Assembly: GCA_027625215.1 (NCBI GenBank)
Contig: JAQBWJ010000001.1
Location: forward strand, 1-48,852
Direction of reading: 5' to 3'
Length of the DNA: 48,852 nucleotides
Source of the DNA: Candidatus Poribacteria bacterium
Lineage (GTDB): Bacteria; Poribacteria; WGA-4E; GCA-2687025
The notes below the pieces were generated by a model that saw only the letters and a list, made by a program, of their open reading frames with translations, ran no database searches and had not been told where the DNA came from. A program made the translations under genes and the position numbers. Below are positions 1 to 48,852 of the stretch, one piece after another (within the stretch, counting starts at the first letter, position 1; the number at the start of each line of letters is the position of its first letter).

Positions 1-85
1 ATCTTCTTCTGTTAATCTCTACATTCCATCGTCGGACTGGCTGCGCCATCCGACTTGGTCGACGGGTGCGACCGCCGAGCCTCGC
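1..85. repeat. Direct repeat copy A of an 85-nt non-coding block (partner 44085-44169)
   Basis: Read directly. 1-78 is identical to 44085-44162, there is one mismatch at 79/44163, the match continues to 85/44169, then the copies diverge. Contains two adjacent hairpins (31-40 with 46-54, one bulge; 57-61 with 69-73). It starts at the window edge, so it may extend further 5'. Confidence 0.9.
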
Positions 86-135
86 GGTTGAAGTTGGCGC
101 TTTGAAGCGGTCGTGCTCGACGGATACAACATTTT

Positions 136-168
136 GATTGACGCAAAGTGTAAGAAATGTTAGAGGAG
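136..168 (+). promoter_or_regulatory. Conserved 33-nt promoter-like block upstream of TPR-like paralog A
   Basis: gattgacgcaaagtgtaagaaatgttagaggag is identical at 44221-44253, although the flanks differ. Reads as TTGACG-N17-TAGAGG, a good -35 and a weak -10. Confidence 0.35.
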
Positions 169-230
169 GGATCAACCGAAATGATTCATGATCGGACGGA
201 AAGACGTTGGTTCACGATAAGGAGGTTGTG

Positions 231-842
231 ATGGCTGGTTCCGAATTCAACCTGCGGGTCGCATGGGCGTTGACCGAAGAGGTCAGAAACTCATACGACA
301 CCGTGTTCGCCGAAGCGCGTCAAAAAGTCCGGGAGGGTAACTCGGAGGGGTTCCTTCAAGGGATCAAGGGAGCGTTTGAGGGTCGCGGGATGATCAACGC
401 CCTGAACGCCGATCTCGGCCGCGCCATCGCGCTCTGCGACGCGATGGGCGCCGGCATGACGATTCCGCACCCGGAGAACCCGGACGTGAAGGTAAGCGCG
501 GCGTCGGTGAAGTCGACGGCGTTGTTCTACAAGGGGATGATCCGTCTGAGTCAGGGCGCGACGCCGGACGCGCTCGAACTGATGAACCAGTCGCTCGCCG
601 TCGAACCGGATCAGTCGACGCTCTACAACATCGGTCTCTGCTTCCTGCAACTGAAAGAGGAGAGGGGCGACCGCGGGCTGGGCGCGAAAGTGCTGGGCAG
701 GACGCTCGCTAAGATGGTGATCTCCGGCTCGGAACAGGTCGATCAGGCGATCGACGCCTTCCGCCAGTGCGTCGAGATGAACTCTGAGAGCGAGATCGGC
801 GTCCGCGCGGGGATGGAACTGGCGCGGCTGGAACAGTTGTAG
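231..842 (+). CDS. Hypothetical helical (TPR-like) protein, paralog A
   Basis: Track ORF 207..842. The ATG at 231 follows AAGGAGG, as in paralog 44316..44951 (both begin MAGSEFNLRVA and end ELARLEQL). Roughly 55-60% identical by eye. No family recognised. Confidence 0.8.
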   Translation: MAGSEFNLRVAWALTEEVRNSYDTVFAEARQKVREGNSEGFLQGIKGAFEGRGMINALNADLGRAIALCDAMGAGMTIPHPENPDVKVSAASVKSTALFYKGMIRLSQGATPDALELMNQSLAVEPDQSTLYNIGLCFLQLKEERGDRGLGAKVLGRTLAKMVISGSEQVDQAIDAFRQCVEMNSESEIGVRAGMELARLEQL

Positions 843-985
843 CCGGCACTGAAACGGTTGTTTCGCAGGGCGGGATTGTGTCCTGTAACGCACACCGAAT
901 CGCGCAGAACCGACATCGGGTTGCCCTGTGTCGCGGTTTGATCGGATCATACCGGTAAGCCGCAGGATTTCCTGAAAGGGGCGAC

Positions 986-1255
986 ATGAACGTTCTGATT
1001 CCCGATGAGGTCGTCCGGTCGATTCATATGACCGAGGAGGAGTTGACGCTCGAACTCGCGCTGCTGCTCTTCGAAAAGGAGAAGCTGACTCTGGCGCAGG
1101 CGGCGCGCATGGTCGGGGTGGATCGCATGGCGTTCCAGCGGGAACTCGCCGAGCGGAAGATCTCCGTGCATTACGATGTCGAGGACTTTGAAGAGGATAT
1201 CGAAACGCTCGAGAGGTTCGGTCAGTGGAGAAGAGTTCCGGCTGTGTGCCGGTAA
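986..1255 (+). CDS. UPF0175-family antitoxin-like protein
   Basis: IPDEVV...TEEELTLELALLLFEKEKLTLAQAARMVGVDRMAFQRELAERKISVHYDVEDFEEDIE matches the UPF0175 pattern. No DUF3368/PIN partner is visible downstream. Confidence 0.7.
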   Translation: MNVLIPDEVVRSIHMTEEELTLELALLLFEKEKLTLAQAARMVGVDRMAFQRELAERKISVHYDVEDFEEDIETLERFGQWRRVPAVCR

Positions 1256-1363
1256 GGTGCTGCACGATAACCTTCTTTCACAGCGGTACCGCTTCGTCCA
1301 ACATCCCCTCACGGATGCTCTCGTTGAATCCGTTTTCGGTCACGCTAGATAGGGTGAACACCA

Positions 1364-1693
1364 ATGACAACGATGGAGACGATAAAGCCGATCACGGAAC
1401 ATCCGTACATCACTCGAAGGGAGGACACCTGCGCGGGCAAACCGATCATCGCCGGAACCCGGATGCGGGTTTCGCAGATCGCGATCGAGTACGAGCGCAT
1501 GGGAAAGACACCGGACGAGATCGTTGAATCCCATCCTCATCTCACGCTTGCACAGGTGCACGACGCGCTGTCCTATTATTACGACCACCTCGATGAAATC
1601 AATGCGGACATCCGCTCCGGCGAGGCGTTTATCGAGGAACTGAAGAAACAGTACGCCGATTCTCCCGCTGAGAGGGAACGGCGTGGCGCTTAG
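1364..1693 (+). CDS. DUF433-family antitoxin-like protein
   Basis: CAGKPIIAGTRMRVSQIAIEYERMGKTPDEIVESHPHLTLAQVHDALSYY is the DUF433 signature. Overlaps the next gene by 11 nt. Confidence 0.8.
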   Translation: MTTMETIKPITEHPYITRREDTCAGKPIIAGTRMRVSQIAIEYERMGKTPDEIVESHPHLTLAQVHDALSYYYDHLDEINADIRSGEAFIEELKKQYADSPAERERRGA

Positions 1694-2024
1694 GGTTTAC
1701 CTGAACGAAAGCGCGGACGTTGCCGTCGCGTCGGGATTGCGGCGTCGGAATATTGACGCATGGTCGGCGCGGGATGTCGGCAATCGCGGACTGAACGACG
1801 AGCAGCAACTTGAGTACGCGATCAAAGAACGCGCCGTGATCTTCACGCATGACGACGACTTTCTTCGGATCGCGCATCAATGGCGACAGCAGAACAAAAC
1901 GCACGCGGGCATCTTCTTTCTTCACGCGGAGCGTCTGTCGATCGGGGAGTCTATACGCCGGATCGTGGAACACGCCGAGCACCGGGATCCCGAAGAGATG
2001 GAAAATCGGATCGCCTTCCTGTGA
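1683..2024 (+). CDS. DUF5615 (PIN/Mut7-C-like) toxin-like protein
   Basis: GTG start. The length and the ...AVIFTHDDDFLRIA... pattern are typical of DUF5615 partners of DUF433. Confidence 0.7.
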   Translation: MALRVYLNESADVAVASGLRRRNIDAWSARDVGNRGLNDEQQLEYAIKERAVIFTHDDDFLRIAHQWRQQNKTHAGIFFLHAERLSIGESIRRIVEHAEHRDPEEMENRIAFL

Positions 2025-2093
2025 CCCCCTTTGCAACGCCTTCATCACCCCGCGCATCACAACGGGTTTCTGATTTCCCTGTGGATATAAAAA

Positions 2094-2119
2094 GCCCTGC
2101 GAGGAACGACCTGCAGGGC
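2094..2119. terminator. Hairpin between convergent genes (bidirectional terminator candidate)
   Basis: gccctgc (2094-2100) pairs with gcagggc (2113-2119). Preceded by an A-run and followed by a T-rich stretch. Lies between 1683..2024(+) and 2145..2915(-). Confidence 0.5.
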
Positions 2120-2144
2120 ATGGTTTGAGGTGGAACGGCTGCGT

Positions 2145-2915
2145 TCAGAACTGCGCTCCGAGACATCGCTTGAAGTGTTCGCAGTTCCGACAGCCGTATT
2201 GATATTCCAGGTTTCGGGGAAACGCCTCACGTTCGATCGCGTCGGCGACTTCGCACGCCATCAGACAGAACCGTCGGAAGTCTTCCGGATCGCGGCGGGT
2301 GCGCTTGACGTCGATCTTTGGCGTCTTCGTCTTGGTGAGCGTCACGAGGGCGATCTCGTCGGGCATCGTCCCGTAGAGGTAGGCGAAGCCGAGGGCGTAG
2401 GCGGTCAGCTGGATGTCGTTGTCCACATCCGACTGCGACGCGGCTCTCGACGAGACCTTGAACTCCCACAGCGTGTTGTCCGACACGAGGTCGATCCGAC
2501 CGTCCAGCGTGTGTTTCGACGAACCTTCTCCGCTGACCGGATCGAGCACGGGAATCTCGAAGAGCAGTTCCACGTCGGTCGGTTTGACCTCGGCGAACTG
2601 CGCGACGTAGAGCTCCGCAAAGGCGGTCGCCATCGAGGAGTACACCTCCATGTCCGACTGCTTGAACCGCACCTCCCTGCCGAAGCGCATCGCGTCTTCG
2701 AGTTCCGCGTCCCAGTAGAGACGATAGAACTCGAAGACCTGCTCCGGCGTCAGGGCGTTCTTCGCCTGATGGAACTCCGAGATCGCGTAGTGCATCGCGG
2801 AACCGTAGACCATCTCGGCGGAGAGGAACTCGGGTTCGGCGCGCTCGACATACCGGAAGCGGTACTGTCGCCCGCACGCGAGATAGGTTCGGAGTCGCGT
2901 CACGGAAAGAATCAT
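2145..2915 (-). CDS. PD-(D/E)XK exonuclease, Cas4/RecB-like, with 4-Cys cluster
   Basis: N-terminal Cys (YLACGRQY) plus C-terminal CRNCEHFKRC (C-x2-C-x5-C). Also has GRIDLV...WEFK (D...ExK) and a QLTAY motif. Confidence 0.8.
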   Translation of the reverse strand: MILSVTRLRTYLACGRQYRFRYVERAEPEFLSAEMVYGSAMHYAISEFHQAKNALTPEQVFEFYRLYWDAELEDAMRFGREVRFKQSDMEVYSSMATAFAELYVAQFAEVKPTDVELLFEIPVLDPVSGEGSSKHTLDGRIDLVSDNTLWEFKVSSRAASQSDVDNDIQLTAYALGFAYLYGTMPDEIALVTLTKTKTPKIDVKRTRRDPEDFRRFCLMACEVADAIEREAFPRNLEYQYGCRNCEHFKRCLGAQF

Positions 2916-2933
2916 CTGTATCCGTCCTTTCCG

Positions 2934-3587
2934 TCAGAACGAGGCGGCGTCATCAGCGTCCGGTTCGCCCGCATCGAGGTGTTTCTTCAGTTCGTTGATG
3001 AGGGTGGACGCCTGCGTCTGGTTCAGGGAGGCGACGTCGGTCGTGCGGAACAGCTGATCCGACATCCCGCGCACGTCGTCCTGCGACCAGCCGAGATCGG
3101 TGCGCAGCCGCTTGATGTAGGCGATCTGCTTCTCGGTGATCCCGCCGACGGTGCGCGAGGTCGTTCGCGGTTGAGATTGCCGCGAGCCGTTTCGCGCTCC
3201 GCGACTTTCGGGCACGGTATCCTCCTCATCCGAGAGGAGATGCAGCCCGATCCCGAACAGCTGACAGCATTTCTTGAAGCCGTCCGAGATCGCCGCTTTC
3301 GTGTCGTCGCCGAGGCAGAAGGCGTTGCCTTCCTTGTCGCGCGTGACGTGTTTGCTTCCGGCTTGGGTTTTCGCGACGCCGGAGGCGGTCACTTTGACGA
3401 TCGCGACGATTTCATCCTCGCCGCGTTCCACCTTGATGACGTCGTTGGACCAGTCGTAGCCGAACGCCTCGTTCATCCGTTCGATGTAGGACTTGAGCGG
3501 GGCGTAGGTGATCGGTTTGCCGTACGAGCCGGGACGGGATTTCAGTTCCGATGGTTCGAAGGGTTGTTCGATGATTTCGATGTTCAC
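2934..3587 (-). CDS. Rad52/Sak-like single-strand annealing protein
   Basis: N-terminal half (KSRPGSYGKPITYAPLKSYIERMNEAFGYDWS...DDTKAAISDGFKKCCQLFGIGLHL) fits the Rad52/22 pattern. The C-terminal tail is unassigned. Confidence 0.65.
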   Translation of the reverse strand: MNIEIIEQPFEPSELKSRPGSYGKPITYAPLKSYIERMNEAFGYDWSNDVIKVERGEDEIVAIVKVTASGVAKTQAGSKHVTRDKEGNAFCLGDDTKAAISDGFKKCCQLFGIGLHLLSDEEDTVPESRGARNGSRQSQPRTTSRTVGGITEKQIAYIKRLRTDLGWSQDDVRGMSDQLFRTTDVASLNQTQASTLINELKKHLDAGEPDADDAASF

Positions 3588-3669
3588 CGTGACGTTCCTT
3601 TCATGCGTTGACGTTCAGGGGGCGTTCGATGCCGAGACGTTGCGCCGTGGCGGGCGTCTCCTTTCCTGG

Positions 3670-4116
3670 TCAGCGAAACAGTTCGGGATGAGATTCGGCG
3701 AGTGACGTGTAGGAGTCGCGCCCGACGATCAGGTGATCGACGAGCGGAATGTCGAGAAGCCGTCCCGCTTGGGCGACTCTCTGCGTTCCCGCAAGGTCTT
3801 CTCGCGACGGTTCCGGGTCGCCGGAGGGGTGGTTGTGCGCCAACGTGATCGCGGAGGCGTTCTCCCGAATCGCCGTGCGGAACACGTCGCGCGGGTGCAT
3901 CATCGTGCAGTTGAGCGTGCCTTTGCTGACGCACTCGACCGTCACGAGCGAGGACTTCGCGGTCAGGCAGACGACGAGAAGGTGTTCCTGCTCTTCGCCT
4001 TCGAGCGTCTCGCGGACGAGATCGTAGAGTTGTTTCGGCGTGGAGAGCGATTCCGGTCGGTAGAGTCTTTGCGCCTCGAACAGGCGGGGCTGGACGTGGT
4101 ACGGGTACGCGTTCAC
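3670..4116 (-). CDS. radC: RadC-like JAB-domain protein
   Basis: The HNHPSGDPEPSREDL JAMM motif and the length are typical of RadC. Confidence 0.85.
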   Translation of the reverse strand: MNAYPYHVQPRLFEAQRLYRPESLSTPKQLYDLVRETLEGEEQEHLLVVCLTAKSSLVTVECVSKGTLNCTMMHPRDVFRTAIRENASAITLAHNHPSGDPEPSREDLAGTQRVAQAGRLLDIPLVDHLIVGRDSYTSLAESHPELFR

Positions 4117-4295
4117 ATCGAGTGGTCTCCATTGGCTGCGTGGTCGGGGTAATCGGTAGCGTGAGGTTGTTCTGCGGCTTCCCGGAGCAGTCGGATCGCT
4201 TCGGTGAGAAACGATGACGCCTGCTCGTAGTCCTCGAACTCCTCAACAGCGTCGTACTCGTCGAGGAAGTCGCGGATGCGATTGGTGAGGGACAT
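4113..4295 (-). CDS. Small acidic hypothetical protein
   Basis: 60 aa and D/E-rich. Its stop overlaps the radC start by 4 nt. Same strand as its neighbours. Confidence 0.45.
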   Translation of the reverse strand: MSLTNRIRDFLDEYDAVEEFEDYEQASSFLTEAIRLLREAAEQPHATDYPDHAANGDHSM

Positions 4296-4314
4296 GAGTC
4301 GTGCCTCCCTCCCG

Positions 4315-4659
4315 TCAGTAATCGGACGGATAGAGGAACGTCAGCCCGTCGCCGTCCAAGATGACCCAGTACTGCTCGCGCAGAACGCGCAGCTTCATCG
4401 CGTCGGTGTCCTCCGGGTCGGGCTGGGCGAGTGCATGGACACCTTCGCGGATGAGGGCGTCGCGCTCCGTCTCGTCTTGGAAGTCGGCGAACAGCGCGGC
4501 GGTGAAGCAGATCGTGACGGATGTGCCGGGTCGTTCGGGCGTTTGTGGTCGGACGAGCGCGCCGACCTGGACGAGCGTCCCATCGGCAATCGCTTCCTCG
4601 CGGGTGTAGGTATGGACCGATTCGCCCCAGAAATCATCGGAGGCTGGTTCCGTCGCCAT
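4315..4659 (-). CDS. Hypothetical protein (conjugative-element-associated type)
   Basis: 114 aa with good GC3 bias. The pattern YTREEAIADGTLVQV is common next to radC in mobile elements. Family not named with certainty. Confidence 0.6.
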   Translation of the reverse strand: MATEPASDDFWGESVHTYTREEAIADGTLVQVGALVRPQTPERPGTSVTICFTAALFADFQDETERDALIREGVHALAQPDPEDTDAMKLRVLREQYWVILDGDGLTFLYPSDY

Positions 4660-4816
4660 CGGTTTGTCCTTTCGGTTGAAACCTGGAATCGAGTTGTCAA
4701 AGATCGGGTAGGTTCATCATGGGCGAGGGAAGGCAGGCGTACCAGAAGGGAGAAAATAACGGAAACGGGAACCTTTCCTCCCTTTATGCGGTGGGAAACG
4801 TCCGTATGATGAAGAC

Positions 4817-5983
4817 GTGAACGACCTGTGCATCTTCGGGCAAACGAATTGGCGGGATCAGCGGAAGAAGTTCGGGATAAGGCGGGCGGATCGCCGCTAT
4901 CACCTCCACCTGATCGGCAAGACCGGCGTTGGGAAGTCGACGCTCCTGGAGCACCTGATCGCGTCCGACCTGCGCGACGGTCACGGACTCGCTGTCCTCG
5001 ATCCGCACGGCGACCTCGTGAAAAGCGTCCTGCGCCATGTCCCGAAGGAGCGTGCGGACGACCTCCTCTACTTCGATCCGACCAACGTCCGCAGCGCGAT
5101 CCCCTTCAACATCCTGAAAGACCACTACGCGCACCGCTACCTGATCGCCTCCGGCATCCTGTCGGCGATGAAGAAGGTCTGGGGCGACTCCTGGGGTCCG
5201 CGCATGGAACACATCCTCCGGTACACACTGTTGGCGTTGCTGGCATATCCCGACGCGACGCTGATCGACGTGCCGCGCATCCTGCTGGAAAAGGCGTTCC
5301 GGCAACGGGTGCTGTGCTACGTCGAGGACACGCAGGTGAGGGCGTTCTTTGAGGATGAGTTCGCCAAGTACGCGAGCCGCTTTCAGAACGAAGCGGTCTC
5401 GCCGATCCTCAACAAGGTCGGCGGCTTCCTCGCGAACCCGTCACTGCGACATCTGTTTCAGCAGAAGGAGAACCGCTTGCAGTTCCGTCCGATCATGGAC
5501 GGCAGGAAGGTGTTCCTGGCGAATCTGGCGAAAGGTTCGTTGGGCGAGGATTCAAGTTCGTTGCTGGGCGCATTGATCCTGTCGCAGATCGAGCTCGCGA
5601 CGCTGAGCCGCGCGGACGTACGGGAAGAGCAGCGGCGACCGTTCTATCTCTATGTGGACGAGTTCCAGAACTTCGCGACGACCAGTTTCGCGGGGATGCT
5701 CTCGGAGGCGCGGAAGTACGGACTGTCGATCACGCTCAGCCATCAGACGCTCGGACAGCTGGACGACGACGTGCGACACGCCGTCTTCGGGAACGTCGGG
5801 ACGCTCATCTGCTTTCAGGTGGGCGCGGAGGACGCGGAATACCTCGAGAAGGAGTTTCAGCCGACGTTCCGGCGGGAGGACCTGACGAACCTGTCGCGTC
5901 ATCAGTTCTACGTCAAGATGATGGTGAACGGCGTCGTCAGCGAGCCGTTTTCAGCGACGACGTTGACACCGCAACCCGGATGA
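4817..5983 (+). CDS. TraD/VirD4-like (T4SS coupling-protein type) P-loop ATPase, soluble
   Basis: Walker A GKTGVGKS, Walker B FYLYVDEFQNF, and SITLSHQTLGQL. Paralog of 42255..43945. Confidence 0.8.
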   Translation: MNDLCIFGQTNWRDQRKKFGIRRADRRYHLHLIGKTGVGKSTLLEHLIASDLRDGHGLAVLDPHGDLVKSVLRHVPKERADDLLYFDPTNVRSAIPFNILKDHYAHRYLIASGILSAMKKVWGDSWGPRMEHILRYTLLALLAYPDATLIDVPRILLEKAFRQRVLCYVEDTQVRAFFEDEFAKYASRFQNEAVSPILNKVGGFLANPSLRHLFQQKENRLQFRPIMDGRKVFLANLAKGSLGEDSSSLLGALILSQIELATLSRADVREEQRRPFYLYVDEFQNFATTSFAGMLSEARKYGLSITLSHQTLGQLDDDVRHAVFGNVGTLICFQVGAEDAEYLEKEFQPTFRREDLTNLSRHQFYVKMMVNGVVSEPFSATTLTPQPG

Positions 5984-5993
5984 GACGTCAAAA

Positions 5994-6011
5994 GCCCTCC
6001 TCGAGGAGGGC
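5994..6011. terminator. Perfect palindrome after the ATPase gene (bidirectional terminator candidate)
   Basis: gccctcctcgaggagggc starts 11 nt after the stop at 5983, flanked by aaaa and gttt. Lies between convergent genes. Confidence 0.6.
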
Positions 6012-6086
6012 GTTTGGTACGTCGGGTTCAGCAATGGAGATCAGATCGACGCAGACAGGTCGACGACAAATCGGTTCTTCCGCGCC

Positions 6087-7145
6087 TCATCGAATAGCGC
6101 GCGGAGTGTTTCCGTCTGCCGTTTTCCAAAGTCGGTTCGTCCGAAGAAACGCCGCGACCTCTTCCTCATCGGAGGCGCTCGATACGGCACCGCGAATCGC
6201 CGACGACGTGAGTCCTAACACCGCGTGCGGACGACACGGCTTCCCGTCCGCCGTCACATCCACCAGGTTCGTGAACAGGATCATCTTGACCAGTCCGTCC
6301 TTGATGTCGCCGAGACTCGGCAGAGGTTCCCGCGACGAATGCTTCTTCTCGATCAGATAGAGGTCGTCGCCCTCCAAATGGAACTCGTCCGCCGTGAAGT
6401 AGTACTCCCCGCCGAGGTAGTTCTCGATCGTGATCGTCGCCTTGTCGCCGGAGACGGACTCCTTCGGTTGGGTGGTAACCGACTCTCGCTGCTGAGCGCT
6501 CTCCGCGCCGATACGCGACCGGTCCTTGAACGCCTCCGCGCTCCGGCGGATCAGCTCGATGCGACGGTGCGCGCCTTTCGGATTGTGCGTCTGGACGCCC
6601 GTCTGCTTCGAGATGCGTTCGTAGGCGGTCACCGCCTTCTCCCACACCTCTGGTAGGTGGACTTCCAACTCGTGCAGGTTCCAGTGCAGCGCGCTCGACT
6701 TATAGGCGAGCAGTTCATCGAGTCGTCCTCTGAGATGCGCCGTGTCGAAACGGAACGAGGTGATCTTGTCCTCGTAACGGGGGTTCCTCTCGGCGTCCGC
6801 GTAGTAGCCGAGCACAACGTAGACGTTGAGCAGACTCATCAGCGAGACGGTGTCCCACTGGAGGAAATCGCTGTCGCCGTCCTGCCCCTCGTCCTTCCAG
6901 ACGGGGATGATCGTCACGGGGAACAGGGAGTCCATCGAATCGTAGACGCGGGCGTACGGGTAGCTCCGTGTCCGCTTGGGCGAGACCCAATGGCTGACCG
7001 TCAGCTTCCGTCCCCGGTAGTTCAGGTGAAACGTCCCTCGACGGAACGCCTCACCGGACAGGAAGGCGTCGATCCCGTGCGTCGGCAGTTGGGCGCACAT
7101 CGTCGGCGCATAACGGACGTTCTCGATGCGGGCGCGGATGGTCAT
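6087..7145 (-). CDS. Putative type II restriction endonuclease
   Basis: Start overlaps the methyltransferase stop by 4 nt. ADEF...LIEKK gives a D-x13-ExK arrangement. No named family recognised. Confidence 0.55.
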   Translation of the reverse strand: MTIRARIENVRYAPTMCAQLPTHGIDAFLSGEAFRRGTFHLNYRGRKLTVSHWVSPKRTRSYPYARVYDSMDSLFPVTIIPVWKDEGQDGDSDFLQWDTVSLMSLLNVYVVLGYYADAERNPRYEDKITSFRFDTAHLRGRLDELLAYKSSALHWNLHELEVHLPEVWEKAVTAYERISKQTGVQTHNPKGAHRRIELIRRSAEAFKDRSRIGAESAQQRESVTTQPKESVSGDKATITIENYLGGEYYFTADEFHLEGDDLYLIEKKHSSREPLPSLGDIKDGLVKMILFTNLVDVTADGKPCRPHAVLGLTSSAIRGAVSSASDEEEVAAFLRTNRLWKTADGNTPRAIR

Positions 7146-8167
7146 GCCGCGCGAGGTAGGCCCTCCTTGTCGGAGTCACCGCTGTTGAAAAGTCGCCCTT
7201 GATGGAGTTGCGCGTTCAGTCGTTCCCGCGCGTAGTCGAGGTATTCCTTCGCCGTGTCGATGCCGATGTGCCGCCGCCCGAGCTTCTCCGCGGCGAGGTT
7301 CGTCTGTCCGCTGCCCGTGAAGATATCCAGCACGAGGTCGTCCTTGTATGCGTAGAACTCGACGACCCGCTCGACGAGTTCCAGCGGGTACGGGCAGGGG
7401 TGAAGGTTCTCCTGCGGCGCCATCGGGCGGATCTTCCAGACGTTCTTGGACTTCTCGCCCTGATAGTCGGACAGGTCGATCCGGTTCGCCTCCTTTTCCT
7501 CCTTCGAGCGGCGGGCGTAGATGTTGTCGCGCTTCTTGGAGTCCGTCGTCTTCTGAAAGACAAAGATGTACTCCGCGACAAGGCTCGGATAGTAGTAGCC
7601 GGGATAGGGATGTTGGAGGAGCAGTCCGGAGCGGCGGTCTCTGGCGACCGGCTTCTCCCAGACGATGTCCTCCTTGAACGTCCAGCCGATCTCCTCCATC
7701 CAGCCGACGAAGTGGAACGGCAGCGCCGTCCGCTTTCCCTGCCAGAGGACGGGGGCGATGTTGACGACGTTGTGACCGCCGGGCTGGGTGATCCGCAGCA
7801 ATTCCTTGAAGCGGGCTTTCAGGAAGTCGCGGTACTCGTCGTAGGAGACCTCCGTCCGCTCCCAGTGATCTGTCTTGCCGTTGAGTTTGTCGCGGTGTCC
7901 GTCGTAGTTGATCGCGTTGAAGTAGGGCGGTGACGTGACCGCAAGGGTGATGAGGTTGTCCGGGAGGCTTTGCATCACGGCGAGGCAGTCGCCGAGGACG
8001 AGATGTCCTCGTCCGACTGGAGAGACCTCGAAATGACGGACGCAGGCGTCAAGGAGATCGGATGAGGTCTGTGGTTGGACCGCCGGTGAGCTTTGGAGTT
8101 GTGTGATCGGATCGGACATGAATGGGTGGGCGCGGATTCCGGAACCCGCGCGGTGATGTGCGTTCAC
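7142..8167 (-). CDS. DNA methyltransferase, beta-class N4/N6 (SPPY, likely m4C)
   Basis: Motif IV TSPPYFNAINY lies N-terminal to motif I DIFTGSGQT. The true start may be M17 at 8119. Confidence 0.85.
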   Translation of the reverse strand: MNAHHRAGSGIRAHPFMSDPITQLQSSPAVQPQTSSDLLDACVRHFEVSPVGRGHLVLGDCLAVMQSLPDNLITLAVTSPPYFNAINYDGHRDKLNGKTDHWERTEVSYDEYRDFLKARFKELLRITQPGGHNVVNIAPVLWQGKRTALPFHFVGWMEEIGWTFKEDIVWEKPVARDRRSGLLLQHPYPGYYYPSLVAEYIFVFQKTTDSKKRDNIYARRSKEEKEANRIDLSDYQGEKSKNVWKIRPMAPQENLHPCPYPLELVERVVEFYAYKDDLVLDIFTGSGQTNLAAEKLGRRHIGIDTAKEYLDYARERLNAQLHQGRLFNSGDSDKEGLPRAA

Positions 8168-8171
8168 CCTA

Positions 8172-8684
8172 TCACAGATCGTGCCGCTTGTGGAGGGCAG
8201 TCACGGCAAGCGCGACGGCGAACGCCGCCGTCCATCCCTCCGGCAAGCCGTTGAGAGGTGCGCGTCGCGTCGGTTGGCGGAGCAGGGGGAATCGCGTTTG
8301 GGTCGCTTCCAGCAGGTTGATGTGTGTCGCGTCCGAATCGCCGCACAGGACGCGCTTCGCTTCGGACAGGGAGACGCGCGTGATGCGGACGCCGGGCAGG
8401 AGTTCCGGTCGAATCGCCTCGTCGAGCGTCCGTCGGAGCACGCCTGAGGATGCCGGATCGTCATCGACCGCTTCGGCGGCGACCGTGACGTGACCAACGT
8501 CGGGGATCGACTCGCTCACGAGTCGAGGAACGATCCGCTGCAATAGGGGCGGCGTCTTGCGTCCGCGCACCGTCCTGACACCGAACCGAACAAGCCCATC
8601 CCGCTCGAAGACCGCGAAGCCGGTCTCCCTCCCACGGGCGAACAGTCCGACGATGATTTCCCTCCGGTCTGTCATAGTCTCCAT
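8172..8684 (-). CDS. RuvC/RNase-H-fold-like protein, probably catalytically inactive
   Basis: Colinear by eye with RuvC: IIVGLFARGRETGFAV against ILGIDPGS..GYGV, AAEAV against AIEQV, and C-terminal AVALAVTALH. The first and last acidic residues are replaced. Confidence 0.35.
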   Translation of the reverse strand: METMTDRREIIVGLFARGRETGFAVFERDGLVRFGVRTVRGRKTPPLLQRIVPRLVSESIPDVGHVTVAAEAVDDDPASSGVLRRTLDEAIRPELLPGVRITRVSLSEAKRVLCGDSDATHINLLEATQTRFPLLRQPTRRAPLNGLPEGWTAAFAVALAVTALHKRHDL

Positions 8685-8720
8685 GAACGTATGAACGTCA
8701 TGAACATGCGGGCGGTCGCG

Positions 8721-10124
8721 CTATGCCGACGGCTCCGATGTTTCCGACGTTGGTTCTGTCGAGTCCTCAGGCGTTTCCGACTCCTGCGGCACGTTCATCA
8801 TGTTCATACGTTCATCTCGTGATTCCGGCGCTTTCAGCCCAAATCGTTCCATCAACCGCTCGACCTTGGGGTGCTCGCTCTCCGGGATCACGTAGCCCTC
8901 CATCCTCCGCTCCGTCTTCAGGTGGAGTTTCCGCCGGATCAGACTCCCGATCCACTTTGGATTGATCTTCTTGTCGTAGTCGTCCTCGTGCTTCTCCTTG
9001 AACCGCTCCGCGATCTCGCCGACGGAGACGACTTCCTCGCGTTCCCGCAACTCGGCGATCACCTCGAGCAGATGTCCTTCGATGTCCATGCCCTTGTCGG
9101 AGATGTATTGCCGGTGGTACTCCCGCATCGTCGCCTTCAGGTCGGACAGCGTCTCTTCGTCGTCGATGATGCTCAATAGCGGTACGAACACCTGATTCAT
9201 GCGCGGCTCGATCGAGCGATCCACCAAGTCGGGCGAGGCGTGATGCTTCCCAACGTGGCGAAACCGGAACATGAGAAGACGATTGCGGATCGCCGTCGCC
9301 TCGTCCCAGAAAACGTCCGGCAGGTTGATCGGCACGTCGTCCCGAAGCCGCCGCTGTCCCATTTCCTCGGTCAGACACCGGCTTTCCAGCGCGCGGTCGG
9401 CGAAGAGGCTCCGCGTCCCGATCAGTTTTGGACCGTAGACATGGTAGGCGCGCGGGTTGTACTCCTTGCCGTTGGTCGTCTCGCTCCGCAGGACGGGGAA
9501 CCCCTTCGCGTTCCCGTTGTTGAAGATTTTGACAATTTCCGCCTTCTCGTCGGACTGGCGGAAGTCGCCCTCGTCGATCAGCAGCGTTCCCTTGAAGATG
9601 TCGAGGATGCGGAACAACGGCGAGACGGTGGATGCGCCGCTGGCGAAGATCGGCTTGTAGCAGAGGGAGCCGACCGTCAGCAGAAAGCGCGTCTTGCCAC
9701 TGCCGGCGTCACCCAGGACGCGCAGGTAGGGGAGTTCGTTGAAGTCGTCGTAGATCCACGTCAAGAGGACATAGTAGGCGCAGAGCCGCTCGAAGGTCGG
9801 CGTCACATCGACGTAGCCGTGCAGGAAGTCCTGAATCGCCGACAGCAACTCCGCTTCGGAGTCGTATTCGACCGGCTCCGTTGGCAGGAGGACGATCCGA
9901 TTGCGGATCAGGTTGTTCTTCGGCGAATACGGGAGGAGCGTTTCGCCGTTGGGAAGCGCCATCCGATCAAGGAGTTTCCAAGCACCGTCGGTAAAGACCG
10001 CGTAGCCCGATTTTTCGCCGTCGTAGAGCATCTCGCCGACCGTTCCGTCGTCCAGACGGAAAGACGGCGTCACCGTGACGTTCTTATGCTTATAGTCCTT
10101 TGAGGTGATCCGTTTGAGAGCCAT
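8721..10124 (-). CDS. P-loop NTPase of unknown family (possible SF3-like replication helicase)
   Basis: Walker A LGDAGSGKT, Walker B TLLIDEGDF, followed by IFNNGN. Has a winged-helix-like acidic C-terminus. Confidence 0.7.
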   Translation of the reverse strand: MALKRITSKDYKHKNVTVTPSFRLDDGTVGEMLYDGEKSGYAVFTDGAWKLLDRMALPNGETLLPYSPKNNLIRNRIVLLPTEPVEYDSEAELLSAIQDFLHGYVDVTPTFERLCAYYVLLTWIYDDFNELPYLRVLGDAGSGKTRFLLTVGSLCYKPIFASGASTVSPLFRILDIFKGTLLIDEGDFRQSDEKAEIVKIFNNGNAKGFPVLRSETTNGKEYNPRAYHVYGPKLIGTRSLFADRALESRCLTEEMGQRRLRDDVPINLPDVFWDEATAIRNRLLMFRFRHVGKHHASPDLVDRSIEPRMNQVFVPLLSIIDDEETLSDLKATMREYHRQYISDKGMDIEGHLLEVIAELREREEVVSVGEIAERFKEKHEDDYDKKINPKWIGSLIRRKLHLKTERRMEGYVIPESEHPKVERLMERFGLKAPESRDERMNMMNVPQESETPEDSTEPTSETSEPSA

Positions 10125-10133
10125 AGGGTGGGG

Positions 10134-10430
10134 TTAATCGTCGTAACGCACGTCGCGGTGGACGCGATTCGCCCGGTCTTTCAGTTCCTCGATCGCGTAC
10201 ATGAACGTCCGGGCATCGACGAGCGCCTTTGGTCCGATCTGAAACTGTCGCACAAGCTGCATCCGCTCGGCGGCGTCCTTGAAGCCGAATCGGTGCCGTC
10301 CCCAAGCGTCCGTTTCCGCTGTCGAGAGCCACATGCCGTGCGCGACGAGGAACGCGGCAAGATAGAGCGAGTCCGTGTGGAACGTGCCCGGCGTCGTGTA
10401 CGAGGATGGTTGTCGGTCAGGCTTTGTCAT
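10134..10430 (-). CDS. DUF5659-like small protein
   Basis: The real gene is the last 98 codons of track ORF 10134..10922 (start MTKPDRQ). FHTDSLYLAAFLVAHGM...ARTFMYAIEELK fits DUF5659. Confidence 0.65.
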   Translation of the reverse strand: MTKPDRQPSSYTTPGTFHTDSLYLAAFLVAHGMWLSTAETDAWGRHRFGFKDAAERMQLVRQFQIGPKALVDARTFMYAIEELKDRANRVHRDVRYDD

Positions 10431-10744
10431 TGGATAGCTTGGGATGGCTTGTTGCGGCGGGATTCGATCTTCTTCCGCTCCATCCGCACCCCGTCCAGCG
10501 CGCGGCGTCGGATGTCGGGGAACAGGAACGCGACCGGCGCGCAGAGCACGACCTCCAACTTGATCGCCGTCTCGAGGCTGGGAAGCCGTTTGCCGCGTTC
10601 GTAGGCGGAGATGTGCGTCGCGGAGCGGTAGCCGAGCAGTCGAGCGACCTCCCGCTGCGTGTACCCCATCTTCTTCCGATGAATCCAGAGTCGGTTGGCG
10701 GTGAGGGAGCCGGGTTTCGATGTGTTGCGTCGTTGTGCGCACAT
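10427..10744 (-). CDS. XRE-family HTH regulator
   Basis: MGYTQREVARLLGYRSATHISAYERGKRLPSLETAIKLEVVL is an HTH_3 pattern. Start taken at M18 of track ORF 10427..10795. Overlaps the next gene by 4 nt. Confidence 0.8.
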   Translation of the reverse strand: MCAQRRNTSKPGSLTANRLWIHRKKMGYTQREVARLLGYRSATHISAYERGKRLPSLETAIKLEVVLCAPVAFLFPDIRRRALDGVRMERKKIESRRNKPSQAIQ

Positions 10745-10870
10745 GTCGTTCAGAATACCGCACCGACGGAGACAAAAAAGAGGGGAAAAGTTCACGGAGG
10801 CGGGAACATCGGACGGACATCGAGGAGCCGGCGTGAACGCTCGATGCGATTTGACAGACCGCGTTCGACC

Positions 10871-11518
10871 ATGCTATGCCGAGACGCGATGCGAAAAGCG
10901 AGAAAAGGACGCAAACGACCACAAAGAGGACAATCCGTCAACCCATGGCCCGATCTCGTCACGCTGTGGGCGTTGGAGGACGACGGACGACGCCGAGACC
11001 GCGTTCTCGCCCGCCACAGCCTTCTGATGACGGTCATCGAGCGGACATCGCTGGAACGGTTCCGTCAGGCGCTGGGCGATCCTCAAACGGACTGGCGATT
11101 TCACCTCGACGCCGGGATCGGATACGACCTCGACCGCCTTCAGGAGAGGATGGGAACGGCATACGGAACGGGAACGCTGAATCGGAACGACCTGATCGCG
11201 CATACCATGCCGCTCCATGACCGCGCCCTCGAAGCGTTGGGCAACGCGCGGCGAGTCGCTCGACAGGACGGCAACACAGACGAACGGATGAACGTTGGAC
11301 AAGCGCTGCTCGATGCCACCGAAAGCCTCTACGACCGGATCGAACGTGTGATCGACCGGAAGTCCCATGAGCATTTTCTTGCCGACGGACTGTCCAAGAC
11401 CCAAGCGTGGCTGGAGCGTCACGCCGACCATCACGGGAAAGTCGCCGCGCAGCGAGATCGCCTGCGGTCCGCGCAACAGCGTCACAGGGACGACCGCGCT
11501 CCACAGCAACCCGCTTGA
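10871..11518 (+). CDS. Hypothetical protein upstream of the serine recombinase
   Basis: Only the 3' part of track ORF 10406..11518 has strong GC3 bias. Candidate starts are 10844, 10871 and 10889. A TTGACA lies at 10851-10856. Confidence 0.5.
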   Translation: MLCRDAMRKARKGRKRPQRGQSVNPWPDLVTLWALEDDGRRRDRVLARHSLLMTVIERTSLERFRQALGDPQTDWRFHLDAGIGYDLDRLQERMGTAYGTGTLNRNDLIAHTMPLHDRALEALGNARRVARQDGNTDERMNVGQALLDATESLYDRIERVIDRKSHEHFLADGLSKTQAWLERHADHHGKVAAQRDRLRSAQQRHRDDRAPQQPA

Positions 11519-11551
11519 GCGATTTCGTCCGTCTGTTATGCTGAAGCCGAC

Positions 11552-13753
11552 ATGACCCGCTCGACATCGCCCAACCCAACCCTCCGCGCCGCGCTCTACG
11601 CCCGCGTCTCCTCCGAAGAGCAGGCGCGGGGACACAGCCTCGACGCTCAACAGGACAAACTCCAAGAGTTCGCCGCGCGGCACGAGATGACCGTCAACGG
11701 CGAACACGTCTACGTCGACGACGGCTACTCCGGCAAGAACGAACACCGCCCTCACCTGACGCGGCTCTTTCAGGACGCCGAGAAGAAGGCGTTCGACCTC
11801 GTGCTGGTCTACCGACTCGACCGCTTCTTTCGCAACACCCGCCTGCTGCTCGACAGCGTGGAACGTCTGGCACAACTCGGCGTCGGCTTCAAGTCGATCA
11901 CGGAACCGTTCGACACCTCGACGCCGCTGGGCAAATACATGCTGACCAACCTTGGCGCGATCGCGGAACTGGAACGCGGCATCATCTTGGAACGCAAGGA
12001 GCTTGGAACACGGAAAGCTGCCGAAGCGGGCAAATGGATGGGCGGACTCCCGCCCTACGGATACCGGATCGATCCCAAGACGAAGAAACTGGTCGTCGTT
12101 CCCGAAGAGGCGAAGGTCGTGCGAATGCTGTTCCGGTGGCTCATCGACGAGGGGATCAGCCTGTTTCAAATTCAGAAGCGCCTCAACGAACGGCGGATTC
12201 CGACGAAGTTCGATCTGCTTGGGCGCGACAAGCCCACCGGTGCGGTCGGATGGTGGCGGAAATCGACGGCGGGGCGCATTCTCGCGAATGAGACCTACGC
12301 GGGAACCTTTTGGTTTCGGAAGTGGAAGCGTCCCACCTCCGCCCGACGCCCGGAGAACCTCCGTCCGAAGGAGGACTGGGTCGCGATCCCGACGCCCGCG
12401 ATCGTCTCGAAGGAGCGGTTTCAACAGGCGCGGAAGCAGCTGGAGGAAAACTCCAGGAACGCGCCGCGTCGGACGAAACGCGCCTACCTGCTGGCGAAGA
12501 AGCTGCGCTGCGGGCGATGTAGCGGGATGATGTCCGCGCAGTGCCGCGTATGGGGAAAGAACCGGTTGCGGGAATATCGCTACTACGCCTGCTACCGCAC
12601 AAGTCGACAGCACGCCGCCGTGCGCTGTCGTCAGAAGTGCGTCGGCGAGGATCGGATCGCGGTCCCGGTCTGGGACGTGTTGAAGCGGTTGCTGCTCGAT
12701 CCGGACGTGGCGTTGCGCGAACTCGAAGCGGCGAGGTCGGAAGGCGACGCGCGACCGGCGTTGGCGAAGCGGCGGGAAGCCGCCGCGCGGCGGTTGAAAC
12801 AGCTCGACGCGAAGGGAGAGCGATTGCTGGAACTGTACCTTGAAGGCGGCGTCTCCAAGAGCGTCTTCGGGACGCGCAGCCGGGAGATCGAGTCGGAGAA
12901 AGAGTCCCTCGTCCACGAACTGGCGGAGTTGGAACAGTCGCTGGCAGGCGAGGAGGCACAGCGTTTGAAGGCGGCGAGCCTGCGGCAGCTCTACGAGGAA
13001 CTGAACGTGAACGTCGAGAACGCGGACTACGAGACGAAGCGGCAGGTGATCGACCTGCTGATCGAGCGAATCGTCGTTCATGAGGATCGGTTGGAGGTCG
13101 TCCTGATTTCGCCGGACCTGAGCCAAGACCCGCCGAAGGAAGTCCGGCTGCCGCTGAATCCGTCGGGCGGATCGCCTCATTCTGCGGTCCCGTCTCCGCC
13201 GAACGGGAACCATGTCTCTTTGCGTCCACATCGACGAGTGGATTGGGACGCAAAGAGACGTTGGCGCGTCGTCGTCCCGCCGTTGACTCTCTCGGAGGCG
13301 CGTGGTCTCGCGAACAGGCGCTACGGGTTGAAGCGGAACCTGTTCCATCGTGACGGGCGGCTTAAAGCGCGTTTGGGCGGCAAGCCGAAGCGTGAGTACT
13401 CGCTGAAATGGCACTTGGAGCGGTTTCGTTGTCCACAAGCGCGGATGCGGTTTCGGTGCGTCCGGAAGATGATCCTCCAAACAAGCGACTTCAAGGAGGA
13501 GCGCCGCAAGGACTACATCGCCTATATCGATCGCGGACGGTACAACCGGTTCCTGCTGTTCCCGCAGCGCCGGGGATTCCGTCTGGCTATCAAGGGAACG
13601 GACGCAAGGGTCGAGGGCGTACCACGCGGTTCTTGCGACGGCATCCAGACCTTCTTCAACATCTGCGAGGACACGTCGCTGTCCGCCGTCGAGCGCGCCA
13701 TCCGCGAACACGCCGCGCGTCCGTTTCCATGTCTGCCGGAGCCGAAGCGGTAG
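11552..13753 (+). CDS. Large serine recombinase with about 190-aa C-terminal extension
   Basis: AALYARVSSEEQ (catalytic Ser), a recombinase domain, a Zn ribbon (CGRCSG...YYAC...C) and a coiled coil, with canonical homology ending near aa 520 (IERIVVHEDRLEVVL). The ORF then runs on to 13753. Confidence 0.85.
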   Translation: MTRSTSPNPTLRAALYARVSSEEQARGHSLDAQQDKLQEFAARHEMTVNGEHVYVDDGYSGKNEHRPHLTRLFQDAEKKAFDLVLVYRLDRFFRNTRLLLDSVERLAQLGVGFKSITEPFDTSTPLGKYMLTNLGAIAELERGIILERKELGTRKAAEAGKWMGGLPPYGYRIDPKTKKLVVVPEEAKVVRMLFRWLIDEGISLFQIQKRLNERRIPTKFDLLGRDKPTGAVGWWRKSTAGRILANETYAGTFWFRKWKRPTSARRPENLRPKEDWVAIPTPAIVSKERFQQARKQLEENSRNAPRRTKRAYLLAKKLRCGRCSGMMSAQCRVWGKNRLREYRYYACYRTSRQHAAVRCRQKCVGEDRIAVPVWDVLKRLLLDPDVALRELEAARSEGDARPALAKRREAAARRLKQLDAKGERLLELYLEGGVSKSVFGTRSREIESEKESLVHELAELEQSLAGEEAQRLKAASLRQLYEELNVNVENADYETKRQVIDLLIERIVVHEDRLEVVLISPDLSQDPPKEVRLPLNPSGGSPHSAVPSPPNGNHVSLRPHRRVDWDAKRRWRVVVPPLTLSEARGLANRRYGLKRNLFHRDGRLKARLGGKPKREYSLKWHLERFRCPQARMRFRCVRKMILQTSDFKEERRKDYIAYIDRGRYNRFLLFPQRRGFRLAIKGTDARVEGVPRGSCDGIQTFFNICEDTSLSAVERAIREHAARPFPCLPEPKR
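13214..13259. repeat. Perfect 14-bp inverted repeat inside the recombinase ORF
   Basis: gtctctttgcgtcc (13214-13227) and ggacgcaaagagac (13246-13259), with an 18-nt loop. Sits in a stretch of low GC3. Confidence 0.85.
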
Positions 13754-14326
13754 AAACATCGGCATACCGAATCGGGGAAGTTCTCCCCGCTACCGCGCGT
13801 CGGATCGGGATGTCACGATGAGGACATGGAGTTTCAACGGATCGTCCTCATTCCGTTCGATCAGCCGGAAGCGGAGCATCGGCGGCGGGTGCGGGAGGCG
13901 TACTACGTCCTGATGCGCGCAACGGCGCGACACATGGGGAAGACGAACGCGGCGGCATCGTCGGAAGGCGGCGCACCTTCACCACGGCACGATGATCTGG
14001 ACGACGGCGCGGGTCGATGACGGTGACGCCGAGCCGGTGGTAGATGTCCCAGACGATCATGTTCCGCAGGGGGTCGTCTTGCCGACGCCGGATATGCCGA
14101 AACTGGAGATGTGCCGTCGCTCGCCGACTTTGAGAAGGACGCGGCGGGAGCGAATCCAAGCCGCGCCCGTTGTTGTGTATGCGCCCGGCGGCCGAAGTCG
14201 CGCGGACCGGACGTTCCGGGGCTCTCCTTCCGCCTTCGCCGCAGACGGGAAACGAGCGTCGCCCGACATTCTTGGAAGCAAGCGAAGCCGCGAACGGCTC
14301 CGTCCTCTGAAGGATGAGAAGGAAAT

Positions 14327-14438
14327 GGGCGAACAACCCAACCCGAAACCCGATGTTGTTGTTCCAGTTGTTCGGGTGGTTGTTGTTGCGATTCGCGCAC
14401 GCAGCCCTGTCGCGATTGTTGTTCCACGAACCGCCGCG
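14327..14438 (-). repeat. DGR template repeat (TR)
   Basis: 112 nt aligning to 16041-16152 without gaps. The minus strand encodes RGGSWNNNRDRAACANRNNNHPNNWNNNIGFRVGLFA. It lies 47 nt downstream of avd. Confidence 0.9.
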
Positions 14439-14485
14439 CACTACCTCACCGGAAGCCCGACGGTGGAACCCGCCGCGATCCGAGA

Positions 14486-14869
14486 CTACCGTTCGTCTCC
14501 TCCGATCGCAACGCTTTCTTTCGAGATCGTTTGCGCCGATGCGCCGGTCTGCCGAAGCCAACCACCCAGCAAGCGACCGATTTCCTCGATCATTCGGCTG
14601 ACGTGTTCGTATTGACCGGCGGAGAGCCATTTCCATTGATGGGAGAGCCGGAGATAGAGCCGGAGCGTGTTCAAATAGGCGTCCGCCTCGTGTAAGCGGG
14701 CGAGACGTTCCTCGCGCCGGAGCGCGTTCGCGTGGAACAATGCCTCCTGGAAATCGAGGGCGGCGTCCATCAGACGTCGCGTGACGACGAACCGTTGCGC
14801 TTTGGGGAACTTGTCGGCGACGGGAAGAAGCCACGTCAGCAGATCGAAGGTTCGCGCGAATATGACCAT
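14486..14869 (-). CDS. avd: DGR accessory variability determinant (four-helix-bundle protein)
   Basis: [48 protein letters not shown]... is the Avd (23S-IVS four-helix-bundle) pattern. Start taken at M27 of track ORF 14486..14947 (127 aa). Confidence 0.8.
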
Positions 14870-15977
14870 CTCTTCCGGCACGACATTCGCCTCGATACTC
14901 GAGTGGGAGAATCTCGTCAACGCCTTCCGCAAAGCCGCGAAGGGCAAGCGCGGACGACCACCTGCCGCGCGGTTCGAGGTCGGCGTTGCCGACCGCCTGA
15001 TCGACTTGCAGCGGGAACTCCGCGATGGAACTTACGCGCCCGGCGCGTACCGTCATTTCTTCATTCACGAACCGAAACGACGGCTCATCAGCGCGGCTCC
15101 CTTTCGGGATCGGGTCGTCCACCACGCGCTCTGCAACCGAATCGAGCCGGTCTTCGATGCCCGCTTCATCCCCGACAGCTACGCGAATCGACGACGTAAG
15201 GGAACCCATGCCGCCCTCGACCGGCTTCAACAGTTCGCCCGCCGTTGGCGATACGTCCTCCGCATGGACGTCGTGAAGCATTTCCCCTCGCTCGACCACG
15301 CGATTCTGACGGACGAAATCGCCCGCGTCGTTCAAGACGAGCGAACGTTGTGGCTTGTCCGTATCATCCTCGACAGCGGCAAGGATACGTTCGCCGACGA
15401 GGTCGAGCCGGTCGTCTTTCCGGGCGACGACCTGTTCGCCGCGCTCCGTCCGCGCGGACTTCCCATCGGAAACCTCACGAGCCAGTTCTGGAGCAACGTC
15501 TACCTGAACCCGTTCGACTGGTTCGTGAAACGCGAACTCCGCTGTCCCGCCTACCTCCGCTACGTGGACGACTTCGCGCTGTTCGGCGACGACAAATCGC
15601 AGTTATGGGAGTGGAAATCCGCCGTCATCGAGCGCCTGCAACGACTTCGCCTGACGATTCACGAATCGCAAGCGCAGGTCGCGCCTGTCAAGGACGGCAT
15701 CCCGTGGCTCGGGTTCGTCGTCTATCCCGACCATCGCCGTTTGAAACGGCGCAACGTCGTGAAGTTCACGCGGCGGCTGCGACGCAACCTCGACCTCTAC
15801 GACAAAGACGCGATCTCTTTCGCGGAACTGGACGCCTCCGTCAAGGGCTGGGTGAACCACGTCCGGTACGCCGACACGTGGGGCTTGCGCCAACACGTTT
15901 TCTCGCGCCATCCGCTTCCTGACCCGCCGAAGCCCAAACCCCGCCGGAAAACACGCAGCCAACGGCTGTATACATAA
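14862..15977 (+). CDS. DGR reverse transcriptase
   Basis: [20 protein letters not shown]-terminus, the DGR hallmark [16 protein letters not shown], and the catalytic YVDDFALFG motif. Start taken at M28 of track ORF 14781..15977. Confidence 0.9.
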
Positions 15978-16040
15978 CCTTTCGCCAAAATTTTTATGTT
16001 TCAAGAGTTCAGAGTTATCAGAGATCAGAGGATCACTGAG

Positions 16041-16152
16041 GGGCGAACAACCCAAACCGAAACCCGACGTAGCTGTCCCCGCCGCTCGGGAGGGAGCCGC
16101 CGCGATCCGCGCACGCAGCCCAGACGCGAATGACGTTCCACGAACCGCCGCG
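16041..16152 (-). repeat. DGR variable repeat (VR)
   Basis: 22 mismatches to the TR. 20 of them fall on the 28 TR adenines and 2 do not. Encodes RGGSWNVIRVWAACADRGGSLPSGGDSYVGFRFGLFA. Confidence 0.9.
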
Positions 16153-16164
16153 CCGCGCTTTCCA

Positions 16165-17640
16165 CTAATTTGTTGAGTATACATCTGTAATATAAGGGGC
16201 GTACCATTCGTTTAGACACCACTCCCACACGTTGCCGGACATGTCCAACGCTCCGAACGCGGACGCGCCCGAAGGATACGACCCGACCGGCGTTGTCTCG
16301 CCGACTATTCCTGCCACGTTCGCGCGACCTTCTTCCCAGTCGCCCCACGGGTATTCCCGCGCCTCCGCGCCGCCCTGAGCCGCCCACTGCCATTCCCACT
16401 CCGCCGGCAACCGGACTTCCCATTCGACGCCGTTCACCAACAGCCCGCCTGCCGACACATCCGCGTTCTTCGCCCGCATCCGGGCGTTGAGCCAGCGCGT
16501 GTAAGCGACCGCCTGATACCACGTGACTCGCTCGCGCGGAACGTCGGGAAGGTCGTTGAACTGATTCTCCAACGCGCGTTGCGGCGGAGTGTATTGCGCC
16601 GGCATGTCGCGCCACCATTCCGGGTTGTCGAACCCGTCCGCCGATTGGACGAAGGCGTCGTATTGCGCGTTCGTGATCTCGTGCTTGGCGATGTAGAACG
16701 GCTCCACGTCGAACGTTGCGCCGTTTCTGAGCGTAATGCTGCCGCCCGGCGACACCGGCAGGAAGACGATGCCTTCCGACTCGAAGGAGGAGCCGGTTCC
16801 GCCGTTGCTCGGCTTCTCTCCTGATTCGGGGTCTAGTGTCTGCTGAAGGTCGTTCAACGCGACGGATTTATCGGCCTTCGCCTGTTCATTCCGCACGAGT
16901 TGGCCGAGCGCAGCGTCCGTAACAGCAACGGCTCCCTGTTCTAAGATTTCTTCGCCTACGAATACCCCTGCGACGGTCAGCGCTCCGTCGGCGAGTTCGA
17001 GGGCGTGAGCAATCTCCGAATCCGGCGCTTCTTCCTGCGCGATATACATCGCCCCTTTTGTAAGAAATCCCCCGCAGGCCACGACAGCCGCAACGATTCC
17101 TATATGCGGCGGTATAAGAGCAAGCACCCCGCTGAGAACGCAGGACATGGCGCTAAAACCGAGGTGCATAGCAATTAGCTGGCTTTCGGTCGTCCCTTGT
17201 AGAGCAAGCGCTGGAGAGGCCTGGAGATCGTCATGACGTTCGACACCGCGCACCACTTCGGTTGTGCCGTCCGGTCGAAGCACGCCGACATCAACCGTCG
17301 TGTCCGTCCAGTTGTCGAAGAGGAATGTATAGCCTTCGCCGAACGCCTCGATTGGGAGTCCGTCCGAACCCACTTTCATCAAAAGCGATGAGCCGTCGGG
17401 AGTCGTGAACACGCCGCCTGAAGCGGTTGCGCCTCCATCGTCGCTCAACAGAGTGAACGTTTCGCCTGTCTTATAAACGACGAATGCCGGAGCTTTCGGG
17501 TTGTCGGAGACAAACGCCCATGCGTCGGCGTTGTCGATTTCTGCGAAGTCGGAGTTATCTTTGTCTTCGCCGCATGACAATGCCCACATCGAGACCAAGC
17601 AGAACGCCAATACTCCCGCGAGCCATCTCCAGCGCGTCAT
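16165..17640 (-). CDS. DGR target: exported FGE-sulfatase/C-type-lectin-fold protein, ORF as it stands (stops at TAG before the VR)
   Basis: Signal or lipobox-like N-terminus (LVSMWALSC). The C-terminal half has FYIAKHEITNAQY...VTWYQAVAYTRWL...GNVWEWC. The same frame continues after the TAG at 16165-16167 through the VR to a TGA at 16033-16035. Confidence 0.85.
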   Translation of the reverse strand: MTRWRWLAGVLAFCLVSMWALSCGEDKDNSDFAEIDNADAWAFVSDNPKAPAFVVYKTGETFTLLSDDGGATASGGVFTTPDGSSLLMKVGSDGLPIEAFGEGYTFLFDNWTDTTVDVGVLRPDGTTEVVRGVERHDDLQASPALALQGTTESQLIAMHLGFSAMSCVLSGVLALIPPHIGIVAAVVACGGFLTKGAMYIAQEEAPDSEIAHALELADGALTVAGVFVGEEILEQGAVAVTDAALGQLVRNEQAKADKSVALNDLQQTLDPESGEKPSNGGTGSSFESEGIVFLPVSPGGSITLRNGATFDVEPFYIAKHEITNAQYDAFVQSADGFDNPEWWRDMPAQYTPPQRALENQFNDLPDVPRERVTWYQAVAYTRWLNARMRAKNADVSAGGLLVNGVEWEVRLPAEWEWQWAAQGGAEAREYPWGDWEEGRANVAGIVGETTPVGSYPSGASAFGALDMSGNVWEWCLNEWYAPYITDVYSTN

Positions 17641-17689
17641 CGCTCCGTCCTCCCGTCCGGTGTGTCGTGAACGAACACATCAGTAGACT

Positions 17690-18217
17690 TTACCACTTCT
17701 CGCGGAACTCGCGCACCGCTTCTTCCGGAGATAGATTCAAATATAACTCAGTTGTAGAGAGGCGGTCATGCCCCAGAAGCGACTGTAGCGCGCGCGTCGA
17801 GATGCCCTTCTGGACGCACATGACGGAGAACGTGTGCCGAAGCACGTGCGGGCTCACCGGCTTGGCGATGCCGGCGCGGTTGGCGACGCGCTTGACGAGC
17901 CGCTGAACCGTCCTGTCCGACATCCCGATCTCGTTCTCGAACGCGAATTGCTTCTCCAGCAGCAGGCGGACCCGCCCGGTCATCGGGACGATCCGCCGCT
18001 TCGTCTTCTTACCGTACGGACCGCCTTTGCCAAAGATCACCAGCCGGCGTTCCTGCCACTGGATGTTGTCCTTCTTCAGTCCGGCGAACTCCGCGACGCG
18101 CAGTCCCGTGTCGAGCAACGTGAAGACGACGAGTTTCTCCTCGAACGACTCGGCGGCGTTGACGAGCCGGTCGGTCTCCTCGCGGTTGAGCGGTTCGCGT
18201 TTGTGTTGGTAGGGCAT
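17690..18217 (-). CDS. Minimal tyrosine recombinase (catalytic domain only, 175 aa)
   Basis: GLRVAEF (Arg), HVLRHTF, LLGH and ELY catalytic pattern. No N-terminal core-binding domain. Confidence 0.85.
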   Translation of the reverse strand: MPYQHKREPLNREETDRLVNAAESFEEKLVVFTLLDTGLRVAEFAGLKKDNIQWQERRLVIFGKGGPYGKKTKRRIVPMTGRVRLLLEKQFAFENEIGMSDRTVQRLVKRVANRAGIAKPVSPHVLRHTFSVMCVQKGISTRALQSLLGHDRLSTTELYLNLSPEEAVREFREKW

Positions 18218-18380
18218 GGTGACGACGCCTCCGATAAGTGGATGGTGTCGTTCATTCTACCAAAAGACGACAGGATGTCGCAATCTCTGAATTGCCGACC
18301 CGCATGGATATTGAAGTGTCAGGAAGGGGAGGGGAGGGCGTGTCGCACTTTTACACAGAAGGCGACAGATAAGGACATCG

Positions 18381-18659
18381 TCAGATCGTTTTAACCACTG
18401 CTTGTACTGACGGACGACCAAGCAAAGATACAAGAGGTTGACCACTTTCGAGCGCGCTGCAGAGTGAACTGTAGGTCGCGAAGTTGACCCGAAAGCTCAT
18501 TGGAGTTCCGTCAGAGCTGGCGATAGTTATGAGCTGAACGTTTGACCGTACGACATTCTGAACGCTCAACAGGAGGTAAGTATCCGCGCCTGCCTCATGT
18601 TCAAACCGTAGGTACATTACATGATGTCCTTCCAAGGAACGGCAGTAGTCAGTCATCAA
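18381..18659 (-). CDS. Hypothetical small protein in the low-GC island
   Basis: 92-aa ORF with no recognisable motif. Composition matches the local lower-GC DNA. Confidence 0.3.
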   Translation of the reverse strand: MMTDYCRSLEGHHVMYLRFEHEAGADTYLLLSVQNVVRSNVQLITIASSDGTPMSFRVNFATYSSLCSALESGQPLVSLLGRPSVQAVVKTI

Positions 18660-18817
18660 CGCTCGTACACGCGGTCACGGAACGGCGCAAGTGCGCCAAG
18701 TCTCATTGTAACCAAGAGACAGTGCCTGGCGTAACCTCAAGGAGATGCCGGGCACTGACACGCATCACAGGGCGACAACAGGCGACGCCCGGCGCATCGG
18801 AAACAGGGAGCCACGCA

Positions 18818-19666
18818 ATGCCGAGCACTGACACGCACGCGCCGGGCACTGCCGAGCATCGGGTCAATTCAGAAGAGATGGTGTGGTTGCCGATCGCCGA
18901 AGCCGCCTCGCGGTTGAAGTGCGATCCGGGAACCATTCGTCGCCGGTTCAATAACCCGAACTACACGTTCAAATACGAACGCCGCGAAGTGTACGGCGGC
19001 GTCGAATACGGCATCCCGAAAGCGGAACTGGACGCCGTCGACGCGACAGGCAACGCCGGGCACGCAGCGGCAGGCGATGCCCGGCAACCGGAGACAATGC
19101 CGAGCGATGCCGAGCACGCGCCGCACGGCGATGCCGGGCACTCACAGGCGCACGATCATATCGCGTCGGAGTGGCGAGAAGATCTCCTCGCGCAAATCGA
19201 AATCCTCATCGCGGAGAATGCATCCCTCCAAGAGGACAAGTCCCACCTCCGCTCCATGATCGACAAACTGGATGAGGCACATCACGAAGAACTTGGTCGG
19301 CTGAAGTCTCAGTTGGAAGAGTCCCAATTCGAGAACAAGTCGAAGGACGCGAAGATCGAGGTGCTGGAAGTGCAGCTCTCCCAGCTGGAAACCGAACTGC
19401 GCGAGACGCTCCGCGAATCCGAGCAGCGGAGCACTCAGTTGGCACATCGGATCGCGGACCTTGTCCAGGAGGTCGAGCAGAATCGAACGCGCGTGTACGA
19501 ACTCGCCCCGCTCGCAAAGGAAGTTCCACGTCTCCAGGCGGCAGTTGAGGAACGGGAAGTGGGATTGATTGATGCCGAGCGTGAGCTTGCCCAAGTTCGC
19601 CAGATTGAATCGGGGCGGTTGACAGGTCCCATCTACCGCCTTTTACAGAAGAAGGTCAGGCGGTAG
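18818..19666 (+). CDS. HTH plus coiled-coil protein
   Basis: The ATG at 18818 follows GGGAG-N7. MVWLPIAEAASRLKCDPGTIRRRF is excisionase/MerR-like. A long heptad-rich region follows (LEESQFENKSKDAKIEVLEVQLSQLETELRE). An alternative start is at 18878. Confidence 0.6.
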   Translation: MPSTDTHAPGTAEHRVNSEEMVWLPIAEAASRLKCDPGTIRRRFNNPNYTFKYERREVYGGVEYGIPKAELDAVDATGNAGHAAAGDARQPETMPSDAEHAPHGDAGHSQAHDHIASEWREDLLAQIEILIAENASLQEDKSHLRSMIDKLDEAHHEELGRLKSQLEESQFENKSKDAKIEVLEVQLSQLETELRETLRESEQRSTQLAHRIADLVQEVEQNRTRVYELAPLAKEVPRLQAAVEEREVGLIDAERELAQVRQIESGRLTGPIYRLLQKKVRR

Positions 19667-19799
19667 TCGTCAGTACCTCCGAAAAATCTCTGCCTTCCAA
19701 AGAAGCGACGACATTCCGTTGTTGTTTTAAGAGTTTTGTACGTTTTAGGAGTTTTACGCGCCTGAAAACCCGCACGGTACGCGGGATTGAGCGCGCTAT

Positions 19800-20063
19800 G
19801 GTCTACATCTATGGGGTGAAAGGTCTACGGATATGGGGTGAAAGGTCTACGGATATGGGGTCAAAGGACTACATCTATGGGGTAAAGGTCTACGGATATG
19901 GGGTGAAATCAAACTCACTGTGAATCCGCATCATACCTGCATTTATCGGAATGGTCTACAGATATGGGGTCGAAAGGTCTACGGATATGGGGTTGTGATA
20001 TCTCGCGGGTTTCTGCCTCTTTGATCCGTCGGTTCTGATCGGTTAGGTCTACAGGCGTGGGGT
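19800..20063. repeat. Iteron array (8 copies of GGTCTACNNATATGGGGT plus a half-site at 20070)
   Basis: Copies start at 19800, 19822, 19844, 19866, 19887, 19953, 19976 and 20046. Spacing within clusters is 21-23 bp. An AT-richer gap lies at 19905-19952. The array sits immediately upstream of the rep gene. Confidence 0.9.
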
Positions 20064-20159
20064 CGGGAAGGTCTACAAATGACATTGTGCGACGTAGTCC
20101 TTTGCGGTATAAGGGTGACAACCGATTCCGATCTCACCTCTCGTCAAGAGGGATGCCTG

Positions 20160-21575
20160 ATGAGTGACGATCGACAGAACCTCCCGGAACCCGTCCCTGA
20201 GATTGTGGGGCCCAGTTCCGCGATCAAGCACAGCGCCGCCATCCAGATCGAGAATAGCATCTCGCTCCTGCAGCGCCGCACGTGGAACGTGCTGCTTGCG
20301 AACGCTTACGACGAATTGGCAGAGCGGGAAGTTCACACGATCAAGGTACAGCACCTGATGAACGTGCTCGGCTTTGAGAGCAAGAACGAACGCTATCTCA
20401 AAGAAGCGCTGAAAGCACTTGCGGGCTGCACGGTCGAGTGGAACCTCCTCGGCAAGGATGGGACGGAACGGTGGGGCGTGACGGCGCTCCTCGCGCAGGC
20501 GGAGATCGAGAGCGGCATCTGCACCTATGCTTACAGCCCGGTGCTGCGCCGGCGTCTGCACAACCCGAACATGTACGCGAAGATCAGCCTGAGCATCCAG
20601 AAGCGGTTCAACAGCAAGCACGCGCTCGCGCTCTACGAGCTCTGTCTGGACTATCTCTTCGAGGCGCGAAATTACGGCGAGACGCCATTCATCCCAATCA
20701 CGACATTCCGTCGGCTCATGGGACTGGACGACGGCATTTATCCGACGTTCAAGCGTCTCAATCAGCGGGTCATCAAGGAGCCCGTCGAAGAAATCAACGA
20801 TGTGACCGATCTGAACGTGCGCGTCGAATACCGGCGCAAAGGACGGAAAGTCGTCGCGGTGAAGTTCCGCATCTGGTGCACGGTGGAACTCGCCGAAAAG
20901 CCGGAACTACAGGGCGAACTCTTCCCGGATCGCTCTCAACTGCCGCCACTCGTTGCGGACCTCATCGAAGCGGGGCTACCGAAGCAGGAGGCGATGACGG
21001 TCTACGAACAGGGGTTCGACTACGTGAACCCGGATAAACGATCCCATCGCACCGACTTTGTACGGTATATCAGCGAGAAGATCGATCTGCTCCACCGCCG
21101 GCAACGTGAAGGCAAGATCAAGAACCCGGTTGGATTCCTCCTCGAAGCGATCCGGGAGGACTATACGAACTTCGAGTTCGAGGCACGTGAACGGGCGCGG
21201 ATGCGTCAAGTCATCTCTCAGGATTTGACGACGCTCCTGAAGGAGAAGGAGACCATCGAGCAGGTCTATCAGGAGGCGGTTGAGCGCGCTTGCGCCCGGT
21301 TCCTAAAGGATGATGCCGAACGCGCGCAGTCCATTCTGGACGCCGTCGTTCAATCCAACCCGTTCTATCGTTCGTACGTAGATCGCAAGAAGACCGCATT
21401 GGAGAACTACGAAGATCGCCCGTTGCTTGCCGGGGTGATCAACCATCAACTGCGAACGGACTACCCGGAGACCTTCGACAAGATCGAGCGGGAGTTCAAA
21501 GGCAAGTTATCTGAGGTTGGCGAGAAGATTGCCGTGCTTGAAGCTGAGCGCGACTCTTCGATTTCAAAGTTTTGA
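20160..21575 (+). CDS. Rep_3-like plasmid replication initiator with extended C-terminus
   Basis: LLQRRTWNVLLANAY...TVEWNLLGKDG...FNSKHALALYELCLDY...TFRRLMGL...YPTFKRLNQRVIKEPVEEINDVTDLNV...GRKVVAVKF fits Rep_3. Start taken at M28 (GAGGGA-N6-ATG) of track ORF 20079..21575. Confidence 0.8.
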   Translation: MSDDRQNLPEPVPEIVGPSSAIKHSAAIQIENSISLLQRRTWNVLLANAYDELAEREVHTIKVQHLMNVLGFESKNERYLKEALKALAGCTVEWNLLGKDGTERWGVTALLAQAEIESGICTYAYSPVLRRRLHNPNMYAKISLSIQKRFNSKHALALYELCLDYLFEARNYGETPFIPITTFRRLMGLDDGIYPTFKRLNQRVIKEPVEEINDVTDLNVRVEYRRKGRKVVAVKFRIWCTVELAEKPELQGELFPDRSQLPPLVADLIEAGLPKQEAMTVYEQGFDYVNPDKRSHRTDFVRYISEKIDLLHRRQREGKIKNPVGFLLEAIREDYTNFEFEARERARMRQVISQDLTTLLKEKETIEQVYQEAVERACARFLKDDAERAQSILDAVVQSNPFYRSYVDRKKTALENYEDRPLLAGVINHQLRTDYPETFDKIEREFKGKLSEVGEKIAVLEAERDSSISKF

Positions 21576-21675
21576 TTCACGTTTCCACAGGCTGCACAAG
21601 GTACCTCTTCTGCTCCGATGCGCAGCCCGCGCTGTCTGACGACGCGCGAACAGTATGTCTGTAAGGAGTAATCGA

Positions 21676-22710
21676 ATGCGAGACAAGCGATCCGACTATG
21701 TCATTCATTGGACTGGAAAAGACATCGACGTTGCACATCGCCTGAATCCTGCTGTTCGTCGTCAAGCGTATATAGATCGCCTTCAGCGGACACTTCGGGG
21801 CGATCCCGACCACTATCCGTCTGATCAAGAGGACGCACCTAAAGACCAGCGAGAAGCGATGCCGGGTCTATGGATGACATGGACTACTGAATCGCTGCAC
21901 GGACAACGGAACGCGACAATCCAGAACATCGTGATGCCTGCGACGTGTTTTACCGAGCTTCCGCTGACGAGCGCACGCGGACATACGACCCGATATGGGT
22001 GCATGGGATTCGGCTTCACGCGCCGGTTCGTTATGGAACGTCGTGGTAATCCTGTGTTATATGTCGCCGGCAAACCCTCATACGATGTGATTATTCAGAA
22101 CATTCGTGGCGCCATGGATATGTTCGAAGCGCTGGAAAACGCAGAAATGCAAGCGCAACAACAGACCCAACCGCCGTCGGACTTTGATCTGGACGATGCC
22201 CTGAGGGTGTTACGAGACGGCATCGGCGATCCACAACTCCAACAGACATTCGAACACCTCGAGCGTTGGCTCAGGGCAAATCCTCGGATCAGGATCAATA
22301 CGAGACAATACCCAAACTGGACGAATGCGGAAGCCTTTTTCAATCATAAAATCGGTATGTGGCTGGTCGCGGCCTTTCTCAAAAACATGTCGCAGTGTCC
22401 TGACGATGAGGATATGACGTATCTCAATGAGATGGAGTGGCGTATTGTTCACTCTCATCCCGCTGAAAACGACGGACTCCTTAGGCAGACACAGCACATG
22501 AGGGACGCGCTGGAAACTGGGCGACCAGGTCCAAATCCTCCCTGCAAGATTCCCTTCGATGCATGTCAGTTGAAAGTGTTGGTATTCCCGGACAGCGAGA
22601 CAAAGCAGACCGCGATGAATAATCCGTCGATCTTTGAATGGTTTCGCCTCTCCACCGGAGAAATGCGCTACCCAATCATCCTCACGATCGATGAACTCGA
22701 AGCTATCTGA
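21676..22710 (+). CDS. AbiGi-like (abortive-infection type) protein
   Basis: DYVIHWTG...MPATCFTELPLTSARGHTTRYGCMGFGFTRRFVMERRGNPVLYV...EMEWRIV resembles the AbiGi pattern. AAGGAG-N7-ATG at 21676. Lower GC than the surroundings. Confidence 0.45.
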   Translation: MRDKRSDYVIHWTGKDIDVAHRLNPAVRRQAYIDRLQRTLRGDPDHYPSDQEDAPKDQREAMPGLWMTWTTESLHGQRNATIQNIVMPATCFTELPLTSARGHTTRYGCMGFGFTRRFVMERRGNPVLYVAGKPSYDVIIQNIRGAMDMFEALENAEMQAQQQTQPPSDFDLDDALRVLRDGIGDPQLQQTFEHLERWLRANPRIRINTRQYPNWTNAEAFFNHKIGMWLVAAFLKNMSQCPDDEDMTYLNEMEWRIVHSHPAENDGLLRQTQHMRDALETGRPGPNPPCKIPFDACQLKVLVFPDSETKQTAMNNPSIFEWFRLSTGEMRYPIILTIDELEAI

Positions 22711-22734
22711 GACAGTTGGTCCGATAGTCAGGTT

Positions 22735-23313
22735 CTATACGATGGCATTACTGATGTCCAGCCGTCGCGCAACCTCATCCCGCTTCTTACTGGTGATCTT
22801 CGCATAGACCATCGTATTCTGAACGTTCCGGTGTCCGAGCCGATCCTGCACCTCGGCGATGTCGCAGCCCGCGTCGAGCATGTGCGTGCCGAGACTGTGC
22901 TTCAGAGCGTGCGGGCTCACCTTCGACTCATCGATTCCCGCTGCCTTCGCGTACTTCTTGATGAGCCGGAAGACGACTGTGCGGTCGATCGGGTTGCCGC
23001 GATTCGAGACGAACAGATACGGCAGGTCGTCCTCACGCGAGCGCAGGTAGGACTGGATGAGCTTCCAGCAATCCGGCGGCAACGGGTATTCGCCACCGTA
23101 GGAGCCTTTGATGCGCCGGATCGTGATGCGCCGTCGGTCGCGGTCGACGTCGTCGATATGAAGGTTCGTCGCCTCCGAGACGCGAAGCCCCATTCGATAG
23201 GTGAGGTACAAAAGCGCTTTGTCGCGCTTGCCCTGTTTCGTGTCCGTCGGGATGGCGTTCAGAAGACGTCGGAGCTCGTCCTGCGTCAGATAACGAATCG
23301 TCTTTTCGTTCAT
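22735..23313 (-). CDS. Minimal tyrosine recombinase (192 aa)
   Basis: GLRVSEA, HALKHSLGTH, RLGH and MVYAK catalytic pattern. No core-binding domain. Confidence 0.85.
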   Translation of the reverse strand: MNEKTIRYLTQDELRRLLNAIPTDTKQGKRDKALLYLTYRMGLRVSEATNLHIDDVDRDRRRITIRRIKGSYGGEYPLPPDCWKLIQSYLRSREDDLPYLFVSNRGNPIDRTVVFRLIKKYAKAAGIDESKVSPHALKHSLGTHMLDAGCDIAEVQDRLGHRNVQNTMVYAKITSKKRDEVARRLDISNAIV

Positions 23314-23334
23314 GGATCCCTGCTTAGCGGCGTG

Positions 23335-23781
23335 TCATGGGTGGTTGTTCGGGTTCTCGATCGCCAACCGTTCAGCTGCTGCCGCCGTGTTCAGGTTCTC
23401 ATCCGCCGAAATGAATGTGATGGATTGATCCTGAGCGAGCTCAATTGCTGCGGACAATTGAACGGAATCGTAGCCGCGGAGACCGTATCGCTTCGCCAAC
23501 GCCATCGCGCGGCGGATGACGGGGATGTTGACATCGACCCGACGGTACCGATGATCCCACTCACGCTCGAACTGTCCGATAAGCGCTTCCAGCTCTTCCT
23601 GCGAAATATCTCCGCGCCGTCGGCTGCGCGTCAACGACGAGATGACCTCCGGACCCGTGATCCACGCAAGGTAGATGCGATTACCGGCAGACGGGCGCAT
23701 CAGATCATGTACCCACTCACTCCCAGTTTCGACGAGATAGCGTTTGACGAATGCGCTCGTATCAAAGAAGATCGCCGCCAT
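23335..23781 (-). CDS. vapC: PIN-domain toxin
   Basis: IFFDTSAFVKRY...YDSVQLSAAIE...FISADENL is a PIN pattern. Overlaps the upstream antitoxin gene by 1 nt. Confidence 0.8.
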   Translation of the reverse strand: MAAIFFDTSAFVKRYLVETGSEWVHDLMRPSAGNRIYLAWITGPEVISSLTRSRRRGDISQEELEALIGQFEREWDHRYRRVDVNIPVIRRAMALAKRYGLRGYDSVQLSAAIELAQDQSITFISADENLNTAAAAERLAIENPNNHP

Positions 23782-24044
23782 CAGCGGCGTTCCCGGATGA
23801 TCACCTCGGAAAGGGGTTCCCCTTTGACCGCAACCGGCTTGAACGCATCGAACTCCTCGTCTGTCATCTCATCGTCGGGAACGGTGATATGGATGCCTCG
23901 ATTCGCCGCCTTCCGCACGAGTTCCGCTTCGTCAGCCGCCGTTGTCGGTCGGAGCATCCGATCGAGCGCTTCCTGAACCGCCCTTTGATCTTGCGGCGGG
24001 AGCGTCTCGATGTCGCGAAGCACTTGATCCAGTTTCGTCGCCAT
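23781..24044 (-). CDS. Antitoxin partner of the PIN toxin
   Basis: 87 aa, directly upstream of the PIN gene. Paralog of 24070..24327 (both start MAT.LD.VLR.I and end G.P.SE..I/LEERR). Confidence 0.65.
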   Translation of the reverse strand: MATKLDQVLRDIETLPPQDQRAVQEALDRMLRPTTAADEAELVRKAANRGIHITVPDDEMTDEEFDAFKPVAVKGEPLSEVIIRERR

Positions 24045-24069
24045 CCGTTCTTCCCTTGATTGATGAGGC

Positions 24070-24327
24070 TTACCGCCGCTCTTCGAGGACCTGCTCGGAA
24101 ACGGGTTTCCCGCCGAGCTTGATCGGTTTGTGACGCCGATGGAAGTCGCGGCACGCGCTCGGATTCGCCGGTTCTTCGAGAAGCCCGGCTTCCATCAATC
24201 CGCGCTGAGTCGGCGTGATCTCGAACGGCGGGTCGAGAAGCCGGTCGAGGACCCGACGGACATGCCGTTTCTCGTCAGAAGTCAGTTCGTCGATGCCACG
24301 CAGCACCTCGTCGAGTTGGGTCGCCAT
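24070..24327 (-). CDS. Orphan antitoxin paralog
   Basis: 85 aa, similar to 23781..24044, with no toxin of its own. Operator-like 8-mers lie upstream at 24391-24496. Confidence 0.6.
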   Translation of the reverse strand: MATQLDEVLRGIDELTSDEKRHVRRVLDRLLDPPFEITPTQRGLMEAGLLEEPANPSACRDFHRRHKPIKLGGKPVSEQVLEERR

Positions 24328-24545
24328 GTCGTCATCCTTTCGTTCGGCGTTCGATTCGTCGAAAGGATACCACAGGTTTGCGCCTTTCGGAATGCAACGG
24401 AATAGTTCTTTTGTTGCATTATGTCGCCGAACCCGATGAAGCCACGCAGACCGACAACCTCATCAGGCAGGATAAAATTCATCGTAATGTTGCATTCGGA
24501 AGAAGCCGGTTCCGTTTTCGTTGCGGGACCAGGTTACAGAGAGAT

Positions 24546-24968
24546 TCAGGAATGCGCTTGCGGCGACTCCGCAACGACGCCCTCAACGCGCGAAAAGTGA
24601 CGCGTATCGAACGTGTAGGCATGCGAGATCCCATTTCGGATCATCCAGCAAGCGCTGTATGCGTCGATGAAGTCGATGTTCTTCTCCGCGTAGGTCAGCG
24701 CCGCCTGTCCGATGATCTCCGTATCTTCAACCTGTAAACCGGGAGTGTTCAGGACCGCGAGCACCTTCGAGGCGATCTCGGCTTTCGGAAGTTCGTAGTA
24801 GGATTCCAACGTCCAGACGATCTCGGCGATCACCATCGGATGCGTGCGGAGCGTAACCTCACCGTTTGCGGCGCGGGCCAGGAGGTCGGCGACCGCGTCC
24901 GCCTGCTTCGGAACGTCGTTCGTGAGAAACCGAAGAAAGAGGTTCGTGTCCGCGAAGGCGTCAGACAT
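24546..24968 (-). CDS. vapC: PIN-domain toxin
   Basis: FADTNLFLRFL...AEIVW...IDFIDAY...AYTFDTRHF. Start taken at M17 of track ORF 24546..25016. Overlaps the antitoxin gene by 8 nt. Confidence 0.75.
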   Translation of the reverse strand: MSDAFADTNLFLRFLTNDVPKQADAVADLLARAANGEVTLRTHPMVIAEIVWTLESYYELPKAEIASKVLAVLNTPGLQVEDTEIIGQAALTYAEKNIDFIDAYSACWMIRNGISHAYTFDTRHFSRVEGVVAESPQAHS

Positions 24969-25215
24969 CCGCGTTCCGCCTTGCGACTCGCTGGCGCGTC
25001 TGCCGTCGTACTTCATTGAAGTCCTCAGGTCGGTTGCGTGGGGTCACGCTGCCTCGAAGATCGTTCAGGGTGACTTTCAGCGGGCGGATCAGGACCTCAC
25101 CACCCTGGCGGACGAAGAGTACACGGTCACCGCTCTCCAATCCGAGTAGGCTGCGGATTTCCTTTGGAATCGTGACTTGCCCTTTAGTCGTGAGCTTATG
25201 GCCGATCGCTTCCAT
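24961..25215 (-). CDS. AbrB/MazE/SpoVT-type antitoxin
   Basis: KLTTKGQVTIPKEIRSLLGLESGDRVLF. The ATG at 25215 follows GGAGG-N6. This is the 3' part of track ORF 24961..25356. Confidence 0.8.
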   Translation of the reverse strand: MEAIGHKLTTKGQVTIPKEIRSLLGLESGDRVLFVRQGGEVLIRPLKVTLNDLRGSVTPRNRPEDFNEVRRQTRQRVARRNADV

Positions 25216-25361
25216 GAAAAGCCTCCATTGGGTATTACCAACTTTATGATGTAATACGATAGCCGGAATGTCCAACCTTCTTTCTTTTGTGACATCCATT
25301 AATCCGTTTGCGTTGTTCGGCGACCTCGGCGTTGTGTCGCCTCGCATTTCGGTCACCCGGT

Positions 25362-26108
25362 TCAGCTCGCCTTGGAGGATTCCGCCAGTCGGATCAGTTC
25401 CTGACCGTTGACGCGGAGTTTCTTGCTCAATTCCAGCAGACGACCCCGCGAGATTTCTCCGAGACGGTAGGCTTCAAAGGTAAGATCGAGCACCTGGCGT
25501 TCCAGTTCGCGGTGTCCGCTGGTCATCGCATCATCTTTCGCCGCACCGATCAGATCGAGATAGGCGGAGCCTTCCGCTTCATTCTCGAGCAGAGCGTCTC
25601 GCTCTCGCTGAGAGATGTGGTTCAGGTTTCGAAGTTGGAAGACCGCGGACCGATAGTCGACGCTGAAATGACGCGCCAGGAGTGCCGCATCCTTCGGAAG
25701 AATCGTCTGAGAGCCTGCGACAGGACGACGCTGCCCCTCGACGATCTTTCCCTTTGCACCACTATGAGCGGAGTAGGTCTTTCGACTCGATCCGCCCTTG
25801 TCGATGGCAGCAAGGAGTTCACGGATCCCCTCTGACGGCATCAGGAGTTCGGTAGCGAACGCGTTCGCCCGGAGTTCGCTCGGATTCGACGCGGTCTCGT
25901 CACTCGTCACGACGACGCTTCGGCTCGAGTCCAACAGTGCGTGCGCATATTCGTGCGCGTAGGAAAAGCGCTGCCGCAGCCGGTGGAGCCGGTCATTCAC
26001 CAGGATCGCCGTCCCGACCGATCCATGACGCGCAAACATCCCCGAAACGGACTCCGGGAGCGGCAGACTGGACACCCAGACGCCCTGATCCGCAATCAAG
26101 CGCGCCAC
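25362..26108 (-). CDS. ImmA/IrrE-family metallopeptidase (5' end uncertain)
   Basis: HEYAHALL (HExxH) with FATELLMP. The frame stays open and family-like upstream of the GTG at 26108, with no canonical start there. Confidence 0.7.
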   Translation of the reverse strand: MARLIADQGVWVSSLPLPESVSGMFARHGSVGTAILVNDRLHRLRQRFSYAHEYAHALLDSSRSVVVTSDETASNPSELRANAFATELLMPSEGIRELLAAIDKGGSSRKTYSAHSGAKGKIVEGQRRPVAGSQTILPKDAALLARHFSVDYRSAVFQLRNLNHISQRERDALLENEAEGSAYLDLIGAAKDDAMTSGHRELERQVLDLTFEAYRLGEISRGRLLELSKKLRVNGQELIRLAESSKAS

Positions 26109-27626
26109 ATCCGCAACCGGATCGTTCCCAAGATCAAGCCGTTTGCGCTCTTGATCGGCGACCCAGATCCCTTGTCGGATCGACTCCGCCGTCGTACGTG
26201 GGGCGGGAAGATCGTAGAATGGCAGCTTGTTCGTTCGTGGAGAGCCTAACAGCTCGGCAAGGTGCGATCCCTCTTCACAGAGATCGAGGTGACGGATGAG
26301 CTCGTCCCGAACGGATGGATTCCTCGCGAGTTCGGGGGCGATTCGGAAAAGCGTCGAAGGCTGTCGCCGCGACGCTGGAATCTCAGTTCGCGTTGAATCT
26401 GGACTTCGCGGAAACCGTTCGGTCCATCTGAACGTGACACAAGACGGTCAACGCGCGATCGTCTGACGCCACGTCCGCGCTTCGACGGGGCACAAACGAT
26501 CGGCATGTGTTTTGCGCTGGTCAACGAGTCGAGTCTTGTCGGAGTCGCGCGATAGGGAGGGCGCTCATGGACAACGAAGCCGATCCGAAAGCGGTTGAAG
26601 ACGCCAACGCCAGCGCCAACGAGTGGTCAGCGAAGTATCGTGAGTCGCTTCGCCGTCGACTCGGACGGCAAGCCACTGCACCAGACGGTGACTCAGAGAC
26701 GCCCCCCCAGCACGAAAAGGGACAAATCGGCGCCCGCGCCGTCCGATGAACGCGACAAAACGCCGTCGGAACTTGACAAGGACACGTGGCAGGCGCAGTT
26801 CAACAAGGAGTTGCAACGGACGACGGAGCGTCCGTCGGAGACTATCGATCAATCTGTCGAATCTCGTGAATCAAACGATTCGCCGAACCCACCGACACCT
26901 GTTGCACCATCAACTCCATCCAAGCGTCATTGGCTGAATCCGCGTTGGATTCCGGTCGGAATCGCCGTAGTTCTGTTGATCGCTCCGCTACCGTTCATCT
27001 ACCAAGCGCGTTATCGCGAGGATCCGACCGCGTTGACCGAGACGCGAGGCGAGTCGAAACAGGCAATCGCCGCGTCACCCATATCGTCAGTCGCCGAAGC
27101 CGTCCCTCCAACAAGTTCGGTACCCGCATCCGCGCTCGTTCAGACGTACGCTCTGCTCGTGGGCGTCAGCGAGTACGACTATTGCGCAACGCTCCCTAAC
27201 CCGGTTTCTGACGTGCGAGCGCTCGATAAGGACCTGCGCGAAACGTACGGAGTCGAGACCTCGCTCCTGTTAAACCCTGATCGACAGACGTTTTTAAAGG
27301 CTCTCTATGATCTTGCCAAGATGCCGTCCGAACCCAATAGCCAACTACTGGTGTTCTTCGCGGGGCACGGATGGTTCGATGAGACGGTGCGAAAGGGTTA
27401 CATCGCGTTGAAAGATAGCCGGATGCTGGTTGACGATCCATTCGGCGATACGCTCGTCGCTCACGAGGTGATTCGATCCATTCTGGAACGGCTCGACAAT
27501 CCCCATGTCCTGTTGATGTTGGATTCGTGTTTCGGGGGAACGCTTGACCCCGTCATCGCGATGGCTCCCATCAATCGCGGTGAGGAAGCATCGTACCGGG
27601 ATCTGAGCCCCAAAAACCGCACTGGT

Positions 27627-28541
27627 TCAAGGGCTAATTTCGGCTAAGGTTTGGGATGGCGTTCCCTCCATGATGCGCCCAAGGTACCACTCGGGCGGTC
27701 GGTAGTCCAGCGACGAGTGCCGCCGGAGTTGGTTGTAGTAGTTCAGATGCGCGTGGACGATCTCACGCACCTTGTCGAGCGTGGCGGCGTGGTAGACCGC
27801 CTCGCCGATCTCCGTCTTCATCCGTCCCCAGAACGCCTCGATCCAGGGGTTGTCCTTGGCTCCGTGCTGGGCGTAGGAAAGGCGGGCATGGTCTTCCAGC
27901 AGCACCTGGCGCAGCCAGTCGTGACTGGTGTAGACCGAGTCCCTGTCGTGGTGAATGATGACGCCCTCCAGGTCTCGGTGGTAGACTTCCATTCGAGACC
28001 GAAGATGGGTCAGGGCGGACAGGGCGGTCTGGCGATGCCGTTGTGCCGCCACCGTCCAACCTCCTGCCCAACGACTCTTGATATCCAGCAGCACCATCGC
28101 CCACCCCTTCTTTCGACCTTCGGCGTAGACCAGTTCGGTGAAGTCGGTCGAGAAGGCGTTCAGCGCCGACAACATCTTCCCCTTGACCAGATCGGCGTCG
28201 GAGCCGACCTCTCGGATCAGCGTTTGAACCCGTGACGGCATGGCGGCAGGCAGACAACGCGGCAATCCGATCTCGTAGCGGGACAGTACCCGCCGCACCC
28301 GTTTGTGGTTGACCGGCTCGCCCAGGCGTTCGCTCACTTCGGGCGTGATGCGTCGGTAGCCGTACCCCGGATGCGCCTCGATGACGCGGGCGATCTCCCG
28401 CCGCAGCCGGAATTCCTTCGCGCTGGGTTCACGCCGCTGATGCGCGTACCAGACGCTTTTGGACAAGCCCACCGCGTCCAGACACCCGTTCAAGCCGTAC
28501 GTCTCCCGATGCGTTTCCACCAGTTCCACCTTCGCCGTCAC
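27627..28541 (-). CDS. IS3 transposase OrfB (DDE/rve)
   Basis: TDFTEL..., HHDRDSVYTS, and NPWIEAFWGRMKTE...YYNQLRRHSSLDY is an rve pattern. Probably made as an OrfAB fusion by -1 frameshifting. Confidence 0.85.
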   Translation of the reverse strand: MTAKVELVETHRETYGLNGCLDAVGLSKSVWYAHQRREPSAKEFRLRREIARVIEAHPGYGYRRITPEVSERLGEPVNHKRVRRVLSRYEIGLPRCLPAAMPSRVQTLIREVGSDADLVKGKMLSALNAFSTDFTELVYAEGRKKGWAMVLLDIKSRWAGGWTVAAQRHRQTALSALTHLRSRMEVYHRDLEGVIIHHDRDSVYTSHDWLRQVLLEDHARLSYAQHGAKDNPWIEAFWGRMKTEIGEAVYHAATLDKVREIVHAHLNYYNQLRRHSSLDYRPPEWYLGRIMEGTPSQTLAEISP

Positions 28542-28543
28542 GG

Positions 28544-28822
28544 TCAGGGCTTTCCCATGAAGTTGCGGAGCAGGGCGATTTCCAGTTCCTTCTGTCCCAG
28601 CATCCGTTCCAGTTGTGCCTGGCGTTTCTCCGCCTTCTTGACCTCCTCCTTGCCGCCGAACACCTCGGCGCCGTGATCAAGGAACTGCTTCTTCCATGCG
28701 GCGAGCGTCACCGGGTGCACGTCATGAGCGCGGGCGACTTCGGAGTCGGCGCGCTTGCCTTCGAGACATTCCACCACAAGTCGGAACTTGAATTGCGGGG
28801 TGTAGGTCTTGCGAGTTGCCAT
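28544..28822 (-). CDS. IS3 transposase OrfA (HTH)
   Basis: TYTPQFKFRLVVECLEG...VHPVTLAAWKKQF is the IS3 OrfA pattern. Confidence 0.85.
   Translation of the reverse strand: MATRKTYTPQFKFRLVVECLEGKRADSEVARAHDVHPVTLAAWKKQFLDHGAEVFGGKEEVKKAEKRQAQLERMLGQKELEIALLRNFMGKP
28550..28556 (-). other. Candidate -1 programmed frameshift heptamer G GGA AAG
   Basis: In the orfA frame ...atG GGA AAG ccc tga. The -1 frame reads GKALTVTAKVEL, continuous with OrfB. Confidence 0.6.
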
Positions 28823-29519
28823 CGGTTTCCCTCCGTTCGTTGCGGAGAGAATACCATCCGACAGCCAAAGCCGACATTAGCGATCCAGCTGGATCGGTTT
28901 TTGGGGCTCACTCCCCCGCCTCGTCTCGTCGCCCGAGTTGATTGAGCGCAAATTGGCGTACAGGACTCGCCGGTTCGTCACATCCGGCGGCAAGCAGTAT
29001 GTACCCGACGGACGCCCGGGGTACCACAGCCCCTTCGCGCATCAGTTGTTGGAAGCGCTGAGATCGAACGGAGGAAGCGATGGCATTCTGTCGTTTGAGG
29101 AACTTCTCGGCTATTTGGAACGAGTCTCTCCGCAGCCGCGCACGGGAGAACTCTCGACGAACGAAGCGGGGAGCAGTTTTCTCTTTGTGTCGCGCCACGC
29201 GGAACTCAAGCCGACGCCCGTCAAAGCCGCGTTCGGCGATCTCACGGTCGAACTGTTTCCCGCAAACGCGGAGGTGTCGCTAAGGAAACTCCGCGTTGTG
29301 GAAGGGTCTGATTCCACCGTCGGTCCTCTCTCCGTACGATCGGGCGTCCACCAGTTCCGGGTAGTGCCCGGCGCATATGCGATGATGGTAACGGCGGCGG
29401 GATATGAGCCGGTGTCTCGAGAAATCGTCGTCCGCGAAGGACCGCAGACAGAAACAGTGCGTCTTGTCAGGCAATAGGTCGGCGCCGGAACTTCAAGTAA
29501 TGCGATTAGGGAGGCGATC

Positions 29520-31352
29520 ATGTGTCCGCTTTTCCGAGTTACTTTGTCGCTGACGTTGATCTGCGCGGCGTTCAATCTGTCCGCAGAAACGTACGCGGTC
29601 ATCGTTGGGATCAACGAGTTCAGACCGGTCGGCGTTCGCCGTCTGCAATACGCCGAAGACGATGCGCGCTTGATGCGGGACGCGTTGATCCAGTACGCAG
29701 GGGTGCGGGAAGAGAATATCCGCCTGATCGTCGGCGAAGAAGCGACTCGCGCATCCATCGGGCAAGCGGTCGCCGGTTGGCTCCGAGTAAGCAGTTCTCC
29801 GGGCGATACGGTGGTGTTCTACTACGCTGGGCATGGGATGCAACTCTTGGACGATAACGGCGACGAGGAGGACGGATTCGACGAGACCATACTCGCCGTC
29901 GATTCCAATTTACTCGACATCACGTTTATTCGTGATGACGATCTCAATCGGTGGTTGGGCCATTCGGCTGCGACCCGAAAGATTGTCATTCTCGATTGCT
30001 GTCATTCCGGGACCGCTTCACGCGCGATGGCAAACGTCACCGTTCGCGCCGCCGATCTTGATCCTTACGATGTATTCATCGCCTCATTGGATGCGAAGGA
30101 TGACGCTGAGCGACAACTAGTCGTCACAAACCGGGATGCGGACGGCACGCTTGTTCGTTTGCCCGTGTTGGTCGATGCGGTCACTGTTCCGCCGTCAAAG
30201 ACCGAAACTCTGGAACTGTCGGCGTGCCGTCCGGACCAGGTGGTCGTTGAAACAAGCGGATTGAAGCACGGAGCAATGACCTATTACGTCGCACAGGGAA
30301 TGCAAGGAGATGCGGATGCCGATCACAGCGGTCATGTGACGTTCGGAGAACTGCGTGATTACGCGAAACGTCATATCCGCGAGCTCGGCTTCGATCAGGA
30401 ACCGCAACTCTACGGCGATGGGATCGACTTGCTGTCGATGGTTCCGGTGGTCGGGGAAACAACGTCTTCGTTCGTACAGACGGTCGCGATGCGGGGTACA
30501 CAGAGCTTGTCTTCGTCGGTGGTCCGCCCCGTCGTGTTGAATCACCCAACAATCGTAAACGAACGTGCCCTGCTTGAAATCCCATCGCTCTTCTATGAGG
30601 TGATCGCGGACGAACAGGTTCCGACGCGATTGGTCGAGGTGTTTCGCGCACAACTCGCCTCAGCCGTCCGATCCGCCCCTGACATCCTTGAGACGCAGGA
30701 CTCGACCCGGTCGGATCGAGTCCTACTGATTTCGAGCCATTCCATCGCCCACGATAAATATAGAGTTGAACTCGCAAACCCCTTCGATGGTCGTATCCTA
30801 TCCGTATGGAATATGCGCGAGAGCGACGACTTCCCGACGGGATTGGTCGATGTTTTGGTGACTGCGCACGTTGTAAAACTCGTCGCCGCGATTCAACCAC
30901 GCACTTCGGCATCGTTCGTGATATTGGAGGGTCCCGACTACGCGCGGGCGGTCGATCCGGTGACGGTTACGGTACGGTCGACCCGTAGAGGTTCTCTGAT
31001 TCTACTCATTACCGCGCCGGACGGAACTCTAACCGCGATCCGCCCATCGTCGGGCGAGGAGGGCGGGGTAGCCGGAGTCCGCCAATCCGTTGTCATTCCG
31101 AAAGGCGTGCTGCGGTTAACCGCGTTGGATCGACGCGGGATGGGGATCGTCAAGGCGATTCTTCTGCCAGAAGCTCAATCGTTCGGTTCGATCGGATTAC
31201 CGGAACCGTCTCAGGGTAACACGGTCGTCTTAGCGGGACGCACCGCAATTCTCGCTCTAAAACAAGTGATTGAACGACTGAATGCGTTGCCGTTCAATGC
31301 ATGGTCGGTCGATGCGTTGCCGATGATGATTATTGATGAGAATGTCCATTGA
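29520..31352 (+). CDS. Secreted caspase-like (C14) protein with about 370-aa unassigned C-terminal region
   Basis: Signal peptide (LSLTLICAAFNLSA/E), then YAVIVGINEF...YYAGHG...ILDCCHSG. Confidence 0.85.
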   Translation: MCPLFRVTLSLTLICAAFNLSAETYAVIVGINEFRPVGVRRLQYAEDDARLMRDALIQYAGVREENIRLIVGEEATRASIGQAVAGWLRVSSSPGDTVVFYYAGHGMQLLDDNGDEEDGFDETILAVDSNLLDITFIRDDDLNRWLGHSAATRKIVILDCCHSGTASRAMANVTVRAADLDPYDVFIASLDAKDDAERQLVVTNRDADGTLVRLPVLVDAVTVPPSKTETLELSACRPDQVVVETSGLKHGAMTYYVAQGMQGDADADHSGHVTFGELRDYAKRHIRELGFDQEPQLYGDGIDLLSMVPVVGETTSSFVQTVAMRGTQSLSSSVVRPVVLNHPTIVNERALLEIPSLFYEVIADEQVPTRLVEVFRAQLASAVRSAPDILETQDSTRSDRVLLISSHSIAHDKYRVELANPFDGRILSVWNMRESDDFPTGLVDVLVTAHVVKLVAAIQPRTSASFVILEGPDYARAVDPVTVTVRSTRRGSLILLITAPDGTLTAIRPSSGEEGGVAGVRQSVVIPKGVLRLTALDRRGMGIVKAILLPEAQSFGSIGLPEPSQGNTVVLAGRTAILALKQVIERLNALPFNAWSVDALPMMIIDENVH

Positions 31353-31733
31353 GCAATTGGGATGGTGTTCTCTACAGGAATCGTTGTTGATATGCTTCCC
31401 GTCATCTTCCATCAACAGGAGTCAGGAAGATGGCGCGTGCGCGTGTGTATCGTCATGATGTGCGGTGTGTGGAGTGCGGATCGAATTGGGTGAAGAAGTT
31501 CGGCAAAACACGCGGCGGAGGTAGCACCCCATTAAACCGTGAAACGGGTTGGAGGTAGCCGAAAGTCGTGAAATCGTGTGGGTTCGTTGGACGTACCAGA
31601 TGTGAAACGACATCTGAGGCTCCCCCAAAAACTGGGCACACCCTTAAGGTGGAATGGTCGGATCAGATGAAGGACAATCGTCCTACGGCGAGGCGATTGT
31701 CGAGACCGACCTCTCCACGTGGAGGATGCCCGG

Positions 31734-32041
31734 ATGAGGACACGAAAGCGCCACGACGCGCGCTTCAAGGCGCCGAGCTTCGCTCCGTCGCTCCGCGACC
31801 CTTGGAAGCGCTGACGAACCGACGAACGCTCGCCGAGATCGCCAGCGAGTATGCCGTTCACCCTAATCAGGTCAGTACATGGAAGAAGCAGGCGTTGGAA
31901 GGACTCCCCAGCCTGTTCGCCCACAAACCGGATCGGGAACGGCGTGAGGCGGAGGAACTTCAAGCGGAGCTCTACCGCCAGATCGGTCAGCTGAAAGTCG
32001 AGCTGGACTGGTTGGAAAAAAAAGTGGGACGCGTCGGTTGA
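31734..32041 (+). pseudogene. IS3 OrfA, frameshifted
   Basis: The ATG at 31734 (GGAGGA-N7) reads MRTRKRHDARFKA and then hits a stop at 31814. The homologous remainder (LEALTNRRTLAEIASEYAVHPNQVSTWKKQ...) is in another frame. An A8 slippery run lies at 32016-32023. Confidence 0.7.
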
Positions 32042-32084
32042 GGAGAGACGATGTCTGATCGAGGGAGGACCCGCGCAGATTTCG

Positions 32085-32895
32085 GTGTCGCGGCAGTGCG
32101 AGTTGATCGGTCTGAATCGTTCGATCTTCTACTACGAACCGGTCGGGGTCTCGGAGTTGAATCTGAGGCTGATGCGGCTGATCGACGAACACTACACGCG
32201 GATGCCGTTCCTGGGCGTTCCCAAAATGACCGCGTGTCTGGTGAGGGCGGTCGGCTTTCCGATCAATCCCAAGCGGGTCGAACGCCTGATGCGCCTGATG
32301 GGATTGCAGGCGATTCGTCCCAAGCGGAAGCGTACCTCACAGGGCGGCGGCAAGGTGTATCCGTATCTGCTGCGGCAGATGCGCATCGAGCGGCCCGATC
32401 AGGTCTGGTGCACCGACATCACGTACATCCCGCTGGATCGGGGCTTCCTGTATCTGGTGGCGATCATGGACTGGTTCAGCCGGTTTGTGCTGGCGTGGGA
32501 GTTGAGCAATTCGCTGGATCGGTTCTTCTGCGTGAACACGCTGGATCGCGCCCTGCGGACCGCGACGCCGGAGGTCTTCCACAGCGATCAGGGAAGCCAG
32601 TTCACCAGCAAGGAGTTCACCGGACGCTTGGAAGCGGCGCAGATTCGGATCAGCATGGACGGTCGCGCCCGGTTCTGGGAACGAAGACCCAACGGGGTTG
32701 TTGGGTCTGAGAGGATTCATCGAGCGGCTGTGGCGAAGCGTCAAATACGAGGAGGTGTACACGAAAGACTACGCGGACGGATGGGAAGCCCAACAAGGAC
32801 TGGACGCCTACTTCCGGCTCTACAACACCGAGCGACCCCATCAGGCGTTGGACTACCGGACGCCCGAAGAGGTCTATCAGAAATCGGACCGATGA
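32085..32895 (+). pseudogene. IS3 OrfB (rve), frameshifted near 32660-32700
   Basis: QVWCTDITYI...HSDQGSQFTS...ISMDGR is in one frame (track ORF 32085..33164). FIERLWRSVKYEEVY...YNTERPHQALDY is in another (track ORF 32698..32895). Confidence 0.75.
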
Positions 32896-33068
32896 AAACC
32901 GGTTGCCATTCCACCTTAAGTTCGCCGATTTCGTGCCCAAAGAATGGGGGTAGCCTCATCATCGAGAAAGGATATCGTACAATCAACATCGTCGCGCCGA
33001 GACTTGGCCGCCGTTGCCGCTTGAGCTTCGATGAATCGGTCACTTCCGGCTTGTCTGGGTCGCCAGTC

Positions 33069-35174
33069 CTATTCAAGCGAATTGAGTTCAAGCGGATCGC
33101 GCGGGTCGCTCGGTTTCTGCGGCGGGAGCATCAACACAGGGATCGCCTCTTCCAAGTGTCGTGAGATGAGCGCGATGCTGCCGCCCGGCTCGTGACCGTA
33201 AAGCTCTCCTCCTTTCGGCTGTGGACGGACTTTTTCCAACTCCATGAGGATTTCTTCCAACGTTAGAATGCCGTCCGCGCCGCCCAAACTGCGCAGCGCG
33301 AAGAGAAAACTGCGCGCGAAGGGGCTGTGCTGTCCGGGCCTGCCATCCGGGACGTATTCCGCGCCGCCTGAGGTGATGTAGTATCGCGTCCTGTGCGCGA
33401 GCTTGCGTCCCACGTACTCCGCCCGGCCAGCGTCGGAATAGATAGGATCGAGTCCTCGATGGCCTCCGAGAGCGACGCTCGCGTCGAGCGTCCCGCTAAA
33501 ACAAGCGTCCACGATCAAAGCGACGTGTCGACTGTCGAGTCGTTCCAAGATGGTTCTGATTTCTTCGTGAGGCACAAGGCTGTCTCGGTAAGGGTCGTCT
33601 GACAGTCTTCGGCTGTCGCTTAGCGCGAGATAACCGCGCTTCGTCCTATCGTCGAACCAACCGTGTCCGGCGAAAAACACGATCACTTGGTCGTGAATGC
33701 CGTAATCTCGGTCGGCAAGAGCGTAAAGCGAATCCAGGAACTCTTCGCGTGTTGGATTTGTGATCAACTCGGTCGAGCAACGATACGTCTCCCGAAGCTC
33801 TCGCTCGATTGCGGTTGCGTCAGCGACGGGATTCGCCAAGTCGGCGACATGAACGTAATCATCAACGCCGGCGACGAGCGCGTAAACGACCGGATCGGCA
33901 GACGGTTTCGCGTTCTCATCCGTCGCAGCGATCTCGCCAGCGGGTCGATCCGCCTCCAACTCATGCTCCACCTCTTCGGAATTGGGATGCTCCGTTGGAT
34001 CCAGCTCCGCCCGGAGCCTCCGTCCAAGGTCCTTTTGAAGCTGGAACAAATCGCGACCGGCGATGTCGGCGGTCTCCATCACTTCGCCGGTTTGCGCATC
34101 GATTCGCCGAGCGTTTAGATAGTAGATGTCGCCGGCTTGCCGGTATCCTCCCATCACGAGAAAGCGCACGTTCCAAAGCGTTCCCGTCTCAACAGCTGTA
34201 TTTGGATTGAACAACGGCGACGCCTGCAGCTGTTGTTCATTCACAACGCGACGCAGCTGTCCTCGCTCGACCAGCCGATAGCTGCTCAGAGACTGAAGTT
34301 CCGTCGTGAGCGACTCTTGAATCGAGGAGCCGATCCACGCGAATTCAGGCGCATCTCCGAGGTTTTCAAAGGGCAGAATCGCGATAAGCGACTCGGAGCC
34401 CGGTTGTGACTGCGCGGTGTCGAGATCCTCCCATGTTCGCGCTCTCATACCGGCGCCGACGGGAGCCTTCTGTCGCGCGACCCGCGCAACGCATTCTGTG
34501 GGACGGACCTCCAAGACTTCAAGCGTCGCGATTGGGACGGTGCCCTTCGCAATGACAAGCATGTTCCCAACCGAAATTCCGTTCTCTTCTCCCAGGTTGA
34601 CAAGAATGTTCTCGTCCGTCGCCTCAACGACGGTTCCCCACAATGGATAGGCGTCGAGGATGCGCGGCATGAGCTGACGGACCAAGGGGCGGACGGCAGC
34701 GACCCCATGTGCAGCGAAGCTGCGTTCGACGACTTTGCGGCCCTCAGCGATGCGAACAAACTCCACGTCCGCTCTCATGGCGATATTCGAACCTGACAAG
34801 GTCGTCATGATCTCGTAGTCTGCGCCGCCAGACGTCTGTACGACGAAGTGACCTGACTCATTGAGGGCAGTTCGTAAGCTCGCCGCGAATGCTTCTTCAA
34901 TGTAATCCGACCGCGCAGCCGTGTGCGCATTGGTAACGCCACCGACAACCACAGTCGGTCTCCCAGGCCACGTCTCCTCTCTCTTCACGCCTGCTCTGTG
35001 CTGAGCACTACATGCCGTAAGGACGCAAAGCGTGAGACATCCGAAGAGCATCATTGTTTTTGGTCGCGTTCGCGTATCCGCCGCGTTCGGTGGCTTGCTG
35101 AACATCATTGCTCCCCCAGTTCGGTGTTCTTGTGGCGCGTCGAAACCCGCGAGTCGGTCTGGATCAATCGTCAT
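33069..35174 (-). CDS. Lipoprotein with CsgG/LpoB-like modules and a C-terminal caspase-like (C14) domain
   Basis: LTAC lipobox. IAILPFENLGDAPEFAWIGSSIQESLTTELQ...LVERGQLRRVVNEQQLQ is a CsgG/TolB-N-like pattern. The C-terminus has YALVAGVDDY...FFAGHG...IVDACFSG. The start overlaps the upstream stop (ATGA). Confidence 0.8.
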   Translation of the reverse strand: MTIDPDRLAGFDAPQEHRTGGAMMFSKPPNAADTRTRPKTMMLFGCLTLCVLTACSAQHRAGVKREETWPGRPTVVVGGVTNAHTAARSDYIEEAFAASLRTALNESGHFVVQTSGGADYEIMTTLSGSNIAMRADVEFVRIAEGRKVVERSFAAHGVAAVRPLVRQLMPRILDAYPLWGTVVEATDENILVNLGEENGISVGNMLVIAKGTVPIATLEVLEVRPTECVARVARQKAPVGAGMRARTWEDLDTAQSQPGSESLIAILPFENLGDAPEFAWIGSSIQESLTTELQSLSSYRLVERGQLRRVVNEQQLQASPLFNPNTAVETGTLWNVRFLVMGGYRQAGDIYYLNARRIDAQTGEVMETADIAGRDLFQLQKDLGRRLRAELDPTEHPNSEEVEHELEADRPAGEIAATDENAKPSADPVVYALVAGVDDYVHVADLANPVADATAIERELRETYRCSTELITNPTREEFLDSLYALADRDYGIHDQVIVFFAGHGWFDDRTKRGYLALSDSRRLSDDPYRDSLVPHEEIRTILERLDSRHVALIVDACFSGTLDASVALGGHRGLDPIYSDAGRAEYVGRKLAHRTRYYITSGGAEYVPDGRPGQHSPFARSFLFALRSLGGADGILTLEEILMELEKVRPQPKGGELYGHEPGGSIALISRHLEEAIPVLMLPPQKPSDPRDPLELNSLE

Positions 35175-38100
35175 TCGTGCGCAGCGCTCGGGAGGCTGCC
35201 TGAATATGGCGCCGCTTCTTCGGGCACAATTCCGTCTACGCGGATGACGACATCGTCGTAAAACCCCAAATCACCAAATAAATCGAGAACGGTCGAGTCC
35301 AACGGCAAATCCTCCCAGCACAAGATGTAGGAATCAACCGCGTTCGAATCTTCTAAGCGAATCGGAAAGGCGATCAAATGGATCTCGCCATTGTTCGCGT
35401 CAGTCTCGCTTCTCCAAATATGCTCGCGGCCCTGATACCGGACGCGAATGTAGAATCCGAACGATCCGTCATTAGGATGGAATTCAATGGCAGAGGAGGC
35501 ATCGGCGACCGATTCAAAGAGCTGATGGTCCTCGCCGCCTTGATACCATCCCACGGCGATGTCCGCTGCAGTCTGTTTGAATACAACTGATACGGACGGC
35601 GCGGACGGCGCTCGGAACATTCCCGCAACGACCGGATCCGAGAGCGTTTCAGCAGGAAAACCCGACCGCGCAAGACCGCTGCGCGCGTTTTTCAGGAAAA
35701 CTTGCGGAGGCTTCCCTCGATGCGTTCTGTGCGTGGGATACGGAGTCCACCACAATTTGCCGGTGGGTCCAAGCGACTGCAAACGCTCCACGTCAAATCC
35801 GTAGACCACCTCCGCAGGTTTGTATCCTTCGATGCCGGACTTACGCTGAGCATAAAGAACCGCGGGATCCCCAACCGATTGACCGAATGCCGTTGAACCG
35901 GGCGGCGCAATACGCACGCTGCCCTCAAACCCATCCAATGCCCACTGAATCTGACCTGTTTGCTTGTCAATCGCATACAACGGTCGTCCGGGAAGGTAAA
36001 TCGATCGATCTCCGACGGCCATGCTGTATCCATCGTCGCCTATGCTCCATCGATGCGAACCATCGAACGACCAGACGGGGTTATCAGACTTTTGATCAAA
36101 CGCAAGCAAGTAGTAGTCAACATGGACGTAGAGCATATCGTCGTCTACGGCGAATTCCGAAATCGGCTCACGGAAGTGATATGGTAGAGGGACGCGTCGC
36201 AGCACGGCCCCAGTCTCACGGTCAAGCGCCGTCAATGCCCCAGGTGCCCGAATAGGCGCTCGACGCCCGTCCTCCGGGTACGACCAATACAGTCCGCCTG
36301 AGAGCGCGTAGATCAACCCGTCGCGAAGCAATACTTGGTGGTGCAGGCTCTCAAAAGGAACCCGCCAATTCAGTTCGCCGGTTTCCTTCGAAACCGATAT
36401 CAATACGTCCGAGTCGATGATGAGGACATCCTCGACGTCGATATAGAGGGTCGTAAGAAACTCCGGAAGTCGCCAACTATCGCCGTCGTCGGAGACTACA
36501 GCGCCCCGCTTGAATAGGTGCGGCGTTTCCGGGTCGCTGAACCGCCATATCAGGTTTCCGGTCGTCTTATCGATGACGTACAGAACGCCGCCGGCTCCCC
36601 AATAAACCTCGTCTCGAATCTCAAGCTCCGGTAGGCCAATGCCGAGCGGCGTCGGCGTGGCCGGTTCGCCTTTGAACAGCCAAATCGCCTTGTGGGACGC
36701 TCGGTCAAACGCGCCCAAACTCGGCGCGGATCGTTCATTGACCGCAGCCCTGTCATAGAACGCGACATATACCGGTTCGCCTCGCGGAGGAAACGCGCCG
36801 TCCGTCCTATAACCATAAAAGCTCACAAACGCCTCGCCCAGAGCCCGAGGATCTGACGATTCGTCCTTCCACCAGCCATGTTCGGCCATCAAATCTGATC
36901 CCTCGCGCATGTACAGCGAGTCTCCGATGAAGGTGAGAGGAAAGCTGCCCCACGGTCCATTGGGCCGTGCCCATGCATCCTCCGTGCGCACTGCCGGTAG
37001 AAGTTCGTCAAGGGATCGCGCGTCAGTAGAGGACCAATAGCTCAACGCCTGTTCATCGTGAAGCTGACGCCTGATCGAACTCGGAGTCGATTCGTACGGA
37101 GAGTTCACAAGGAATTGGTGCCGCGCCTCAATTGCCTGCGCCATATCGCCGCGCGCGGCGTACGCTCGCATCAATAGCCAATCAATCTGCCGAAGGTCGG
37201 CCCCTTGCGCTCGCGCGTCGGACAGAACGGCGATGGCATCCTCGTTGCGCCCGAGGCCAACAAGGGCTGATCCGATGCCTGCCAACACATCGCGCGCTGG
37301 GACTTGTCCCGGCAACACCACGTATGAAGAACGGAGCGAATGAACGCTGCGAGCCCCATAGAGACCTTCAACGACCACGTACGCATGGTCGTCATCGAGA
37401 AGTAATTCTGCTATTCCGCCCGGAGAAGAATGGCGCCACAATTCTTCGCCTGTCCGGCCGCTTCTCGCCGCTAATATGCCTGGGTTGTCCTGATTATCCG
37501 GTTGCGGTTGCTCGAACGTGAAGAACATTCCGACATCGCGAGGCTGCGCCGTAGGGACGATGAGGGTCTTCCGCATGTCGGACCAAAGAAGCTCATTCGA
37601 CTCGATTGATCGGCTCTCCAAGCTACGGGCGATCCAATCCTGTGAACAGATACTATCCTGAGTGACGACCGCGTTAGCGTCGGCGTGCGCAAGGATTTGG
37701 CCATCATGTAGACCTAAGACATATGTTCGACTGTCATAGTACGGAAGTAAGTACGTGACAACGAAGCGGTCGTCGACAACTTCCATGCGCACGACACTGC
37801 CCTCCATAGGAAAGTCGTAATGCCACCTCACTCCCCCGTCCGGCTTTTCTAACGCACAGACTGACCCCGGCGAACCTGCGACGCCTACGAACACGGCGTC
37901 CCTATTCGCGAGCAGAACCGGGTGAAAGACCGCCAAGCCTGGCGGGTCGAGCGATTCCGCTATCTCGATGCGCTTAACTTGCCTGGCCCGAAGGATCTCC
38001 ACGCTCCTTGTAGCCGTCGGCTGTTCAGCAGTGGCGAGTTGGACGAACTCCTTCGTCGAACGCAGCGGCGCTCCGTCGATCGACTGCAACACATCATAAG

Positions 38101-39865
38101 TAACGATTTGTTTATTGGTCGAGTTGCCAAAGACAAGCAATCCGCGCGTCGCCATCTCCTCTTCGTCCCGGAACGAATCTAAGGCGGCCTCCGCTAAATT
38201 AAGTTCTCTGTCGCTCAGGACATCGCGGGCATGATTAACCCGGCGCTCGTAGTCCGATCCCTGTTTCTTAATGGACTCTAGCTCAACAGGCAACAGGTCA
38301 CACCATGGCGCTTTGAGACTCATTACGCCGCCAAGCGGGCGCCGCCATCGTTCTTCTCCCGAATCGGACTCCAGAGCCAATAGCTGATCGCGCGACGCCA
38401 CGTAGACCAATTCTTCGTCCGCGGCAAATCCGCCAGTACCCAACAACCCGGAGTCCGTCTTCCAGAGCGCCGAGCCAGAGGCCAGATCGAACACTTTCAC
38501 GATGCCATCGTCAAACTTAACACTGCACCGACCCGCCGAGACGCTCATCGTCGGCCACGTGTCGGTAGACCACGGGCTTTGCGCGTCGTGGCGATGCGTC
38601 CATAGCTCGTCTCCCGTCCCAATGTCCAACGCCGCGATTCGATGATTGTCCACGCTAATCACGATCGTGCCGCCCGACCCGCCGAATGGTCGAACTTGCT
38701 GACCAGGCCCGGCTCCGAAGGTTGAATCCTCCTCGAACTCTCGTTGAACCGGATCCGTGATATATGTCCAGCGAGTCGAGCCAAGACGATTGTCGATCGC
38801 TGTAACACGAAAGACGTAGCCTTCAGGCGACAGACTCCAGACCGGGATGAACATCATCCCGCCGTACAAAAACACGTCGTAAGCTCGGTTGATCCAATCA
38901 TTCTTGATTTCGATTTGCCAATTGAGCAGACTCGGCGGCCGCGCCTTCTCTTGATACTCCTCAAACAGCGCCAACGCGCTTTCGTAATCCTCCGCGACGA
39001 GACTGTACTGCGCTTCGGTGAACAGTCTCGCGTTGAACTCCTGTTCGCGTATCCGTCGGCTTTCGTCCCGTCGCCGTCGCGCCTCGGCGCGAATCGCCGT
39101 CTTTTGCGCGTCGTCAGCAACGTCCTTCTGCCGCCGAAGCGCCTCGATCAGGCTCAATTCTGCAGCTTGATAATACGCGCCGCTCAATGTCTCCAACGCC
39201 TTGTCATAGAGCGACTTTGCGCGTTCGTAATCGCCTTGGTATAACGACTGCTGGCCAAGATTGAAATACTTGTCGGCGACGAGCGACGTTGTCTCTTTCA
39301 AGCTCAACTGTTCGATCTCTGCTGCTGACGGGTCGATGCCCATTGACCGCAACAACGCCAACGCCAGTTCGGTTTCCAGATCGAACAGCTCTCTCACTTC
39401 GCCCTGAACGCTATTCGCATTCATAATCTCGCCGGTTTCAACATCGACGGTTCGCACGTTCGCGGTAATCCGCGTCCCGAGATCGTCGCCGGATCCCGTA
39501 AGACTGACGCTGCCCAAGATGAGTCGCTGACAACCGATGTAGGAGCCGATTTCTTGGTGTTCCTCTACGGTCATCTCGTCGAGAGAGTCCCGCGCGATGC
39601 CGCGCGCGCGCAACAAGTCGTTTAGCCGAACCCGTTCAACGACGGTCATTCTCTCGGAGAGCTGCGCCAGCTTTGATGCCATGCTCTCCGAAAAGCTCAT
39701 CGCGACCCATGCGTCGTCGGGATATGCCGAGAGGTGGTTTAGCGTCGTGACCGCGACGACCGGCAGCTCAGGCGAGGAGTTTTCATCCGATGCGTCCTGC
39801 TGCGCCAAGGCGACAACGGCCAACATGTGAAGGATCACTGTGATCGTCACACGCGCTTTGCTCAC
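35171..39865 (-). CDS. 1564-aa secreted protein: CsgG-like module, TPR, multiple PQQ/BamB-like beta-propeller repeats
   Basis: Signal peptide (LAVVALAQQ). Also has VVERVRLNDLLRARG...RLILGSV and YFNLGQQSLYQGDYERAKSLYDKALE. The recurring motif TG(D/E)xxW is seen as GDELWTH, GSALWKT, GEERWRR, GVRWHYD, GEELWRH, GNLIWRF, GELNWRV and GQIQWAL. Confidence 0.85.
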   Translation of the reverse strand: MSKARVTITVILHMLAVVALAQQDASDENSSPELPVVAVTTLNHLSAYPDDAWVAMSFSESMASKLAQLSERMTVVERVRLNDLLRARGIARDSLDEMTVEEHQEIGSYIGCQRLILGSVSLTGSGDDLGTRITANVRTVDVETGEIMNANSVQGEVRELFDLETELALALLRSMGIDPSAAEIEQLSLKETTSLVADKYFNLGQQSLYQGDYERAKSLYDKALETLSGAYYQAAELSLIEALRRQKDVADDAQKTAIRAEARRRRDESRRIREQEFNARLFTEAQYSLVAEDYESALALFEEYQEKARPPSLLNWQIEIKNDWINRAYDVFLYGGMMFIPVWSLSPEGYVFRVTAIDNRLGSTRWTYITDPVQREFEEDSTFGAGPGQQVRPFGGSGGTIVISVDNHRIAALDIGTGDELWTHRHDAQSPWSTDTWPTMSVSAGRCSVKFDDGIVKVFDLASGSALWKTDSGLLGTGGFAADEELVYVASRDQLLALESDSGEERWRRPLGGVMSLKAPWCDLLPVELESIKKQGSDYERRVNHARDVLSDRELNLAEAALDSFRDEEEMATRGLLVFGNSTNKQIVTYDVLQSIDGAPLRSTKEFVQLATAEQPTATRSVEILRARQVKRIEIAESLDPPGLAVFHPVLLANRDAVFVGVAGSPGSVCALEKPDGGVRWHYDFPMEGSVVRMEVVDDRFVVTYLLPYYDSRTYVLGLHDGQILAHADANAVVTQDSICSQDWIARSLESRSIESNELLWSDMRKTLIVPTAQPRDVGMFFTFEQPQPDNQDNPGILAARSGRTGEELWRHSSPGGIAELLLDDDHAYVVVEGLYGARSVHSLRSSYVVLPGQVPARDVLAGIGSALVGLGRNEDAIAVLSDARAQGADLRQIDWLLMRAYAARGDMAQAIEARHQFLVNSPYESTPSSIRRQLHDEQALSYWSSTDARSLDELLPAVRTEDAWARPNGPWGSFPLTFIGDSLYMREGSDLMAEHGWWKDESSDPRALGEAFVSFYGYRTDGAFPPRGEPVYVAFYDRAAVNERSAPSLGAFDRASHKAIWLFKGEPATPTPLGIGLPELEIRDEVYWGAGGVLYVIDKTTGNLIWRFSDPETPHLFKRGAVVSDDGDSWRLPEFLTTLYIDVEDVLIIDSDVLISVSKETGELNWRVPFESLHHQVLLRDGLIYALSGGLYWSYPEDGRRAPIRAPGALTALDRETGAVLRRVPLPYHFREPISEFAVDDDMLYVHVDYYLLAFDQKSDNPVWSFDGSHRWSIGDDGYSMAVGDRSIYLPGRPLYAIDKQTGQIQWALDGFEGSVRIAPPGSTAFGQSVGDPAVLYAQRKSGIEGYKPAEVVYGFDVERLQSLGPTGKLWWTPYPTHRTHRGKPPQVFLKNARSGLARSGFPAETLSDPVVAGMFRAPSAPSVSVVFKQTAADIAVGWYQGGEDHQLFESVADASSAIEFHPNDGSFGFYIRVRYQGREHIWRSETDANNGEIHLIAFPIRLEDSNAVDSYILCWEDLPLDSTVLDLFGDLGFYDDVVIRVDGIVPEEAAPYSGSLPSAAHE

Positions 39866-39922
39866 GAGCGGACCTCCCTATCCATCTGCGTTGACAGGCG
39901 TTCACGTAGACCGCCCACGACT

Positions 39923-40432
39923 TCATGCCCGCGCCATACAGTGTCGGCCGCGTCTCGCCTTCGGGAAGCGCGCCCCGATCCTGTCCCCGCAACACGGACA
40001 CCGCTTGATCTCGGCGCGATGCTCCGTGACCTCCATCCGAACCGGCGGAAGGTCGAACACCTGGCGACGTTCGATCCGGTCCGGTTCCACGTTGGTCAAA
40101 TCCCGCTCACACCGAGGACAGGTCGCCGCCCGATGCGTCTCGATGCGGTCCGGCGTCTCGACCATCCGCAACGTATGTCCCTTGTGACCGGGCTGTCCGC
40201 CGCTCTTCCGCTTGCCGCGAGGACGCAGACTCTTCGGAGCGGGTTTGCCGTACCCGTCGCTGCTGGGAGGCTTCCCGCTGTTCCGGCTGTTCTTCGCGAG
40301 TTGATCGCGCAACGCCCGATTCTCCGCTTCCAACGCGGCGATCCGTTCTTGCAGAGACAGGATGACCTCGATCAGCCGTTCGAGGTTCAAAGCCGCGAGT
40401 TGGTCGCGAGTCCATGTCGGCGACGATTCCAT
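39923..40432 (-). pseudogene. IS66-family transposase, N-terminal fragment only
   Basis: Leucine-zipper region, then GKPPSSDGYGKP...GGQPGHKGHTL...CPRC...CPCCG (IS66 Zn-finger region). It stops after about 165 aa, so the DDE domain is absent. Confidence 0.75.
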
Positions 40433-40441
40433 GACGACAGG

Positions 40442-41304
40442 CTACACCATCCCGAAGCGCCAACCAACCCTAGCGCGAGGCTGAGTAGATGATATGGAAT
40501 GACCGGCTCCCGGAGATGTCGGCTGTTGAACGACACGAGCTAAGAACCAGGACCGAACATCATCTACCGATGACTGTTGGCGTGCTCCAACAAGCTGCAC
40601 GAGGAAATTGCGGGTATCGCGAATCTGGAACCCCCAACTTCCATGAGCCCCGATGCTCACTGGAACGCTGAATGCTGGATCAGGTATTTGAATTTGGATT
40701 CTGTTAGGTGTACCCCATCGAAGGTCCCGCTTGACAATCTTATTTACAAACCAAACCGTAACTACTCAGCCGGGGTCGAAAAGGGTCGGAATTGAGCATT
40801 GACGGGGGTCGCAACTCTTTTGATCCGCATCGTTCGGTGCGATGTAGGACAGTTCCTTTCCCTTGCAGGGAAGGTTAGGAAGGGGTCGAAAAGACCACCA
40901 CGACAACGTTTGCGCCGATCCGCCGTGAGTTCCATCTGTTACGCGACGAATTCGCATCACGATTCTGTCTCGTCGTAAACCCGCATGACTACTGCGTTCT
41001 CGATGCCTGAGTAGTTACACCAAACCTCTGCCGGTACAGGAGTTTCTCCATTAAAAATAAAGCGAAGGATAGCGTCCCAACCGAAGATATTCTGAGTGGT
41101 CAGTGTATGGCGTCCAGGACCGTAGGTCCCCAGAGCTCGTCCATCTCGTACAAGTAACGCCTGCTGGCTCTGATGCACGATGAGCTGACTGATGAACCGG
41201 ATATCAGATATCGGATGTTTCCAAACGAGGTCGCCGTCTGAGGCAGGCTCCCACTGAATTACATCAGCTATTCTCATTTTGAACTCTTTACTGTTGGTAA
41301 CCAA
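40442..41304 (-). pseudogene. SPFH/Band-7-like (virion-core-like family) gene, split by a MITE and 3'-truncated
   Basis: N-terminal fragment is track ORF 40957..41304 (IADVIQWEP...LVWKHP...SQLIVHQSQQALLVRDG...GPGRHTLTT...PAEVW). The continuation is track ORF 40442..40660 (GSWGFQIRDTRNFLVQLVG...). Confidence 0.75.
40758..41018. mobile_element. 261-bp MITE with 12-bp perfect terminal inverted repeats and 8-bp target duplication
   Basis: GTAACTACTCAG at 40758-40769 and its reverse complement at 41007-41018. Flanked by ACCAAACC at 40750-40757 and 41019-41026. No ORF inside. Confidence 0.9.
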
Positions 41305-41356
41305 TCTTCATTTGCTGTTCTTCCTGAGCGGGCATCATTGACGTTGTGGTGCTGTT

Positions 41357-42232
41357 TCAACCGATCCGATATGCGTTCGGATCGCTCATCTCTGCGGACT
41401 TCCAGATTTCTGCAAAGATTGTCTCCGGCGCAATCCGCTCCATGTTTGTCAACCAGATAAACCGCCGTTCCCGCAGATTCAGTTCGCTCGCGGCGGCGCG
41501 CATGTTCTCGACGCGGGTCTCGCTCGTCGTCACGAACAGCACGCGGAACCCCTTGAACGGTTCGCACTTGAAGTCGTCCGCGTACCGCTGGTAGCCCTCC
41601 TCGATGAAGTAGCGGTAGTAGAACCCGACGGCGCGGAGGAACCCCTTCTCCGGGTTCGTCAGCACCTCCGTCCCCCGGTCGATCTCGACGAAGAACAGGG
41701 CGCGCCCGTCACCCTTCCGCAGCGCGAACACCGCGTCGGGCGTGTACCCGATCCGCCGCTCCGGGTCGTGGATGTCGCAGACGAAATCGCGGATGTATTT
41801 CGTCCAGCCGCCCTGCGCCGTCTTCTCGCCGTGATGCTCCGGGATGAAGCCGAGCAGTCCGAGGTCGTCGCGCGTTTCCAACGCCTGCGTCAGCGTGATG
41901 CGGAAGTCGTTCAGGGCGATGAAATGCTTGAGGAAGTAGTAGTCCTTCGGCGCATGAGAGACCCGCTGCGCCCGCAGTTCATCGGTCGGACACTGAAGGG
42001 TCTGCGCGACGAGATCGATCCCGCGTGGCGTCAGATAGAAGACGCGATCCTCGACGCCCGGCGACTGATAGCCCTTCAGATAGTCGTGCTCAATCAAGAC
42101 GCGGAGCCGGCGATTCGCCGTCTGCCGGGAGGGGAACCGGAGTCGCTCGACCTGCGCTGTCGTCAGATAGCGGTGTTTGTACAGGTCGAGGACGACGCCG
42201 ATGTCCCGATCCGTGATGAGCGGTTCCCGCAT
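41357..42232 (-). CDS. Replication-relaxation family protein
   Basis: DRDIGVVLDLYKHRYLTTAQVERLRFPSRQTANRRLRVLIEHDYL is the Replication-relaxation N-terminal pattern. Lies 22 nt downstream of the coupling-ATPase gene. Confidence 0.75.
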   Translation of the reverse strand: MREPLITDRDIGVVLDLYKHRYLTTAQVERLRFPSRQTANRRLRVLIEHDYLKGYQSPGVEDRVFYLTPRGIDLVAQTLQCPTDELRAQRVSHAPKDYYFLKHFIALNDFRITLTQALETRDDLGLLGFIPEHHGEKTAQGGWTKYIRDFVCDIHDPERRIGYTPDAVFALRKGDGRALFFVEIDRGTEVLTNPEKGFLRAVGFYYRYFIEEGYQRYADDFKCEPFKGFRVLFVTTSETRVENMRAAASELNLRERRFIWLTNMERIAPETIFAEIWKSAEMSDPNAYRIG

Positions 42233-42254
42233 CGCTTCCTCCTTACCCTGTCAT

Positions 42255-43945
42255 TCAGGCGTCGAACGGGTCGCCCGGATCGAACCCGTCCAGCGGCGTC
42301 CGTTCCTGCTCTTGGGCGTCCTCATGCGACTTCTGCGAACGTGCGCGGGAAGACGCCGCCGCGACGCCGGAGTCGAACCGCTCCCGTCGCGCCGGCTCCG
42401 CCACTTCCATCGGCTCGACACCGTAGTTCTGCCGGGAACGTTCGATGATCGTTTTCGCGCGGGCGTGGTCGGGGTACTGGTCGGCGAGATAGGTGTTCAT
42501 TCGCACCGTCGAGTTGCCGATCTTGCAGAACGCCTCCCCGACGCGGAGATGGACGAGTTCGTCCGCCGCGACGTGTTTCAGTTCGCCCTCGCGCCGGATG
42601 AGAAACTCTTTGGAGAGACGGGTCGCGTCGTCGTGCGAGACGACGAAGCCGACGACGCAGGCGACGTTGCCGAGAATCTCGCGGACGAGGTTCAGCGGAA
42701 TCTGGCTCGTCGTCTGATGCGCGAGGACGAGTCCGAGTTTGTACTTGCGGGCGCGGCTGAGCATCTTCTCGTACGAGGCGGTCGCCACGTCCGTGAAGGT
42801 CTGAAACTCGTCGACGTAGAGCCAGAAGTTGCGCCGCTGACGCATCGGCGTGTCGGCGCGGCTTGCGGTCGCCAGTTGGAACTTCGAAACGACGAGTTGC
42901 CCAGGATGCTGCAGTTCGTCTCGCCGAGAATGCCGTCCGAGAAGTTGAACAGCATGATCTTGCCGGCGTCCATCGCCTTGCGGAAGTCGAAGGAGGGCGT
43001 CGGCTGGCAGAGGACGTTGCGGATCGTCTTGGGACGGAGGAACCGTCCGAGCCGGTTGACGATGGGCAGGTGGGCGTCCTTGGGGAAGCGCGGGTACACG
43101 TCGCGGAAGAACCGTTCCGTGTCCGGGTCGCGCGTCTCGCGGATGACGATCTCCCGAAACAAACCGTCGTCCGGGTCAAGCAGTCGCGGCACATCCAATA
43201 AGGTTGATCCGGGTCGTTCTAAGAGGGCGTAGACGGCGTGACGGAGGATCTCGTTCATGCGGTGTCCGCCTTCACCCATGATCCGCTGAAAGATCGTCAG
43301 CAGTTCGTCGGCGCGCAGATCGATGTCTTCGCCGTCTTCGAGATGGAGCGGGTTGAAGCAGACAGGTCGCTCCGTGTCGGCGGGGTTGAAGTAGATGACG
43401 TCGTCGATTCGGTGATCGGGGATGTAGGGCAGCACCTCCTCAGTCAGCATCTCCTGCTCCGGCGCGATGACGCCGATGCCGTCGCCGCGCTCCACGTCCT
43501 GCTCGATGAGCGTGCGGAGGAAGTTCGTTTTGCCCGAACCCGTTTTGCCGATCACGTAGACGTGTCGCTCGCGGAACGGCTGCGCCAACGAGACATCGAA
43601 CCGCGCCCCGTCTCCGAGCGGTTGGTAGCCCAGCACGACCGCGTTATCCGTCTTCGCCTGTTCCGTCATCCACTCCAAAATCTCGTCCGCCGTCCAATCG
43701 TGTTCGACGAGTTCCAGCACCTCGTCGACACTGACGAACTGCTCAAACAGTTGCGGCTGCTGTTCGTAGAGTTCGTTGAGAATCCGCAGGCAGGCGTCCC
43801 GGCGGGACTGTTCCGAGAGCCACTCCTGTGTTTCCTCGCGCTTCGCCTGAAGGCGTCGTTTGTCTTCGGCGCGGCGGTAGATCATCACCAGGACGACCGC
43901 ACCGATCACGAGAAGGAACAGGACGATTCCAGCCGAATCTTCCAT
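42255..43945 (-). pseudogene. TraD/VirD4-like coupling ATPase with N-terminal TM helix, split by a 1-nt frameshift near 42900
   Basis: Track ORFs 42692..43945 (IVLFLLVIGAVVLVMIY, GKTGSGKT) and 42255..42845 (FWLYVDEFQTF, LVLAHQTTSQ). The frame switch falls at ...CSILG/QLVVSKFQLATASRAD..., colinear with paralog 4817..5983. Confidence 0.8.
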
Positions 43946-44084
43946 CGCCTCATCCCTATAATGAGGATGTAATCCTAAGGCATAACAAGACTATATCAAC
44001 CCCATATTTGAACGGGTTACAGTCGAATCGGCGCGAACCCCGACGACGACTGCGATCTACGCTCGATCCTGCGCGGAGTTGTAT

Positions 44085-44169
44085 ATCTTCTTCTGTTAAT
44101 CTCTACATTCCATCGTCGGACTGGCTGCGCCATCCGACTTGGTCGACGGGTGCGACCGCCGAACCTCGC
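44085..44169. repeat. Direct repeat copy B of the 85-nt block
   Basis: See 1-85. Lies in the divergent intergenic region between the coupling-ATPase/relaxation operon (-) and TPR-like paralog B (+). Confidence 0.9.
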
Positions 44170-44220
44170 CCCCTGAAACCGGCGCGTTCACGTTGACTTG
44201 ATCGACAGGAGCAACTTTCC

Positions 44221-44253
44221 GATTGACGCAAAGTGTAAGAAATGTTAGAGGAG
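44221..44253 (+). promoter_or_regulatory. Conserved 33-nt promoter-like block, copy B
   Basis: Identical to 136-168. Confidence 0.35.
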
Positions 44254-44315
44254 CGTTCAACCGGATTGATTGATGTGTGGTCGGGAAAAGTGAATCGACG
44301 ATAAGGAGGTCGTGA

Positions 44316-44951
44316 ATGGCTGGTTCCGAATTCAATCTGCGGGTCGCGTTAGGCTTGGTCGTCAGCGTTGAGGAAACCTACGAGAAAGTGTTCGCCGAGG
44401 TGCGTTCCAACATCCGGGAACGAGACGCCGAGATGGAACGCGCCGATTTCTGGTCGTGGATCAGCAAGTTCGTCAAGAGCTTCTTCTCCACGCATCGGGA
44501 GATGAAAGACATCCACTCGCTCCACGCGGACCTCGACCGCGCCGTCGCGATCTGCGATGCGGTGGACGCGAACGTCACGATTCCGAACCCCGAAAACCCC
44601 GACGTGAAACTCGGCGCGCCCTCCGTGAAGGCGATGGCGCTGTTTCAGAAGGGAATCCTCCTGCGGAATCAGGGCGATGTGCAGAACGCCATCGAACAGA
44701 TGAACCAGTCGCTGAGGGTGGAGCCGGATCAGGCGACGCTGTACAACATCGGACAGTTCTTCATCGACCTGCGGGAGCAGCGCGGCGGTCAGGACGGCGG
44801 GCTGGGTGCGACGGTCAAGAAGATGCTGACGTCGGGCGCAGAGCAGACGGACCAGGCGATCGATGCCTTCCGGCAGTGCGTCTCGATGAACTCGGAAAGC
44901 GAGATCGCCGTCAAAGCCGGGATGGAACTCGCGCGGTTGGAGCAGTTGTAG
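44316..44951 (+). CDS. Hypothetical helical (TPR-like) protein, paralog B
   Basis: AAGGAGG precedes the ATG. Paralog of 231..842. Confidence 0.8.
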   Translation: MAGSEFNLRVALGLVVSVEETYEKVFAEVRSNIRERDAEMERADFWSWISKFVKSFFSTHREMKDIHSLHADLDRAVAICDAVDANVTIPNPENPDVKLGAPSVKAMALFQKGILLRNQGDVQNAIEQMNQSLRVEPDQATLYNIGQFFIDLREQRGGQDGGLGATVKKMLTSGAEQTDQAIDAFRQCVSMNSESEIAVKAGMELARLEQL

Positions 44952-45105
44952 TCTGCGCGGACACTGCCCTGTGGAGAATGCTTCGCTGGGCACGGATGTG
45001 CGCTGAATGGGACGTGTTCACATGAGGTCGCCGAATTGACGGCGGGTTGCCCTGTGTTATGCTTGGGATGGATCATTACCGTGAATGTGGGAAAGGATTT
45101 TGACC

Positions 45106-45486
45106 ATGCAGACCGAACAGGCCGTCGATTCAAGCGGCGCACAGAAGGGGCGAATCCGCGTCAGAGTCGACGCGGACGTCAACATTGCCGCGCCCATCGC
45201 CCGCCGGCTCGTCAACGTCGAATTGATGAAGAAGATCGGGCAGATGGTGATGACAGGCGAACCGGAACTCCTCGTCGAGGGCGAACATGTCTACTGGAAG
45301 GTGCCGTTGCTCGTCGTGCCGCCGGAAGACGATCCAAACACCTATCCGACCGGACGATTCGCATACGTGGATGCGATCGCGGGTCGTTATGCGCTGACCA
45401 AGACGGAGAATGAAGCCTTGCGAAAGGCGGCGTATCCGATCTTGAAAGAGCTCTACCCAGAGCCGGAGGAGGGCATGGTCGAGTGA
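45106..45486 (+). CDS. Hypothetical protein coupled to the C39-like peptidase
   Basis: Start taken at M8 of track ORF 45085..45486 (GGAAAGGA upstream). Its stop overlaps the next start by 4 nt. Confidence 0.55.
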   Translation: MQTEQAVDSSGAQKGRIRVRVDADVNIAAPIARRLVNVELMKKIGQMVMTGEPELLVEGEHVYWKVPLLVVPPEDDPNTYPTGRFAYVDAIAGRYALTKTENEALRKAAYPILKELYPEPEEGMVE

Positions 45487-45941
45487 ACCTGAGCGTGCCT
45501 CACTTTCCACAGGAAGGGGCTCGCTCATGCCTTCCTGCCTGCGCGCGGATGGTGTTGGGATTCTACGGGATCGACACGGAGGAAGTCAGCCTCAGCCGAA
45601 TGCTGGGAAAGACGCCCGTCGGTACGGAGATGCTCAACATCGAGCTCCTCGAGAACGCCGATCTGGGCGTGCGTGTCGAGACTGGCATCCTGGATGCCGA
45701 AGCGGTTCGGGACTATCTGAACGCCAACGTTCCCGTCATCGTGATGCTCGGCACGGGTGCTCTCTCCTATTGGCAGTCCGACCGACCGCACGCGGTGGTC
45801 GTTGTCGGCTTCGACGACGCATCGATCTACGTCAACGATCCGAAGTTCTCCGATGCACCAAAGATTGTGGCGTGGGACGAGTTCCTTGCCGCATGGGATG
45901 TGTTCGATCGTTTTGGGGCGGTCATTCATCAAGACTCGTAA
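45483..45941 (+). CDS. Papain-fold cysteine peptidase, C39-like
   Basis: FPQEGARSCLPACARMVLGFYG (Gln and Cys), then RPHAVVVVGFDD (His and Asp). Confidence 0.6.
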   Translation: MNLSVPHFPQEGARSCLPACARMVLGFYGIDTEEVSLSRMLGKTPVGTEMLNIELLENADLGVRVETGILDAEAVRDYLNANVPVIVMLGTGALSYWQSDRPHAVVVVGFDDASIYVNDPKFSDAPKIVAWDEFLAAWDVFDRFGAVIHQDS

Positions 45942-45967
45942 GCGGGACATTCAGTGTCTCGCTTTTT
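45942..45967 (+). terminator. Intrinsic terminator candidate
   Basis: gcgggaca-ttcag-tgtctcgc (one G-U pair) followed by ttttt, directly after the stop at 45941. Confidence 0.6.
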
Positions 45968-46189
45968 CGATAGATCACATTCACACCGGCATCGCCCATC
46001 GAGACCGTTTCCGTTACGACATGGGCCCTCCGAAGAACGCCGTCGAAGTAAGATCATCAGAAGCACAAGCTGAGGCGGAGCTAACCGAGCGGTGGCGAAT
46101 GTGATTGCAAACCGTTCGACGCCGCAATATACTCTATATATGGAGTATTTCTGTGGGTTACATCTCGAACAGGTTCTTACAAAGCATTG

Positions 46190-46411
46190 TTATCGCTTGG
46201 TTGGGATGCCAGCGACCAATTCGCTTAGCGGCACACCTAGGGCAGCTGCGATCTTCGTCATGGTGCGGAGTGTGACATTCCTTTCTCCTCGCTCAACTCC
46301 TCCCACGTTACGGGGGTACAGATCTGCCCGACTGCCAAGCTCTGCCTGCGTAAGTCTCTGCGCTTTTCGAATCCGTCGCACGTTGTTTCCGAACACAACG
46401 AGATCATCCAT
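46190..46411 (-). CDS. XRE-family HTH regulator
   Basis: FGNNVRRIRKAQRLTQAELGSRADLYPRNVGGVERGERNVTLRTMTKIAAALGV. Confidence 0.85.
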   Translation of the reverse strand: MDDLVVFGNNVRRIRKAQRLTQAELGSRADLYPRNVGGVERGERNVTLRTMTKIAAALGVPLSELVAGIPTKR

Positions 46412-46489
46412 GCGACCCGTATTCTACCGAGCGACCTGTGGTGCGTCTACTCGCGCGTAGGACATGGGATCGGGAAGGAGAGCAGGTCG

Positions 46490-46518
46490 TTGACATTATG
46501 CAACTGTTTTGTTATAAT
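46490..46518 (+). promoter_or_regulatory. Consensus sigma-70-type promoter TTGACA-N17-TATAAT
   Basis: TTGACA at 46490-46495, a 17-nt spacer, and TATAAT at 46513-46518. Divergent from the XRE gene. Confidence 0.6.
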
Positions 46519-46713
46519 CCGGTCAGCATTCGGTGGAACCTTCCTTTTCGTTCCGCGCCACAATCAACCCTCTGAATCGACCATACAAACTCACCTACGA
46601 CGACAGACTGCTTACTGCTCGTCCGTCCGAACGGGGCAGACGACGTGATGCCCGTATTGCGCCTGTCGACCGAGACCATTTTCCGCAATCAGAGAAAAAC
46701 GAGGAGACTCGAT

Positions 46714-47619
46714 ATGTCCCGAATGATCGCGATGCTGATCGCCATCGGATTCGCCCTCCCACCCCTTGCGATGGGATCGGAAGGCGACGAGGTACGTGTG
46801 GCGTTCATCCGCGCCAAAGAGGACGAGCGCGGCGTGTTTCACGGCACGCTGTTCGTCAAAACCATCGGAGGAATCGAACGGCAGATCACGACCGGAGCGG
46901 TCAACGCCGGTGGACCGAGATGGTCACCCGACGGCACGAAGGTCGCGTTCAACGACTTCCACGTCGATACCAACGGCAGCGTCTTCGATGTTGCCTACGT
47001 TGCGGACTTGACCACAGGAACCGTCACATCGACGACGATCCACGGCAGTGTGACCGGCGTATCCGACGAACTCGTTTCGTTCACCTTCCACAAGGGAGCA
47101 ACGACATGGGTGGGAGTCGCCCGACACGACGGCTCTGAGCAAATCGACCTCGCGTCGGACGCGATGCACAGTTCGCTCTCGTCGGACGGTTCGCGTGTCC
47201 TGTTCCAGAGTCTCGAGGCGATTGAGATCATCAGCCACAACGGGACGGGTCGGCAGACGCTCGTACGAGACCCGCTGATCGCGCCTGTGCCGCCACGCTT
47301 CGCAGGAAACGACGAATACGTCGTCTACGAGGCATATCGCGGCGCGCCGGGTCGAGAAGAGTCGTTCGTCTTCGTCCGTCACATCGGAACCGGCGAGGCG
47401 ACAAACCTCGGTCAAGGTGGGTTCACGAACGTCGTTGGCGACTGGATCATCTTCGACAATGGACGTCAGTTCGCGGCTTCGCTGGATGACAAGACACGCT
47501 TCGAGCTCCCGTGGCGAGAGCGCGGCGCCGTTCACGGCGATCTCTCGACCTTCCAACCTCGCACCGTTTCACCGTTCAGCAAACTGCCGACAACGTGGGC
47601 GACAATGAAAATCCGATAA
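46714..47619 (+). CDS. Exported TolB-like beta-propeller protein
   Basis: The ATG at 46714 follows GAGGAG-N7. Signal peptide MSRMIAMLIAIGFALPPLAMG, then a PD40-like repeat GGPRWSPDGTKVAF. Confidence 0.7.
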   Translation: MSRMIAMLIAIGFALPPLAMGSEGDEVRVAFIRAKEDERGVFHGTLFVKTIGGIERQITTGAVNAGGPRWSPDGTKVAFNDFHVDTNGSVFDVAYVADLTTGTVTSTTIHGSVTGVSDELVSFTFHKGATTWVGVARHDGSEQIDLASDAMHSSLSSDGSRVLFQSLEAIEIISHNGTGRQTLVRDPLIAPVPPRFAGNDEYVVYEAYRGAPGREESFVFVRHIGTGEATNLGQGGFTNVVGDWIIFDNGRQFAASLDDKTRFELPWRERGAVHGDLSTFQPRTVSPFSKLPTTWATMKIR

Positions 47620-47643
47620 GGACGCCCGCACGGCTTATCCACA

Positions 47644-47681
47644 GGCGAGATGCAGACCTCTGTATCTCGCCCTTCTTTTTT
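47644..47681 (+). terminator. Rho-independent terminator
   Basis: A 12-bp stem ggcgagatgcag/ctgtatctcgcc (one G-U pair, 4-nt loop) followed by cttctttttt. Confidence 0.8.
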
Positions 47682-47696
47682 GTTATACTGAACCCA

Positions 47697-48852
47697 ATGA
47701 AGCGAACTTATCAAGACAAGTGGTTCTGGACCGCATTGGTACTTGGCATTCTCTTTTCCGCCCGCCTTCTGACCTACGCCCTCGCCCAAAACCAAAGTGG
47801 CTGGTCGCCTCCAACCGCGCCGCCCCCGTTTGGACAACCCGCCGCGCCGTTGGATGGAAGTAGTGCCCCGCAGAGCAAGTCGGGCAACCTGACTGTAGAA
47901 AACCTCATCTCCGAAAAAGACGTGATCGCAGGTCTCGAAGAAGGTAACAACCTACGGCTGCAAGCGGCGACCGGGCGGATACTGTTCGATCGCACCGGTG
48001 TCGGAGGCCCAACGGCGGCGATCTCCCTGCGACCGGATAAAAGCGGGAACTGGGTTCTACAAGCGACGCATGATGATAAGAACAGCGCCGGATGGTTCAC
48101 ACTCGGCAGCGGCGCTGGTGCTGCGACGGGCGCTGGTGCATTCTGGCGGGCGACGACCGGAGGAACACCGGGCATCATCTACGACGGGCGTGTCGGCGTC
48201 GGAACGGGCGCGCAGAACCTCGTCTCCACGCTCCATGTGAAGGCGGCTTCCGCAACATCCCCCGCGACGCAGGGATTGACGATCCAGGGACCGCAGGACG
48301 CCTTCCAATCACAATATGCGACCCGACTGTTCATGCAGGGGACGGACTTTCGTATCCTCCGCACGACACAAAGCGTTGATGACGGATTGACGATCCGCGC
48401 CGACGGCAGCCTCGTCGCCGGACGCGGCTTGCAGGTCAAAGGCGACTCGACCTTTGACGGTGCGGTCAAGATGACGAACATCACCCAGTTGAACCACTCC
48501 GTCGAACGCGCCCTCACACTGGACGCCAACGGAAATGTTCGGCTGGCGACGGTTTCGGGAGCCGGAGGGGGAGGCGGCGGCTCCTGCCCCGTCGTCGATC
48601 TGTACTATTTCGAGGAAACGAAGACGATCCCGCAGAGCGCCAGTGACGATGTGTCGGTCACGTACGTCAGTCACGTCGGGGTCGGTGCGGGTTCCGGTGG
48701 GACGTTCATCGGGAGCTTCTGTGCGGGCCCGACGCCTGACGAACGGTTCGATCAGCAACAACGGTACGAGAACCTTCGGTCAGTGCGCGAGCGCGCGGTC
48801 CAAGCGTTGGATGCGGCAGCGGCAGGTGGCCCGCAACCGTGGACGGTCGTCA
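47697..48852 (+). CDS. Partial ORF open to the window end: signal-anchored Gly-rich, tail-fibre-like protein
   Basis: Not in the track because it has no stop. It reads without a stop for 385 codons from the ATG at 47697 and has strong GC3 bias. N-terminal WFWTALVLGILFSARLLTYALA. GRVGVGTGAQNLVSTLHV resembles motifs in tail-fibre-like proteins. TATACT lies 7 nt upstream of the ATG, so the mRNA may be leaderless. Confidence 0.65.
   Translation, partial: MKRTYQDKWFWTALVLGILFSARLLTYALAQNQSGWSPPTAPPPFGQPAAPLDGSSAPQSKSGNLTVENLISEKDVIAGLEEGNNLRLQAATGRILFDRTGVGGPTAAISLRPDKSGNWVLQATHDDKNSAGWFTLGSGAGAATGAGAFWRATTGGTPGIIYDGRVGVGTGAQNLVSTLHVKAASATSPATQGLTIQGPQDAFQSQYATRLFMQGTDFRILRTTQSVDDGLTIRADGSLVAGRGLQVKGDSTFDGAVKMTNITQLNHSVERALTLDANGNVRLATVSGAGGGGGGSCPVVDLYYFEETKTIPQSASDDVSVTYVSHVGVGAGSGGTFIGSFCAGPTPDERFDQQQRYENLRSVRERAVQALDAAAAGGPQPWTVV

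What the first reader, a model, noticed from the sequence alone, without database searches (positions are those of the whole stretch)
1..230. Perfectly conserved 85-nt structured block plus promoter block in front of two diverged paralogs, bracketing about 44 kb
1-78 is identical to 44085-44162 and the match continues to 85/44169 with one mismatch. A second 33-nt block (136-168 and 44221-44253) and the first 32 nt or so of the downstream CDS are also nearly identical. The rest of the intergenic DNA and the two proteins (231..842 and 44316..44951) have diverged to roughly 55-60% identity. This is the opposite of neutral duplication, so the block is either constrained or recently exchanged. It carries two adjacent hairpins. 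Copy B lies in the divergent region next to the coupling-ATPase/Replication-relaxation operon, which is a classical oriT position. Alternatives are an att site for tandem element accretion (three recombinase genes lie between the copies) or a structured 5' leader or small RNA.
Basis: partly seen in the sequence, partly recalled or inferred. Interest (0 to 1): 0.6.

Follow-up and report, generated by a model that had tools for sequence, protein, structure and literature searches.

The report
Plasmid transfer-origin hairpin block, read twice
The 85-base block is a real, structure-conserved two-hairpin element beside the DNA-transfer genes of an uncultured marine bacterium's plasmid, most likely part of its transfer origin, and its apparent duplication 44 kb apart probably reflects a circular plasmid with a swappable or recombining gene cassette.

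Summary
The sequence observation holds. Positions 1-78 equal 44085-44162, 136-168 equal 44221-44253, and the two TPR genes are about 59% identical with dS about 0.74.

The window is a whole contig of a fragmented genome bin, and copy A starts exactly at the contig end.

The contig is a Rep3/iteron plasmid. Copy B lies between a coupling-ATPase/Replic_Relax (MOBC-type relaxase) operon and a small TPR gene. Three rare relatives have the same layout.

Across these relatives the block is only 52-56% identical, yet both hairpins persist through compensatory changes. All six imperfect pairs are A·C on the plus strand and G·T on the minus strand. The working single strand is therefore the one sharing the sense of the transfer operon.

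Best reading: this is the hairpin/nick core of a MOBC-type oriT, possibly also the operon leader.

The duplication itself is uncertain:
- One independent assembly joins 44084 directly through the block to copy A's downstream DNA.
- Another assembly breaks exactly at block base 78.
- No assembly shows the junction that a tandem two-copy molecule requires.

Either two direct copies recombine, or one site carries alternative cassettes.

An att site, a known RNA family and plain neutral duplication are not supported. Interest is moderate to low.

The parts
1..85 (-). Block R, copy A, at the contig end. It contains the conserved motif TCCATC (25-30), hairpin 1 (31-54: GTCGGA-C-TGGC/TGC/GCCA-TCCGAC) and hairpin 2 (59-78: TCGACGG/GTGCGA/CCGCCGA). 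The functional strand is inferred to be the minus strand.
   Evidence: The contig end is shown.
44085..44169 (-). Block R, copy B. It contains the motif at 44109-44114, hairpin 1 at 44115-44138 and hairpin 2 at 44143-44162.
   Evidence: It is homologous to L006:9665-9750, L014 and L016.
43946..44084 (-). The part of the copy-B intergenic region nearest the T4CP gene, seen only at copy B and in L099. It holds five short [AG]TA[AT] repeats at 43958, 43969, 43982, 43993 and 44004, spaced 11-13 nt apart. It also holds a promoter-like site, TTGATA-16-TAGGAT, on the minus strand at 43999-43972, and the family-conserved motif TGCGCGGAGTTGTAT at 44070-44084.
   Evidence: Lag-11 autocorrelation gives p=0.04.
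136..168 (.). 'Promoter block', copy A. The plus-strand reading is TTGACG (138-143), a 17-nt spacer and TGT-TAGAGG (158-166). The minus-strand reading is TTGATC (175-170), a 17-nt spacer and TACACT (152-147).
   Evidence: Read from the sequence; it is below the threshold of the promoter scan.
44221..44253 (.). 'Promoter block', copy B, identical to copy A at 33/33.
231..842 (+). TPR-A gene, 203 aa. It is the orthologue-like copy, 63-68% identical to the TPR genes of L006, L014 and L016.
44316..44951 (+). TPR-B gene, 211 aa. It is the divergent copy, 50-52% identical to the relatives and 59.5% identical to TPR-A.
42255..43945 (-). VirD4/TraD-like coupling ATPase (T4CP), 68% identical to the intact 557-aa L006 protein. 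It is split by a 1-nt deletion near 42900.
41357..42232 (-). Replic_Relax (PF13814, MOBC-type) putative relaxase with a conserved PD...E-x-D-R motif.
   Evidence: PMC5357655; PMC3424549.
19792..21575 (+). Iterons (seven copies, 22-nt period, 19792-19997) and the Rep3 initiator gene (20079-21575). Together they form the plasmid replicon.
79..2088 (+). Cassette YA: TPR-A, UPF0175, DUF433 and DUF5615. It sits between the block and the backbone, which resumes at about 2089-2164.
44163..48852 (+). Cassette YB-Z: TPR-B, a 133-aa ORF, a C39 peptidase, a PD40 protein and a 3'-open ORF. In two related plasmids the last ORF lies next to the PDDEXK gene that corresponds to window 2145-2915.

Best explanation
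Block R is the inverted-repeat (two-hairpin) core of the transfer-origin and control region of a mobilisation module. The module consists of a VirD4-like coupling ATPase and a PD-(D/E)XK 'Replic_Relax' relaxase of the MOBC type.

Shown:
- The block sits at the same place in three other rare plasmids, between the start of the coupling-ATPase gene and a small divergent TPR gene.
- Its primary sequence drifts (52-56% identity) while both hairpins are kept by compensatory changes.
- The pairing is complete only on the minus strand, which has the same sense as the transfer operon.

Inferred:
- After nicking or melting, the minus strand folds into the two hairpins. The relaxosome recognises them, and the nick falls in or beside the conserved GAT[GA]GA stretch just 3' of hairpin 1 on that strand.
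- The relaxase docks on the short direct repeats about 100-200 nt away, next to the ATPase gene, as described for pAD1 TraX.
- The same stretch may also be transcribed as the operon leader.

Why the block is perfectly identical in front of two diverged TPR genes: I do not think 78 positions are each selected. The block is the fixed backbone edge of a variable cargo slot. Two topologies are possible. In the first (about 45%), two direct copies flank a 4.8-kb segment in one circle and recombine, by relaxase action or homologous exchange, and this keeps them identical and produces the 44,084-bp form seen in L099. In the second (about 40%), there is one copy per molecule with two alternative downstream cassettes, and the assembler strung both onto one contig.
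For: Context:
- Replic_Relax at E 1.2e-21, T4CP domains, Rep3 and iterons.
- PF13814 corresponds to MOBC in CONJscan, and such elements carry their own VirD4-type coupling protein (PMC5357655, PMC12479173).

Conservation:
- The layout T4CP + relaxase, then R, then TPR gene is the same in L006-L013, and R is also present in L014 and L016.

Structure:
- In 70 hand-aligned pair cells the plus strand has 64 Watson-Crick pairs and 6 A·C mismatches. The minus strand has 64 Watson-Crick pairs, 6 G·T pairs and no mismatches.
- Six of the 9 hairpin-1 pairs and 1 of the 9 hairpin-2 pairs change on both sides.
- DNA-fold z-scores are -4.35 and -3.84 on the minus strand against -2.46 and -2.91 on the plus strand for L006 and L016.

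Relaxase binding site:
- Five to six short repeats with 11-13 nt spacing lie beside the T4CP start in the window and in L006.
- pAD1 TraX binds five direct repeats 70-120 bp from nic (PMC12857230).
- TraX and other relaxases recombine oriT copies (PMC5714925).

Concerted identity:
- R is 84/85 between A and B but 52-56% against relatives, while the TPR genes have dS 0.74.
- TPR-A groups with the relatives and TPR-B lies outside them.

Topology:
- L099 joins XB-R-YA.
- L102 ends at R base 78 and L100 starts at R base 24.
- The related plasmids C289 and L101 place the window's last ORF next to the PDDEXK gene at window ~2145.
Against: - No nick site, relaxase binding or transfer has been shown. 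There is no sequence similarity to any characterised oriT, and the region and the relaxase are essentially absent from PLSDB.
- Only four independent lineages support the covariation. The strand asymmetry rests on about 4-6 events, roughly p 0.02-0.06 if transitions are equally likely either way.
- The periodicity of the direct repeats is weak (p 0.04 and 0.07).
- The adjacent T4CP gene carries a frameshift in all four assemblies, so the module may be decaying.
- G·T-tolerant pairing on the operon-sense strand fits an RNA leader at least as well as transferred single-stranded DNA.
- If the minus strand is the transferred strand, the transfer genes would enter the recipient first, which is unusual.
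- The oriT reading does not explain the two further identity islands (the promoter block and the translation start).
- Neither topology fits everything. The contig starts at R base 1, whereas this assembler's usual overlap is 69 nt. That implies a second left-hand context and favours two copies. In contrast, YA and YB genes were recovered from different samples, and the endORF-R-YA junction was never seen. That favours alternative cassettes.
Confidence: 0.45

Rival explanations
1. R is an RNA element: the structured 5' leader of the coupling-ATPase/relaxase mRNA. Transcription would start at a minus-strand promoter inside the 'promoter block' (TTGnnn-17-TAnnCT, conserved in all four lineages). 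It would run leftward through R, where the two hairpins control stability, termination or translation of the transfer operon. This can coexist with an oriT role.
For: - All six imperfect pairs are G·U-compatible on the minus strand only, and the minus strand folds better.
- The family-invariant bases of the promoter block fall on a minus-strand -35 TTG and a -10 TA..CT with a 17-nt spacer in the window, L006, L014 and L016. This was read from alignment A2.
- R lies between that site and the ATPase start codon.
Against: - The minus-strand promoter scores 8/12 and is not called by the scan. The only site the scan calls lies closer to the gene, at 43999-43972, downstream of R on that strand.
- There is no Rfam family, even at E<=1.
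- There is no terminator-like T run.
- An RNA leader gives no reason for a second copy detached from the operon.
Confidence: 0.25
2. The duplication is not real in any single molecule. The contig is a walk round a circular plasmid that picked up two alternative alleles of the cargo region downstream of one R site. The '78-nt perfect repeat' is then just shared backbone written twice. This concerns topology, not function.
For: - L099 shows XB-R-YA with otherwise identical sequence.
- L102 ends exactly at the last shared base and L100 starts 55 nt before it.
- YA genes were found only in the window, in sample ...948 and in run SRR2027830. YB genes were found only in the window and in sample ...961.
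- The endORF-R-YA junction is seen nowhere.
- Both cassettes end where the backbone resumes, at window ~2089-2164.
Against: - In this bin 22 contig ends carry exactly 69-nt overlaps, whereas C31 starts with the whole 78-nt repeat. That is what a site with two entries and two exits in the assembly graph gives, and it is not what a simple bubble gives.
- The Logan contig L098 starts at 139, which is a k-1 overlap on the 33-nt island. L102 stops at the branch. Both show that the two right-hand contexts co-occur within single runs.
- Even if this rival is true, the two further identity islands inside diverged sequence still need recombination or constraint to explain them.
Confidence: 0.4
3. R is a double-stranded operator. 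The two imperfect palindromes would bind a dimeric plasmid regulator, for example the HTH domain of the relaxase or the HTH_17-like protein, which controls the divergent promoters. Both copies would stay identical because one protein reads both.
For: - Inverted repeats with coordinated changes in both half-sites are also what a dimer-bound operator shows.
- R lies between divergent genes.
- The promoter and translation-start islands are identical as well, which suggests shared regulation.
Against: - A duplex operator has no reason for the strand asymmetry, in which every imperfect pair is A·C on the plus strand and G·T on the minus strand.
- The loops and the 30-nt AT-rich 5' part are also identical between A and B yet drift freely between plasmids. 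Co-evolution with one protein does not explain 78/78 identity.
Confidence: 0.1
4. R is an att core. Direct repeats would have been left by integrase-mediated tandem accretion of two elements.
For: - In contig coordinates, identical direct repeats bound a segment that carries one serine recombinase and two tyrosine recombinases.
- A junction contig equivalent to an excision product exists (L099).
Against: - No tRNA or tmRNA is present.
- No recombinase gene lies next to either copy.
- Diverged homology continues about 870 nt to the right of R and includes paralogous genes.
- The same block sits at the same intergenic place in single-copy relatives.
- The two tyrosine recombinases are short, at 175 and 192 aa.
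Confidence: 0.03

Closest known systems
oriT2 / TraX relaxase (MOBC) of Enterococcus faecalis plasmid pAD1
   Same: - The relaxase is a PD-(D/E)XK-type enzyme with an N-terminal winged HTH, next to a TraG/VirD4-like coupling protein.
- The origin lies in the intergenic region beside these genes.
- The architecture combines an inverted repeat with a set of about five short direct repeats located 70-120 bp from nic (PMC12857230).
- The relaxase is reported to recombine oriT copies (PMC5714925).
   Different: - There is no detectable sequence similarity in the origin, and only family-level similarity (PF13814) in the relaxase.
- The host phylum is different.
- Here there are two short hairpins rather than one large inverted repeat.
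- Nothing has been tested biochemically.
- The coupling-protein gene is frameshifted.
CloDF13 mobilisation region (MobB coupling protein + MobC relaxase)
   Same: It is a mobilisable plasmid that carries its own coupling protein together with a MOBC relaxase and has no mating-pore genes. The window likewise shows no VirB4 or pore genes.
   Different: The plasmid here is much larger and uses a Rep3/iteron replicon. There is no sequence similarity in the oriT. A second, N-terminally shorter T4CP paralogue lies at 4817-5983.
Relaxase-mediated recombination between directly repeated oriT copies (R388 TrwC, R64 NikB, pAD1 TraX; pBMB0228 cointegrate)
   Same: Two identical origin cores in direct orientation flank a segment. 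A contig corresponding to the deletion or closure product exists (L099).
   Different: That both copies lie in one molecule is unproven here. Homologous recombination or an assembly ambiguity across 78 nt would give the same contigs.
oriT mimics on non-mobilisable staphylococcal plasmids and 'minimal hitcher' islands
   Same: A near-identical origin core is embedded in otherwise unrelated or diverged DNA, which could explain identity confined to short islands.
   Different: Here the flanks are diverged homologues (58-72% identity), not unrelated DNA. The promoter and start-codon islands are also identical.

Membership tests
oriT of a MOBC-type (pAD1 TraX / CloDF13 MobC) mobilisation module | A cognate MOBC relaxase (PF13814, PD-(D/E)XK fold with an N-terminal HTH) is encoded next to the site. 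| tested here: met
   Window 41357-42232 matches PF13814 at E 1.2e-21. A PD...E-x-D-R motif is invariant in 7 homologues. The equation of PF13814 with MobC is taken from PMC5357655; I did not run CONJscan.
oriT of a MOBC-type (pAD1 TraX / CloDF13 MobC) mobilisation module | A VirD4-type coupling protein lies in the same operon. | tested here: met
   The gene has a 1-nt deletion near 42900 in all four assemblies.
oriT of a MOBC-type (pAD1 TraX / CloDF13 MobC) mobilisation module | A relaxase binding site made of about five short direct repeats lies 70-120 bp from nic, with an inverted repeat at nic (PMC12857230). | tested here: inconclusive
   Five [AG]TA[AT] repeats lie at 43958-44004 and six lie in L006, spaced 11-13 nt apart, about 105-200 nt from the hairpins. 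Lag-11 autocorrelation gives only p 0.04 and 0.07.
oriT of a MOBC-type (pAD1 TraX / CloDF13 MobC) mobilisation module | Sequence similarity to a characterised oriT. | tested here: not met
   The 370-nt intergenic region has no match in PLSDB. The relaxase has only one 30% match there.
oriT of a MOBC-type (pAD1 TraX / CloDF13 MobC) mobilisation module | Strand- and site-specific nicking by the relaxase, and cis-acting mobilisation. | not testable with these tools
   This needs nick mapping and mating assays.
Structured single-stranded nucleic-acid element (conserved secondary structure) | Base pairs are maintained by compensatory changes across homologues. | tested here: met
   Seven pairs show changes on both sides, and 64 of 70 cells are Watson-Crick pairs with the rest G·T on the minus strand. 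Only four lineages are available.
Integrase att site / tandem element accretion | A short identical core at both element ends, an adjacent integrase, and flanks unrelated beyond the core. Such sites are often the 3' end of a tRNA gene. | tested here: not met
   There is no tRNA. Homology continues for about 870 nt. No recombinase lies beside R. Single-copy relatives carry R at the same place.
Known RNA family (Rfam 15) | A covariance-model match at the gathering score. | tested here: not met
   There were 0 hits in the whole window. At E<=1, only one noise hit, outside R, was found in 43900-44400.
Sigma-70 promoter (the 33-nt 'promoter block') | -35 and -10 hexamers with 16-18 nt spacing, matching at least 9 of 12 positions, with A at position 2 and T at position 6 of the -10. 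| tested here: inconclusive
   The scan calls it on neither strand. By eye the plus strand reads TTGACG-17-(TG)TAGAGG and the minus strand reads TTGATC-17-TACACT. The family-invariant bases map to these elements.

The most novel reading that the evidence does not exclude
R is an oriT core that also serves as the recombination site of a cassette-exchange system. The MOBC relaxase, or recombination initiated at the nick, would insert and delete cargo segments bounded by R copies, here the 4.8-kb TPR-B/C39/PD40 segment. Plasmids of this family would then swap the genes immediately beside the origin, each cassette bringing its own diverged TPR gene under an identical promoter and start region. This would be an origin-linked counterpart of integron-like cargo turnover.
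Probability: 0.12. Interest if true: 0.6.

Novelty: new member of a known kind. Interest (0 to 1): 0.35.

Why it matters
MOBC-type relaxases are the least understood relaxase class, and almost nothing is known about plasmids of uncultured marine lineages. If the reading is right, this gives a candidate MOBC oriT outside Firmicutes and Enterobacteria. It also makes a clear, testable prediction: two hairpins that function on the operon-sense strand. In addition it is a natural case in which an origin marks the edge of a polymorphic cargo slot. For the scan, the practical lesson is that a perfect repeat touching a contig end should first be read as an assembly-graph branch point.

Tried and rejected
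- tRNA/tmRNA scan and Rfam, at the gathering score and at E<=1: nothing.
- Exact 45-mer of R in genome contigs: nothing.
- Degenerate promoter-block pattern: one likely chance hit in a Saprospiraceae MAG in genome contigs (L017, not followed up), and none in metagenome contigs or viral contigs.
- TPR protein in genome contigs and in 60 relatives: no real homologue.
- Among 5.8 billion proteins, only three other TPR homologues exist.
- PLSDB searches with the intergenic DNA and with the relaxase: essentially empty.
- NCBIfam gave nothing specific.
- TPR structure prediction had mean pLDDT 65.8, and Foldseek returned only generic TPR folds, none with E<0.001. The protein's function stays unknown.
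- I planned a covariance model of R but dropped it. MAFFT could not place the window's hairpin 2 in structural register, and four sequences give little power. Pairs were counted by hand in a script instead.
- Search for the junction upstream of copy A: no other contig in the bin holds R. No assembly holds the full-length last ORF or a PD40 contig running past the window end.
- The contig's 3' end has no informative overlap.
- A literature search for the sample codes found nothing.
- Francia et al. 2013 (PMC3746933) is not held.
Full report
OBSERVATION

- Positions 1-78 are identical to 44085-44162, and the only mismatch up to position 85 is at 79.
- 136-168 equals 44221-44253 (33/33).
- The ribosome-binding site plus the first 32 nt of the CDS match at 47/49.
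- The spacers in between are 58% and 64% identical, and the rest of the CDS is 70% identical.
- At 70% background identity, a 78-nt identity run is expected about 2e-10 times.
- Overall homology runs from 1-855 to 44085-44964 at 72%. It fades about 110 nt after the stop codons, and nothing beyond that is similar.
- The proteins are small TPR proteins, 59.5% identical over aligned positions, with dS 0.74 and dN/dS 0.42.

One fact changes how all this should be read. The window is the whole of contig C31 in a 708-contig, 61%-complete bin, and copy A starts at contig base 1.

WHAT THE CONTIG IS

The contig is a plasmid, or at least plasmid-like.
- It has seven 22-nt-period iterons in front of a Rep3 initiator gene.
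- It carries toxin-antitoxin pairs, PDDEXK/Rad52/RadC genes and a methyltransferase.
- It carries a serine recombinase and two short tyrosine recombinases.
- It carries caspase-like genes and insertion-sequence remnants.

Directly left of copy B, on the minus strand, lie a VirD4/TraD-like coupling ATPase (T4CP) and a Replic_Relax protein (PF13814, E 1.2e-21).
- CONJscan recognises PF13814 as the MOBC relaxase superfamily, and such elements typically bring their own VirD4-type coupling protein (PMC5357655, PMC12479173).
- The fold is PD-(D/E)XK with an HTH domain (PMC3424549).
- Seven homologues keep an invariant PD...E-x-D-R motif.
- No mating-pore genes were seen, so the element looks mobilisable rather than self-transmissible.

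RELATIVES

The TPR protein has only three other homologues among 5.8 billion proteins. Their contigs (L006-L016) come from marine metagenomes. Where the contigs are long enough, the layout is the same: two Replic_Relax genes and a 557-aa T4CP on one strand, and the TPR gene diverging from them.

The intergenic regions align.
- R is homologous in L006, L014 and L016 but only 52-56% identical.
- The 33-nt block is about 50% identical.
- The spacer between them varies from 14 to about 140 nt.
- A motif TGCGCGGAGcTGTaT just left of R, and TC[CT]ATC just before hairpin 1, are conserved.

The T4CP family itself is large (824 hits with E<=1e-20) and spans many phyla. The more distant members lack the TPR gene. 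Qualitatively they still show TGTAT-like repeats beside the T4CP start and a GC-rich hairpin 100-150 nt further upstream.

STRUCTURE

I aligned the hairpins structurally by hand and counted pairs in a script.
- Hairpin 1 has 9 pairs plus a bulged C. Six of its nine pairs differ on both sides between the window and the relatives, for example T-A to G-C and G-C to C-G. One further site shows the series G-C, A·C, A-T.
- Hairpin 2 has one double change.
- Of 70 pair cells, 64 are Watson-Crick. The six exceptions are all A·C on the plus strand, which makes them G·T on the minus strand. The minus strand has no mismatch at all.
- Folding agrees: the minus strands of L006 and L016 reach z -4.35 and -3.84, against -2.46 and -2.91 for the plus strands.

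The selected structure therefore belongs to the strand with the sense of the T4CP/relaxase operon. It could act either as transferred single-stranded DNA or as RNA. With four lineages and perhaps 4-6 independent events, this is suggestive rather than proven.

A purely duplex operator would not show this strand asymmetry. The block also has no terminator-like tail and matches no Rfam family.

oriT READING

For the MOBC prototype pAD1 TraX, the relaxase binds five direct repeats 70-120 bp from nic (PMC12857230).
- Here, five [AG]TA[AT] repeats spaced 11-13 nt apart lie at 43958-44004. Six lie in L006.
- They sit next to the T4CP start and overlap the only promoter-like site the scan calls, TTGATA-16-TAGGAT on the minus strand.
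- They are about 105-200 nt from the hairpins.
- The periodicity signal is weak (p 0.04 and 0.07).

Position, gene context, hairpins and repeats together make an oriT the best single reading. Nothing here shows nicking or transfer.

An RNA-leader role is a serious rival and could coexist with the oriT role. The family-invariant bases of the '33-nt promoter block' fit a plus-strand promoter, TTGAC-17-(TG)nA, pointing at the TPR gene. They also fit an overlapping minus-strand promoter, TTG-17-TAnnCT, pointing through R towards the operon (read from alignment A2). Neither reaches the scan's threshold.

WHY THE BLOCK IS IDENTICAL

R drifts at roughly the neutral rate between plasmids, so purifying selection cannot hold 78 of 78 positions fixed, loops and the AT-rich 5' part included. 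The gene tree also conflicts with the block: TPR-A groups with the relatives (63-68% identity), while TPR-B lies outside all of them (50-52%), yet R is identical in front of both. The identity must therefore come from recombination, or from the two 'copies' being one and the same locus.

TOPOLOGY

Three independent assemblies disagree exactly at R.
- L099 (sample SAMN03444948) is a scaffold whose middle contig runs from window 43343 through 44084, then through R with the A-type G at position 79, and on to window 1814. It is otherwise identical to the window apart from two SNPs and two N gaps. It closes 1..44084 into a 44,084-bp circle.
- In sample SAMN03444961, the 20-kb backbone scaffold L102 is 100% identical to window 35357-44162 and ends at the last base shared by A and B. 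L100 starts 55 nt before that base and continues into TPR-B as far as 47742.
- The Logan contig L098 (run SRR2027830) equals window 139-2259. It therefore begins with a k-1 = 30-nt overlap on the 33-nt island, which implies that both right-hand contexts exist in that run.

Other observations bear on this.
- Exact-sequence look-ups find YA genes only in the window, L099 and L098. They find YB genes only in the window and L100.
- No assembly holds the 3' end of the last ORF or a junction from it into R.
- Two related plasmids, C289 in the bin and L101 (which equals C251+C322), place the homologue of the window's last ORF right next to the PDDEXK gene corresponding to window 2145-2915. One has a TA pair in between, and the other only 92 nt.
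- So the contig end and the contig start are neighbours on a circle, and the stretch between R and about 2089-2164 is a variable cargo slot.

This leaves two models.
- (a) Tandem two-copy plasmid. The ~49-kb plasmid reads T4CP, R, TPR-B...endORF, R, TPR-A..., and its two R copies recombine to give the L099 form. In favour: 22 contig ends in this bin carry exactly 69-nt overlaps (the assembler's k-1), whereas C31 begins with the entire 78-nt repeat. That is what a site with two entries and two exits in the assembly graph produces.
- (b) One R per molecule. Each plasmid has one R and either cassette, and the assembler concatenated both. In favour: only XB-R-Y junctions have ever been seen, and the two cassettes were recovered from different samples.

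I put (a) at about 45% and (b) at about 40%. Either way, 'bracketing 44 kb' is the long way round a circle, since the two copies are at most about 4.8 kb plus a small gap apart.

WHAT REMAINS UNEXPLAINED

Two further islands of identity, the 33-nt block and the translation start (including its synonymous sites), sit inside 58-64% identical DNA. Short-patch gene conversion seeded in already conserved functional elements would explain them. So would repeated allelic recombination with crossovers in those elements. Shared regulators alone would not.

The role of the TPR proteins is unknown. The model has pLDDT 65.8 and matches only generic TPR folds.

COMPARISON AND VERDICT

The closest known systems are the MOBC origins of pAD1 and CloDF13, and relaxase-mediated recombination between repeated oriT copies (PMC5714925). 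Membership in the MOBC oriT class is supported by the gene context and is inconclusive for the repeat architecture. It is unsupported by sequence similarity and untested for function.

The att-site reading is rejected for four reasons: no tRNA is present, no integrase lies beside R, homology extends far beyond R, and single-copy relatives carry R.

The finding is a real, conserved element and a probable new member of a known kind. Its most eye-catching feature, a perfect repeat 44 kb apart, largely reflects how a polymorphic or recombining circular plasmid was assembled.

Noticed in passing
window 42890-42910 (minus strand): The coupling-ATPase gene next to R has a 1-nt deletion relative to the intact 557-aa L006 protein: GGGC[C]AACTC, where ILGQLVVSKF becomes ILGN + frameshift. 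This splits it into ORFs of 417 and 196 aa. The same sequence is present in three other assemblies (L099, L102, L103), so it is a real lesion or a recoding site rather than an error of one assembly.
   Followed up: partly
window 4817-5983 (+): There is a second T4CP-like gene of 388 aa, 36-39% identical to the first. It lacks the N-terminal ~120 residues. Copies 91% identical lie on other contigs of the bin (C251, C557). It might substitute for the frameshifted gene.
   Followed up: no
own genome contigs C289, C251, C322, C557, C411; loci L101, L100: The bin holds fragments of at least two further related plasmids, 70-88% identical in DNA to parts of the window. C411 ends in a 69-nt exact overlap with the window's relaxase gene (41490-41558), then diverges to 83% identity. 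This suggests mosaic plasmid variants sharing backbone segments.
   Followed up: partly
whole bin (contig ends): Twenty-two contig ends have a best exact terminal match of exactly 69 nt elsewhere in the bin. This is the signature of a de Bruijn assembler overlap (k-1 for k=70) and helps in judging any repeat that touches a contig end in this genome.
   Followed up: yes
L007-L009, L011-L013 (downstream of the TPR gene): Six of eight contigs carrying the L006-type TPR gene end 118-405 nt after its stop codon, while L006 and L010 continue. The DNA just downstream of the TPR gene therefore looks heterogeneous or repeated in that plasmid population too.
   Followed up: no
L006:6007-7856: The L006-type plasmid has two tandem Replic_Relax genes that are only 23% identical to each other. 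The window has one.
   Followed up: no
window 903-950 and 45029-45076: A 48-nt stretch downstream of both TPR genes is 73% identical (core CGGGTTGCCCTGTGT). It is not shared with L006, L014 or L016. So A and B are closer to each other in their 3' flanks than their protein tree suggests.
   Followed up: partly
loci L027-L097: T4CP homologues with 33-39% identity are very common in Patescibacteria/CPR genome bins (Saccharibacteria, Paceibacterota and others).
   Followed up: no
L099:485-494 / window 43336-43404: The scaffold gap in L099 and the end of Logan contig L103 (window 43404) both fall within about 70 nt inside the T4CP gene. This hints at a locally hard-to-assemble or variable spot.
   Followed up: no

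Follow-up and report, generated by a model that had tools for sequence, protein, structure and literature searches.

The target gene of a diversity-generating retroelement (DGR) carried by a Candidatus Poribacteria contig is interrupted by an in-frame TAG just upstream of its variable region (VR). The contig, 48,852 nt long and analyzed here as a whole, is referred to below as "the window". The locus is a DGR, and its target, as written, is a pseudogene. We consider it probable that the TAG is a single-base nonsense allele, that is, an ordinary and probably recent loss of function carried by the sequenced population, and that it is not programmed. The evidence for this view comes from the reading frame of the target, from the residues that related targets carry at the same column, and from the state of the remaining DGR components.

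The interrupted reading frame and the fold it encodes

As translated now, the body of the DGR target occupies 17640..16168 on the minus strand and corresponds to 491 aa in the ORF list. The ORF ends ...EWYAPYITDVYSTN (in an alternative print, …GNVWEWCLNEWYAPYITDVYSTN) and is followed by the in-frame TAG (16167..16165, minus strand). Past this codon, the frame reads WKARRGGSWNVIRVWAACADRGGSLPSGGDSYVGFRFGLFAPQ, up to a TGA at 16035..16033 (minus strand). The segment between the two stop codons (WKARRGGSW…GFRFGLFAPQ; 16164..16036, minus strand) is 43 codons long, and its translation contains no stop codon. It encodes the VR together with the final strands of the lectin fold, and it is untranslated as written. 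This TGA is where the full-length target naturally ends; the homologues terminate at the equivalent point, and their C-terminus (…GFRVGLFxP[LQ]) is coterminal with it in the alignment. The TAG is placed five codons ahead of the conserved RGGSW motif, outside the part that the DGR diversifies. The earlier note on this DNA had located the TAG here and had described the frame as continuous from it into the VR, and both the coordinates and the continuity are borne out by the sequence, its translation, and the codon view. With a sense codon at this position, the target would be 535 aa long. An open frame 3′ of the TAG fits a recent mutation or an error.

The consequence for the fold can be read from the Pfam profile FGE-sulfatase (PF03781). 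This profile matches the truncated product (E = 1.1e-33) over positions 32-196 of 255, while replacing the TAG with a sense codon lets the match reach position 252 of 255; positions 197-252 of 255 are lost by truncation. Hence, on the predicted protein, the stop removes approximately the last 56 positions (the last quarter) of the lectin-fold domain together with the entire VR. At the other end, the N-terminus of the target looks like a signal or lipoprotein-like leader (…LSC|GEDKD), and the homologues in the protein alignment carry an L-x-[AS]-C-G motif in their leader. The 491-aa product is identical to NCBI MDA1190068.1, which derives from a Candidatus Poribacteria MAG and belongs to a protein cluster with one member, on one contig.

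The TAG sits in an AT-rich patch with low GC3 (16159..16196, minus strand; GC profile, codon view, and alignment), which encodes …APYITDVYSTN, the stop, and WK. The GC content is 0.325 in 16160-16199 vs ~0.65 around it, and GC3 is 4/13 codons in the patch vs 10-12/13 in the neighboring windows. This patch had been described in the earlier note as foreign-looking. The dip in GC is confirmed, but the foreign appearance does not hold up: the patch encodes NEWYAPYITDVYSTN, which is collinear with, and of the same length as, the family loop NKWxxPYxTxVDxTNExRVLRGGS, and relatives share the dip. In an alignment with 19 homologues, there are no indels across the junction, and NEWYAPYITDVYSTN, followed by the stop and WKARRGGSW, aligns residue for residue with NKWESPHSTTVDDTNEFRVLRGGSF (P0003), NKYSPPYDIVVDTTDESRVLRGGSF (P0004), NKSDSPYSTTVYTTNEYRVLRGGSF (P0013), and others. 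At the related locus L005, the GC content of the patch is 0.41 vs 0.65 in the rest of the domain (GC3 0.36 vs 0.74); the window gives 0.41 vs 0.65 in the same comparison (GC3 0.41 vs 0.82). Moreover, GC is lower in the loop in 73/99 related targets. A search of both strands of the window with the CCTTATATTACAGATGTATACTCAACAAATTAGTGG pattern, allowing up to three mismatches, returned a single occurrence and no second copy. Collinear homology, the shared GC dip, and the single copy are the reasons for regarding the patch as a trait of the family and not as an import; judged from sequence, this loop is native to the fold, and it is rich in Asn, Tyr, Thr, Asp, and Ile. A foreign insertion or an att scar in the patch was considered and is ruled out by the same three observations.

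GC and GC3 are also depressed in the homologous loops of L005, L006, L088, L089, L016, and L106, and the dip in the loop recurs in many relatives from GC-rich genomes. The synonymous AT bias of the loop is only partly explained by its amino acid composition.

Related targets and the state of the DGR

Related loci were gathered via the RT (80 loci), via the target domain (34 loci), and through several exact protein look-ups, and the read-through C-terminal domain was used as the tblastn query for related targets. In the three closest full-length homologues (L002, L005, and L006), the column of the TAG is occupied by GAG (Glu); the ACA AAT TAG of the window corresponds to ACA AAT GAG in L005. 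The same column is CAA in L012 and L013, the RTs of which are ~71% identical to the window RT, and Lys in P0030; in the 19-homologue alignment, it is mostly Glu. No stop occurs at or near this column in any of the 103 distinct related targets that cover the junction, and the residues found there are E (18), D (17), A (15), V (9), G (8), Q (6), and others. The target-domain relatives found in genomes are at most 47% identical and mostly from Chloroflexota, and all are without a stop at this column. Comparison with orthologous targets, which the earlier note had raised, points to an ancestral sense codon. The ancestral codon would most likely have been GAG (Glu), or possibly AAG or CAG.

In-frame TAG codons do occur elsewhere in the family. 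L080 (10094-10741) and L074 (1949-2530) each carry one, in both cases a TGG→TAG change at a Trp of the conserved GNVWEW motif. These two are sporadic nonsense alleles or errors. Sporadic nonsense codons are present at scattered positions in ~2% of such genes in assemblies, and the TAG in the window is one more. A sense-codon allele or a sister copy was looked for with a back-translated WYAPYITDVYSTN-x-WK pattern, which gave no match in the metagenome and viral collections; likewise, no near-identical copy of the window locus was found in the metagenome, viral, and GTDB representative collections scanned.

The loop most similar to that of the window (…NEYDAPYIIDGLSTNKSK; also printed as …APYIIDGLSTNKSK) belongs to P0030 (MDA1192440.1), a caspase-FGE fusion. 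The P0030 record is marked partial and ends in the loop region, apparently at a contig end. The protein is probably from the same MAG as the window protein, since its accession is in the same series. In the alignment, there seems to be a frameshift within the GNVWEWC motif of P0014, and the P0008 sequence ends after …RWLNARMA. Taken together with P0030, these cases indicate that several family members are damaged or incomplete in assemblies.

The remainder of the DGR looks intact. The RT gene is intact (14862..15977, plus strand; Pfam RVT_1, E = 2.7e-15), and its translation shows the IGNLTSQ and YVDD motifs of an RT of the DGR type. A gene for the accessory variability determinant (bAvd) is present at 14486..14947 on the minus strand (Pfam PF22296, E = 6.1e-21) and itself ends in TAG. 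Just 3′ of avd, the repeat comparison identified an adenine-rich element with AAC codons (14327..14439, minus strand), the partner of which (repeat family D4) lies at 16041..16153 on the minus strand. This 113-nt pair has 81% identity and is the only long imperfect repeat of the window near the target. Of its 22 mismatches, 20 fall at adenines of 14327-14439, which identifies this copy as the template region (TR) and 16041-16153 as the VR. The other two mismatches are at 16080 and 16056; position 16056 lies close to the 3′ end of the repeat, a part in which differences between IMH and IMH* are expected. The FGE/C-type-lectin-fold protein is the only local target of this DGR. The locus departs from a DGR with its VR inside an intact target ORF: the ORF is closed by the TAG at 16165-16167, 11 nt short of the VR homology.

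The TR/VR alignment also bears on the origin of the TAG. From 16153 on, starting 11 nt (~3.7 codons) 3′ of the TAG, identity between the two copies is unbroken, and positions 16154-16157 already include differences that do not involve A (T→C, G→C, and T→G). The T of the TAG is, therefore, not a product of adenine mutagenesis, as the earlier note had argued from the point where TR homology begins. Two mismatches at positions other than adenines are not unusual for such a pair. In 32 related TR/VR pairs, detected in the same way, the number of non-A mismatches is 0 (11 pairs), 1 (12 pairs), 2 (4 pairs), 3 (3 pairs), 4 (2 pairs), or 6 (1 pair). The value for the window falls inside this range of 0-6, and there is accordingly no excess decay of its DGR. 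The intact RT and Avd, together with TR/VR mismatches of which 20/22 are at adenines, suggest that the lesion is likely young. An intact RT, Avd, and TR in combination with a stop-free VR would also fit a gene that is still expressed.

The loci with related RTs (52-81% identical, n = 80) mostly adjoin Avd and FGE-type targets. In the window, the RT gene is divergent from avd and convergent with the target. The 5′ ends of avd and the RT gene overlap head-to-head by ~85 nt (within 14486-15977), an arrangement that is found in most of the 80 related loci (L008-L087). The orientation of the TR and the side on which the target lies differ among these loci; in L025, the TR and one VR are on the RT strand, upstream of avd. 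A search for further VRs with the TR, in which A was allowed to be any nucleotide (A→N), gave no match in the GTDB representative genomes, and the source bin is hence placed outside the GTDB representative set.

Consensus error, UAG decoding, and DNA rearrangement

The earlier note had listed a recent pseudogene and a sequencing or consensus error among its options. Both fit the present evidence, i.e., GAG in the closest three homologues, a TAG that is unique among 103 targets, and an otherwise intact DGR. According to the second option, the TAG is an error of sequencing, assembly, or consensus calling, or the assembler chose a minority allele, and the true gene encodes a normal 535-aa target with a GAG-like sense codon at this position. 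Such an artefact is compatible with an intact RT and Avd, with a clean TR/VR pair, and with a full fold that is restored by one base; moreover, the contig comes from a metagenome bin, and the single-member protein cluster on one contig provides no independent confirmation of the base. A second record is, however, available. ENA scaffold_5906, the record name of which carries BioSample SAMN03444961, is 100% identical to window 6165-22847 (16,683 nt), including the TAG. That the NCBI MAG contig and the ENA scaffold have the same base makes a one-off assembler glitch unlikely, although the two assemblies may share reads, in which case their identity argues only against an assembler-specific glitch and does not amount to independent sequencing. 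A single substitution in a non-repetitive stretch of moderate GC content is also atypical for a short-read consensus error. On balance, we judge the artefact to be unlikely, though with an appreciable chance of being correct, and a consensus error to be less likely than a recent nonsense allele. The anatomy of the locus, the homology, the uniqueness of the stop, and the normal use of TAG on the contig are shown by the data; that the reads carry this allele, that it arose recently, and that the truncated protein does not function is what we infer.

Another possibility is that UAG is decoded in a programmed or tolerated manner, by readthrough, by a suppressor tRNA, or by recoding of the pyrrolysine or glutamine type, such that the stop throttles display of the diversified domain. 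The downstream frame, open and in register with the VR, and the maintenance of the DGR machinery would be expected under such decoding. The contig, however, does not avoid TAG. Among its 34 high-GC3 ORFs (at least 150 codons, GC3 > 0.66), 13 terminate in TAG, including the avd and serine recombinase genes, and reassignment of TAG is thereby ruled out. ARAGORN detected no tRNA genes, and hence no suppressor tRNA, in the 48.9-kb window, and no Rfam family was found at the gathering score. For the 141-nt segment that spans the TAG and continues downstream of it (16200..16060), the MFE is less stable than that of shuffles (z = +1.36), which gives no sign of a local RNA structure that would stimulate readthrough. 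The stop is missing from all 103 related targets and is thus not conserved, and the base that follows it is a U, which favors efficient termination in E. coli contexts. Readthrough, as proposed in the earlier note, finds no support in these data, and we regard decoding of the UAG as very improbable. A narrower version, in which the TAG is a maintained leaky gate and low UAG readthrough, or a suppressor encoded elsewhere in the genome, allows a small share of the lipoprotein to bear the diversified lectin tail, seems to us more doubtful again. If it were true, new variants would be sampled at a low dose, while the bulk of the product would be truncated and inert.

The switch-like state put forward in the earlier note would involve the DNA itself, with the patch as a scar left by recombination, an att site, or a segment that can be inverted, acted on by the neighboring serine or tyrosine recombinase, and with the TAG as one position of the switch. 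A large serine recombinase (733 aa; 11552-13753) and a short tyrosine recombinase (175 aa, catalytic domain only; 17690-18217) flank the DGR-target module, and the composition of the patch stands out, which would fit such a model. Yet the patch is without another copy on either strand of the window at up to three mismatches, and the only inverted repeat that flanks the TAG is weak (14 nt, 79% complementary; 16106-16119 / 16250-16263). Furthermore, the patch and the sequences on both of its sides are collinear with intact homologues and of the same length, with no indel, so that a flip or an excision would break conserved residues; the AT-rich loop is also present in relatives that lack these recombinases. 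An intragenic inversion is ruled out by the weakness of the inverted repeat and by the present orientation, which is the conserved coding orientation. Since this orientation is already collinear with the intact homologues, inversion could not restore a better gene. A rearrangement state is, accordingly, unsupported, and we find it scarcely credible.

The DGR and its target lie between the two recombinase genes and may constitute a cassette that can move or invert, but repeats delimiting the DGR-target module were not found.

Plasmid-like context, consequences, and comparison with known DGRs

The DGR module is 2 kb from iterons and a Rep3 gene. The repeat comparison revealed seven iteron copies of ~22 nt (19792-19997; consensus GGTCTACGGATATGGGGTGAAA-like), just downstream of which lie a gene for a Rep3-family initiator (20079-21575) and, after it, an AbiGi-like gene (21655-22710). 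The iterons and the Rep3 gene are an iteron-type plasmid origin, and because of them the contig looks like a plasmid or a plasmid-derived element.

Several other repeats are present in the window. Bases 1-85 are repeated directly at 44085-44169 (99% identical), and the repeat is followed by ~1 kb at 70-77% identity (to 950 / 45076) that spans paralogous TPR-protein genes (207-842 and 44316-44951). The two regions, 1-950 and 44085-45076, could be a duplicated gene pair, or they could mark where a 44-kb insertion, with its own copy of the target gene end, joins the flanking DNA. An inverted repeat of 42 nt (27604-27645 / 28869-28910; 76% complementary) brackets 1.2 kb. A second one, of 27 nt (8683-8709 / 8789-8815; 89% complementary, 79 nt apart), is built of repeated ATGAACGT-like units and lies upstream of the ORF 8721-10124.

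If the TAG is a nonsense allele, as we favor, a model for its consequences can be outlined. One base change would have converted a sense codon into TAG at an undiversified position. Translation would then end 43 codons early and the VR would be uncoupled from its scaffold, so that the lipoprotein-like product made by the cell would have 491 residues, and its lectin fold would be incomplete. The VR would still be transcribed on the same mRNA as the target body but would be left untranslated. For retrohoming, VR/TR homology and the 3′ IMH are sufficient, so silent rewriting of the VR may continue. In this scenario, the DGR would be unable to repair the TAG, because the TR homology ends 11 nt downstream of it. 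The RT and Avd might have been kept because the lesion is young, or because they serve other targets, for which P0030 is a candidate.

For annotation, the locus is best described as a DGR with an adjacent target pseudogene, or flagged for read-level checking; it does not constitute a case of recoding. Should both the TAG and the GAG allele occur in the population, they would represent a small case of standing loss-of-function variation in a DGR target, on a plasmid-like element of an uncultured Poribacteria lineage.

In several respects, the window resembles canonical DGRs with CLec/FGE proteins (Treponema TvpA-type; for the general mechanism, BPP-1 Mtd). The VR is positioned at the extreme C-terminus, the TR is made of AAC codons, and both a bAvd and an RT with an SQ motif are present. 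Unlike in TvpA-type and Mtd systems, the VR in the window is cut off from its scaffold by the TAG. The window also differs from canonical DGRs in that the RT gene is on the strand opposite avd, the TR, and the target. This arrangement is common to most of the 80 related loci, and it is thus a trait of the clade that is unrelated to the TAG.

Schillinger et al. 2012 (DiGReF; PMC3521204) listed DGRs in which a component has a nonsense, frameshift, or IS-insertion lesion and the TR/VR pair is still clean, and they also raised sequencing error as an alternative explanation for such lesions. The window is like the inactivated DGRs in this catalogue in that one component carries a premature stop and the TR/VR differences are almost only at adenine sites, a combination that implies either recent inactivation or a sequencing error. 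It is unlike the DiGReF examples (PMC3521204) in which the RT genes are broken, as it has an intact RT and Avd, and the break is in the target, immediately before the VR.

Decayed DGRs are known as well. Nostoc all3226 has been described as a "remnant TR-VR homology" (PMC7517822), and among the loci related to the window, L005 retains only a C-terminal remnant of 106 residues from an RT with 71% identity (9467-9784), convergent with, and right after, the intact target P0003. No avd was detected at L005, a decayed DGR with the layout seen in the window. The P0003 target is 625 aa long with a dockerin-like segment, and its context is chromosomal; L098 (6863-7102) is listed alongside L005 as an RT remnant. 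Like L005 and Nostoc all3226 (PMC7517822), the window suggests that DGR cassettes erode piecemeal. The order differs, however. In those two cases the diversifier was lost and the target kept, whereas in the window the target was hit and the diversifier kept. The comparison adds a modest data point on the order of DGR erosion, with the target first here and the RT first in L005. The kind of event is already known, and the window is an ordinary member of this class in which the hit is in the target and not in the RT.

Follow-up and report, generated by a model that had tools for sequence, protein, structure and literature searches.

Bacterial caspase homologues are widespread, and studies of them have dealt mainly with cytoplasmic roles in cell death, defence and differentiation. 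Among the closest described systems are the orthocaspases and metacaspase-like C14 proteins (Microcystis MaOC1; Geobacter GSU0716, PDB 3bij), which have the same caspase-haemoglobinase fold and His-Cys dyad as predicted for the proteins below; bacterial orthocaspases as a rule carry variable accessory domains (WD40, TPR, FGE-sulfatase, DUF4384). In the envelope, NlpI-Prc and LbcA-CtpA each combine a TPR-containing adaptor with a periplasmic protease, a lipoprotein anchor and a PDZ element. BamB is a PQQ-like beta-propeller lipoprotein of the BAM complex, and LpoB and CsgG are likewise lipoproteins. Exported bacterial caspase homologues were noted already in a 2012 survey (PMC3501461), while a fusion of a caspase with an LpoB/CsgG-like module goes unmentioned in the surveys consulted, CsgG and PQQ having zero occurrences in PMC3501461.

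The window analysed here is a 48,852-nt stretch of a Candidatus Poribacteria contig. Between 26.6 and 39.9 kb it encodes three Peptidase_C14 proteins with intact His/Cys dyads (A, B and C) and a scaffold protein (D). All three caspases exceed the Pfam gathering threshold for Peptidase_C14 (21.4 bits), and in the family alignments the catalytic His and Cys columns are invariant or nearly so, in agreement with the first-pass annotation, which had listed three C14 proteins with this dyad and an export signal on each. The signals are a transmembrane (TM) helix in A, a signal peptide in B and a lipobox in C, read from the sequence and a crude hydropathy scan rather than with a trained predictor; in contrast to bacterial orthocaspases, all three proteins are thus predicted to be exported or membrane-anchored. 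The locus is two separate gene units, A-B (Unit 1) and D-C (Unit 2). We give a probability of roughly 0.5 to the reading that the two units encode extracytoplasmic C14 cysteine peptidases with targeting and scaffold domains, carried as partly decayed cargo of a plasmid-like element.

Gene A lies on the forward strand in two parts, 26595..27603 (Peptidase_C14, 52.8 bits) and 28915..29477, the latter encoding the last stretch of the caspase domain, with its SGGKQYVPDGRPGYHSPF motif, followed by a beta-sandwich tail of PEGA/CarboxypepD_reg-like type. A long, low-complexity N-terminus is followed by a TM helix (residues 118-137, nt 26946-27005; hydropathy scan) and by an A-type caspase domain that begins at nt 27147 and has the dyad motifs FFAGHG (His258) and DSCFGG (Cys312). 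The gene is split by a 1307-bp IS3-family insertion sequence on the reverse strand (27604..28910), with 42-nt terminal inverted repeats (TG...CA) beginning TGAGCCCCAAAAACCG, an orfB at 27627-28541 and a putative orfA at 28544-28822; its transposase has rve, rve_3 and HTH_21 domains. When 27604-28914 was removed in silico, a 523-aa ORF came back into frame and aligned across the junction with C and with A-type orthologues. The insertion has inactivated A here; IS disruption of this gene had been reported at first pass. The PEGA domain that had also been assigned to this TM-anchored protein stays below threshold: the tail scored 15.5 bits for PEGA (cut-off 20.8) and 21-23 bits for CarboxypepD_reg (cut-off 32.3), and orthologues with the same tail reached 30.4-30.9 bits for the latter, still below its cut-off. 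We describe A as a caspase of the 'SGGxEYVPDGRPGxHSPF' subfamily that is predicted to be anchored in the inner membrane and to end in a PEGA-like beta-sandwich. Its caspase domain is 52% identical to that of C, through which it is assigned a putative caspase-haemoglobinase fold.

Gene B (29520..31352, forward strand; Peptidase_C14, 79.5 bits) encodes a secreted metacaspase-like C14 protein that begins MCPLFRVTLSLTLICAAFNLSA, which reads as a signal peptide. The caspase domain (nt 29586-30419) has the dyad motifs YYAGHG (His105) and DCCHSG (Cys161), with an acidic DDNGDEEDGxDE motif after the catalytic His. B matches plant and fungal metacaspases by sequence as well as by fold. An AF2 model (mean pLDDT 81.9) gave as top Foldseek matches the metacaspases AtMC9 (E=8e-14) and AtMC4 and Geobacter GSU0716, and B is accordingly modelled with the caspase-haemoglobinase fold. 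The caspase domain is followed by a disordered linker, an alpha/beta domain (nt 30576-30887), a diverged DUF4384-like beta-sandwich (about nt 30900-31169) and a C-terminal element. This part of the protein had been called unassigned, a label that its homologues do not bear out. P0156, P0157 and P0162 align with B over the full length (36-38% identity), and P0156 matches DUF4384 (70.2 bits, E=1.6e-19, residues 443-519) in register with B. B itself gave no Pfam DUF4384 hit at E<=1, its region being too diverged for the model. Judged by these alignments, the C-terminal half of B corresponds to the conserved C-terminal part of proteins in the known 'caspase + DUF4384' family (at NCBI, 'caspase family protein' or 'DUF4384 domain-containing protein'). 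B and C converge, and the space between their 3' ends holds a second IS3-family element (31615..32958, forward strand), which has matching terminal inverted-repeat segments (31615-31657 and 32906-32958) and HTH_Tnp_1, HTH_21 and rve domains. Both of the IS insertions reported earlier thus exist, but only the one in A disrupts a gene.

The A-B tandem recurs on four other metagenomic contigs (the set being the window, L009/L012, L010/L011, L013 and L093), with A orthologues in L009, L010, L013 and L093. Gene order is constant, intergenic gaps are 8-43 nt, and the neighbours are ordinary chromosomal genes on three of the contigs, the fourth being too short to tell. None of the papers found describes such a recurring pairing with an A-type membrane caspase. 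Neither the 80 loci fetched near B-type relatives in a metagenome scan nor L009-L011, L093, L094 and L096 yielded a C- or D-like sequence. Conserved co-occurrence therefore holds for A and B, and the proposal that all three caspases form one system does not stand; since the locus comprises two units, the idea of a single assembly is supported in part only. The subfamily to which A and the caspase domain of C belong counts 576 representative clusters at E<1e-30, and in a crude scan of the best 149 hits a hydrophobic N-terminal or pre-caspase segment is seen in 109 of the 136 members that start with Met. This subfamily is thus apparently large and mostly exported; it has no PDB relative detectable by sequence.

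Gene C (33069..35174, reverse strand) encodes a lipoprotein caspase that matches Pfam CsgG (34.1 bits, with partial cover of the model), FlgO (21.0), LpoB (19.6) and Peptidase_C14 (49.3), which upholds its earlier description as a lipoprotein with CsgG/LpoB-like modules. A lipobox, L-T-A-C (Cys55, nt 35010-35021), precedes an N1 region consisting of a weak module and a small beta-barrel (nt 34470-34967), an LpoB/CsgG-like module, N2 (nt 33999-34391), and an A-type caspase domain (nt 33159-33887) with the motifs FFAGHG (His504) and DACFSG (Cys558). In the AF2 model the caspase domain has pLDDT >90 and the N-terminus <50; the top Foldseek matches were MALT1 (E=3e-9), caspase-9 and metacaspases, and the modelled domain has the caspase-haemoglobinase fold. 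An alternative start, ATGATG at 35108, lies 2-5 nt downstream of a Shine-Dalgarno sequence, GGGGGAG, and provides a normal charged n-region ahead of the lipobox. We consider 35108 more likely to be the start than 35174. The ATGA at 35171-35174, previously taken as a sign of translational coupling between C and D, is present, but given the likelier start it does not establish coupling. No orthologue of C was found among 1.84 billion representative proteins.

Gene D (35171..39865, reverse strand) encodes a 1564-aa exported protein that begins MSKARVTITVILHMLAVVALAQQ, an ordinary signal peptide that lacks a lipobox, in which it differs from CsgG. The module, TPR and BamB-like blades ascribed to it before were all recovered: an LpoB/CsgG-like module (nt 39338-39763; CsgG 21.1 bits, cut-off 20.8), a TPR (nt 39191-39277) and a PQQ/BamB-like propeller region (nt 35906-38878; PQQ_2 E=1e-35 in five stretches). 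Within the propeller region a segment at nt 37961-38116 is PDZ-like but below threshold (20.3 bits for PDZ_2 when scored in isolation), and the C-terminal domain (nt 35174-35728) is without assignment. The blades match both PQQ_2 and BamB models, but identification of D as BamB was rejected by the equivalog scores (TIGR03300, 67.8 bits against 285.2; NF008351, 39.6 against 423); BamB is a single 8-bladed lipoprotein propeller, whereas D is far longer, with an extended multi-blade region and no lipobox. D and C are co-directional, with a 4-nt overlap or a 63-nt gap depending on the start of C, and make up a lineage-specific two-gene unit that is probably an operon. A truncated IS66-type transposase ORF (39923..40432, reverse strand; N-terminal 169 aa only, with DUF6444 and zf-IS66 domains) ends 57 nt upstream of the D start codon, which makes expression of D uncertain. 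Promoter and terminator scans gave sites no commoner than by chance. Two distant relatives of D, P0004 and P0005, were found, P0004 (33% identity, 74% coverage) having CsgG, TPR, PDZ_2 and PQQ domains. At no other locus found does a D-like gene accompany a caspase gene; the short contigs of the two relatives carry no caspase and do not extend far enough to cover the corresponding neighbouring gene.

The module common to C and D (26% identity over 126 aa, E=8e-7) had been recognised at first pass as one and the same. The CsgG model is covered at positions 3-97 by C and 51-152 by D, of 210. A profile built from C, D and related modules matched LpoB (E=1.3e-5), CsgG (E=3.5e-5) and FlgO-domain chains (E=0.026) in the PDB, and these profile matches place the module in the LpoB/CsgG/FlgO superfamily. 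Aligned by profile with CsgG (4uv2), the module lacks about 23 residues at the site of a long CsgG insertion, which we take to be the pore-forming transmembrane beta-hairpin. Absence of this segment, together with the partial model match, rules out a CsgG curli channel. Nor is the module LpoB, the PBP1B activator, as judged by TIGR02722 (20.6 bits against 110.55) and Pfam LpoB (19.6 bits in C against 22.3); by these profiles the relation to LpoB is at superfamily level only. The window ORFs scanned nearby included no csgE, csgF or PBP gene.

Elsewhere the module is fused to kinases, TPR and PEGA, and rarely to caspases, with two carriers among the best 149 caspase-subfamily representatives. 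Sharing of such a promiscuous module need not mean that C and D form a complex, and is weak evidence for one. It is possible, though somewhat doubtful, that there is no functional assembly at all, the paralogous exported proteases and the repeat protein having accreted by chance through IS rearrangement on a plasmid, with C and D independent and their module a common periplasmic domain. Such an origin fits the three IS elements or remnants that bracket and separate the two units, the occurrence of A-B elsewhere without C or D, the unrelated partners of the module in other genomes and the non-conserved pairing of C with D. It also fits the caspase domain of C, which is 57-60% identical to A-type orthologues on other contigs and 52% identical to its neighbour A, and is therefore not a local duplication. 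The C module is closer to that of P0004, which comes from another metagenome (35% identity), than to that of D, a point against the favoured reading of two peptidase units. Set against chance accretion are the adjacency and common direction of D and C, at most 63 nt apart, and the fact that two independent architectures again bring a caspase together with the module and TPR. In P0048 a single polypeptide combines TPR with the module and an A/C-type caspase. P0009 joins FlgT_N to the module, a caspase and a PEGA-like tail; its gene lies in an apparent operon that also encodes a TPR/SLH protein, an LPP20-like protein and three lipoproteins, one of which matches the module HMM and a FlgT_C model while two resemble the N1 beta-barrel region of C. 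From the P0048 and P0009 loci we infer that the link between caspase, module and TPR has backing beyond this window.

In the favoured reading of two exported peptidase units, the lipid anchor, TM helix and modules would position the predicted proteases at the envelope. C would be a lipoprotein whose A-type caspase domain is tethered there by its lipid anchor and LpoB/CsgG-like modules, and the repeat domains of D may recruit or present substrates to it. This logic is modelled on the adaptor-protease pairs NlpI-Prc and LbcA-CtpA, an analogy only, with no sequence relationship. C is a C14 cysteine peptidase where theirs is an S41 serine peptidase, its lipid anchor is on the protease instead of the adaptor, and the PDZ-like segment, below threshold, is on the scaffold D. 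A more elaborate arrangement, which we regard as unlikely, is a two-tier extracytoplasmic relay in which A and B act as an initiator/executioner-like pair, one of the membrane A-type and secreted B-type proteins activating or controlling the other. C-D would be a scaffolded, lipid-anchored second version, with C coupled to a dedicated substrate-recruiting TPR, PDZ-like and propeller scaffold.

The contig carries a Rep3 initiator, Replic_Relax, two TrwB-like coupling proteins, recombinases, PIN, AbiGi and a methylase; these replication, coupling and recombinase genes bear out the suggestion that the locus lies in mobile DNA, and the cluster is best read as accessory cargo of a plasmid-like element, partly decayed. 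The diversity-generating retroelement (DGR) reported about 9 kb away is genuine, with 20 of the 22 differences between template repeat (TR) and variable region (VR) at adenines. Its single VR in the window (16041-16153) is outside the caspase cluster, and the stretch at 26.5-39.9 kb contains no match to the TR at non-adenine positions. The literature agrees with the earlier remark that DGR targets in other bacteria can bear caspase-like domains (PMC7517822).

AbiGi-like, PIN, IrrE/M78, DNA methylase and DGR neighbours could suggest envelope defence or programmed death, in which exported caspases, on phage attack or envelope stress, would cut a target in the envelope, with death or arrest of the cell as the outcome. 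A, B and C also match the PADLOC 'caspase' model (E=3e-12 to 2e-19). The match is, however, limited to the generic caspase domain, D has no PADLOC hit, and the ORFs scanned contain no Pfam gasdermin, CHAT-partner, NTPase or sensor domain. Furthermore, A-B homologues sit among housekeeping genes (yidC, rnpA, miaA, recO), and the caspase-like defence proteases known to us are cytoplasmic. We consider a defence role very improbable; as to known anti-phage systems, no system-specific PADLOC protein set was matched. Members of Candidatus Poribacteria are known as sponge symbionts, and bins with that label supply the closest named relatives of both the A type and the B type. Every product is predicted to be exported, and gingipains, exported clan-CD cysteine peptidases, act on host proteins. 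Secreted or surface proteases directed at a host or competitor, with the propeller/TPR protein as an adhesin-like binding platform, are nevertheless also very improbable: Pfam revealed no T9SS C-terminal domain or T1SS repeat as a secretion-system sorting signal, and the cell's own envelope is the destination suggested by the TM and lipid anchors and by the LpoB-like modules.

As a singleton, the C-D unit by itself backs only a hypothesis of scaffolded proteolysis. The locus as a whole highlights a large, apparently exported caspase subfamily, and it shows two different C14 subfamilies recurring as an adjacent membrane and secreted pair. If active in the envelope, these proteins would represent cysteine proteases of the periplasm or cell surface in a class of which we know no characterised example, and A-B would be a concrete candidate pair for protease-protease control outside the cell.

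The complete contig (48,852 bp) carries, between 26.6 and 39.9 kb, three genes for Peptidase_C14 (caspase-fold) proteins, here called A, B and C, together with a gene for a 1564-aa protein, D. Gene A lies on the plus strand in two parts (26595–27603 and 28915–29477) and is followed in the same direction by B (29520–31352, 610 aa), while C (33069–35174, 701 aa as listed) and D (35171–39865) lie on the minus strand. A truncated IS66-type transposase ORF (39923–40432, minus strand) is found 57 nt upstream of D. Promoter and terminator scans gave no excess of sites over shuffled sequence. The His/Cys motifs quoted by the first-pass annotation are present in all three caspase-fold proteins alike, and its C14 assignment is borne out by Pfam Peptidase_C14 scores above threshold for B (79.5 bits), A (52.8 bits) and C (49.3 bits). 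The CsgG-like assignment also stands (Pfam cut-off 20.8 bits), with 34.1 bits for residues 255–343 of C and 21.1 bits, barely over the cut-off, for residues 70–157 of D. FlgO and LpoB models match C as well, more weakly, and D further contains TPR and five stretches of PQQ_2 (E = 1e-35).

Export signals had been proposed for each caspase, and inspection combined with a hydropathy scan recovers one in every case. A has a single TM helix at residues 118–137 with basic residues ahead of it, so that its caspase domain is predicted to face outward. B has a short signal-peptide-like segment at its N-terminus, as does D, and C has the lipobox L-T-A-C. The catalytic residues are intact in all three of these exported proteins of caspase fold. 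The proposed ATGA overlap between the annotated start of C and the stop of D does exist, but the likelier start of C lies elsewhere: an ATGATG 66 nt downstream of the annotated ATG is preceded by GGGGGAG, and with that start the lipobox is preceded by a normal, positively charged n-region. Whichever start is right, C and D are neighbours in one direction.

Gene A is indeed interrupted. The element that splits it belongs to the IS3 family, is 1307 bp long (27604–28910, minus strand) and has an rve/HTH_21 transposase and 42-nt terminal inverted repeats beginning TGAGCCCCAAAAACCG; a 523-aa ORF is regained on joining 26595–27603 to 28915–29477. Across the rejoined junction the sequence can be aligned to C and to intact orthologues; a clean target-site duplication for the element was not found in A. 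The second insertion described earlier, also of the IS3 family (31615–32958, plus strand), sits in the intergenic space where B and C converge and breaks no gene, so only one of the two is disruptive.

The caspases fall into two subfamilies. The caspase domains of A and C are 52% identical and share the hallmark motif SGGxEYVPDGRPGxHSPF, and 576 clusters fell in this subfamily at E < 1e-30 when 1.84 billion representatives were searched exhaustively. Nearly all of its matches to C are restricted to residues ~420–680, with one beginning at residue 314. Of the 149 top-scoring hits, 136 begin with Met, and a crude scan found an N-terminal or pre-caspase hydrophobic segment in 109 of these. Partner domains in the subfamily include WD40 (16 of 65 scanned), Ig-like beta-sandwiches and FGE-sulfatase. 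Two close A/C-type caspases matching C (P0010 and P0017) both carry FGE-sulfatase, and P0017 also a PEGA-like tail; this is the same domain family as the target of the diversity-generating retroelement (DGR) on the contig, a target that has no caspase domain itself. In the AF2 model of C the caspase domain has pLDDT >90 and is grouped by Foldseek with MALT1, caspase-9 and metacaspases. The N-terminal 420 residues, with pLDDT <50 because homologues are lacking, were not used for fold assignment.

B is only ~24% identical to A, has an acidic DDNGDEEDGxDE stretch behind the catalytic His and matches plant metacaspases by sequence. Its model (mean pLDDT 81.9) has AtMC9, AtMC4 and Geobacter GSU0716 as best structural matches, which mostly reflect the caspase domain. 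The C-terminal half of B, previously regarded as unassigned, can be related to a known family: B aligns end to end with proteins annotated as caspase-family or DUF4384 (36–38% identity, 91–96% coverage), and DUF4384 in one of these, P0156 (E = 1.6e-19), is in register with B residues ~460–550. B itself gives no match to the DUF4384 model, its sequence being too diverged. Three homologues (P0157, P0162 and P0165) come from bins labelled Candidatus Poribacteria. Past the caspase domain, the model of B shows a well-folded alpha/beta domain (residues 353–456), a beta-sandwich and a terminal beta-alpha-beta element. Sequence-profile comparison lent no support to the idea that the alpha/beta domain is a further LpoB/CsgG-like module (hhalign probability 3.8%).

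A and B form a recurring tandem. In the contigs with the closest full-length relatives of B, an A-type gene lies directly upstream in the same orientation, with a gap of 8 nt (L009/L012) or of 43 nt, equal to that between A and B here (L010/L011); L013 and L093 are further A-type plus B-type tandems. The A-type partners have a TM helix, a caspase domain and a PEGA-like tail, except that no TM helix is apparent in L093 as called, where the gene start may be wrong. The L013 protein has a long acidic N-terminus and then a TM helix, like A. Around the tandem in L009, L010 and L093 lie ordinary chromosomal genes (such as yidC, rnpA, miaA, thioredoxin and recO) and not mobile-element genes; the L013 contig is too short for neighbours to be visible. 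Five other B-type loci have no adjoining A-type gene, so the tandem is not universal. Neither D-like sequence nor anything resembling the N-terminus of C turned up in 80 metagenome loci retrieved with B-type relatives at their centre, or in L009–L011, L093, L094 and L096.

C and D, in turn, form a pair with a common envelope module. Residues 262–392 of C are homologous to residues 35–176 of D (26% identity, E = 8e-7). A profile of this module matches LpoB (E = 1.3e-5), the CsgG periplasmic domain (E = 3.5e-5) and FlgO-domain chains (E = 0.026) in the PDB, and is gapped at the site of CsgG's long insertion, indicating a superfamily-level envelope module and not the CsgG channel. Membership of the CsgG channel, LpoB or BamB families was rejected, as matches were partial, the hairpin segment was missing and equivalog scores were far under the cut-offs. 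The module is promiscuous. It follows a kinase-like C-terminus and TM helix (L003), lies within a Ser/Thr kinase–TPR protein (L004), stands alone as a small CsgG/LpoB-like protein (L005) and precedes three PEGA domains (L006). The last of these, in a Candidatus Electryonea clarkiae MAG (9842–11734), combines module, three PEGA domains and DUF5683 in one protein, which makes module and PEGA parts of one envelope domain toolkit; it adjoins a T9SS-tailed subtilase.

The best argument for C and D working together comes from two other caspases, P0048 and P0009, the only ones among the 149 best subfamily representatives to carry the module. P0048 joins caspase, module and TPR in a single chain, and P0009 has the order FlgT_N, module, caspase, PEGA-like tail; together they give some independent support for a caspase–module–TPR link. 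The gene run that includes P0009 (L007, NCBI GCA_964577695.1, 4283–13136), closely spaced and co-directional, also encodes an LPP20-like protein, a TPR/SLH protein and several small proteins, among them three lipoproteins. The module HMM and a FlgT_C model both match one lipoprotein, and the remaining two resemble N1, the weak module/beta-barrel region of C. The run may represent a recurring envelope gene set around an A/C-type caspase.

The C–D pair itself is unique so far. A word-index search with C returned C itself and one weak caspase match, and in the exhaustive search of 1.84 billion representatives everything but C itself aligned over the caspase region only. Two relatives of D came to light: P0004, a clear one (33% identity over 74% of D; CsgG, TPR, PDZ_2 and PQQ domains), and P0005, a remote one; no caspase was seen on their contigs, which are 4–7 kb long. 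On the P0004 contig (L001, ENA ERZ24794676, 2106–7343), the tblastn alignment of D passes the called stop at 6056, enters a downstream 'TPR' ORF and reaches 6629. The D-like frame appears to continue to the contig end, which would place the position equivalent to C out of view, and the gene could extend beyond its called length or be interrupted. On the P0005 contig (L003, JGI 3300051204, 1–4297), P0005 is preceded by the protein with kinase-like C-terminus, TM helix and module, and the first 45 residues of the following gene are nearly identical to the P0005 N-terminus, suggesting tandem paralogues of the module–TPR–propeller architecture. The genomes of 185,579 species gave three weak module-only matches, none with a caspase, and JGI metagenome contigs gave no match. 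IMG/VR gave no match to D and one caspase-only match to C. No D-like gene came up in any of these three scans, and PLSDB plasmids held no near-identical DNA to the C–D segment.

In its gene content the contig resembles a plasmid or some other mobile element, with a Rep3 initiator (20079–21575), Replic_Relax (41357–42232), two TrwB-like coupling proteins (4817–5983 and 42255–43945, the latter as two overlapping ORFs, apparently frameshifted), one serine and two tyrosine recombinases, a PD-(D/E)XK and Rad52-like pair, and N6/N4 methylase, PIN, IrrE/M78 and AbiGi-like genes. No terminal overlap indicative of circularity was found. The one related feature is a 342-bp internal repeat of the contig start, in which 1–334 matches 44085–44419 at 81% identity; paralogous TPR genes lie at 207–842 and 44316–44951. 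The contig also encodes a Peptidase_C39-like cysteine protease (45483–45941) and a PD40/TolB-like propeller protein (46645–47619).

The first-pass annotation had placed the cluster in mobile DNA near a DGR, and both the plasmid-type genes and the DGR are there. The DGR is genuine: of 22 differences between template repeat (14327–14439) and variable region (16041–16153), 20 fall on template adenines. No second variable region was found across the whole window, and the only one lies outside the cluster, so the DGR does not diversify the caspase genes. Its target, an FGE-sulfatase ORF on the minus strand (16165–17640), contains a stop codon in frame (...YITDVYSTN*WKARRGGSWNV...), which lies ~5 codons upstream of the variable region and ends 9 nt short of it. 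This puts the variable region past the stop; the target appears to be a nonsense pseudogene, or else would need read-through.

Adaptor–protease pairs of the NlpI–Prc type are a precedent for a scaffold acting with a protease, and we liken C–D to them by analogy, with no claim of homology. In the best explanation, to which we give a probability of about one half, anchors and modules would position the proteases at the envelope, where D would recruit substrates for C through its TPR, a PDZ-like segment (under threshold at 20.3 bits) and its propellers. The main rival to this, which we consider possible but less probable, is that the co-location is accidental and came about through IS-driven accretion on a plasmid. 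Functions in defence or directed at a host are possible and have little support; PADLOC matches to the cluster were by the generic caspase model only. Exported bacterial caspase homologues and the caspase–DUF4384 architecture are already on record (PMC3501461; PMC7475262). We found no paper on caspase–CsgG/LpoB fusions, exported caspase tandems or Poribacteria caspase homologues. Three features appear to be new: two C14 subfamilies recur side by side as a tandem, a lipoprotein joins LpoB/CsgG-superfamily modules to a caspase, and that lipoprotein is paired with a giant scaffold protein. The present evidence falls short of a new system, and the cluster is worth a short note and a small experiment.
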